A stretch of 39,314 nt of DNA from the IMG/VR virus record IMGVR_UViG_3300042196_000173, positions 1 through 39,314 of that record, one strand, 5' to 3'. The position numbers and the translations under genes were made by a program. This DNA comes from a virus. Its lineage: Duplodnaviria; Caudoviricetes. The notes under the pieces were generated by a model. That model did not search any database, had not been told where the DNA came from, and saw only the letters and a program-made list of their open reading frames with translations. Positions 1 through 39,314 of the stretch are shown here, piece after piece; within the stretch, counting starts at the first letter, position 1, and every line of letters starts with the position of its first letter.

Positions 1-127
1 CATCTCGATTTAGCTTTTTGATACCACGATTTATATACCTTCGGTTCTCTAGTCTTTCTACGAGATAAGCTGCCTCTCGCCTCGGTAGGCGTACAAGGTT
101 GCCAATTTCCAGCGCTATCTTTCCAGA
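1..127. repeat. 127-bp terminal direct repeat, left copy (identical to 39188-39314); circular assembly overlap
   Basis: catctcgatttag...ctttccaga occurs at both ends; 127 is a common assembler k-mer; an ORF reads cleanly across the junction. Confidence 0.95.
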
Positions 128-131
128 ACAT

Positions 132-353
132 CTACGTTACAGAAGAACTTTTCGTCACTCCGTTTCGAAGCGCCGAAAATAATCCAGAAGTCCAGATCGT
201 TTGCCATACTTGAGACCACGTAAAGGCGGGGATATCTAAACCTCCGACGCTAATCGGGCCAAAGAAGTGTCCTATTAATGCGATAGCAATCCCCAGAACG
301 GACAACACGTATGTTTTTTTCCCTTGCAGGGAAGCGAATAATTTCGCAAGCAT
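132..353 (-). CDS. Putative holin (73 aa)
   Basis: ATG at 353 preceded by AAGGAGG; LQGKKTY motif followed by a hydrophobic helix (VLSVLGIAIALIGHFFG) and a second hydrophobic segment; basic C-terminus; lysis region. Confidence 0.65.
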   Translation of the reverse strand: MLAKLFASLQGKKTYVLSVLGIAIALIGHFFGPISVGGLDIPAFTWSQVWQTIWTSGLFSALRNGVTKSSSVT

Positions 354-424
354 AAGTTGGCCTCCTTTTTCAATAAGCCATCTTTTAAACCAATTCAAGT
401 TAGGATAAAAAGATCATCAACAGG

Positions 425-467
425 CCTGACCCAAAGACGGTCAGGGGGAGAAGTCCCCCCAGACCGT
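425..467 (-). promoter_or_regulatory. Two mutually exclusive hairpins in the leader upstream of the holin
   Basis: ACGGTC(437-442)/GACCGT(462-467) plus GGGGGA/TCCCCC stem, versus CCTGACC(425-431)/GGTCAGG(439-445). Confidence 0.45.
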
Positions 468-529
468 AATGGATTCCAACGCAGACTAGGATGATTCCGG
501 CGGCTTTTAATACACTCGCCGTATTCATT

Positions 530-892
530 TCAGACGCCTAGCGCGGCCTTAAGCTGATCTGCCACCGTCTGAATGGACGAGGCAATGGACGTAAGAGCCG
601 TGACTTCCGTCGTAAAGTCAGGGGGCGTCCCCGCGCTAATTAAGTCCTGTATTTTCTGGATTTCTGCGACCAGTTGCGTTTGGAGCGCAGAGACCGCTGT
701 TCCTACTGCCGTGAGTGCTGTGTCGAGGTCTTGTTGTGTTGCAGCCATTTGATTTATTTCTCCTTCGATGGTATTTAGTGTCTCCTCCATGTCGCTGACT
801 TTGTTTTCAAGAGCATTGATGTTCTTTTGAACAGCGTTAATGGCATGAAGAATTTGTTTGAATAAGTTATTTTGCGGGCGTGGATTAGGCAT
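530..892 (-). CDS. Coiled-coil hypothetical protein in the lysis region
   Basis: TAAGGGGGAG SD-like sequence before ATG; heptad-rich sequence; possible second in-frame start (MAATQQ) with AAGGAG upstream. Confidence 0.6.
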   Translation of the reverse strand: MPNPRPQNNLFKQILHAINAVQKNINALENKVSDMEETLNTIEGEINQMAATQQDLDTALTAVGTAVSALQTQLVAEIQKIQDLISAGTPPDFTTEVTALTSIASSIQTVADQLKAALGV

Positions 893-907
893 TTTATCTC
901 CCCCTTA

Positions 908-1453
908 TCATGGCGGTGGTATCATTGTCGGAGTCGACAAGGAAAGTTGGAAAAGCTGGTTAAGAAACGTGCTGATTGTATCCAGACAGGTCCCCTGGCT
1001 CCAGGTGTTTGTGGTCGCTGAGATCAGCATAAAGTTTGTCGCCGATGAACAGAGGTTCCCAAGGGTTCCTCCAATTCCGATATCCACATTTTTTTGATAA
1101 TCCTGACCCGTTGCAAAACCGTAGACATAGGTATCACTGGATATTTTCTGCATCGCCGCAATGTTAGTAGCCCAGGTCGTCGTATCTATTGTAACGGATT
1201 GGGGAGGCTGGAAGCTCGGGTTAAGACCCCATAATTTAATCTGGTAGGTATGCGGGAAAAACGGGTTCACAAAAAAGGTGGTATTAAAATAGGTTGTGGT
1301 AAAAGAAATCAATGTATCTTCGACGGAGTTGGCCGTCCCCGTTCCCACGGTTACCACCGTGTACGCTTCAGCGTCGCGGACCGCTAGGCGCCCACCACCT
1401 AGGCCCATAGTTAAAAGAATGAAGGCGATTTTCCCACTTCTGAATCGCTTCAT
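908..1453 (-). CDS. Putative exported Thr-rich protein (~181 aa)
   Basis: From ATG 1453: MKRFRSGK-IAFILLTMGL...AEA|YTVV resembles a signal peptide; mature part has two Cys; overlaps the Lar-like ORF, so the start is uncertain. Confidence 0.55.
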   Translation of the reverse strand: MKRFRSGKIAFILLTMGLGGGRLAVRDAEAYTVVTVGTGTANSVEDTLISFTTTYFNTTFFVNPFFPHTYQIKLWGLNPSFQPPQSVTIDTTTWATNIAAMQKISSDTYVYGFATGQDYQKNVDIGIGGTLGNLCSSATNFMLISATTNTWSQGTCLDTISTFLNQLFQLSLSTPTMIPPP

Positions 1454-1574
1454 GGATGTCTTTTCCAGTAGGCCCTTGGGCGCGGCAATCCAAGCACTCC
1501 ACAAAAGCCATAGCCAGAGGCTTCCGGCACTTGAAAATCTCGATATCCAGAGACCCGCAGAACGGGCAGTTCAT
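1368..1574 (-). CDS. Lar-family (restriction alleviation-like) zinc-ribbon protein
   Basis: CPFCG...VECLDCRAQGP...EAIQKWENR pattern; ATG abuts the endolysin stop. Confidence 0.65.
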   Translation of the reverse strand: MNCPFCGSLDIEIFKCRKPLAMAFVECLDCRAQGPTGKDIHEAIQKWENRLHSFNYGPRWWAPSGPRR

Positions 1575-1919
1575 TCATACGACCAACCACATGACGCCTT
1601 GTGGCTTTGATGTATCGTTATCCACATGAATATGCCCATCTGCATAAATTCCGATACGCTTAAAGCCTGCCGAAATAAACGCCGAAGTGATTTTGAATCT
1701 TTGGTTTGATTCAGTGCAGGAAATATCCACCGCATGACCTGTTAAATGCGCCGAATCCTTAACGGACTGAGGAAGCGCATCATTCTGCGCTTGAGTGCGT
1801 AGGCCGCAAGTAATAAGAAAAGGTATGCCAGCAATCCCACGAGCGCGATCCAGCATCGCAACAAGCTCAACGTCAAGTCCCGCTACCTCGCTGTCTTGGA
1901 AATAGTTCCATCGATTCAC
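1575..1919 (-). CDS. Endolysin, peptidase M15 family (114 aa)
   Basis: GLR...SAHLTGHAVDI...HIHVD Zn-peptidase motifs; GTG at 1919 overlaps the upstream TGA (GTGA). Confidence 0.85.
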   Translation of the reverse strand: MNRWNYFQDSEVAGLDVELVAMLDRARGIAGIPFLITCGLRTQAQNDALPQSVKDSAHLTGHAVDISCTESNQRFKITSAFISAGFKRIGIYADGHIHVDNDTSKPQGVMWLVV

Positions 1920-2083
1920 GCGACCTGTCCCCCAGAATCTAATGGACCACCCACATCGCATATCTCTCCTGAACAGCACTCCGAACAAGTCTTGAAAACA
2001 TAGCCTAAGCCCCATGGTTTAATTTCCAGCAACCTTATTTTCCCCTCTTTGAGACAGCGTTGGCATGTTTCAGCGTCATTCAC
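1916..2083 (-). CDS. Small Zn-ribbon protein (55 aa)
   Basis: CQRC...CSEC; GTGA overlaps with both neighbours. Confidence 0.5.
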   Translation of the reverse strand: MNDAETCQRCLKEGKIRLLEIKPWGLGYVFKTCSECCSGEICDVGGPLDSGGQVA

Positions 2084-2337
2084 CGAAAATGCAGCCGCGT
2101 TAACATGTTCCAGGTATAGGCCCCTACCGCCGCCACAAAAGAGGCGATCAGGCCGATGATGATCCAACCCGCCGCATGAATGGGCTTTTCCACCTGGTTT
2201 TTGAACTCCTCCAGCCGGTTAATCCGCCCTTCGAAATTCTTGAAAATGCCTTTCTCCCACTCATCGTGATCCGTGAACTTCTGCTCCAGCCGGATCAACA
2301 TCTCATCCGAAAAACGCCTTCCGTTTTCTTCGTTCAC
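2080..2337 (-). CDS. Single-TM coiled-coil membrane protein (holin/antiholin-like)
   Basis: Charged coiled coil followed by C-terminal TM WIIIGLIASFVAAVGAYTW; just upstream of the endolysin. Confidence 0.6.
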   Translation of the reverse strand: MNEENGRRFSDEMLIRLEQKFTDHDEWEKGIFKNFEGRINRLEEFKNQVEKPIHAAGWIIIGLIASFVAAVGAYTWNMLTRLHFR

Positions 2338-2630
2338 GGCGTAAACTGTTCCAAAGCACTGATAGTGGAGGTAAAGACTGTAAACATATTCGTAAGTGTC
2401 GTCGTTGAAATGTTCACTCCAATCAAACCATCAAGATTTCTTGTATGCGTGATGGAATTGGTAGTGGTTGTGTTAATTACAATATAGCGGGTATCAATGT
2501 GAAAATTTCCTGGGGATTCTTGCCGAAACACCACGGATGTCAACCGTAATTTATCAAAGGTTTCCGTTTTAACTCCTGCGTTAACGAAACCAGAGGACAT
2601 GAGTAAGACGGCCAAATAAATTTTACGCAT
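2334..2630 (-). CDS. Signal-peptide-bearing Thr-rich protein (98 aa)
   Basis: AGGAG SD; MRKIYLAVLLMSSGFVNA|GVKT n/h/c signal-peptide pattern. Confidence 0.7.
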   Translation of the reverse strand: MRKIYLAVLLMSSGFVNAGVKTETFDKLRLTSVVFRQESPGNFHIDTRYIVINTTTTNSITHTRNLDGLIGVNISTTTLTNMFTVFTSTISALEQFTP

Positions 2631-2641
2631 AGGACTCTCCT

Positions 2642-3085
2642 TTACGGAACACTCGACATCCCGATACAAATATAATTCATTTTACCTCCTCCGAGAGAGG
2701 CACTGAAACTCGCTTTAAATCCTTCCGAGCTACTACTTGATATTCCAGATATCAAACCGCTACTCGTTGTCGATATGATGCAAACCGGACTTTCCAGATA
2801 GCTGTTAGAAAAGGTCAATTTGCAACTTGTTACAGAACCTCCGCCGATTGATATTGTTCCCGCAAAATCGCTTCCCATGACGCTTCCAGACGGAGAAGTT
2901 CCGCAATTTGAAACAGACGGAGAACCTGTTTTTGTTATAATGTGTTCTCCAAACATGATCGATTCATTGACCGAATACTTTTCCGTAGGACTCGGCGAAT
3001 CAATACCGACTTCGCTCGAAAACGAGCGAACAGAAAAACAACAAACCATCAGCCACGATAAAAATAAAGACGATTTAAAATTCAA
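2642..3085 (-). CDS. Signal-peptide-bearing fibre-tip-like module (147 aa)
   Basis: MNFKSSLFLSWLMVCCFSVRSFS|SE N-terminus; SNCGTSPS..GSDFAGTISIG..SCKLTF..PVC..NYICIG resembles C-terminal modules of phage fibres; four Cys in the mature part. Confidence 0.6.
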   Translation of the reverse strand: MNFKSSLFLSWLMVCCFSVRSFSSEVGIDSPSPTEKYSVNESIMFGEHIITKTGSPSVSNCGTSPSGSVMGSDFAGTISIGGGSVTSCKLTFSNSYLESPVCIISTTSSGLISGISSSSSEGFKASFSASLGGGKMNYICIGMSSVP

Positions 3086-4148
3086 TGATTGAAACTCCTA
3101 TACTTTGGACGCTTTCCGTACCTCCCCCAACTGCACATAATTGCAAATCAAACCAATAGGCCGTTCCTGTAGTAAGTCCCGTTAAGATTCCAGTCATCGA
3201 CATCGATTCTGAACTTGAATTATAAGGGGAGGTGGCGCGGCTAAAGTTTGTAAATCCCGTTCCTGTCGCCGCAACGCCGTTCGCGGGGGCCGACCCCGTG
3301 CCGTAGGACCAAATTCCCAACCCTCCATCACCCCCCGTGTTATTGATCGACGTTAAAGAACAAATAAATAAAATTCTCCCTGTTGTTGATGGCGTAATTG
3401 TTACCGTGCTGCCTAATCCCATCATTTTGGTCGTAGGAAACAACGACGTTGTACCCGTCGGGTTAGAAGGCGCAAAGAAACTGGCAGGAGCCGTTGACCA
3501 TGATATATTTCCAGCCCCGTCATTTTGATAAAACGATCCTTTTGCTCCCTGCGTAGAAGGAAAAGAAGTCGTAACATTATTTAGATTCACTATATTACCC
3601 GAAGAATTAACCTGGAATTGACTTGTACTTCCTACGGAAAAAAGAGAGGTTGGACTTACCGTGTTAATTCCAAAATTACCTGCATTAAAATAACTGACTC
3701 CATTCCCAGATATTAACGCACTGATGGTTCCATTGTTTCTTACGTCCAGTCTTCCTGCCGTCCCATTCTTGTAGGTAGCCATTAAGTAGCGACTAGAGTC
3801 CTTTAGGAATATCCCATCCCCTCCAATATCCGTCAATACAGTAAGGCGTTCCGTAACAGTGTTAGTTCCAACACCAATCCCCACATTTCCATTAGCATTA
3901 ACGGTCATTGTTCCACCAATGACATTAAAAACAGGAGTTGCGCCGCTTTGACCAGTTCCATTGATAGTGAACACCGTATCAACAGTTCCAGAAGACGTGT
4001 AAAAGGTAGACCCTGATTGGAGTGTATTCTGATTAAGAATACAGGTTGATCCTGGACAAGTACCTGTTGCGGAGGGGTTGGTTATCTGGCTTGCTGCCGC
4101 TGTTGAAGCGCAGAAAAAAATGGCAGCCAAAAAAGCTGGCTTCGTCAT
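3075..4148 (-). CDS. Signal-peptide-bearing tail-fibre-like protein (357 aa)
   Basis: ATGA overlap with upstream stop; MTKPAFLAAIFFCASTAAA|SQ; fibre shaft repeats NGNVGIG, GNFGINTVSP, NSSGNI, NDGAGNISW. Confidence 0.75.
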   Translation of the reverse strand: MTKPAFLAAIFFCASTAAASQITNPSATGTCPGSTCILNQNTLQSGSTFYTSSGTVDTVFTINGTGQSGATPVFNVIGGTMTVNANGNVGIGVGTNTVTERLTVLTDIGGDGIFLKDSSRYLMATYKNGTAGRLDVRNNGTISALISGNGVSYFNAGNFGINTVSPTSLFSVGSTSQFQVNSSGNIVNLNNVTTSFPSTQGAKGSFYQNDGAGNISWSTAPASFFAPSNPTGTTSLFPTTKMMGLGSTVTITPSTTGRILFICSLTSINNTGGDGGLGIWSYGTGSAPANGVAATGTGFTNFSRATSPYNSSSESMSMTGILTGLTTGTAYWFDLQLCAVGGGTESVQSIGVSIIEF

Positions 4149-5020
4149 GATTGAGTAAACCACACGCTGTATGAAATATTTGCCGAACCCGATTGTTTGA
4201 TGACAAAACCATTGCTGGAACTGGTGATATACCAGGGCTCATTGGTAAGATCGAGAACTACGGAGCCGTTGGCCAGAAGTGGAAATTGATCGCCAAAATT
4301 CGTTGCCCCATCACTAAAATTTAACGTTGTTGTGGCATCCACAGTCACCAAAATCCTAAATACGCGTACGGTCTGCGAAGCCACACCCGCTACAGGCGTG
4401 CTGATTCCGACACTCGTAACATTGAATGTGCTTGATAAGACCCCCGTCGTTTGCAGCGTTGAGAAGGACACATTCCACCGCGTTCCATCTACTTGTTGAG
4501 CGCTTACTGTGTTGGATGACCCATTAATGAAGGCAGATACCGTAGAGACGTAGACAGCATAGGGCGTAGAAAAAGAAACTGGAACTGTTCCGCTAATAGT
4601 TACCGTAGAAACGTTTGTAGTATTGACTGGCTGGCTGGCGCCATTGAATGTAACAGTGGTAAGAGCAGGAGGTGTAAACGATATGGTTCCTGTCACATTG
4701 AGTGGATTATCTGCTGTATTAACAACAGTCACCGTAGAAGCATAGGCTCCCGCAGTGCTCTGGTAGACTTGTTGAGGCGTGCCTCCAAAAGTAATTGTAG
4801 ATATATTAGTAGTGTTTACAGGCTGACTTATGCCGTTAAATGTGACCGTAGTAACATTCACTACAGTTGTGGTAGATGAACTACCGCCTCCGCCAGTGCA
4901 CCCTGAAACACACTTCACATTGACAGGATTCCGTGTCGAATTTATGACTTGGACGGAATCAAAGGCCCATCCAGTAACGGAGGTTAAGATCAAGAGCGCG
5001 GATAATTTAAGAGTACGCAT
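4145..5020 (-). CDS. Signal-peptide-bearing Thr/Ser-rich fibre/adhesin-like protein (291 aa)
   Basis: MRTLKLSALLILTSVTGWA|FDSV; internal repeat TTVTFNG(I/A)SQPVNTTN(I/V)ST twice; CVSGC motif. Confidence 0.7.
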   Translation of the reverse strand: MRTLKLSALLILTSVTGWAFDSVQVINSTRNPVNVKCVSGCTGGGGSSSTTTVVNVTTVTFNGISQPVNTTNISTITFGGTPQQVYQSTAGAYASTVTVVNTADNPLNVTGTISFTPPALTTVTFNGASQPVNTTNVSTVTISGTVPVSFSTPYAVYVSTVSAFINGSSNTVSAQQVDGTRWNVSFSTLQTTGVLSSTFNVTSVGISTPVAGVASQTVRVFRILVTVDATTTLNFSDGATNFGDQFPLLANGSVVLDLTNEPWYITSSSNGFVIKQSGSANISYSVWFTQS

Positions 5021-5273
5021 AAGTAGTACGTGCCGACCACTGAAATAGAAAAGAAGGTGTTGAATTGGGGTAACCTGTAGAAACAGGTTGGTTATCTGCA
5101 TTGTAAGTGACTTGGATAATCCTCCAGGTTGAGTCCGTTGTGAGCGTCCCTGGCTGCGCCCAACCGTGGTAGTTCAAGTTTCCGTTGGCATCGTAGTCAA
5201 ATTGGTCAATAAGGTTACTTCCCCCCAGAGTCGACACAAACGTGAACATTCCAACATCGGGAGTGCTTGCCAT
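5007..5273 (-). CDS. Small aromatic-rich virion-associated protein (88 aa)
   Basis: ATG at 5273 just after the ATP-grasp stop; YHGWAQPG..WRI..Y..F..W..R..YS pattern that I recognise from small phage proteins near fibre genes. Confidence 0.6.
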   Translation of the reverse strand: MASTPDVGMFTFVSTLGGSNLIDQFDYDANGNLNYHGWAQPGTLTTDSTWRIIQVTYNADNQPVSTGYPNSTPSFLFQWSARTTYAYS

Positions 5274-5278
5274 TAAAT

Positions 5279-6628
5279 TTAAGCAGGGGCAGGTGCGAAA
5301 GGGGTAATCGTCCTTTCCCCTGCTGAAGGGTTCGGGATGTCGGAATATCCCCATCGGCGCAACTTTAAGATGCGTTCCCATCCGTCATTAGCGCCGTCCG
5401 TATATCGGCCTCCGTTGTTGGGAACTTCTACGGATTTGAAAACTTTTTGCGATCCCCTCCAAGCTTCAAAAAGAGTCTTTCCCCTCCCCAAACATTCCCC
5501 GACAATACAGGTGGTTCCCGCTATTTCAAATTCCGTTCTCTTCCCCTTTTGCACGTCAATTGGAATAAAATCATCGCTGTATTTTCCGTTTATGCGCGTT
5601 CCACGCGTTTTCCCGTAGGTTTCTGTGGCCGCCTTTTTATCCTCAATTTCCGCCGGGTACGGCGGCACATGAAGTTTAAGAGACGACCCCCATGTATTTT
5701 TAAAGGGAATGGAAAATATTACATGTGAAACTTTATAAAAGAACTCAGAAACCGGCATTCCCAGAATAGCCACCAACGCATAGATTGCTGAATATCCTAA
5801 ACGAGGCGTGAACTCAAGGAAAAATGGTTCCTGATTTTCCTCGGAGACGATGCAGTTCACATCAATCGGACCCGTCCATCGGCTGTATTTCAGGAGAGGA
5901 AACAATTTTTTGATTGTGGCGTCCACCAGTTTTGACTGATTGCCTGGGTAGTGAGTAACCAGGCTGACTTCACACCCCGTCCGCACACCAAGTTCACCGG
6001 CAAGGAACTTCTTAGTTTCCCAGGTTGAGTTTGCAGGGTAGATTGGCTGACCACTTGAAAACCAAAGCTCTGTAGATACCTCAGCGCCTCGGATAATGTC
6101 CTGAAGAATAAAATTGTTTCCATGTTTTATGTTCCCTTCTTCCTTAGCCTGCTCCATGTATCCGAGCATGTCTTCATAGTCTTTTCCCACATACGAGCTA
6201 GATTCTGATTGATTATTGTCAATCTTGATAGCAAAAGGTCGTTTCGCTTTCTTGACAAATGCAATCGCAGCGTCAATATCTTTAAATTCAGTGGTGCTGG
6301 GTGTCCGAATTCCATATTGCGAGGCCACCTTTCCAGCCCAAGCCCTGTCCATCTCAAGCTTGTCGGCTAATGTTGAACCACCAACAACTTTCCACCCATC
6401 TTTTCGTAGTTTTTCGGCAACTTGTCCATCTCCATTTAAGTCAAAAAGGATGACATCAGGTTTCTCTTTTAGTCCTTCCTCTATAGACTCCACATGCGGG
6501 ACAAGACCAGACATGACTTCCCGAGCCCAAGGTTCCTTAATAAATATTGACACATCGGAACCTTCTCGTTGCATAATCCAGGCTAAACCCGCCGAATCCC
6601 CGCTTTTGGAATGGATTAAGATTTTCAT
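5279..6628 (-). CDS. PurD (GAR synthetase)-like ATP-grasp ligase with divergent substrate motifs
   Basis: MKILI..LAW, ADKLEMDRAW..GIRTP..F..AIAFV..PFAIKID, GAEVS, TGPIDVN, LEFTPRLG, GKTLFEA..RYTDG are colinear with PurD. Confidence 0.8.
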   Translation of the reverse strand: MKILIHSKSGDSAGLAWIMQREGSDVSIFIKEPWAREVMSGLVPHVESIEEGLKEKPDVILFDLNGDGQVAEKLRKDGWKVVGGSTLADKLEMDRAWAGKVASQYGIRTPSTTEFKDIDAAIAFVKKAKRPFAIKIDNNQSESSSYVGKDYEDMLGYMEQAKEEGNIKHGNNFILQDIIRGAEVSTELWFSSGQPIYPANSTWETKKFLAGELGVRTGCEVSLVTHYPGNQSKLVDATIKKLFPLLKYSRWTGPIDVNCIVSEENQEPFFLEFTPRLGYSAIYALVAILGMPVSEFFYKVSHVIFSIPFKNTWGSSLKLHVPPYPAEIEDKKAATETYGKTRGTRINGKYSDDFIPIDVQKGKRTEFEIAGTTCIVGECLGRGKTLFEAWRGSQKVFKSVEVPNNGGRYTDGANDGWERILKLRRWGYSDIPNPSAGERTITPFAPAPA

Positions 6629-6656
6629 TGTAATTCTAGCCTATTCATGGTACACT
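6628..6656 (+). promoter_or_regulatory. Sigma70-type promoter for HNH-1
   Basis: TTGTAA(6628-33)-17 bp-TACACT(6651-56) with extended -10 TG; ATG at 6665 makes the transcript nearly leaderless. Confidence 0.65.
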
Positions 6657-6664
6657 TAGCTTGC

Positions 6665-7126
6665 ATGATTAAAGACGACATTATTAAAAAGTTCTGGACA
6701 TACGTCAAAAAAACTCGAACCTGTTGGATGTGGCGTGGGAAACGCCGATACGGAAAAATATGTACTGGAAAAGGAAAGAGTGAATCTTCTCATAGAATTT
6801 CTTGGGAAATTCATAATGGAAAAGTTCCAGAAGGAATGTGGGTTCTTCACAAATGCGACAGTGGTCGATGCATCAGACCTTCCCATCTTTTTCTTGGAAC
6901 CTATAAAGACAATATCAACGATATGCTTCAAAAAAGAAGAAATGTAAGAGGAGAAAAAGTCGGAACTTCTAAACTTACTAATAAAGCAGTTAAAGAAATT
7001 AGGTCCAAATATAAAAAATATAGTCGAGAATTTAATCATCGTTATTTTTCCGAAAAGTTTGGAGTTTCCGTTTCTGCGGTACATTTTGTAATCAAAGGAA
7101 GAATGTGGAAACACATAGGAGGCTAA
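6665..7126 (+). CDS. Free-standing HNH homing endonuclease with C-terminal HTH (HNH-1)
   Basis: CWMWRG..YG..SHRISW..VLHKCD..CIRPSHLFLGT..N; AT-rich; antisense to the late operon. Confidence 0.9.
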   Translation: MIKDDIIKKFWTYVKKTRTCWMWRGKRRYGKICTGKGKSESSHRISWEIHNGKVPEGMWVLHKCDSGRCIRPSHLFLGTYKDNINDMLQKRRNVRGEKVGTSKLTNKAVKEIRSKYKKYSREFNHRYFSEKFGVSVSAVHFVIKGRMWKHIGG

Positions 7127-7137
7127 AATGTTTAACT

Positions 7138-8073
7138 TCATTGTGGGTTCTCTGGTAATTGTGACCTGCGTTGCAATCCTTGTGAAATTAGCGAATTCAG
7201 AAGAGCAACAAGACCAGGATTAGAAGCCAATCTCGTTCCTGCGCCTAAACCTGTCGCCGCCGCACCTTGAATAGCAGGAGAAAATAATGGTGCTAAAGCT
7301 TGGCCGATTCCAGGAACAAACATCATTCCCGTTTTTACCGTTGCTGTTTTTCCAGTAGACGTTAGAGGAAATGGCCTTCTTAAAGCCTGATTTCGTATTC
7401 CTGCTTGATATATCTGATCTCCTTTCCTTATAAGACGGCTACCCTTGGCAATTGCGTCTGCCTCATCACGCATCTTAAAGATTTCATCTTTGACATAACG
7501 TCCTGATCTCGCCAAAGCATCTACAGCTTTCCTATAAGTCAAACCCTCTGATGGTTCCAGCTTTCCTCCACCAGATAGAATCTCTCTAGCTTTATCAACA
7601 ATCTGCTCAGGCTTGTACATCCCCTCAAATACACTGGTTCCTTTTGGCATAGCTTCCATAGCTCTTCCGTAAAACGGTTTTGCTGCTTGTTTACCTGGAC
7701 CAAATATATTCTTAGCTGATTGAAAACCTCTAGCTAGTGTTCCCTTTGGGCTTCCTACAAGTGATTCCAATTGTTCTCCAAATCCTCTTACAGCAGGACT
7801 AGCCGCTTTCATAAGCGGTCCCATAGCTTCTGCTCCTACCATTGATCCAAGCCCTAACGGAGTAAATGTAGGAGGCATCGTTTTTGATAAAACATTCATC
7901 GCCCCTTTTCCAAACCGTGTTGGAATTTGACCCTTCGCTACATCCAGCGTAGCCCCTAACATCTCAGACGGAATCCTTGCAAATCCCATTGCCTTTTTAC
8001 CAAAGGACTGCTTTAAATCTTCCGTTGTCACTTCATACACTCCCTGATCCGTTGTTACACGATACTTAGACAT
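7138..8073 (-). CDS. Putative ejection (internal virion) protein
   Basis: Gly/Ala-rich helical protein; last of four such genes downstream of the fibres, the usual podophage position. Confidence 0.55.
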   Translation of the reverse strand: MSKYRVTTDQGVYEVTTEDLKQSFGKKAMGFARIPSEMLGATLDVAKGQIPTRFGKGAMNVLSKTMPPTFTPLGLGSMVGAEAMGPLMKAASPAVRGFGEQLESLVGSPKGTLARGFQSAKNIFGPGKQAAKPFYGRAMEAMPKGTSVFEGMYKPEQIVDKAREILSGGGKLEPSEGLTYRKAVDALARSGRYVKDEIFKMRDEADAIAKGSRLIRKGDQIYQAGIRNQALRRPFPLTSTGKTATVKTGMMFVPGIGQALAPLFSPAIQGAAATGLGAGTRLASNPGLVALLNSLISQGLQRRSQLPENPQ

Positions 8074-9344
8074 TACTGTACCCTCTCGACCTTCAAAACT
8101 TTACCGCCCTGAAATGTCGCCCCAACAGGTGGGACCTGACCTTGTCTGCCAATTGCCTTAAATCTTTCTGATAACTCTTGACCATGTGGTGAAATTATCT
8201 GACGTTGAGAAGGAAGTCCACCCATTACATTGCGTTGTTGGTATTGCAATGCTTGGAGACGTGAATTGAGAAGTTCGTTAATTTGTTGAATAGCTCCCTG
8301 AGCCTGATTAGGCGTTAAATCCTGGCTTAAAACACTCATCCATTTTCCGATTTCCTGATCAGTTCCAGCCGTTCCCTTAAAGACAGTTGCCAGTTCTCCG
8401 CCTAGAGCGTTCAGAGTAGCTTGCAATCTGATAATGTTAGGGTCGTTAGTCTGAGCCCTTAATTTATTAAGAGGAACATTTAAAAATCTTTCATTGGTAT
8501 TAGCTACACGCTGATAGGAATCCAAAGCTGAATTGGCATGACCTAATGCTGTATTGAGAGAAAGTGCATTGAGTCCGAGTTTCCCAGTCGCTAAACTTTT
8601 TGCCATTGTTTCATTAACCTTCGTCGCATATGATTGGAACGGTTCTTTTTTTCCAAGTTGCTTAGGGACTTGATTCGCTAACCGTGTTGCAACTGTCCTA
8701 TCTCTGAAACTTAACGTCCAAGGATCGATCCTTCCTTCATACATCCCAATAGCCAAATCTCTGTCATCCTGAGATGCAGTGTCCCATGTTACCTGTCCTT
8801 TCTCTGTACCGCCAACGTCGGTAGGACTTCCACGACTTACCAACTGTTGTAACCGTTGCATCCGCAGACGTTCCATGGGGTCGTTCTGTTTCATATAGGA
8901 AGCAATCGCCGTTTGCGGGTCTAACTGCATCATCAAAGCTTGAATTTGACGGGTATTGTCACGCGCTGGGCCTCCCATTCCAGAAACAGGTTGACCTGGC
9001 CCCTGCGTAGGGATCGGCTGAGGCATCTGAACATCCTGTCCGATATTTCCACCTGCTGACATGGGTTGACCTGGAGGGACTTGATACATGGACTGTTGTT
9101 GAGGTGTCCCAGCCGGAGGAAGCGGCGGACCTTGCTGAGGGTCGCCCTGCGTGGTCATCTGCTGAATAAGTTGCTGGAGGATTTGCTGTCTTTTTTTCTG
9201 TTGGATCGCCTCGCCAATTCCCGCCAATCCCTGCCCTAACCCGTATCCAAGACCCGCAATATCCTGGTTCATCTGTTGGCGGTTACGATTTTTCTCCTGT
9301 GCCGCCTGCATGAACATTTCCCACGGGAACGATAAATCAGCCAC
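8073..9344 (-). CDS. Putative ejection (internal virion) protein
   Basis: Gln/Pro/Gly-rich low-complexity N-half and helical C-half; coupled to neighbours. Confidence 0.6.
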   Translation of the reverse strand: MADLSFPWEMFMQAAQEKNRNRQQMNQDIAGLGYGLGQGLAGIGEAIQQKKRQQILQQLIQQMTTQGDPQQGPPLPPAGTPQQQSMYQVPPGQPMSAGGNIGQDVQMPQPIPTQGPGQPVSGMGGPARDNTRQIQALMMQLDPQTAIASYMKQNDPMERLRMQRLQQLVSRGSPTDVGGTEKGQVTWDTASQDDRDLAIGMYEGRIDPWTLSFRDRTVATRLANQVPKQLGKKEPFQSYATKVNETMAKSLATGKLGLNALSLNTALGHANSALDSYQRVANTNERFLNVPLNKLRAQTNDPNIIRLQATLNALGGELATVFKGTAGTDQEIGKWMSVLSQDLTPNQAQGAIQQINELLNSRLQALQYQQRNVMGGLPSQRQIISPHGQELSERFKAIGRQGQVPPVGATFQGGKVLKVERVQ

Positions 9345-9924
9345 CGAATCCTCCTACACCCATCCGAGCCCCTGGCCTCAACTCAGGAAACATCTGGTAG
9401 ATCTTTTGGATGGCATTCGCTTGCTGGGAGGCAGGAGCCTGGGCCTGTCCACCCCCTTGCGGCATCATCCGCATATATTGGAGAGCCTTGGAAACAGAAC
9501 TAGGGCCTGCCCCTGACATCGGGTTAAGCGGAGAGGACATCCCCCCAGGTCCCGTAGTAGAACCCGCCATTCCCATATTAGGTGATGACATACCCGATGC
9601 ACCATAAGAACCACCAGGACCTCCAAACATACCCCCAGGAGCCCCTGCAAAATGACCAATTCCTCCAGCCCCTAATCCAGAACCGAAATTTATTCCTCCA
9701 CCCTTTAGAGAATAGGGATCAGTTGTTCCTGTTCCAGAAAGTCCCGCTCCCGTAGCGGCTCCCATACCAGCCCCAATCGGCCCTCCTGTAATGAATCCCC
9801 CAACACCACCTTCCAGACCTCCTGTAGACGTTCTTCCTAATTGATTTTTGCGACCGATAACCTCAGAAAGACCCCCTGTCGGAACAGCAAAAAGTCCTCT
9901 TAAACCTTCCTCCCACCAACTCAT
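9337..9924 (-). CDS. Gly-rich putative ejection/pilot protein
   Basis: Glycine-zipper-like GGVGGFITGGPIGAGMGAATGAG; position among ejection genes. Confidence 0.6.
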   Translation of the reverse strand: MSWWEEGLRGLFAVPTGGLSEVIGRKNQLGRTSTGGLEGGVGGFITGGPIGAGMGAATGAGLSGTGTTDPYSLKGGGINFGSGLGAGGIGHFAGAPGGMFGGPGGSYGASGMSSPNMGMAGSTTGPGGMSSPLNPMSGAGPSSVSKALQYMRMMPQGGGQAQAPASQQANAIQKIYQMFPELRPGARMGVGGFGG

Positions 9925-11156
9925 GTATGTTTCTCCATAGGGTTGTCGTAGAAAAGCATAAACTTTACGCGGAGATCATGTTTCACCTTTTTAGCCAGCA
10001 TCCAGAACGATTCCTCGTAAAGATCAACTGCTTTGACTGGATCAGATTCGGAAATTACTCTGTCATAAAACAGGGTACGCCATGCATCCCAATCCGTGTG
10101 AACAAATTCAGCGGCCAAGACTACAAATTTTCCAATAACAAAATACTCAAAGAACTTCCAGAACCGCTTAAAGAACGCCTGAAACAGGTGGTCGTGAAGC
10201 CTTTTGACTTCATACTTCCCAAGTACCTGATGTTTCGCCATCGCTGTACAAATCCAAGTAGCTTTGTAGGCTTGGGCCCCACCACTTAAAAGACTACCCA
10301 GCCCTTGCGCAGAACCCGTAGCCATCCCTAACATACCTTGCGCCCCAGATGGATTTCCCGTCTCCGCCAACTGTTTGGCTAACAGCTCCTGCATGGCAAA
10401 ATCAATGTATTTGTTCGCGCTGGACGCTGATTGTCCCGTATACTGGTTTCCTAGTCCTTGCATCCCGCCGTACTGCCCTAACCCGTACTGCATGGCCTCT
10501 CCTGGTATTCCCAGCATCGTCCCCTGGTTCGGAATAGAGTAACCGCTTAGAATAGACTGCTGAAAAGGAATAGTTTGGTTGGCCACCGCACTTCCTAAGC
10601 CTGACTGAAACGCCCCCGATCCCGGCGAGATTCCAAGATTGTTGAATTGCCCCAAAAGCTGCTGTCCCGCCTGACCTGAAGGCGAATACTCTTGGGCGAT
10701 TTGACTTGGAATACCGGAAACCTGAGCCTGTAAATTCTGAAGGTTCTTGCTGTAGAGGTCCTGCGTCTGTTGAAGCTGTTTATTAAATAAGTCCGACGCA
10801 TTTTTCTGCTGAAAGCTTTGTACATCGCCGGAATAAGCCGTTGGAACGTAACTTTGGGCCATTGTTTGCAATTCGGAGCCTGTTAATGGATTCCATCCCT
10901 CCGGGTGCGCCTGTTCCGTATAGGAAGGGATCACCTCGTTTTTTAAGAAACTGTTAATTTCATCCACCGTAGGAGCCCGTCCTGTTTGCTGTTGGAAAAC
11001 ATTGGAAAATTTGTTCCCCGCTGTATTCAAGAACCCGGGAGTCGTATTCGGACCCCAATACCAATTAGTCCCGGGTCCCCCTCGATAACCTTGGAACGCC
11101 TGCATGAGTTGTTGGTAATCTGGGTCTTGTGTCACATCAAAATTAGACGTTGGCAT
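9921..11156 (-). CDS. Putative ejection protein with a distinct C-terminal domain
   Basis: Gln/Gly-rich body, GMATGSAQGLGSLLSGG segment, then an aromatic domain beginning WICTAM. Confidence 0.6.
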   Translation of the reverse strand: MPTSNFDVTQDPDYQQLMQAFQGYRGGPGTNWYWGPNTTPGFLNTAGNKFSNVFQQQTGRAPTVDEINSFLKNEVIPSYTEQAHPEGWNPLTGSELQTMAQSYVPTAYSGDVQSFQQKNASDLFNKQLQQTQDLYSKNLQNLQAQVSGIPSQIAQEYSPSGQAGQQLLGQFNNLGISPGSGAFQSGLGSAVANQTIPFQQSILSGYSIPNQGTMLGIPGEAMQYGLGQYGGMQGLGNQYTGQSASSANKYIDFAMQELLAKQLAETGNPSGAQGMLGMATGSAQGLGSLLSGGAQAYKATWICTAMAKHQVLGKYEVKRLHDHLFQAFFKRFWKFFEYFVIGKFVVLAAEFVHTDWDAWRTLFYDRVISESDPVKAVDLYEESFWMLAKKVKHDLRVKFMLFYDNPMEKHT

Positions 11157-11167
11157 AAGATTCTCCT

Positions 11168-12286
11168 CTACAGTTCTGCATCCGCCGTGAAATGTCCCTC
11201 TCCGAAAGTGTCCGTGCTTATTCCGTCAACTACTAGGCAGCCATTGGTCGAATTGTTTCCATTGGTAACAGTCGTTATTCCCCCGCTCATGTCCCAGCTT
11301 CCTGCGGTCCCGGTAAATGTATAGAAAATGACCGTCGGAGCAACTCGTTTTGTAACATGGTAAGGAATCCATCCGACAACATTGCTACCACTTACGTTAA
11401 ATGGAAGTGATATTCTATTAGTCGTTGTACTGGTAGCTGGAACTGTCGAAATATCGTAACTTTTCTCATAATATCTCTGACACAATGCCAGGTCTTCACC
11501 AAATGGGCGAGGAAAATAATCAACATAGATAGAATTCACGACCGCCATAGCTGAGTCAATGTAAACAATTCCTAGTGGCGGCGCTGAAGGAGAATAATAA
11601 TTGTAAAAATAAAGAAATGCAGGAGTTGCCGAAATGGTCTTGGTCACTGTTAATTGCTGCCAATTTCCGTCTCCTGCATGAGCAGAGGACTGCGTTATTG
11701 ATCCGTCATTAATTCCGATCCGAATTCCCGACAAAGATGTTTTTACCCATTGAGAAAATGTGACGGTTTTTCCTGCATAATCCAGATAGTTTTCAACCTT
11801 TTGCACAATACCCAAACTTGTTGCAGTTCCGATATTAGTAATGTCTATTTTTGCCGCGTATGTTCCATCATGAATAGTGGTTGATTCACGCGATATAACG
11901 CAAGCACTTGATCCAGACATTCCCTCATAAAATAAGCGGTCTGCCGTAAAAGTTCCCGCCGTACTCAAACTAAAACTCGTCCCCCTTTGCCAGATTTCAA
12001 AACCGCCATTGATAAGAATATTGGAGTAACCTGCCGAGCCCTGCACCTGGCCAAAAGTTGCGGAATCTCCTGAAGCTGTTCCATTCCCCAAACCAGTTAA
12101 TTTAAATCCCCCCATCACCGCATTTCCACTGAGAGTAAGAGTAGTCACTTTCACATTATCCCAGGTGGTCGTTCCCGCATCTACATTGTTAATCAAGTTG
12201 ATGATATTATTGAATTCAGAATTCAAAGCCGAGGATGTCAGAATTTGATTAGTTGCCCACGTTGTAATCCGGTTAATAAATGACAT
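11168..12286 (-). CDS. Tail fibre with N-terminal anchor and carbohydrate-binding-like module
   Basis: LNSEFNNI anchor; MGGFKLTGLGNGTASGDSAT shaft; NILINGGFEIWQRGTS ... DLALCQRYYEKSY ... HFTADAEL are common fibre motifs; no signal peptide. Confidence 0.8.
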   Translation of the reverse strand: MSFINRITTWATNQILTSSALNSEFNNIINLINNVDAGTTTWDNVKVTTLTLSGNAVMGGFKLTGLGNGTASGDSATFGQVQGSAGYSNILINGGFEIWQRGTSFSLSTAGTFTADRLFYEGMSGSSACVISRESTTIHDGTYAAKIDITNIGTATSLGIVQKVENYLDYAGKTVTFSQWVKTSLSGIRIGINDGSITQSSAHAGDGNWQQLTVTKTISATPAFLYFYNYYSPSAPPLGIVYIDSAMAVVNSIYVDYFPRPFGEDLALCQRYYEKSYDISTVPATSTTTNRISLPFNVSGSNVVGWIPYHVTKRVAPTVIFYTFTGTAGSWDMSGGITTVTNGNNSTNGCLVVDGISTDTFGEGHFTADAEL

Positions 12287-12301
12287 GCAATTTCTCCATT
12301 C

Positions 12302-14026
12302 TTATAAACAAGTCGCCGTTCTATCACTAGGACGAACAAAAGAATGAATAGTCCCCGTAGAAATGCAGATTGCATCCGTCGTGCAATCCGAGCAGGGAAT
12401 AATCCATCCTGGAGTCGTCGTCCATCCTTGCATCGTTGCTAAACTCGCGGGGGTTACAACCAGCATACCCGCTGTAAACTGTCCTGAAACAGTTCCCGAA
12501 GAAGCGGTCAGCGTCGGCGTGTTAAGGGGAGTCGTCACATTCAATATGCCGACATCGTTATAAAGGGTAGAATCCGCGCCTGACACCTGATGCGTGATGA
12601 CAAAATCGCCTCCATCGCCTATCTGCAATGCGGTTCCTACACCTGCATTGACTGTTACTGAACTTGTAAATGTTTTTGAAGCCGTAATTGTTTGCGTTGA
12701 ATTGAGTAAATCAACATTGGAAGACAAATTAGAATCTGACAACGTGCCGACAACGCTCGATGAAAGACTTATATTAGAAACTGTGACTGTTGTTCCCAAT
12801 ATTTGCATGGGTCCATCAGGCAATGACGGGTAAATTGCTGTATAGACCGTCGTGCTATCCACGTGAAGATTCATAGAATTTACGTTGTTGTGGTCCCCAA
12901 TAAAAGCCTGCTGCGAACCCCCTGATCCAGTAATTCCACTGCCAATGAGTATCTGACTGCTTGCAGACGGTCTATTTAAGTACCCTATTGCAATGGATGT
13001 ATTGATAGTGGGAGTCGTAGAATAGGTATTAAAACCAATGAAACTGTTGTAATTTCCAGTAGTGTTGTAATACCCTGCCGAGGTTCCGATAAATAGATTT
13101 CCTGTACCTGATGTCGTGTTGAAACCTGCTGATGATCCTACAGCGTAATTGTCAGTTGCCAAAGCGGAATTCATGCTGTTCAAGCAACTGGTTCCGAGAC
13201 AGGCATTTCCATTGCCATTGGTTGCATCCTGCATACAGGAAACCCCAAAACAGGAGTTAAAATTTCCCTGCATGGAGGGCATGGCACTTGAACCCATAGT
13301 TGTATTGGCTTGACCCGCCGTCAGATTGGCCAGCGCATGATCACCGAAGGCCGTATTGTCTTTTCCTATCGTGTCGCTTCTCAGGGCATAATCTCCAAAC
13401 GCCGTATCATCTTCATTGGCCGTTTTACTGATACAAGCATCGTACCCCATACATAAAGTATTCTGATAGGGGTGGCTTATAAAGACACCATCACCCGCAT
13501 CGGTCGCAATCAAAAAATTCCTTTGAACGCCTATATTTGGAGCCGTCATCATTACACCATTAGTCGAATAATGAACCAGAGGCAAACTAACCGTACCATT
13601 GACATCTAACGGATAATTAGATGCCAGTTGATTAATCCCCACATACCCATTACTCGAAACAAATAAAGGAATACCTAACAATGCGCCTGTAGAACTGTAA
13701 TGCTCCATTTGAAAACTGTTGCTACTGACTTGATTGCACGTAAACTGCCATCCCGATGCTGTCGGATCATAAATAGAACCCGTAAACGTGTTACGGTTAA
13801 ACCCAATTGCAGGAACTCTTGTATTTTCAGAAATCCCGATTGATTGAATGAAATTTGCAGTAACACTTGTGCTCGTGGAACCTCCAGACACCGTTCCGGT
13901 AGTGACCAGAATTGCATTATTGCTGGCAGGAAGTCCCTCCATAATGGCCCGCGCTCCCCATACGGGAATCCCTGCTAAAATAAACAGGAGACTAAGAAAA
14001 TTGCGTAGAAGTAATCGCCCCGTCAT
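12302..14026 (-). CDS. Signal-peptide-bearing tail fibre/adhesin with YadA-head-like beta-roll repeats (574 aa)
   Basis: GGAG 6 nt before ATG 14026; MTGRLLLRNFLSLLFILAGIPVWG|ARA; NGYVGIN..LDVNG shaft; ~14-aa repeats TAFG..AL, NYAVG, NLFIG, NSFIG; C-terminal CSDCTTDAICISTGT. Confidence 0.75.
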   Translation of the reverse strand: MTGRLLLRNFLSLLFILAGIPVWGARAIMEGLPASNNAILVTTGTVSGGSTSTSVTANFIQSIGISENTRVPAIGFNRNTFTGSIYDPTASGWQFTCNQVSSNSFQMEHYSSTGALLGIPLFVSSNGYVGINQLASNYPLDVNGTVSLPLVHYSTNGVMMTAPNIGVQRNFLIATDAGDGVFISHPYQNTLCMGYDACISKTANEDDTAFGDYALRSDTIGKDNTAFGDHALANLTAGQANTTMGSSAMPSMQGNFNSCFGVSCMQDATNGNGNACLGTSCLNSMNSALATDNYAVGSSAGFNTTSGTGNLFIGTSAGYYNTTGNYNSFIGFNTYSTTPTINTSIAIGYLNRPSASSQILIGSGITGSGGSQQAFIGDHNNVNSMNLHVDSTTVYTAIYPSLPDGPMQILGTTVTVSNISLSSSVVGTLSDSNLSSNVDLLNSTQTITASKTFTSSVTVNAGVGTALQIGDGGDFVITHQVSGADSTLYNDVGILNVTTPLNTPTLTASSGTVSGQFTAGMLVVTPASLATMQGWTTTPGWIIPCSDCTTDAICISTGTIHSFVRPSDRTATCL

Positions 14027-14213
14027 TATCGACTCCAATTAAATAGGTGTGCAGACCGTCCGGTGTCGTGACCAAAATTCCCGTTGGAAATGACAATAAC
14101 CCTGAATTCACGTTATTTAAAACATTCGTCAAATTATCAAACTCCCGGTTGAGGCTGAAGGGCGTCACGGATTCCTTGCTTGTCCAGTGTGTTAATCTCT
14201 GGAAGTTAGGCAT
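13992..14213 (-). CDS. 73-aa mini-fibre/adaptor: fibre anchor plus short beta module
   Basis: N-terminus paralogous to 11168-12286; C-terminal GILVTTPDG..YLIGVDNDGAITST; start overlaps the nozzle stop. Confidence 0.7.
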   Translation of the reverse strand: MPNFQRLTHWTSKESVTPFSLNREFDNLTNVLNNVNSGLLSFPTGILVTTPDGLHTYLIGVDNDGAITSTQFS

Positions 14214-15748
14214 CAGACCATGATCTCCTCGCTCAGATAGACGGGATGCACCCTGAAACTTTGCGATGCTTGGTCGTTTCGGAATTGCATCTGAATAGAA
14301 AATACACTCCCTGCATTTACCAGAAGCGTTTGATCGCGCAAGGTAGTAGAGCCTGCCAACCGGCTAACATCAAGCGTGAATTCACTATCCAAGTCAGCTC
14401 CTCCCTGGGCCTGCGTCAGAGAGGTACTATAGGACACATCAGTCAACCCGTTATACCCGTAGCTGAATGTCAACTGACCGAGGGTTTCAGATTCCAGAGG
14501 GATGATCGCAGACCGTGGGAACACCTGTTTTTGATCGGGGTTAAGAAGCACCGAGATGGTCCCGTAACCATCAATCGTCCCCCCTGAAACAGACGCATCC
14601 GTGGTTCCAATGTCCTGCTCAAAAACTTCCCCCGCGTAGTCACCCGTGACCATCAAAATAGAATGGTCCGGGGTGGTCCTGGTATCAATAACCGGTTCCA
14701 GGATATTCGCATTGATATTGATAAATTTCGATACCCAAATGTTCACCTGATAGTCGTAGACCAGTACCGTGTCATGGGTCGTCGCCGATGCTGAGGACAT
14801 GGAAATCCACACTTGGTTTCTTGTCGGATAAACCCTGACCACGGAAAAAGGAAGTCGTGAAATGTTCATGCTGTCTAAAACTGTTTGGATATTGGATCCT
14901 GTGCGCGGGTCTGAGACATCATTCACGGAGGCCCCGTCATAGATATAAACATGGTTATTGGTCCCAAGAAACACAATCCTTCCATCAGGCAGAAGGTCCA
15001 CGCAATGTCTCCCCGAACATCCATTTCCGACAATCAACTGCGACAGGGGAGCCAGCGTCACCGTCCCTGATACCGAGACCGACTGCGTAAAAAGAACCCC
15101 GATGGATTGCTGCTTAAAAATGTAGATATTTTGGTCCTTTTCAAGGAGGGCCGTCACCTTGTCGCCATCGGAAGCGCGGAATTCTATAAAGGAAGCCGCC
15201 GGCCACGTATTCGGGTCTGACACGTTGGACCAGTAAACACGCGAAGGTGTCGCCGCAATGCCTGAGATAAACATGAAGTTGTTTGCCACCGCCACAATGT
15301 TCCCCACCGGAGGGCTCCCCGCCAGGGCCGACACATTCCCGGTCCCCGTCCATTGAAGCGGCGTATCGGGAGTGGCCCCCCCGCAAATGGCCACGATATT
15401 GTTGAGACTGGCGAAGGTGTGCTGGTTATTCTGTCCTGCCGTGATCGTGGCACTGCCTGTGATGTCATTAAAAGTGGTGGAGAGATTGGCAGAGTTGTAT
15501 ATCTTCGTTCCTGCCGTCACCAGAAGGTAGCGAGTCCCCGAATTGATGCGCCAATCAAAAATACCATGGATAGCGGCCCCAGAAGCCAAGGGCGAGGCAT
15601 TTAAAATGACGCTACCATTACGCTTAACGAGGTCATTGTGGACGATATTCACATTCTGGGAATCGGTTAATGAGTTAGACGGAAGCGTCCAGGAGCTTTC
15701 CTTGGTGTTCCACCCGCCAATAAATCCAAAAGGTCCCAAAGGAGGCAT
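14213..15748 (-). CDS. Tail nozzle / DNA-stabilisation protein (P22 gp10 / tail tubular B-like)
   Basis: GGWNT..NV..LVKRNG N-terminus; RVYWSNVSDPNTW; beta-propeller-like; follows the adaptor. Confidence 0.75.
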   Translation of the reverse strand: MPPLGPFGFIGGWNTKESSWTLPSNSLTDSQNVNIVHNDLVKRNGSVILNASPLASGAAIHGIFDWRINSGTRYLLVTAGTKIYNSANLSTTFNDITGSATITAGQNNQHTFASLNNIVAICGGATPDTPLQWTGTGNVSALAGSPPVGNIVAVANNFMFISGIAATPSRVYWSNVSDPNTWPAASFIEFRASDGDKVTALLEKDQNIYIFKQQSIGVLFTQSVSVSGTVTLAPLSQLIVGNGCSGRHCVDLLPDGRIVFLGTNNHVYIYDGASVNDVSDPRTGSNIQTVLDSMNISRLPFSVVRVYPTRNQVWISMSSASATTHDTVLVYDYQVNIWVSKFININANILEPVIDTRTTPDHSILMVTGDYAGEVFEQDIGTTDASVSGGTIDGYGTISVLLNPDQKQVFPRSAIIPLESETLGQLTFSYGYNGLTDVSYSTSLTQAQGGADLDSEFTLDVSRLAGSTTLRDQTLLVNAGSVFSIQMQFRNDQASQSFRVHPVYLSEEIMV

Positions 15749-16669
15749 TTAGTTTCCTGTCACAATCGGATAATTTGAAGGGAACTGAATCCAGCGACTC
15801 CGGGAGATGCTGTCAATCGACCCCAAAATCGGTTGATAATCAGTGGCCTGATGGTACTCTTTCATCATTCCCGCCACACGTGACTCAAACTTCGCATTCC
15901 AGGAATTCGCAATGTCGAATTTCCGAAGGAAGGCAAACCCAACCGCCGTAGCGCCGAAAATAATAACTTGGACATACTTATTGGGAATGCTTGGGAGGTC
16001 TGTTGAATTCACCATATCCACAGGACGCTTTTTAGTGCGAAACTCAAAAAGGCGGGCATCGGTTGGAAAGGGATACGGCATAAACACCTGATTTCCAGAG
16101 GAATCCACGCCAAACATCATGTAGGCATACGGGGCATTGGTGGATTCGACAAGAGGATTAATTAAATCGATGGTTCGGAAGTCACACTGGATGAGTTTTA
16201 TAGGCGTGTTCCAGTTTCGGACATCAATAATCTCATCGGCTGTGGAAGAAAGACTGTAAAAGAACTTACGAAGCGTGTAAGTCAGTCCAGAGGCATTGGT
16301 AGTTGGCGCATAGGCTGTCCCAAGCGTCAGAGCGGTGGCACTTACCTGGGCAGAAACTTTATACCAGTCATTGGCACTTGAAATCTGAATAAAATAGGTT
16401 CCATCACCCTGCGTGGAGGTAAAAGTTGTTCCAGAGCCGGTTAGAGATGTACTTCCTGAAGCAACGGAAACCGTTCCGGTCTGATAGTCAGGAACCGTAA
16501 CAATTGTTTCCCGACCCGACATGAACGACCACGGCCAACGGGCGCAAAGGTCCTGCTGGACATAATTTATCCAGCGGTTTACGTTGGTTTGGTTGGCTGC
16601 GTCTGAAGAATCAAGACCGGTGTGAGCGTAAACGTCATTTTGGATGTCTGCAAACGTCAAATTTGCCAA
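15749..16669 (-). CDS. Head-tail adaptor (tail tubular A-like) with inserted beta domain
   Basis: LTFADIQNDV..RWINYVQ..WPWSF; PYPFP; PSIPNKY..IIFGA; insert GTVSVASGSTSLTGSGTTF. Confidence 0.75.
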   Translation of the reverse strand: MANLTFADIQNDVYAHTGLDSSDAANQTNVNRWINYVQQDLCARWPWSFMSGRETIVTVPDYQTGTVSVASGSTSLTGSGTTFTSTQGDGTYFIQISSANDWYKVSAQVSATALTLGTAYAPTTNASGLTYTLRKFFYSLSSTADEIIDVRNWNTPIKLIQCDFRTIDLINPLVESTNAPYAYMMFGVDSSGNQVFMPYPFPTDARLFEFRTKKRPVDMVNSTDLPSIPNKYVQVIIFGATAVGFAFLRKFDIANSWNAKFESRVAGMMKEYHQATDYQPILGSIDSISRSRWIQFPSNYPIVTGN

Positions 16670-16693
16670 GGGGATGACCCCCCTTTCTACCCC

Positions 16694-16999
16694 TTACGTC
16701 AAAACCTGACGAGCCCAGGTGGTCGCCTTGGACACATTGGCGTCAAAACTGACAAACAACCCATTGGGGAATACCAGGCCCACACCGGGATTTTCTTGTG
16801 TCCACGCGCTCGCCGTTCCCGTGATGGCATACACGAAAGTCCCCAAACTGGAAGTCCCATCAAAAAGAGAAAGCGTCCCTGCGCTTCCCCCCGACAAAAA
16901 GGCGGCTTTGTAGAGCGCTTGAGGCTTTCCTGAAGTATTGGCGACCCCTGAGGATGCGTACACCTGATAACTGACTTCTGGACCATATTGAAAATACAT
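16694..16999 (-). CDS. Small beta-rich virion protein
   Basis: LSLFDG..GLVFPNGLFV pattern; position before the adaptor. Confidence 0.55.
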   Translation of the reverse strand: MYFQYGPEVSYQVYASSGVANTSGKPQALYKAAFLSGGSAGTLSLFDGTSSLGTFVYAITGTASAWTQENPGVGLVFPNGLFVSFDANVSKATTWARQVLT

Positions 17000-17655
17000 T
17001 AAACTCCCACCTTCTCTTTCTTGGGATGCTTTTTCATCGTGTGCATCCGTATACCCTGCTGGCTGGCATTGTGATAATCACATTTCTCACACTTAAATTC
17101 TGACCCCTCCAAACTAGATGGTTCCTGCGGCACGGGAACCTGAACAGGAACCTCCTGCATTCGCACAGGGGCATACTTCGTCAAATCCACAAAAGGGACA
17201 GGTGCAGGACGAAGCTCCAGGCTCCCACGGCTATTGCGAATAGGGGTATAGGTATCAAAGGCCGAGCGTTCATCCTTAGCGCAGACCACTGGTACAGGAA
17301 TCCGTTCATTGCGAGGAATTGTTTCCTCTATATATCGCTCCACGTCATCCCACATCTGCCGTCCTGGTTCAGTGTTGTAGTCAATTTTAAATCCAAGCAC
17401 TTGTCGCCTCTCAACCACCTCTTTGGCTCCCGCCTGAATGGGAGGATAACGAAAAGTCAGGTACATCGGCTCGCAGAGATGACGTATCTCATGCGGGATA
17501 TTGGCGTCCACATCGGGTTCCCAGGGTTTCTTAAGTTCTTTTCCCTCTGGGACATCACGAAAAAACCACTCGTCAGGAAGGCCTTTGATGGAAATCAGCT
17601 TATCGATCCTTTTCGGATTATTATTAAAATGATCAACAATTCTCAGCAAAGGCAT
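16999..17655 (-). CDS. Hypothetical protein with C-terminal C2H2 zinc finger
   Basis: FKCEKCDY..GIRMHTMKKH; TAAGGGGG SD-like sequence. Confidence 0.65.
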   Translation of the reverse strand: MPLLRIVDHFNNNPKRIDKLISIKGLPDEWFFRDVPEGKELKKPWEPDVDANIPHEIRHLCEPMYLTFRYPPIQAGAKEVVERRQVLGFKIDYNTEPGRQMWDDVERYIEETIPRNERIPVPVVCAKDERSAFDTYTPIRNSRGSLELRPAPVPFVDLTKYAPVRMQEVPVQVPVPQEPSSLEGSEFKCEKCDYHNASQQGIRMHTMKKHPKKEKVGV

Positions 17656-18638
17656 GGTTTTTCTTCCCCCTTAATTGGATTGTAATTTAGAGACGTTTTA
17701 AGTATCTCAAGCACACGGTGACGATAGGTATGCTTGGAAATGATTTCCTTGTAACCCGCTTCAGCGATGGCATTGCGTCTTTCGGTGTTTGACAGAAGGT
17801 CTTTGGCCAACCTCACCGCTTCCTCGATGGACTCGTAGGTAACAAGATGTACTCGATCCTTAAATAATTCAAGAAGTGGCTCGTTTTCTTGGGTTATCAA
17901 AACCCGTTTGCAAGCCATCGCCTCGAAAGTCCTCATGTTAAGGTCTTTATTTATGGAATCGTTGATTACGACCCGCGACATAGAGAACTTTTTGGCTGCA
18001 TCATCAAGTACGCAGTGTCCTTGAATTTGCGGAATCCGGTAACCAAAATAGCCTTTGTCCTCACCCAACCCAAAGTTTTTAATGAAAGCATCCACTAGAT
18101 CGATGCGATGGTCTGAATTCAAGTGACCTATAAAGCACCAATCCCATTTTTCCATAATGGGATAAGGACGATAACAATCAGGTTCTGCGGCACAGGGAAG
18201 GTAGTGGATTTTCTCAGGATCAACACCGTCGCGTATAAAATCAGGAATCTGGGCTTTATGGCACATAAAAACATAATCAAACTGTTTTGCTCGATTCAGC
18301 CTGTATTGATAACCTTTTTTATCTATATGGGTATCCGCTACCCAATAGCAATTAGGATGCGGAATTTCCCAGTCAAGAGGAATTCCAAGGTTGTCCTCCC
18401 CGTAATCAACTAAAATTCCCAAATCAAAAGTCCCATGTTGGGAAGTCGGATTGATAGGTGAAAGATGAACCACGTTTCCCGAATCAGTCATTCCCTCTTT
18501 ATTCAGCTTTTCTATGGTATCCCCATTCAGAATTTTTCGGAGGTTGTAGTTTATATAGAGAGGCATACCATCCGAACGAAATCCAGTTTGCGGAAGGACA
18601 TCATAATATACTGCTATCCTTGGTTTACTAAAATCCAT
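17643..18638 (-). CDS. GT-B glycosyltransferase (CgeB / Glyco_trans_1_2-like)
   Basis: WVADTH..FDYVF..HYLPCA..DWCFIG..R..SRVVIN..DLNMRTFEAMAC..HTYRHRV. Confidence 0.85.
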   Translation of the reverse strand: MDFSKPRIAVYYDVLPQTGFRSDGMPLYINYNLRKILNGDTIEKLNKEGMTDSGNVVHLSPINPTSQHGTFDLGILVDYGEDNLGIPLDWEIPHPNCYWVADTHIDKKGYQYRLNRAKQFDYVFMCHKAQIPDFIRDGVDPEKIHYLPCAAEPDCYRPYPIMEKWDWCFIGHLNSDHRIDLVDAFIKNFGLGEDKGYFGYRIPQIQGHCVLDDAAKKFSMSRVVINDSINKDLNMRTFEAMACKRVLITQENEPLLELFKDRVHLVTYESIEEAVRLAKDLLSNTERRNAIAEAGYKEIISKHTYRHRVLEILKTSLNYNPIKGEEKPCLC

Positions 18639-19379
18639 TTACGGGATAATAACCTTTCTGTAAGTTCCTTGCTGGTTCATGCAGGCCATCCATGCTCTCA
18701 AGCCATGTTTATTAATGAGCGCGAAATTGGTGCGTTCCATCATCTGAATGGAGTTCCATCCTCCATCTACATTAGCTCCTCCATGGACTCTCTCCCCTGT
18801 TTTAAACCCATGATGATAAACAAAAACTGTCTTGTCGCATATCATCCGGTATCCTTTATTAAGGAAGCGCATGCTCTGGTCCAGATCATCTCCCCCAGGG
18901 AGCTCATCATCAATCCCACCGATATCCTCCAAAGCGGAACGTCTGACCATGCAGCAGAAATTAATGAGGAAGTTAACGGGAACAACAGGGGGAGTCCCAT
19001 TCAAAAAAATGTTCTGTATTCCCATCACGCAGTTAGAGGAAGGGCCCACCGCCGCTACCGCGGGATCATCAAAATGCTTGACCATCTTGTCCATCCACCC
19101 ATAAGAAGAAGTCGGAAAATAAGTGTCATCGTTTAAAAATAGCATCAGCTCCTCAGAAGACACCTCCATCCCACGTTTAAGACCGCCTTCCCATCCCACG
19201 TTGTCCTTTTGCTGGAGAACCGTAATTCGTTGGTTCCCGCGAAAATAGTCCATGAACCTCTCCGACCCATTGTTAACAAGGTAAATGGGAGCCAGGCACG
19301 TTTTTATCAGAGAATCGATGCAGGGAACCAGATACTCCATGTTATCGTAGCTGACAACAATGATCCCAACTCTTTTCAT
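18639..19379 (-). CDS. GT2-family glycosyltransferase
   Basis: IIVVSYD..LVNNGS..LFLNDDT..CCMVRR..GGIDD..GDDLD..VYHHG. Confidence 0.9.
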   Translation of the reverse strand: MKRVGIIVVSYDNMEYLVPCIDSLIKTCLAPIYLVNNGSERFMDYFRGNQRITVLQQKDNVGWEGGLKRGMEVSSEELMLFLNDDTYFPTSSYGWMDKMVKHFDDPAVAAVGPSSNCVMGIQNIFLNGTPPVVPVNFLINFCCMVRRSALEDIGGIDDELPGGDDLDQSMRFLNKGYRMICDKTVFVYHHGFKTGERVHGGANVDGGWNSIQMMERTNFALINKHGLRAWMACMNQQGTYRKVIIP

Positions 19380-20206
19380 GCCAGCTCCATGGTCGGGTAA
19401 CGGGTATACTGCCCATAGACTTTCGTGCGCTGCTCAGGAGTCAGCCTCATCCACTGGTCAGAATAGTCCTCCGTGATAACAGTAGGAGCCCCCAAATGTC
19501 CCAGTTTCAGGCGCGTATCCATCCAGACCTCAAATCCCAGCTTTTTCGCCTTGTAGCAGAAGGTGATATCCTCACCGCAACCTTGGAGCCCCATGAACCT
19601 TGGTTCCTTCATAGCTTCAATGACCTTCCGCTTAATTAACACTGCTCCGAATCCTACGGCATCACACTGCACTAAAGTATCGCGTGGGTAATTGAGGGAG
19701 AACTTGTTGATGTAGAATTCTTTCTTTGTCACGGGGTCAAATCCCTCAATCACGTCATAAATGACCGGCTTGTGATCGGGGTTCCTAGTAAACGCCAAGG
19801 CCCCGCAGATGTCCTTGTCATTTGCCGCAAGACTGTAGAAAAGGTCTGGCGGGGAGAGCATGTCATCATCCACCATGAAAAGATAGTCCGCATCCATTTC
19901 AAGGACAGATTTTGCAAATTGCTCACGCGCATACTGGATAAGAATGTCACCCGTCACATTCAAGCTGAAGCAGTAGCGGGGACTAGCCTTCTCGAAGTAA
20001 TCACGTTCCTCGCGGCCACCCAAGTACTTCCACATGAGCATCCGGTCGTGGTAGGACGAAGGAGCGGTACTCCCCAAAAGAGGAATTCCTACTACGACCT
20101 TGTAGACCTTTTCTACGACAGAAGGCTTCGGAGGTAATTCAAGAAGTTCTCCGAGACCAGTTCCTGATTGTGACGGCACGCTCTCTCCAGCCTTTCCACG
20201 TGCCAC
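19376..20206 (-). CDS. GT-A (GT2-like) glycosyltransferase
   Basis: VVVGIP..ARE..DYLFMVDDDM..GFGAVLIKRKV..GEDITFC..GHLG; exact start uncertain. Confidence 0.85.
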   Translation of the reverse strand: MARGKAGESVPSQSGTGLGELLELPPKPSVVEKVYKVVVGIPLLGSTAPSSYHDRMLMWKYLGGREERDYFEKASPRYCFSLNVTGDILIQYAREQFAKSVLEMDADYLFMVDDDMLSPPDLFYSLAANDKDICGALAFTRNPDHKPVIYDVIEGFDPVTKKEFYINKFSLNYPRDTLVQCDAVGFGAVLIKRKVIEAMKEPRFMGLQGCGEDITFCYKAKKLGFEVWMDTRLKLGHLGAPTVITEDYSDQWMRLTPEQRTKVYGQYTRYPTMELA

Positions 20207-20313
20207 ACCTTATGGCACGTTTTACACCCGATCAACCGGCTGGGAAGGTTCGGCGTCTTTCCAGACCCCAAAGCCTTGTCCAGCCATCGATCCAGCACCC
20301 CTTGTTCGGCCAT
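20113..20313 (-). CDS. Small hypothetical protein (66 aa)
   Basis: ATG abuts the upstream stop; CKTC..C..H; overlaps the GT start region. Confidence 0.45.
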   Translation of the reverse strand: MAEQGVLDRWLDKALGSGKTPNLPSRLIGCKTCHKVWHVERLERACRHNQELVSENFLNYLRSLLS

Positions 20314-20769
20314 TTATTTAAGAGCGCGAATAAACCCAGAACTGTACAGCGGGGCCGCCTGTGAGAGCGTATTCGAAGGCGGATTGGACGCAATGACGAA
20401 ATTGAATCCAGAATTCGCGAATGTCGGGGCCGCGCTCGCAAAGGCACCAGCCGCTGGAGACATAACCAACGGATTCCCAGTCCCAAGGGTGATCGAAGTC
20501 ACCACATTGGAGATAAGAACTGAGAGGCAATTCCCATAGGTTTGGACGAGTCCAAACGCATTGACAGCAATGTCCTTTACGGCCACTCCCACAAATGCCC
20601 AAGGAGCTGCGCTGGTTGAAATGCCGTTGTATGCTTGGATTCCATCAAAAGAAGCGGTCGTCCCCACTACATACATAACGCCATTTCCTGTAGTGATACT
20701 GGAGGCGTCCACATTCTTTACACTGACAAATACCCTCTCGTCACCCGCTGAGGCTTGCTTAAATAACAT
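20314..20769 (-). CDS. Putative capsid decoration/cement protein
   Basis: FVGVAVKDIA..FGLVQTYG pattern; small, Ala/Ser/Thr-rich; downstream of the major capsid gene. Confidence 0.65.
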   Translation of the reverse strand: MLFKQASAGDERVFVSVKNVDASSITTGNGVMYVVGTTASFDGIQAYNGISTSAAPWAFVGVAVKDIAVNAFGLVQTYGNCLSVLISNVVTSITLGTGNPLVMSPAAGAFASAAPTFANSGFNFVIASNPPSNTLSQAAPLYSSGFIRALK

Positions 20770-20777
20770 GTTCCCTG

Positions 20778-20884
20778 CTTTCCACCCCTTGTCAGTCCGG
20801 CGCGGCGGTAAACCACGTCTTAGCTACTAAGGCGAGCCGTCAGGATCATCCGATCCCACGTCGCCGGATTGTTCGCCACCCCTA
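20778..20884 (-). ncRNA. Candidate multi-branch structured intergenic RNA element
   Basis: Outer stem TCCGGCG(20796-802)/CGCCGGA(20862-68); inner hairpins CTTAG/CTAAG and GGATC/GATCC; flanked by AGGGGTGG direct repeats on the minus strand. Confidence 0.45.
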
Positions 20885-20887
20885 AAT

Positions 20888-21166
20888 TTACCCTCCGAGT
20901 TTATCGATTTCGAAAAACCCGTTGGTGACATCATCCTGGTTGTTGATAGTCAGGGTCGTTATTCCAGAAGTCGTAGAGGTCGTCACGCGTGGAATGATCT
21001 GCCAGGTATTGTCATTATCGAACTTGTAGAAATTCGCTTTCGTGACAGTTCCTGCAATCGCCATGCTCCCCGCCTGATCCCCCGAGGCTCCTGACCAACT
21101 ACCCGTTAGTTTCGTCAACCCAGGACCCAGATACTGCGTGTTCCGTATCGTCGCACTAAAGGCCAT
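20888..21166 (-). CDS. Small Thr-rich virion (decoration-like) protein
   Basis: Coupled downstream of capsid genes; beta-rich. Confidence 0.6.
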   Translation of the reverse strand: MAFSATIRNTQYLGPGLTKLTGSWSGASGDQAGSMAIAGTVTKANFYKFDNDNTWQIIPRVTTSTTSGITTLTINNQDDVTNGFFEIDKLGG

Positions 21167-21167
21167 T

Positions 21168-21437
21168 TTATTTGCTCCCTATCACATACAGTGTCACCGC
21201 GTGACCATCTTCTCCAGGGTTAAACGTAATGAGCCCCGTAGAGGCGGTCGTCACCACTACATTGCAACCGGCAGACGCTTGCGTAGTCTGGATCGCACTT
21301 TGCGCAATCAGACCCACAATTCCTTTAATTCCGCTGGTCCATGTGTCGGTAGTTGAAACGGTCGTAAAGGAAGCAATCAGAAGCCGATACGGTCCGGCCC
21401 CCGCCTCAACAACTGTGGCTGGCGTTATAGCTGCCAT
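21168..21437 (-). CDS. Small Thr/Ala-rich virion (decoration-like) protein
   Basis: AAGGAGG SD; immediately after the major capsid gene. Confidence 0.6.
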   Translation of the reverse strand: MAAITPATVVEAGAGPYRLLIASFTTVSTTDTWTSGIKGIVGLIAQSAIQTTQASAGCNVVVTTASTGLITFNPGEDGHAVTLYVIGSK

Positions 21438-21447
21438 AAGGCCTCCT

Positions 21448-22404
21448 TTATGCGGTCACCCCTGTGAGGCTTCCGAGCTTTCTCCTGTTCTTAGTAGTGA
21501 GTTCGCCAGCCCAGAAAAGCTGAGCGACCATCAAGTCCTGGTCAGAGGGTTTCACCCACTCCGACAGGGAAAAGATGCGCTTTTCATGCTGAACAAGCTC
21601 AAGGGCCTTGGAATTCAACAGGAAGATCGTTCCACTTGTCGCATTCGGGTCCCAAGTCCACACGGCATCCTTGTATTTCAGATTGCTGAAACCAAGGTCA
21701 CCCATGTAAACATCCGTATAACGTACAGTAGGAACCAGTGTCGCCTCATAGGCTTCATAGGATGTCTGGTCTGAGATGATCAGATCAGGTCCCCCTGCGG
21801 GCATGCGGACGGATACGTTGTCCCAAGTGGTGCGAAGGTCAGACAGGCCACGGGCCGCAAAGGACCCAGAAGCTGTGACCTGTGCCTGCCACCAGGTATT
21901 GGTCGTTCCGTTGATGTCACCAATGGTTCCGGTGTTGGTCACGATCTGCGGAAGGGGCGTGATGTTGTTCCCCAGCTGGGTTGCCGCGTAGAGTTTCTGG
22001 TCGATGACTTCCTTTAAGGAAGCCAGGGCATTGTCAGTGTAACCCTTCGCATATGAGATTGCCTGGGACTTACCCATATTCTGCAACTCAATTCGACCGG
22101 TGATGCTAATTGAAACCGCTGCCTGTCTCCACTGCCATTGTGCGGCGGTGAAGTTGTCCTGGATCGTGGTGTCTAAGACATCGTCAGAGGCATAAAATGC
22201 CGCTGTTGAGTTGGAGCTGTATACGACTGGACGGACGATGGTTGCTCCGCCATCTTCTGTGATTTTCTTTTTAACTGAAAGCCACGCGAAGAGTGGAATC
22301 GCGCGATGGACATTGTCGGACAGTTCCCTACCATAGTTAGATAGCGTTGTAGCTATCAGGCTTCCAACATTTGCGGGACCGTAAGTGAAGATTTGGTCTG
22401 CCAT
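21448..22404 (-). CDS. Major capsid protein (HK97 fold, podophage type)
   Basis: IATTLSNY..LSDNV..PL..GGATIV..Y..W.Q..V.I.G..GDINGTTNTWWQ..PDLII..GF.NL.Y..LNS..GELT; follows the scaffold. Confidence 0.85.
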   Translation of the reverse strand: MADQIFTYGPANVGSLIATTLSNYGRELSDNVHRAIPLFAWLSVKKKITEDGGATIVRPVVYSSNSTAAFYASDDVLDTTIQDNFTAAQWQWRQAAVSISITGRIELQNMGKSQAISYAKGYTDNALASLKEVIDQKLYAATQLGNNITPLPQIVTNTGTIGDINGTTNTWWQAQVTASGSFAARGLSDLRTTWDNVSVRMPAGGPDLIISDQTSYEAYEATLVPTVRYTDVYMGDLGFSNLKYKDAVWTWDPNATSGTIFLLNSKALELVQHEKRIFSLSEWVKPSDQDLMVAQLFWAGELTTKNRRKLGSLTGVTA

Positions 22405-22500
22405 GAGTTTTTATCTGTACTTTCTACCCCTTAATATGGTATGTTCTAGACGGTCATGCCGCACGAATTCACCATACTTTACTAACAAAGGAGCCAAACA

Positions 22501-23139
22501 ATGATAATACAATCCATGAATGACATCCTTCAGCACTACACTGAAAAACTTAAGAATAGATTCTTTTCTTACGTTAAAAAATCCGAAAATTGTTGGGAAT
22601 GGACTGGCTCTCTCGGAACTTCTGGATATGGAACAATTAATGTAGCTGGAGTCAACCGTGCGGCTCACAGAATATCGTTCATTATTGAGAACGAAGAAAT
22701 ACCACAAGGACTTCATATCCTTCATTCTTGCGATAATCGAAAATGTGTCCGACCAGATCATCTTAGAACAGGAACTAATGAAGAAAATCATATCGAAAAA
22801 GTAGGAAAAATGAGACATTCTTACGGGGAGAGACATCCCAAAGCAAGACTCAAAGAATGGCAAGTTATAGAAATTGTCAAATCCTATAGTCCTCATAAAG
22901 TTACCCAATCACAACTTGCAGAAAAATACGGAACAACAAGATTCAACATAAATTGCATCCTAAGAGGAAAATCTTGGAAACATTTAAATCCAAATCCAAT
23001 CACAATAGACCCAAGATTTAAGCTCTCTGAAAAACAAATAGAAGAAATTAAATCCCTCAGAGGAAAAATGACTCATCGAGATATTGCAAAACAATTCCAT
23101 ATTTCAAAAACTCATGTTACTAGACTTCTGAATTCTTAA
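22501..23139 (+). CDS. Free-standing HNH homing endonuclease with tandem HTH (HNH-2)
   Basis: AAAGGAG SD; CWEWTG..GYG..AHRIS..ILHSCDNRKCVRPDHL..GT..N; AT-rich; antisense between scaffold and capsid genes. Confidence 0.9.
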   Translation: MIIQSMNDILQHYTEKLKNRFFSYVKKSENCWEWTGSLGTSGYGTINVAGVNRAAHRISFIIENEEIPQGLHILHSCDNRKCVRPDHLRTGTNEENHIEKVGKMRHSYGERHPKARLKEWQVIEIVKSYSPHKVTQSQLAEKYGTTRFNINCILRGKSWKHLNPNPITIDPRFKLSEKQIEEIKSLRGKMTHRDIAKQFHISKTHVTRLLNS

Positions 23140-24059
23140 GCCCGCTGCGTCCACCGGTCACCTGTTCGCTCTGCCGCCTTGCGGATAACAAAGCGAGGAG
23201 GTTTTTGGCCCGAAGCCAGATACTCCATGTTCTTCGCCATCAACTCATCGGCATCCGCCACCTCGACAACCGACTGTCCGCCTTGACTGGTGGACGGCCC
23301 CGAAGTCACGGACGCTTTCTTGTCCTGCACAAGCCCCATGGCCTGTTGTTGGGCTCCCACCTTCAAGGAATTGGCCCAGCGGCGGGCCATCTGATACCCC
23401 TCTTCAAAAGGCTTCCCGTTCTCATTCGCCCAATTCAGGCACATTTCTAGAAGCGAAAGGGACGTATCACTCGGATCAGAGACATTCCTGCCAATGGCAT
23501 CCAGTTCTTTGGCATCAGGATGAGACTCAAACAAGTCCTTCATTTGCAGGGTATCTTTTAGTTCCTGCTGGCCCTGCCGGAGCTGCTGGATGACCGGCGT
23601 GGCCATGGTCGCAAACATCCGCGCTTGGATTTCTTTGAATTTACCGTAGTCTCCCGCGTAGGCGTTTGCCCAAGCCTCCTGCCACTCCTGCTCGGTGGCA
23701 AAGTCCTGGGGACGCGCTTGGGACGATGCTTGGGCCCCCGCGGGGTTAACCTGTGCCGCTGACTGCTGGACAGAATTCCACCACTGCTGGAAGCGCGGGT
23801 CCTTAACCAGGGAATCGAGAGCCTGCGCCTTCTCCAGATGAGGTTTATATTTTTCCTCATAGGTTTTCCCCGATTTCTCAAGCTCCGTCCGAGCTTTCGC
23901 CTTCCACTCCTCAAAAACCGGATCAAGCGCGGCCCGCTGTTCAGGAGAAAGCGAAGCCAGTCGCGCCTCATCTAGGCTAAACGGATCAGAAGAAACCGGC
24001 GCGGCAGGAGTCGCAGCAGGTTCAGTCGTTGCTATCGGTTCAGTAGTTTGCGTGTCCAT
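23136..24059 (-). CDS. Capsid scaffolding protein
   Basis: Acidic Pro/Ala-rich N-terminus, coiled coils, position upstream of the major capsid gene. Confidence 0.7.
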   Translation of the reverse strand: MDTQTTEPIATTEPAATPAAPVSSDPFSLDEARLASLSPEQRAALDPVFEEWKAKARTELEKSGKTYEEKYKPHLEKAQALDSLVKDPRFQQWWNSVQQSAAQVNPAGAQASSQARPQDFATEQEWQEAWANAYAGDYGKFKEIQARMFATMATPVIQQLRQGQQELKDTLQMKDLFESHPDAKELDAIGRNVSDPSDTSLSLLEMCLNWANENGKPFEEGYQMARRWANSLKVGAQQQAMGLVQDKKASVTSGPSTSQGGQSVVEVADADELMAKNMEYLASGQKPPRFVIRKAAERTGDRWTQRA

Positions 24060-24077
24060 GTGTCCCCCTTACTAAGT

Positions 24078-24416
24078 TCAACTTGGGCTTGGCATCGTTT
24101 GACCTTGCCGGACCGGAGCATTGTCCATTTTGTTCATCATTTCCTGGGCCATCTGATCCTGATCCGGCATGGTAGACCCTTCAGGATTGCGAACAGAAGT
24201 CACCGAAAAGGAGTTGTCCGGCCCCAGACGGCCAGTCACCAAGCATTCCTGTTCTCCGCCTTCTGAGGAAGCATACGCCTGCAATTCTTTTAGCTCAGAA
24301 TCTGTCAGCTTGATCGTCCGCATCCCCCCCGACATTTCCTCAGAATCGCCATTTTCATCCGGCTTCTTCCCATAGCCTCCCTCGCGGAAGGACTTTAACA
24401 TCTCAGAAACAGGCAT
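24078..24416 (-). CDS. Acidic hypothetical protein of the head module
   Basis: Fills the gap between coupled genes; Met/Glu-rich. Confidence 0.6.
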   Translation of the reverse strand: MPVSEMLKSFREGGYGKKPDENGDSEEMSGGMRTIKLTDSELKELQAYASSEGGEQECLVTGRLGPDNSFSVTSVRNPEGSTMPDQDQMAQEMMNKMDNAPVRQGQTMPSPS

Positions 24417-24418
24417 GG

Positions 24419-24577
24419 CTAGGAGTTCTTGTTGTACTTGCCTGTGGTGCTTTTGGTGATGGGGTCATTCAACACATTCATGTCCCATTCATCCATGGCT
24501 TTCACAGAATCCCCGATCCCTTGGGTCCCTGAGCTTTTATTGTGCGGCTTTGTGGAATTAATCATCTCGTCTGCCAT
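24419..24577 (-). CDS. Small hypothetical protein (52 aa, MADEMINS...)
   Basis: Strong AAGGAGG SD before ATG 24577. Confidence 0.55.
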   Translation of the reverse strand: MADEMINSTKPHNKSSGTQGIGDSVKAMDEWDMNVLNDPITKSTTGKYNKNS

Positions 24578-24920
24578 TGTAGCCTCCTTTATACTGGTTT
24601 CTAAAATTCTCGTGTGCAATTCGGCTGTACTTAGGATCGTAGGATGTGGCCCCTGCTTGCCGGTCGCCAGCTTCCCGCAATCCCGATTCTTTTAAAATCC
24701 TTGCCTTGGTCGCCTTGTCTGGTATCCAGACTCCTCCGGTGGTCTCCGGCTTGTCGGGGTGCGAAAGGTTCTCATCAAAGTACCCGCCTACCGGACACCA
24801 AACGTCATAAACCCGCGTGCGAATGCCTCCGCAATACTCACAAGATTCCTGCTTTTCCCCATTGTCGTAGACAATCCGAAGATTGACTACCGACTCCCGA
24901 TCACATCCTGCGCAATCCAT
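24558..24920 (-). CDS. Zinc-ribbon protein of the head module
   Basis: CAGC..CEYC; ..GLREAGD motif; downstream of the portal. Confidence 0.6.
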   Translation of the reverse strand: MDCAGCDRESVVNLRIVYDNGEKQESCEYCGGIRTRVYDVWCPVGGYFDENLSHPDKPETTGGVWIPDKATKARILKESGLREAGDRQAGATSYDPKYSRIAHENFRNQYKGGYNGRRDD

Positions 24921-25163
24921 TCAGACAAGCGCCTCATTGGGATTTCTTTCACCGCCGCCTACCTCTTTGGAACCAAAAATATCATCCGACATCCCCGTGG
25001 CCCGCAAACGGAACTTATGCAAGGCCGTTTTCATGCGATGGCGTGTTTCTTTGTTCACCTCACCGCCATCAGAGACCCCATCCGCCGCATGGTACATATG
25101 GCATCCAGCATCAGGGATTTTCCGACCGATCACTTGCAAGACATCATGCACTTTAGAACGCAT
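24921..25163 (-). CDS. Hypothetical protein (80 aa)
   Basis: Overlaps the portal end and abuts the next ATG. Confidence 0.45.
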   Translation of the reverse strand: MRSKVHDVLQVIGRKIPDAGCHMYHAADGVSDGGEVNKETRHRMKTALHKFRLRATGMSDDIFGSKEVGGGERNPNEALV

Positions 25164-27189
25164 TTCCGTTGCCTCCTTGGGCAGGTTGCGCGGAGCGAAC
25201 CCCCTGTAAAATCGTATTGATTATGTTTTTTCTGTTATCCAGAGACGCTTTTTCCTTGTCCAATTGAAGTTTCTGAACCATCCCCGCCAGCTTGATCTGC
25301 TGCTCAGCCGCTTTGCCTTGAAGCTTCTGTTGTGTCTCCATTTGCTTGGCTTGCACCTTCGCCTGAATTTCCATGAGTTTCGGCGGGGGTTGCGGAGGCT
25401 GCTGATCCACCAAGTCCATGATGGCCTCTACCGACTGAATACCCACCAACCGGAAAACTTCGCGAGCGTAGGCTTTTGCTGCCGGACTTCCTGGAGTCAC
25501 CCCTGCCGCTGGAAGCAGAGGAATCATCTTCTCGAGAATCTGCAACTGAGATTCCCGATCCATGGGGACCGTTGACCCAGCAACAACATCCACGTCCATC
25601 TCGCCTAAAATGTCCTGGCGATTCCAGGAGAAAGAAAAATCAGAAGTGAAGGACTGGCCTTGCATGGGGTTAGGCTGTGGAGACTGACCCTGGGTTCCTG
25701 GAATCTGGGACTGAGCCGAGGGACGGCCTGGAAGAATTCCCAGTATTTTGTGTTGGACGGAGCGCGGCCCGACAATTCTGGAAACCTTCGGGAGGTCATA
25801 CTTTTTCTGCATAATGCCGAGGAGCTTACGAGCTATCTCAGCAATAAAGTCTTCGAGAACGTCCACTTTTTCGTCCGCTCTGGCATGGCCTCCCATCATC
25901 TGAAGACGAAGCTCTCCAAGGGTGCGGGTAGGGACTTTCGCTTGCCCCCCCTGATCGGCTGGAGTCTGACCGGACACCACTTGGTAGAGCTTATAGGCTT
26001 CGTTGTAAATCTGGTAGGAATCGTTCTGAACAGGCGGGTATTGCGGGATGTCGTACTTGTTCTGAATAGGACCATTGGCCTTGATAATCGCCCCGTCATT
26101 TCCGTCCTTAAATTTATCCAATTCCGCATCATTAAAAAGATCAGGCTCAATAAAAATCTGACGATTCCAACGCTTCAGGTGATTGATCCAGATAGCCACA
26201 ATTTTGGTCATTTCAATGGCCAGCCCTTCCTGGGCCGCCACGTCCGACATCGGGAACACCTCGCCAGGAACCGGATTAAAAGCAAGTTGCGAGAAAGGGA
26301 AACCTCCAGAGAGATGCTCGGGATATTCCAGCTCGCTTAAATAGTAAGGACATCCCTGGGAGACGGTAGAGACCTTCATGTGATCCAAGTCATAGATTTC
26401 CCAAAGGGTCGCGGAGCGAATGTCTTGGTCGAGTTTTTTGGTGTTGACACCAGAGGTGTCATACCCCGCCTTTTCATCATCGGTTTTCGAGGTCGATTTC
26501 AGCATGTCGGTATGGCGGTAAATGCCGGACTCCCGAATCGCCCGTAAGGGCTTTGTGATCTTATGCGCCATCCAGCGTGCATTGTGGGTGGCGGGGAAGG
26601 TGGCGGAGGGATCAAAAACGATATCCTTATAAGGAACGTGGTAGGCGAAAACATTTTCGGACTTGATGAACTCGGAGGTTTCAACCTCCTGGACTTTTTT
26701 GGGACGTCCAGGCCCGCGCTTCTCTTCACGGGGCTGGCTCTCCGCTGTGCCAAACTCCGCTGCGTAGCCTACCTTTATATAGGAATGTCCTACCAGGATG
26801 GCTTCTAGAAGCGCTTTTTTGATCTCCGGCTTGAGCGCAATATCGCCCCAGGTATAATTAATGATCTGCTCAGCGATCTGCGAAGCCCCGATGTCCTCCA
26901 CCCGCTTGGGGTTTACGGTGATCCATGGATCACGGAAGTAAAGCCTAGCAATTTCCGTTTTCGTGTAGGCATAAATAAGATTGATCGGGATGATCGGGAT
27001 GGAAACCTTCTGCTGGAGAAACCCCCACTCATTTTTGTACTCCTCGATGTAGCGTTTCCATCCAGACTTCTCCGCATAATCGTCTCGGTCTTTCTCAGCC
27101 TTGGTGAGCGTGCGGAGCCAAGCTTCGACTTCGGACTTTTCAGACTCCAGATTCGGGCTTTCCCCAATCCCTACTTTTTCTTCCTTCAC
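25153..27189 (-). CDS. Portal protein (P22-like, with C-terminal coiled coil)
   Basis: 678 aa after terL; IPINLIY..YFRDP..GHSYIKVGY..FDPSA..VSG..MDVDVVAGST; Gln/Lys-rich C-terminal helix. Confidence 0.85.
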   Translation of the reverse strand: MKEEKVGIGESPNLESEKSEVEAWLRTLTKAEKDRDDYAEKSGWKRYIEEYKNEWGFLQQKVSIPIIPINLIYAYTKTEIARLYFRDPWITVNPKRVEDIGASQIAEQIINYTWGDIALKPEIKKALLEAILVGHSYIKVGYAAEFGTAESQPREEKRGPGRPKKVQEVETSEFIKSENVFAYHVPYKDIVFDPSATFPATHNARWMAHKITKPLRAIRESGIYRHTDMLKSTSKTDDEKAGYDTSGVNTKKLDQDIRSATLWEIYDLDHMKVSTVSQGCPYYLSELEYPEHLSGGFPFSQLAFNPVPGEVFPMSDVAAQEGLAIEMTKIVAIWINHLKRWNRQIFIEPDLFNDAELDKFKDGNDGAIIKANGPIQNKYDIPQYPPVQNDSYQIYNEAYKLYQVVSGQTPADQGGQAKVPTRTLGELRLQMMGGHARADEKVDVLEDFIAEIARKLLGIMQKKYDLPKVSRIVGPRSVQHKILGILPGRPSAQSQIPGTQGQSPQPNPMQGQSFTSDFSFSWNRQDILGEMDVDVVAGSTVPMDRESQLQILEKMIPLLPAAGVTPGSPAAKAYAREVFRLVGIQSVEAIMDLVDQQPPQPPPKLMEIQAKVQAKQMETQQKLQGKAAEQQIKLAGMVQKLQLDKEKASLDNRKNIINTILQGVRSAQPAQGGNGNAF

Positions 27190-27347
27190 TTGTACCCTCG
27201 GCGCCTTACCTGTGCCAAACTTATGGCGATGGCCTGGCGGCGGGACTTCACCTTCGGCCCCCCTTTTCCTGAGTGAAGCTCGCCCCGCTTAAATCGTCCC
27301 ATCTCTTCCTCTATGATCCCCTTTTTTGAACGCGAGCGAATCGGCAC
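27186..27347 (-). CDS. Small basic DUF6496-like protein (53 aa)
   Basis: MGRFKRGELHSGKGGPKVKSRRQAIAISL matches the DUF6496 pattern; GTG at 27347 overlaps the upstream TAG. Confidence 0.7.
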   Translation of the reverse strand: MPIRSRSKKGIIEEEMGRFKRGELHSGKGGPKVKSRRQAIAISLAQVRRRGYK

Positions 27348-27718
27348 TAACTGCCCCCCGAGTGCTTCAGAAGCCCCCACTTGTCCTTCAAAACATTAGC
27401 CCAGTCGTAATTTCGCGCGTGAGTGTTGGCCAGAGCCAGCCACTTCTGGTACTGCTGTTCCGCCGGAGTCAAGGTCTGCATCATTTGCTGAATCTCTGAC
27501 GGAGCCTTTGGAAGAATAGCTCCAGCTTCTCCCAGTCCACGTAATCCCTGAAAAGCGGGAACACCTACGCTCCCCACCATCCCTGGCGCGGTCGCTCCCG
27601 ATAGAGCGGCTATTAAATTGTTTACAAGCCTCTGTTCGAAAGGGGCCTCCAGCCCAGGCTCCGACATCCACGGGTACTGGCCTGTGCGAACTGAGTTAAG
27701 AGCCTGTGAGACGGGCAT
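27347..27718 (-). CDS. Hypothetical protein (123 aa)
   Basis: First ORF after the structured leader; coupled to the next gene. Confidence 0.55.
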   Translation of the reverse strand: MPVSQALNSVRTGQYPWMSEPGLEAPFEQRLVNNLIAALSGATAPGMVGSVGVPAFQGLRGLGEAGAILPKAPSEIQQMMQTLTPAEQQYQKWLALANTHARNYDWANVLKDKWGLLKHSGGS

Positions 27719-27807
27719 AAAAAAAATACTGGCGAGTTAGAGGGTTGGCTCCAACCAGCCAGTATCTTGTCTACGACCTATATATACCTTTAAATTGTTT
27801 TAGTCAA
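27719..27807 (-). promoter_or_regulatory. Candidate promoter plus terminator-like hairpin preceding the head operon
   Basis: TTGACT (27807-27802) followed by an imperfect TATA-rich -10; stem ATACTGGC/GCCAGTAT (27726-27765) with internal GGTTGG/CCAACC, followed by a T-run directly before the ATG. Confidence 0.55.
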
Positions 27808-27851
27808 TACCAGCAACCTACAGATTTTGCCATAAAACACATTGGGAACAT

Positions 27852-29339
27852 TCACGCCGCTATAGTCTGCCTCGATGATTTAAAAATAGTTTCCGGCAAT
27901 CCCTGTCCCATGCTGTGCTCAAACCTCACGGCGGGGGAAGATACGTTGTAAGGGATGTGCAGTTCGCTACGCACGTCCCGTTCGAGTCGGTCGCGCTCCC
28001 GCACCAACATTTCGGGGGAAAGCGAATCCGTCCAGACGTAGGATCGGTATTCTCCCTCGATTCCCTTGTAAAAATCCGCCGTGTGGAAATAGTCAACTTC
28101 TTTCGCATAAAGTTTATCGCCAGTCCCTCTGTAAGTATATACCCAATTTCCATTCTCCTCAACCGCTTCATCAAAATAAGGACTTCCTGGATACGGCGTA
28201 ATGATCGTCACATCAAAATCATTCGGCTTCGTCGTCAGAAGCCAGTCTCTCGTCTCCGCTATCGTTTTCTGGCTCTCCCCAGGGTGCCCCAAGGACATCA
28301 GCGCCTTCACCTTCAATCCACAGTCTCGGGCAATTTGCGCACATCGCGTGTTTTCCTCCCGCGTGGCTCGCTTCTGAATGTTTTCCAGAATTCGAGGAGA
28401 GCCAGACTCAAACCCAGTGAGTATCCACCGAAAGCCTGCTCGGTACATCGCCTGAGCTTGCGCTTCCGTGAATAGCTGAGCTTTAATAAATCCTCTAAGC
28501 TTGAAAGATTCACCGAGTTCCTCCTGAAGTTTCGCGATGGCTTGCATGAGCTCGAGTATCTGCGGGTTGACATTCAGTTCGTCATCGTAGAGCATGAATC
28601 CCTTGATCCCATACTCCGTGTAGAGATGACGGATTTCACCGACCACATTGGCGGTCGTGCGCATTCGCACGCGCCGAAGCATCGGAGAATTCCGTCCGCC
28701 ACAGAACCCGCATCCGAAGGGACAACCCAACTGGCAAATGAGACTGGTCGCCGGAACTCCGTCTATGGTGTAGTGGTAACTCGATAAATCGACAAGGTGA
28801 CGGGCAGGGAATGGCAACTCATTTAGTTTTTTGTTGGTTAAAAAAAGGGAGGACTTCGGATCATCCGCGTCAAGGATCTGGGAACGCGGCCACGGACTTA
28901 CCGCCTCTAGAATCGCTTCCTCGCCGTCGCCAGAAATAATCACGCAGAAGATTTCCTGCAACGCCTTCATCGCCTTGGTGGCGCGGCCCGTCACTTTCTG
29001 ACGCAGTTCGCGCTTGGCAGCGGCGTAAACGAGTGTGGGATGAGGTCCCCCGATAATCAGGCGGCACATCGGTTTTTTCTCTCTGATTTTTTTCGCAATC
29101 TGGTAGGCATTCGGCATCTGCGGGGTGGTAGCGGTGAGGCCAAAGTACTCGGTGGGGTGACTGGAGCAATAATCCGCGATCGCCTCCAGATAATTCTCTA
29201 TTCCAGACAGATCGAGCACGTCCACAGGATGCCCCGTGGCCTCCAGAACGGCCGCTACGCGCAATATTCCTAGGGACATGAACACCCGCTCGTCAAGTAA
29301 GAATGGCGAGGGCGGAATGATCAAACAGACGGGTGTCAC
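27852..29339 (-). CDS. B12-binding radical SAM enzyme (class B methylase-like, 495 aa)
   Basis: GTGA overlap with the terL stop; LIIPP..SLGILRVAAVL..GGPHPT..GDGE cobalamin-binding domain; GCPFGCGFC; YDDE, GFESGS, GHPGES, PYPGS. Confidence 0.9.
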   Translation of the reverse strand: MTPVCLIIPPSPFLLDERVFMSLGILRVAAVLEATGHPVDVLDLSGIENYLEAIADYCSSHPTEYFGLTATTPQMPNAYQIAKKIREKKPMCRLIIGGPHPTLVYAAAKRELRQKVTGRATKAMKALQEIFCVIISGDGEEAILEAVSPWPRSQILDADDPKSSLFLTNKKLNELPFPARHLVDLSSYHYTIDGVPATSLICQLGCPFGCGFCGGRNSPMLRRVRMRTTANVVGEIRHLYTEYGIKGFMLYDDELNVNPQILELMQAIAKLQEELGESFKLRGFIKAQLFTEAQAQAMYRAGFRWILTGFESGSPRILENIQKRATREENTRCAQIARDCGLKVKALMSLGHPGESQKTIAETRDWLLTTKPNDFDVTIITPYPGSPYFDEAVEENGNWVYTYRGTGDKLYAKEVDYFHTADFYKGIEGEYRSYVWTDSLSPEMLVRERDRLERDVRSELHIPYNVSSPAVRFEHSMGQGLPETIFKSSRQTIAA

Positions 29340-30817
29340 CCGCGCTTGGCGGCGATGTCGGAGAAGAACCGGTCGTAGACGGACATCTTCGCCTCCGGCA
29401 TTTTGTTCTTCACCCACCAGCCCAGGGTCCCCTCGGCGTAGGCGGGGGTTGGTTTTACCGTCTCCATGCTCGGAACAAGATAATCTAGTTGGTAGGACAG
29501 CGCGTCAATTAAGTCGTCGTGTTTTCCTCTAGGGAACGACAGTAACTCGTCACGAAGCTCCGACATATCTGATCGCAATTCCACGAGGCCCTGTTCAAAA
29601 TACGGCTGCAGTCGGCGTATTCGAGCTTCCTTCGAGAGGACCGCTTCACCACGCCCCGAATGTCTTTTGCCAAGTTCGTCAATACTAAAAAATATCCCGC
29701 GCTCTCGCTGTTGACGCTGGAGGTCGTATTTGAGCGTTTTCTGGAACGCGAAGGTTTCAATGCCGACACGGTGGAGCCTCCATTTCTTTACCAGGTTAAA
29801 CACTTCATCCACGAGGTCACTCGGAACCAAGCGTTTATGAAGAACGTCAACAACTCGTATTTTACGATCAGAAAACATTCCCGCAACCACCATCGCCGTG
29901 TAGTCGGCATCTCGCGATAATGCAATGGCTGGATCAATCGTGAGATAGAGAGATGACGGATGCGGAGTCACAGCAGAATAAGTTTTGATCCAATCCGATT
30001 TAAAGTCGGCGTTGTCCGGGTCGACGGGATCGTTCAAGTACTGCGTCGAGAAGTGATAGTAGCTTTTCTTTTTGATGTCGTCCAATTGGGCGGGGGTGAA
30101 TTTTTCTGGGAACAGCACGCTGCCGTCGGGATTGTAACAACTGCGAATGAACGTCGACCAATTGGCGTGCGTTTTGTTTTCCTCGAGGATGCGGGCGTAG
30201 AGGTCGTCCTGGTGGTAGCGCGTTCCGATGACGACCAGGCGGCCATCGGGTTCCAGGAGGTCAAACATGCTCAGATAAAATTCATAAACTTTTTCCCGCT
30301 GTTCTTTCGTGCGAACGTTGTCGGGTTCAACCAGATCGTCGGCGATGATCAAGTCATAGTGTTGGCTCGTCAGCGTTTTCTGCAGACCCGTCGCCATGAA
30401 GGTCGGGGAGTCCAGGATCTTTTTCCGCTGCCTTATCGTCAGCTCGTTCTGGTTCCAGAGATCCGATTCGAACGTCCCGAAGTAACGCTCGAGCATCGTG
30501 CCTCTGCCGAGCCACTTGGCAATGCTGCGCATGAACTTGACGGCGTTTTCCTCGGTGGCGTTGGCGATCAAAATTCTTATGTCGTGATTCTTGAGGGCTT
30601 GCTGGATGGCCCAGGCTTTGGTGACGATCCAACTTTTTAGGTGGCCACGGGGCAGTTCAATGTGAATGCGGTTGCCGGCGCCTTTAAGAAAAACGGCCAA
30701 CTCGTCGTGGACACGGCTCCAGTGCGGAGTGCCGAAGGCGCCGATGGCGAGCTTTTTAAGGGAGCCCTTGAGCGTGTCCTGGATGAGTCGGATTTCTTCG
30801 GCGAGGGTCGGGGTCAC
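29336..30817 (-). CDS. terL: Terminase large subunit
   Basis: LPRGHLKS Walker A; YDLIIADD Walker B; IGTRYH; IDPA..DYTA RNase H-like nuclease; FPRGKHDDLIDAL. Confidence 0.95.
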   Translation of the reverse strand: MTPTLAEEIRLIQDTLKGSLKKLAIGAFGTPHWSRVHDELAVFLKGAGNRIHIELPRGHLKSWIVTKAWAIQQALKNHDIRILIANATEENAVKFMRSIAKWLGRGTMLERYFGTFESDLWNQNELTIRQRKKILDSPTFMATGLQKTLTSQHYDLIIADDLVEPDNVRTKEQREKVYEFYLSMFDLLEPDGRLVVIGTRYHQDDLYARILEENKTHANWSTFIRSCYNPDGSVLFPEKFTPAQLDDIKKKSYYHFSTQYLNDPVDPDNADFKSDWIKTYSAVTPHPSSLYLTIDPAIALSRDADYTAMVVAGMFSDRKIRVVDVLHKRLVPSDLVDEVFNLVKKWRLHRVGIETFAFQKTLKYDLQRQQRERGIFFSIDELGKRHSGRGEAVLSKEARIRRLQPYFEQGLVELRSDMSELRDELLSFPRGKHDDLIDALSYQLDYLVPSMETVKPTPAYAEGTLGWWVKNKMPEAKMSVYDRFFSDIAAKRG

Positions 30818-30929
30818 TTTTTGTTTTTCTCGTCAGGTGTGGGGGCTTGACCAGCATGATGACATGGGGGGTGGGGTAATTTTTTTGTGGGAATGTCGAC
30901 TGCTAATTTAAAATTCATTGACGATAACT

Positions 30930-30958
30930 ACTTCCGATAACCAAAAATTATATTACCT
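30930..30958 (+). other. dif-like XerC/XerD site
   Basis: ACTTCCGATAA-ccaaaaa-TTATATTACCT; XerC-like arm ending ATAA and degenerate XerD-like arm starting TTAT; 7-nt spacer. Confidence 0.45.
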
Positions 30959-31001
30959 CTCTCCGACGGAGAACCTACTACACAAAAAAGTGAACTGCGA
31001 T

Positions 31002-31493
31002 TCATATTGATTTATGAACCACAGAGTTAGGAGTGCTAATTACCGTAGGTGACACCACTTCTGCGTCGACAATTCCTGATAATCGGGACTGATCGCCGTG
31101 CACAATATTAATATCCACCGTCACAGAATGCCGATAGTCTGGATTGTATTCTTCCGGAAACCATTTGCGCAGCCATCCGAAGCAATACATAGGGTTTTTC
31201 GACGACATCTTGTACATCATGGACTCTAATTTCCACTTGCCGTTTAGAATTAAATCGCGAAATTCTTCCGCAAAAGCTTTGTCCTGTTGGAGATGCCGTT
31301 CCAACGTTCGCGGGTGTATTCCAAGCTGGCCGCAAATCTTCGAAAAATCCGGCCATTCCCCCGTTTCCTCGTGAATTTGTTTTGACACTTCTATCAGTTT
31401 TAATTTCTTTTCCGGCGTGAAGTAAGAAGGCGCGGTAATATTTCCAGAGGCAGATAGGAATCCCGTCCGTTCATCCACTTGAAGGGCGTTCAC
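31002..31493 (-). CDS. terS: Probable terminase small subunit
   Basis: HTH ICGQLGIHPRTLERH..DKAF; WLRKWFPEEY; ..VDAEVV tail; directly upstream of terL. Confidence 0.7.
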   Translation of the reverse strand: MNALQVDERTGFLSASGNITAPSYFTPEKKLKLIEVSKQIHEETGEWPDFSKICGQLGIHPRTLERHLQQDKAFAEEFRDLILNGKWKLESMMYKMSSKNPMYCFGWLRKWFPEEYNPDYRHSVTVDINIVHGDQSRLSGIVDAEVVSPTVISTPNSVVHKSI

Positions 31494-31524
31494 CTCTTGA
31501 GTTTAAATCCTGTCCCTGCTTTTG

Positions 31525-31785
31525 TCAAGTGTCCCCCTGCCGGTAGTAGCCCGCTTTGCGTTCCAACGCCTTCTGATAATCCAGCGTCTCATACGTAAAA
31601 CTTCCATCCGGATTAATCCGTACACACACTTTCGAATGTCCTGGCGGGAATGGCAACGTTTTATTCAAGTTTTTACGTTTCTTCGGATCCGTTAACGCCG
31701 CCAAAGCTTCCCACGGCGGGATCGGTTCCGAATCCACAAAATCCGCCGGATGCACCAGTCTCCGCGACTTCTCGTCTAATTCCAT
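31525..31785 (-). CDS. Hypothetical protein (86 aa, MELDEKS...)
   Basis: GGAG SD; ATG right after the initiator stop. Confidence 0.55.
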   Translation of the reverse strand: MELDEKSRRLVHPADFVDSEPIPPWEALAALTDPKKRKNLNKTLPFPPGHSKVCVRINPDGSFTYETLDYQKALERKAGYYRQGDT

Positions 31786-31786
31786 G

Positions 31787-32377
31787 TTATTTTCTCCATT
31801 TTGAAATCCCGTATGGGTCCATTGTCTTTTTCCAACACACCTCACACGCGCAGTTTTCTGGGTGTTGGGGAGCCGCCGCGCCCGCAAGAGGCGCGGGCGG
31901 CGACCCCTCCAAAGTTGCCGTTTCCATTTCCTTATGCAGTAACGTCTTCTTATCTCCGTTATCTAACGTCCTGCGGGTTACGGTATCCGTAGACACTTCC
32001 GTTACGGTATCCGTAACACCATCCGTAACAATGCGCTCGCACTTAACTCTAATTTGTAGCCATTTATCAGGTCGATCTTTATATTTTATCTGCAAAAATC
32101 TACCGAAATATTGCCACCAATCATGAATCCTGAGATAAGGTGACGTGTCAACGAGTTGGCAAGCTATGAGCACCCTATGGCGACGCGGGAGCAAGAGTAT
32201 GGCATTGATTGCGCTCATTCCAAATGGTCTTAAATCTCCATCCGGAGCGTGTTTAGCGCACCAACACCACAAGCGTGTTAACTTACCAACAGCCTCATCT
32301 TCTGACCAGTTAGTCAGCCTTATTAATTTCAGAAATTTAGGATGCTCACGAATATCTACGTCTAATTGTATCCACAT
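31787..32377 (-). CDS. Phage replication initiator / replisome organiser-like protein
   Basis: MWIQLD..HPKF..AVGKL.RLWCW..DG..IHDW N-terminal domain; VTD repeats overlying DNA iterons. Confidence 0.7.
   Translation of the reverse strand: MWIQLDVDIREHPKFLKLIRLTNWSEDEAVGKLTRLWCWCAKHAPDGDLRPFGMSAINAILLLPRRHRVLIACQLVDTSPYLRIHDWWQYFGRFLQIKYKDRPDKWLQIRVKCERIVTDGVTDTVTEVSTDTVTRRTLDNGDKKTLLHKEMETATLEGSPPAPLAGAAAPQHPENCACEVCWKKTMDPYGISKWRK
31977..32029. repeat. Iteron-like repeats (putative origin) within the initiator gene
   Basis: GTTACGGTATCCGTA (31977-91), GTTACGG-tat-CCGTAAC (32001-17), ATCCGTAAC (32021-29). Confidence 0.7.
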
Positions 32378-32406
32378 AATAATTCAGCCCCCAGAGGTCC
32401 TATAAT

Positions 32407-32492
32407 TCGTGAGAATCGCTGGACATAGGGGCAAAAAAAATAGACTGTTCCCGACGGGAATCAGTCCAAAAAATCATTTACGATTCTCACGA
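32407..32492 (-). promoter_or_regulatory. Structured leader/attenuator upstream of the initiator
   Basis: 12-bp perfect inverted repeat TCGTGAGAATCG/CGATTCTCACGA enclosing hairpin 32443-32466, followed on the minus strand by TA and T8. Confidence 0.6.
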
Positions 32493-32570
32493 TAAACAAA
32501 GTAAACAAAACGCGGTTGTAATAGTCAAGTTAACCCTCCCGTAACACTTGTAAACTTCCTATAATACCCC

Positions 32571-32599
32571 TTGACAACCTAATCATCATGATGTACACT
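32571..32599 (+). promoter_or_regulatory. Early sigma70 promoter with palindromic spacer
   Basis: TTGACA-17 bp-TACACT; spacer contains the perfect palindrome CATCATGATG. Confidence 0.85.
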
Positions 32600-32625
32600 A
32601 GAGTATGGAAAGAGAGGACAACAAA

Positions 32626-32766
32626 ATGAAACTTTTCAAAGTCGGATACCGAGGAATCAGCCAGAGAACATTAATTCAAGCCAACTCACGCAAGGAAGCT
32701 AAGGAATTATTCGCTACCTTAGAAAACACAAAAGTATCGGCCTACATGATTGCGGAGAATGGATAA
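32626..32766 (+). CDS. First early gene (46 aa, MKLFKVGYRG...), absent from the ORF track
   Basis: GAGAGGA SD; in-frame leaderless ATG at 32605; TAATG coupling to the next gene. Confidence 0.65.
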   Translation: MKLFKVGYRGISQRTLIQANSRKEAKELFATLENTKVSAYMIAENG

Positions 32767-33035
32767 TGGATACCACTCCCTTGGCCGCCTCATTCGCTTG
32801 TAAAAATTGCGGAATACAATCATTCCCTTATCTGGGGAATAATACTCAATGCACATCCTGTCATTTAAAAGAGGCTCTAAGCATTATAAAACTCTATGCT
32901 ATTGCCTCACTGGAAAATGATATTCAACATCCATATTATTGCAATGGCTGTCAATCTTTTCTAACCGCAAAAAGCAAAGGCCACAAAGCAGGATGTTCGG
33001 TTTACGAGACCATTCAAGGAGACTGCAATGATTAA
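32766..33035 (+). CDS. Cys-rich early protein
   Basis: CKNC, CTSC, CNGC, H..C; coupled to neighbours. Confidence 0.6.
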   Translation: MDTTPLAASFACKNCGIQSFPYLGNNTQCTSCHLKEALSIIKLYAIASLENDIQHPYYCNGCQSFLTAKSKGHKAGCSVYETIQGDCND

Positions 33036-33243
33036 CCCACAACCGGAGACTCGTTATGTTTGTCCTTGTTGTGGAATGATTGAATACGTACATTTAAAAT
33101 CTTGTTTGCTCGGTGAAATGCTCGTGAAATTGATAGCGGTACGCGATGCCCTGCAAAAAACCAGCCAGTTAAAAGTGCCGAAAATTATAGATTCTCTGAA
33201 TGAAACTATTGCAAAAGCGCAACACCCAAAGGAGGTCGCCTAG
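33028..33243 (+). CDS. Small early protein
   Basis: CPCC..H..C; coupled to neighbours. Confidence 0.55.
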   Translation: MINPQPETRYVCPCCGMIEYVHLKSCLLGEMLVKLIAVRDALQKTSQLKVPKIIDSLNETIAKAQHPKEVA

Positions 33244-33533
33244 TGGACAAACGAATACGGGATGATAAAAGCCTTATCGACATGGCCAAAGAACTTGGCC
33301 ACATGGCTCATACTGAAACACCTTGGAGCGTGGATGCGCTCGGTTATTTACGTGGACCAAATAATGAGAATATCCTTGAGGAAAAATTAAACGCCGCCTT
33401 CATTGTCCGTGCTGTCAACAATCATGCCGGTCTTCTGGAAATACTGAAAGCCATTACGACTGGCGGATGGATCGATAGCAAAGAATTAGAACAGTTAGCA
33501 CGCGAAGCCATTGCCAAAGTGGAAGCTAAATAA
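33243..33533 (+). CDS. Early hypothetical protein
   Basis: AAGGAGG SD; HTETPW..NAAFIVRAVN.H..LL..AIAK is a common phage early-protein pattern. Confidence 0.7.
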   Translation: MDKRIRDDKSLIDMAKELGHMAHTETPWSVDALGYLRGPNNENILEEKLNAAFIVRAVNNHAGLLEILKAITTGGWIDSKELEQLAREAIAKVEAK

Positions 33534-33536
33534 TGA

Positions 33537-33567
33537 TTGACATGAACATGAATAGGAGTTATAACCT
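33537..33567 (+). promoter_or_regulatory. Internal early promoter
   Basis: TTGACA (33537-42) with TATAAC at 17 bp or TAACCT at 19 bp; ATG at 33572. Confidence 0.5.
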
Positions 33568-33571
33568 AGCC

Positions 33572-33748
33572 ATGACCCACAAAACCGTGCAATGTAAAAA
33601 ATGCCAGTACACGTGGATTTCACGCGTTGCCACCCCGAAACGATGCCCTTACTGCATGGCCTGGCAAATGCGCCTAAAATCGAATTTAAAGCCCGTTGCA
33701 AGCGAAACGGCGGAACCTTCACCACCTGAAAGGAGCCAACCCCAATGA
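33572..33748 (+). CDS. Zinc-ribbon protein (possible regulator)
   Basis: CKKCQYTWISR..PKRCPYC..W; probably leaderless. Confidence 0.65.
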   Translation: MTHKTVQCKKCQYTWISRVATPKRCPYCMAWQMRLKSNLKPVASETAEPSPPERSQPQ

Positions 33749-33951
33749 AACCCCTGCATATTGACAGCGCGGAGTGCCTCTGCCCAGTCTGCCAAAAAAC
33801 ACGACAGGCTCGAAAAGACGGCTCTATTTGGGGCATGGTGGACAAAAACGCAGTCACCTTCGCCGCTTGCGCTACCCAAATTTTTCCAGCCGCCTTGGCG
33901 GAACTCCACCTGATCAAAAATAAGCCCCACCTGAGCCGCTTATGGAAGTAA
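33745..33951 (+). CDS. Hypothetical protein
   Basis: AAGGAG SD; ATGA coupling; H..CLCPVC. Confidence 0.55.
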   Translation: MKPLHIDSAECLCPVCQKTRQARKDGSIWGMVDKNAVTFAACATQIFPAALAELHLIKNKPHLSRLWK

Positions 33952-34040
33952 TCTGGGTGGAACTAAAAAATGCGGCAGGAATCTGGCAGGTGCTATCACG
34001 CCTCCGAAAAGAACCTTTGCTACGATGCTTGTGCGGATGA
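33942..34040 (+). CDS. Micro-protein (32 aa, MEVIWVELK...)
   Basis: Fills the gap; ends in an ATGA overlap. Confidence 0.4.
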   Translation: MEVIWVELKNAAGIWQVLSRLRKEPLLRCLCG

Positions 34041-34165
34041 ACCCCATGTGTCCCATATGCCTTCTCCGACATTCCCCTCACTGCAAGCCTTTTGCATGGG
34101 GTTGGATTGCTGCCTTCGCTATTTCCGCGGCATTCTGGATTGGTATCTGGAGACTTTTTAAGTGA
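34037..34165 (+). CDS. Small membrane protein (42 aa)
   Basis: ATGA and GTGA overlaps at both ends; CPIC..H..C then TM FAWGWIAAFAISAAFWIGIW. Confidence 0.55.
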   Translation: MNPMCPICLLRHSPHCKPFAWGWIAAFAISAAFWIGIWRLFK

Positions 34166-34383
34166 GAATCACGGCCACTGAAAACTATTTTGACAACCCC
34201 TGCGATTTGCAGGACTGCCAACGCCATTACTGCCATGAATGCCGTTTACTTTGGCTTGATTGCGACACCGCACGATCCGACCATGACGGCTCGGGCCGCA
34301 AACTATGGCATTTGGGCGACTGTCCCTCCTGTGAGTCTGAAAGCAGGATAAAAACCCATGAACGTCAGTTATCTAAACCTTAA
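34162..34383 (+). CDS. Cys/His-rich early protein
   Basis: Several CxxC motifs; coupled. Confidence 0.5.
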   Translation: MRITATENYFDNPCDLQDCQRHYCHECRLLWLDCDTARSDHDGSGRKLWHLGDCPSCESESRIKTHERQLSKP

Positions 34384-34543
34384 ACTTTACGCCTGGAACC
34401 GCTGGAAAGAAAGCCTCGAATTGGCACATGACTACGAAGGGGAAGAGCAAGTTTATTGGCGCAATCTTTGCGCCATGGCCCTTCGTGACTACGAAATATA
34501 TTCCGCGCTCTACGCCAACGAAATTAAAACGAGGACCCTATGA
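34358..34543 (+). CDS. Hypothetical protein
   Basis: AGGA SD; ATGA coupling. Confidence 0.55.
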   Translation: MNVSYLNLKLYAWNRWKESLELAHDYEGEEQVYWRNLCAMALRDYEIYSALYANEIKTRTL

Positions 34544-34755
34544 TCCCGAAAAACCTTCCTTCTGAGTCCGACAAGGATTTAAACCGGATGATCAATGCAG
34601 ACATCGATTTTGAAGAGCATGAGAAAGGGTTGCGCACTTGTCCCGTTTGCGACCAAGCGACCACTCAGTCCTTTAAGCACGGACTTTGCAGAGACTGTCA
34701 CGACTTCGAAGCCAGCGATTGCGAAGAGTGCCACCCTTTGAGGAGAAAACCATGA
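34540..34755 (+). CDS. Cys-rich early protein
   Basis: GAGG SD; CPVC, CRDC, CEEC. Confidence 0.55.
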   Translation: MIPKNLPSESDKDLNRMINADIDFEEHEKGLRTCPVCDQATTQSFKHGLCRDCHDFEASDCEECHPLRRKP

Positions 34756-34919
34756 CAAGAGAAAAAGCCTACGAACTTCTTGAAGCGATCAAAGAACTTA
34801 AAGTCTGCAAAAAACGACTCAAAAATTATTCAATAGCCCTTGATGACGTTATCATTGATAGCGATGTAGAAATTTATCTGCGAGGCGTTGTAGAAGCGGG
34901 GGTAAACGAAGATGCTTAA
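34752..34919 (+). CDS. Hypothetical protein (55 aa, MTREKAYELL...)
   Basis: GAGGAG SD; ATGA coupling. Confidence 0.55.
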   Translation: MTREKAYELLEAIKELKVCKKRLKNYSIALDDVIIDSDVEIYLRGVVEAGVNEDA

Positions 34920-35787
34920 AGGGATCAAGCCGGAGATTATCAAAGCTAGCAAGCCAAAGTTCATGCTATCAGGGAAAGCGGGGACGGGCAAGACCATGTT
35001 CTCTTTAAACTTTCCGAATGTTTACTTGATCGATACTGAAATGGGGGCCACTCGTGAGCAATACGTCAAGAAACTCCAGCAGGAAGGCGGGGCGTACCTC
35101 GGGCCGCAACAAGGTTCACAGGACTTCCGAGAAGTTATTAACCAAGTTCGAGAACTCGCTACGACAAGCCATCCATACAAAACGTTGGTTATTGACAGTT
35201 TCTCCAAACTCTATAATCTTGAATGCGCTGCCGCTGAAGAGCGCGTCGGTAGTGATTTCGGAAAAGACAAACGCGAAGCTAATAAACCGACTCGACAACT
35301 TATTAGATGGCTTGAAAGACTTGATCTGTCCGTGGTGCTTATCTGCCACCAGAAAGACAAATGGGAAAGACGCGAACGAGAATTAATCATGGCAGGCAGT
35401 ACCTTCGATGGTTTCCCCAAAATGGAGTATGACCTCGACCTCTGGCTTGAAACAAAGCTCACGGGAAACAAGCGTTACGCCACGGTAGTTAAAAGCCGTA
35501 TCGATTCCTTCCCAGTCGGAACAGACATTGATCTCGACTTCAAGACATTTGAGAAGCTCTATGGAGCCGCCATCGTGGAAGGCCCCGTCAAAGCCATCAC
35601 GCTTGCCACCGCAGACCAAGTAGCCGAAATAGTTCGGATCGTGGAACTTCTGAAAATGCCGGAGGAGGATTGCGACAAATGGCTATCGAAAGCGCAAGCG
35701 GTCGAATGGGCCGACTTGAGCCAGGATAACGCCGTCAAATTTTTAGATTGGCTGAATAAAAAGATGAAAGGTGAGGTCTCCAAATGA
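34912..35787 (+). CDS. AAA_24 / Sak4-like ATPase (single-strand annealing recombinase)
   Basis: GKAGTGKT Walker A; LIDTEMG; TLVIDS Walker B; VLICH; KSR; adjacent to an SSB-like gene. Confidence 0.8.
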   Translation: MLKGIKPEIIKASKPKFMLSGKAGTGKTMFSLNFPNVYLIDTEMGATREQYVKKLQQEGGAYLGPQQGSQDFREVINQVRELATTSHPYKTLVIDSFSKLYNLECAAAEERVGSDFGKDKREANKPTRQLIRWLERLDLSVVLICHQKDKWERRERELIMAGSTFDGFPKMEYDLDLWLETKLTGNKRYATVVKSRIDSFPVGTDIDLDFKTFEKLYGAAIVEGPVKAITLATADQVAEIVRIVELLKMPEEDCDKWLSKAQAVEWADLSQDNAVKFLDWLNKKMKGEVSK

Positions 35788-36152
35788 GCCGCGAATATAC
35801 AAATACAAACTCCGATAGAAACAGCGAACCGATTCCTGATGGGCGCAGAACATTCCGCGTTCTTTCTGTTCGCAAGTATATGAAAGGACAAACGGAAATG
35901 TATTTCTGGGAACTTAAATACGACGAAGGCGAAGGAACGCAATTACTCCTGCCAAATATGATGGGCGAATTGTTGCGTCTATTGGGAGCAAAAGAAACTG
36001 AAAAGGGCGAGTTTGATTGGGAAACAGACTTAATGCAAGGGAAATACTTCGATGCAAGCGTTTCGCATGGAGTGGATAAAAAGGGCATCATGCGACAGTC
36101 TATGACAGAGTTTGCGCCATCTAAAGAAAAAACAGACGATATTCCTTTCTAA
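35784..36152 (+). CDS. Single-stranded DNA-binding-like protein
   Basis: Acidic C-terminal DDIPF tail; beta-rich; follows the Sak4-like gene. Confidence 0.7.
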   Translation: MSREYTNTNSDRNSEPIPDGRRTFRVLSVRKYMKGQTEMYFWELKYDEGEGTQLLLPNMMGELLRLLGAKETEKGEFDWETDLMQGKYFDASVSHGVDKKGIMRQSMTEFAPSKEKTDDIPF

Positions 36153-36590
36153 ATGGCGTCTCCTCTTGAGCGTTCCAAAACGGAACTGGAAAGCCAGGGT
36201 TATATCGTATGGAAGGTAGAACAGGAAGCGAGCCGCTATAAGCCAACGCTTGATCTTTTCAATTGCATTGATTTAGTAGCGATTCGTTCTGATCTTGCAG
36301 GAGTAATGGGAATCCAATGTTGTGGAGAAGATATCATGCCTCATGTCCATAAAATCATGGAAGGATATACTGTTGATAAGCTTAAAAAGATAGAAGGAAA
36401 AAGTACTATCGTGCAAGCGATTATCCCGCCTAATCCATATCTTAAAACATGGCTAGAAGCTCATAATACGTTTTTTATCTGGGGCTGGCGATTGCGTAAG
36501 CATGAAGGGACTAAGTCTACTTACCAACTTCGCGAAATAGAATTTTTACTTCAAGACGGAAAAGTAATCTGCCAAGAAATAACATCATGA
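36153..36590 (+). CDS. PD-(D/E)xK-type nuclease / Holliday-junction resolvase-like
   Basis: LESQGYIVWKVE..DLFNCIDLVAI..GIQC..W..WGWR. Confidence 0.65.
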   Translation: MASPLERSKTELESQGYIVWKVEQEASRYKPTLDLFNCIDLVAIRSDLAGVMGIQCCGEDIMPHVHKIMEGYTVDKLKKIEGKSTIVQAIIPPNPYLKTWLEAHNTFFIWGWRLRKHEGTKSTYQLREIEFLLQDGKVICQEITS

Positions 36591-36643
36591 CCCGCCTAGA
36601 ACGCCATCTTTATGAAGCTCTTTGCGACGTAATGGACTATCTC
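36574..36643 (+). repeat. Diverged ~70-bp direct repeat, copy 1
   Basis: aagaaataacatcATGACCCG identical to 38808-38828, followed by mostly synonymous divergence. Confidence 0.9.
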
Positions 36644-36781
36644 GGTCCAGGGAAATCTAAGATTACTAAAGAACAATACCCCGACTTGATGAATCGCCTA
36701 AGAAAAGCGAAATTCCACGCCGAACAAATGAATCTTGTCGAAACTTCGAAAACTACATGGCAACCAAAGAACTTTTTTTAA
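36587..36781 (+). CDS. Hypothetical protein with MTRLERxLYEALCDVMDYL N-terminus (soluble form)
   Basis: ATGA coupling; shares 18 of the first 19 aa with 38821-38991. Confidence 0.7.
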   Translation: MTRLERHLYEALCDVMDYLGPGKSKITKEQYPDLMNRLRKAKFHAEQMNLVETSKTTWQPKNFF

Positions 36782-37689
36782 TCTGCGCTCTAGCGATTCC
36801 TGGCGGATCATTTACGCATCCTAAAATGAATCCTAATAATTTTGATATTTATCGACTGTTCTGCGAAGTCCTGTCGAAAGAATATTTTGGCAGATATCCG
36901 CGCGTTCTTCTCATCAAAAACAGAACCACCCAAAGCGTAAACGGCGAATCGGTGCGGGCCCTTGAAAACCATCCCCCATGGAAAAGTCGTTCCTTTGACG
37001 CGATCCTACGTCTTGAGCCTTACCAGCAATCTCTTGCTGTCTTCCACCGCTTGTCGCTTTATGCCATAGACCGGACCTTAAAGATTCCAGGATTTTTTAT
37101 AGCCGACATTCGGTTTCACCCCGTGATGGCGGGAACTTTTGAGGCGTTGGGCTACCAGAAGATTCCTGCTGTTCTCTACCGTTACAGTTTATTCGGAAAG
37201 TTCAAACCCAAAGGTCCTCTGATATTCCAAGAGACCCTTCCGACCATGATCTACTCAAGCGTCGTTGGAAGACCATCCAGATTGTTTCAGTTTTTAAATG
37301 TTTATCTCAAGTATAATATCGGAAGGGAACCGCGCCTGCTTTACAGCGAATCCTCCACGCATTTTCAGCGGTTTAATTTGAAGTACCTTATAGAAGCTAG
37401 CGAACTGCGCCCTCCTTGGAAAACAGCGGCTTTCGACATCGTGATGCGGGTCCGCGAGTTTCATAAAAACGACTACTTTTTAAATCGCCAGATCATAAAA
37501 GCCTTTGACAGGGTACTAAGCACTCAGGGTTTTTTCATCGTGGACATTCGTAAAGTGCCAGAACTCGCAGAATTTTTTAAACAGCTTGGCTACCGAAAGA
37601 CCCCCTTTCAGTTTAACGACTACACCATTTTTCAGAAGTGGTTCCGTCACATCCCGATGAACTATCGGCCTCTTTATGCCTCAGCTTAG
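36757..37689 (+). CDS. Protein with two tandem degenerate methyltransferase-like domains
   Basis: Internal duplication PPWK..FD...D R.L..GFFI.DIR..P..F..LGY.K.P. Confidence 0.55.
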   Translation: MATKELFLICALAIPGGSFTHPKMNPNNFDIYRLFCEVLSKEYFGRYPRVLLIKNRTTQSVNGESVRALENHPPWKSRSFDAILRLEPYQQSLAVFHRLSLYAIDRTLKIPGFFIADIRFHPVMAGTFEALGYQKIPAVLYRYSLFGKFKPKGPLIFQETLPTMIYSSVVGRPSRLFQFLNVYLKYNIGREPRLLYSESSTHFQRFNLKYLIEASELRPPWKTAAFDIVMRVREFHKNDYFLNRQIIKAFDRVLSTQGFFIVDIRKVPELAEFFKQLGYRKTPFQFNDYTIFQKWFRHIPMNYRPLYASA

Positions 37690-37699
37690 GAGATTCACC

Positions 37700-37984
37700 A
37701 TGTGGACATTATTGATGTTGCTGTTGGCCGCAAATGCCGTGGCGTGCCCGAAAGGAAGCAGTGAATATCGCGGGGAGTGCGTATTAGACATAGAGCCAGA
37801 AAAGCCGCCTACCGTGAAGCCCGACAATGTGAAGCGTCCTGAACGCGGAACGCCCACTTACATGACCGGCGAGGTCAATCTCTTTAACGCCCCGAACCTG
37901 CGCGACCAGGATGAAAAACAGGACCAAGAAAAAGCTCAAGCGGAGCAGTCTGGGAAGCGTGCGGCGGGGTTGTTGTCGAGGTGA
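37700..37984 (+). CDS. Putative exported protein or lipoprotein
   Basis: AGGAG SD; MWTLLMLLLAANAVA|CPKG..GECV. Confidence 0.65.
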   Translation: MWTLLMLLLAANAVACPKGSSEYRGECVLDIEPEKPPTVKPDNVKRPERGTPTYMTGEVNLFNAPNLRDQDEKQDQEKAQAEQSGKRAAGLLSR

Positions 37985-38027
37985 TACTAATTTGCCAATA
38001 TTTCAGTAGTAATTAGTAATTGAGAAA

Positions 38028-38291
38028 ATGAGCGAATTGGATAAACAGTATCAAGCTACTGATCCAAAAATATTGAGGGAAGAAATTATGGACGGTCGTA
38101 TTCCTAAAAATGAACGCGAATGGTGGGCTAAAAAAGAGATTGAAAAACTTGAATCCGACCTCTCCTCCCTCCGCGAGAAATTGAAAGAGGTGGAAGCGCG
38201 GCAAAAAGGAACCGCCGTCATCGTTGACAAGGGGCGGGGAACTGCCCTCAAGGCGCGTCCCGAATGGCTCGATGAAAAGGAGGAGGTATGA
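38028..38291 (+). CDS. Coiled-coil hypothetical protein
   Basis: ATGA coupling to the next gene. Confidence 0.6.
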   Translation: MSELDKQYQATDPKILREEIMDGRIPKNEREWWAKKEIEKLESDLSSLREKLKEVEARQKGTAVIVDKGRGTALKARPEWLDEKEEV

Positions 38292-38587
38292 AGAACTTCG
38301 AAGACATGGGGATTATTGAAATGGCTAAAACCCTGGGGGAAATGGGAGATCAAATAAAAAATGACGACCTATGCAAAAAGCACGGAATTATGGTTTGCGA
38401 GCCTTGCGCTTATGAAAAAGGCTTTTCCGAGGGCATAACTAAGGCGGCGAGTATGGCGGAAAATACTTGGGACTATATACCACAAGAAACATGGGATGAA
38501 GGATTTGAACCAGACTATGAATTAACACAAAAGATTGCGGCAGAGCGTATTCTCGCCCTGCGTCCAGAAAGCGAGGGAAAGAAGTGA
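38288..38587 (+). CDS. Hypothetical protein
   Basis: AGGAGGAGG SD; C..H..CEPC; AAERILAL. Confidence 0.65.
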   Translation: MKNFEDMGIIEMAKTLGEMGDQIKNDDLCKKHGIMVCEPCAYEKGFSEGITKAASMAENTWDYIPQETWDEGFEPDYELTQKIAAERILALRPESEGKK

Positions 38588-38807
38588 GCTTCACGGATGA
38601 GCAGGAGAAAGTCAAGGCGGCGGCGGAGGGAAAAGAAGCGGCGGGGATTAAGTGAGACGATTTGGCGGTGTGTTAAAACAGTCCAAGGTGGGGAAACTCG
38701 CCTGTACGTGAAGACAATCGGCCATGTGAGAGTCACGAGTAAACATGGACATCCCGCCTTCGATTGGGCCGTTCAGTAAACTGCAAAGGCGTGTAGGCCG
38801 CGAGGGG

Positions 38808-38877
38808 AAGAAATAACATCATGACCCGATTGGAACGCGAACTCTACGAAGCCCTCTGCGATGTAATGGATTATCTG
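38808..38877 (+). repeat. Diverged ~70-bp direct repeat, copy 2
   Basis: Matches 36574-36643. Confidence 0.9.
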
Positions 38878-38991
38878 CCTGTTATAAATTTCTTGGTATT
38901 TTCTGCAATTCCTACCGTAGCCGGTGTAATCGCCGGCACAATCATCAGCTACTTGGTCGCATTTATCTTTGGGCGAGAAAATGAGCCGTAG
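38821..38991 (+). CDS. Small membrane protein with MTRLERELYEALCDVMDYL N-terminus (56 aa), absent from the ORF track
   Basis: Manual translation; C-terminal hydrophobic run INFLVFSAIPTVAGVIAGTIISYLVAFIF. Confidence 0.7.
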   Translation: MTRLERELYEALCDVMDYLPVINFLVFSAIPTVAGVIAGTIISYLVAFIFGRENEP

Positions 38992-39130
38992 CGAAAAATT
39001 CTGGCTTTGTTGTCTTGTTATTTTACCGCATTTTCAGCCGGTTAATGATCTATCAACAATTGTCCTATTAATCGCTCTTTTAGCTGTTGCGGCTAGTTTT
39101 ATTCTTTGTAGATCGAAAAAATCAGATTAG
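38981..39130 (+). CDS. Small membrane protein (49 aa, MSRSEKFWLCCLV...)
   Basis: TM IVLLIALLAVAASFILC; its stop overlaps the stop of the convergent ORF. Confidence 0.5.
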   Translation: MSRSEKFWLCCLVILPHFQPVNDLSTIVLLIALLAVAASFILCRSKKSD

Positions 39131-39314
39131 TATCGAAAATTATTTATCGTCAACGAATAAACAGGAAGATACGTTCTAAACCGCCTCCATCTCGATTTAG
39201 CTTTTTGATACCACGATTTATATACCTTCGGTTCTCTAGTCTTTCTACGAGATAAGCTGCCTCTCGCCTCGGTAGGCGTACAAGGTTGCCAATTTCCAGC
39301 GCTATCTTTCCAGA
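39127..39314 (-). CDS. 3' part of a 63-aa basic ORF spanning the circular junction (starts at ATG 131)
   Basis: MFWKDSAGNWQ...NNFRY*; ATG abuts the holin TAG and the frame stays open across the junction. Confidence 0.45.
   Translation of the reverse strand, partial: WKDSAGNWQPCTPTEARGSLSRRKTREPKVYKSWYQKAKSRWRRFRTYLPVYSLTINNFRY
39188..39314. repeat. 127-bp terminal direct repeat, right copy
   Basis: Identical to 1-127. Confidence 0.95.

What the first reader, a model, noticed from the sequence alone, without database searches (positions are those of the whole stretch)
908..14026. Fibre-like late proteins with Sec signal peptides: candidate 'exported fibre' assembly system
Seen: once starts are corrected using SD and stop/start coupling, six late genes open with basic-hydrophobic-small-residue signal peptides. 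They are 14026 MTGRLLLRNFLSLLFILAGIPVWG|, 5020 MRTLKLSALLILTSVTGWA|, 4148 MTKPAFLAAIFFCASTAAA|, 3085 MNFKSSLFLSWLMVCCFSVRSFS|, 2630 MRKIYLAVLLMSSGFVNA| and 1453 MKRFRSGKIAFILLTMGL..AEA|. Four of them are consecutive. The 574-aa and 357-aa products carry clear fibre motifs (GNVGIG shaft, YadA-head-like beta-roll), and two more look fibre/adhesin-like. Five have paired or multiple Cys (CPGSTC, CVSGC, CSDC). None has the virion anchor seen in the 11168-12286 fibre. Established: tailed phages assemble in the cytoplasm and fibres normally lack signal peptides. Inference: these proteins are exported, mature in the periplasm (disulfides, possibly host glycosylation) and join the virion at or after lysis. 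Alternatively they act as secreted receptor decoys or host-surface adhesins.
Basis: partly seen in the sequence, partly recalled or inferred. Interest (0 to 1): 0.9.

Follow-up and report, generated by a model that had tools for sequence, protein, structure and literature searches.

The report
Phage fibres carrying export signals
This short-tailed phage, likely of Elusimicrobiota bacteria, starts six late proteins, four of them fibre- or fibre-tip-like, with predicted secretion signals that its head and core tail lack, so these parts likely fold outside the cytoplasm and would join the virus particle at lysis, a route I found described for no tailed phage.

Summary
Observation largely confirmed. 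The window is a P22/SU10-type podovirus genome. All six N-termini pass my signal-peptide rule (no SignalP here); chance rates are 1-2%. Capsid 0/25, portal 0/12 and anchored fibres 0/17 in fetched loci are negative. Homologues support the 574-, 357-, 147- and 181-aa signals; the 98-aa protein has none found. Corrections: the 181-aa protein is a lysis-region protein, not shown to be fibre-like, and cysteine pairing is convincing only for the 147- and 181-aa families. New here: a 73-aa stand-alone anchor gene precedes the 574-aa fibre; the 147-aa protein is a free lectin-like fibre tip; a fibre module is shared with secreted Elusimicrobiota proteins; three relatives put a signal-like start on the tail adaptor itself; cultured Myxococcus phages Mx8 and Mx9 encode signal peptide plus fibre anchor, so the question is bench-testable. 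Export is well supported (about 0.9); joining the virion is inferred (about 0.6). No shared docking sequence was found, and the phage keeps one ordinary fibre. This scan reported the same theme on other genomes; my literature searches found no description.

The parts
12302..14026 (-). 574-aa fibre/spike-like protein with predicted Sec signal (cleavage near residue 24), GIG shaft, repeat region 180-368, C-terminal CxxC motif
   Evidence: signal; tailspike/fibre matches; P0218 shares the post-signal segment; the C-terminal motif recurs in signal-bearing fibres
13992..14213 (-). 73-aa signal-less protein: fibre anchor paralogue plus a 28-aa module; candidate cytoplasm-made stub for the 574-aa protein (inferred)
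   Evidence: matches anchors of relatives, E 9e-7 to 1e-4; 28-aa module 75% identical to L053 117-aa protein, which also precedes a signal-bearing spike
11168..12286 (-). 372-aa ordinary anchored tail fibre, no signal (internal control)
   Evidence: phrog_4492 tail fiber E 5e-35; anchored fibres 0 of 17 signal-positive
14213..15748 (-). nozzle/hub-slot protein, no signal (control)
   Evidence: phrog_3287; 0 of 82 homologues signal-positive; the nozzle label rests on position and size
15749..16669 (-). SU10-type adaptor, no signal here
   Evidence: PF24175 above cut-off
5007..5273 (-). 88-aa signal-less protein of an unnamed viral family, directly upstream of the exported cluster; candidate socket (inferred)
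   Evidence: atlas: viral clusters, score 0.95, no Pfam; next gene is signal-positive for 5 of 6 stand-alone members
4145..5020 (-). 291-aa signal-bearing Thr/Val-rich stalk with a C-terminal domain that occurs free and signal-less in a relative
   Evidence: residues 194-288 match L098 112-aa protein, 36% identity, E 6e-17
3075..4148 (-). 357-aa signal-bearing fibre with GIG shaft; residues 27-64 (3957-4070) are a module shared with 753 library proteins
2642..3085 (-). 147-aa signal-bearing free fibre-tip domain with four invariant Cys; predicted H-type-lectin/tailspike-tip beta-sandwich
   Evidence: (pLDDT 80)
2334..2630 (-). 98-aa signal-bearing protein, no Cys, no homologue found
   Evidence: no hit
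908..1453 (-). 181-aa signal-bearing protein after the endolysin; conserved family with two invariant Cys; not shown to be fibre-like
1368..1574 (-). Lar-family ORF overlapping the 1453 start by 86 nt
   Evidence: PF14354 31.7 bits, cut-off 28.6

Best explanation
These genes likely encode Sec-exported virion appendages: the 574-, 357-, 291- and 147-aa fibre-type proteins are predicted to be cleaved and folded in the periplasm and would attach to cytoplasm-built particles when the inner membrane fails at lysis, likely through small signal-less partners (the 73-aa anchor stub and the 88-aa protein). Shown: signal-like N-termini above chance, their absence from head, portal, nozzle and anchored fibre, fibre-type domains, conserved gene pairing. 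Inferred: Sec transport and cleavage, disulfides, glycosylation, the partners' role, virion binding. Likely reason: fibre modules exchanged with the host's own secreted adhesins need extracytoplasmic folding or modification. The 98- and 181-aa proteins are likely exported too, but are not shown to be fibres.
For: Controls: capsid 0/25, portal 0/12, anchored fibre 0/17, nozzle 1/62, adaptor 2/32 signal-positive among distinct genes in fetched loci; nozzle homologues 0/82. Near relatives have a signal-bearing fibre or tailspike between nozzle and ejection genes behind a short signal-less gene (L002, L042 with PF12708, L053) and more after the ejection genes. The 357-aa module hits 753 representatives; 99 of the best 150 pass the rule. 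In 14 of 14 viral contigs displayed, the module lies in a signal-bearing gene, mostly beside recognisable podovirus tail and ejection genes (two were sources of the pattern). In L101 and L097 (by rule) and L103 (by eye) PF24175 begins at residue 33-37 behind a signal-like leader: a core virion part. Mx8 p64 and Mx9 p14 carry a 28-residue leader before an anchor 53% identical to the signal-less fibre N-terminus of phage ppBjS10J-1, with no in-frame start between; 0 of 8 Mx8 core genes are positive. The 147-aa domain has four invariant Cys in 13 of 13 aligned copies and a tailspike-tip/H-lectin-like model. No integrase was found among the ORFs scanned. SU10 long fibres are a proximal plus a distal trimer (PMC9509320, passages). 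Free tailspikes attach to P22 heads in lysates (recalled).
Against: No virion proteomics or structure. The four slot-1 exported proteins share no N-terminal sequence (best 7.4 bits), so no conserved docking peptide. The 291-aa N-terminus lacks the NPxTGxxD-type motif found after the signal in three relatives with an 88-aa-type gene. The phage keeps a signal-less anchored fibre, and relatives L046, L051, L004, L048 have no exported slot-1 gene in the DNA held. The 147-aa tip has no stalk or anchor. The module also occurs in cellular secreted proteins. Cys density (1.01 v 0.71 per 100 aa) and even counts (27/40 v 18/31) barely separate exported from cytoplasmic virion proteins, and disulfides are reported in ordinary siphovirus tails (PMC13576161, abstract start and passages). 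Short signal-less genes are common in operons, and the 18 of 22 pairing was hand-picked.
Confidence: 0.6

Rival explanations
1. The proteins are exported but never join the virion: they act as soluble receptor decoys or lectins released at lysis, or as surface adhesins of the infected cell, borrowed from the host's secreted MAT-like fibres.
For: Free 147-aa tip without stalk; no shared docking sequence; module shared with Elusimicrobiota proteins; part of the 357-aa shaft is 59-79% identical to other GIG-repeat proteins, several with signals, one named Bacteroidia; an ordinary fibre is retained.
Against: Position in the fibre slot, coupled to an anchor-only gene; signal-like leaders on the adaptor of relatives and on the anchor-bearing fibre of Mx8/Mx9; no integrase found, so lasting surface display in a lysogen is less likely.
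Confidence: 0.27
2. The leaders tether the proteins to the inner membrane, or export goes with a wider extracytoplasmic step, so that tails or whole particles are finished at the membrane or in the periplasm before lysis.
For: Adaptor and nozzle-slot genes of L101, L097, L103 carry leaders, which is hard to square with simple late decoration, since these parts close the DNA-filled head.
Against: In this genome adaptor and nozzle have no leader; the leaders have cleavage motifs and short hydrophobic cores; no extra translocation gene was recognised.
Confidence: 0.1
3. The signals are artefacts of start choice in overlapping, T-rich sequence and the real proteins start downstream.
For: Alternative ATG at codon 29 of the 574-aa gene; 1453 lacks an SD site and overlaps a Lar ORF; my rule has false positives.
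Against: Chance rate 1-2%; signal-blind tiling picks five starts; the 291-, 357-, 147- and 98-aa genes have no SD-supported start near the cleavage site; homologues carry their own, different signals.
Confidence: 0.03

Closest known systems
Kuravirus SU10 tail (adaptor gp11, long fibre gp12/gp13, nozzle gp17, short fibre gp16; PMC9509320, passages read)
   Same: SU10-type portal and adaptor families (PF23899, PF24175); a fibre built from a proximal anchoring trimer and a separate distal trimer is a precedent for stub plus distal fibre.
   Different: No export signal appears in the passages I read; here the distal-type proteins carry predicted Sec signals. No sequence match of the window's fibres to solved structures.
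Bdellovibrio MAT (mosaic adhesive trimer) fibres (PMC10769870, passages read)
   Same: Phage-fibre-like, mosaic, signal-peptide-bearing proteins with lectin-like tips; shows that such fibres can be exported and fold.
   Different: MATs are chromosomal, displayed on the cell, and share a ~130-aa domain after the signal; the window's proteins are phage late genes with unrelated N-termini.
Myxococcus phages Mx8 (p64 NP_203478, p66) and Mx9 (p14 WFG54121, p15)
   Same: Cultured podovirus relatives (capsid 28% identical) whose fibre genes begin with signal-like leaders.
   Different: Their leader sits directly on the anchor domain; the window splits anchor and exported body into two genes. I found no paper noting these leaders.
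H-type lectins and C-terminal sandwiches of tailspikes and pyocin fibres (2ccv, 7eea, 6cxb, 4mtm)
   Same: Best fold matches of the 147-aa model: Foldseek E 3.5e-3, probability 1.0 for 2ccv; VIA Z 7.8, rmsd 2.2, 67 aligned for 7eea and Z 6.6, rmsd 2.5, 70 aligned for 2ccv.
   Different: Scores are middling; here the domain is a free exported protein with four invariant Cys. Sugar binding untested.
Filamentous phages and phage-encoded envelope proteins (coat proteins, spanins, exclusion lipoproteins; recalled)
   Same: Phage proteins that use the host Sec pathway.
   Different: These are membrane-assembled non-tailed virions or non-virion envelope proteins, not fibre-type parts of a tailed particle.

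Membership tests
Sec/SPI signal peptide | basic n-region, hydrophobic h-region, small-residue cleavage motif | tested here: met
   6 of 6 by my rule; chance 4/211 and 14/1216
Sec/SPI signal peptide | conserved in homologues | tested here: inconclusive
   supported for 574 aa (1 homologue), 357-aa module (99/150), 147-aa domain (7 of 11 carriers by rule), 181 aa (2 homologues); no full-length homologue for 291 or 98 aa
Sec/SPI signal peptide | SignalP score; transport and cleavage in vivo | not testable with these tools
   no SignalP, no experiment
Canonical podovirus tail fibre/tailspike | N-terminal virion-anchoring domain on the same chain | tested here: not met
   none of the six matches the 372-aa anchor; the anchor sits alone in the 73-aa gene
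Canonical podovirus tail fibre/tailspike | fibre shaft and receptor-binding-type domains | tested here: met
   574 aa, 357 aa, 147 aa; not shown for 98 and 181 aa
Canonical podovirus tail fibre/tailspike | trimer present in the virion | not testable with these tools
   needs proteomics or cryo-EM
MAT superfamily | signal peptide plus mosaic fibre body | tested here: met
MAT superfamily | conserved ~130-aa beta-rich domain right after the signal | tested here: inconclusive
   the window proteins share no post-signal domain by BLAST/phmmer; no Bdellovibrio MAT sequence was compared
MAT superfamily | display on the cell surface | not testable with these tools
   experiment needed
H-type lectin fold (147 aa) | six-stranded beta-sandwich like HPA/discoidin | tested here: inconclusive
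   model pLDDT 80; E 3.5e-3; Z 6.5-6.6, tied with tailspike tips
YadA-head beta-roll (574 aa) | YadA head repeats / left-handed beta-roll | tested here: inconclusive
   no Pfam hit at E 1; PHROG tailspike match only; not modelled
Elusimicrobiota phage (host) | CRISPR spacer, prophage or isolation evidence | not tested
   only indirect: 6 of 10 hand-picked cellular-type carriers of the module are named Elusimicrobia; 0 of 10 phage-type carriers have an informative name

The most novel reading that the evidence does not exclude
A broad group of podoviruses, including this one and cultured Mx8/Mx9, builds part of the tailed virion outside the cytoplasm: fibres here, and even the adaptor and nozzle in relatives, pass through the host Sec pathway, take on host disulfides and glycans, and are united with cytoplasmic heads through dedicated stub proteins at the membrane or at lysis.
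Probability: 0.55. Interest if true: 0.92.

Novelty: categorically new. Interest (0 to 1): 0.8.

Why it matters
Tailed phages are taken to be built wholly in the cytoplasm; a 2026 preprint states in passing that the P22 tailspike has no signal peptide, presumably because it needs no export (10.64898/2026.09.13.751334, figure legend). If exported fibres join the particle, virion assembly has a second compartment, phages can use host disulfide and glycosylation machinery, and fibres can be swapped directly with bacterial secreted adhesins. It would also mean that annotation pipelines mislabel such genes as host secreted proteins. Mx8 and Mx9 grow on Myxococcus xanthus, a non-pathogenic lab model, so the question can be tested now.

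Tried and rejected
No relatives by single-protein scans of IMG/VR with the ATP-grasp or the 88-aa protein; no full-length homologue of the 147-aa protein at 80-258 aa. Single-sequence AlphaFold of the 147-aa protein was poor (pLDDT 44) and its Foldseek search gave nothing significant. No PDB sequence match for the 574- or 372-aa proteins or for profiles of the 88-aa family and two small jelly-roll-like families, so my recalled likeness to the RcGTA head-spike base is unsupported. Mx9 p15 versus the 89-aa family: not significant. Programmed frameshift fusing the 73-aa anchor to the 574-aa ORF: considered and set aside, since relatives L042 and L053 overlap by only 4 nt and P0218 has its own signal. 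Promoter/terminator scan: fewer sites than shuffles. Glycosylation motif: 14 patterns tried after seeing the sequences; with the module masked, [VI]S[ST]xx[VI] is 33 v 11.1 expected in 40 signal-bearing proteins and 3 v 5.0 in 31 signal-less virion proteins, but S[ST][AG]T is enriched in both sets (56 v 17.7; 14 v 5.1), so this stays a lead. General Cys pairing does not discriminate. Literature: ten searches, seen as listings, gave no paper on signal peptides in tailed-phage fibres; the library lacks most subscription papers, including older Mx8 work, and I opened no supplements.
Full report
Context. The window is the whole record, one 39,314-nt contig. It encodes a terminase (29336-30817), a P22/SU10-type portal (25153-27189), a major capsid protein (21448-22404, phrog_9953), an SU10-type adaptor (15749-16669), a nozzle-slot protein (14213-15748), four ejection-slot genes, an M15 endolysin and a holin-like gene: a podovirus. 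I found no integrase among the ORFs scanned.

Noticed in passing
window 17643-20206, 27852-29417, 5279-6628: Three glycosyltransferases, a B12-binding radical SAM enzyme and a GARS-like ATP-grasp ligase sit among the late genes; glycosyltransferases and the ATP-grasp gene keep their places in relatives (L001, L002, L046, L051). Possible virion modification.
   Followed up: partly
L101 7152-7907 and 4670-7147 (-); L097 106-852; L103 755-1507: Relatives whose tail adaptor (PF24175), and in L101 the nozzle-slot protein, begin with signal-like leaders.
   Followed up: partly
L089 21782-22855 and 23170-23823 (Mx8 p64, p66); L109 3001-4077 and 4085-4810 (Mx9 p14, p15): Cultured myxophages with signal-like leaders on the anchor-bearing fibre and on the next fibre-like gene.
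   Followed up: yes
L105 9498-9749 / 9746 onward; L102 9129-9783; L103 9516-10114: An 81-83-aa signal-less family gene is followed by an exported protein with an NPxTGxxD-type motif just after the signal; candidate docking pair.
   Followed up: partly
window 1368-1574: Lar-family zinc-ribbon ORF inside the lysis cassette, overlapping the 181-aa gene by 86 nt.
   Followed up: partly
window 6647-7126 and 22501-23139 (+): Two HNH endonuclease genes inserted against the late operon's direction.
   Followed up: no
window 36757-37689 and 37676-37984 (+): Two early-region genes with hydrophobic N-termini and no convincing family hit; the second looks like a cleavable signal.
   Followed up: no
window 16694-16999, 20314-20769, 20888-21437: Small signal-less Ser/Thr-rich genes between capsid and adaptor, probably head decoration; L098, L096 and L103 have signal-positive genes at similar positions.
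   Followed up: no
L046, L047, L050: One 102-kb metagenome contig holds the same phage region three times, probably an assembly concatemer of the 38.7-kb L005 genome.
   Followed up: no
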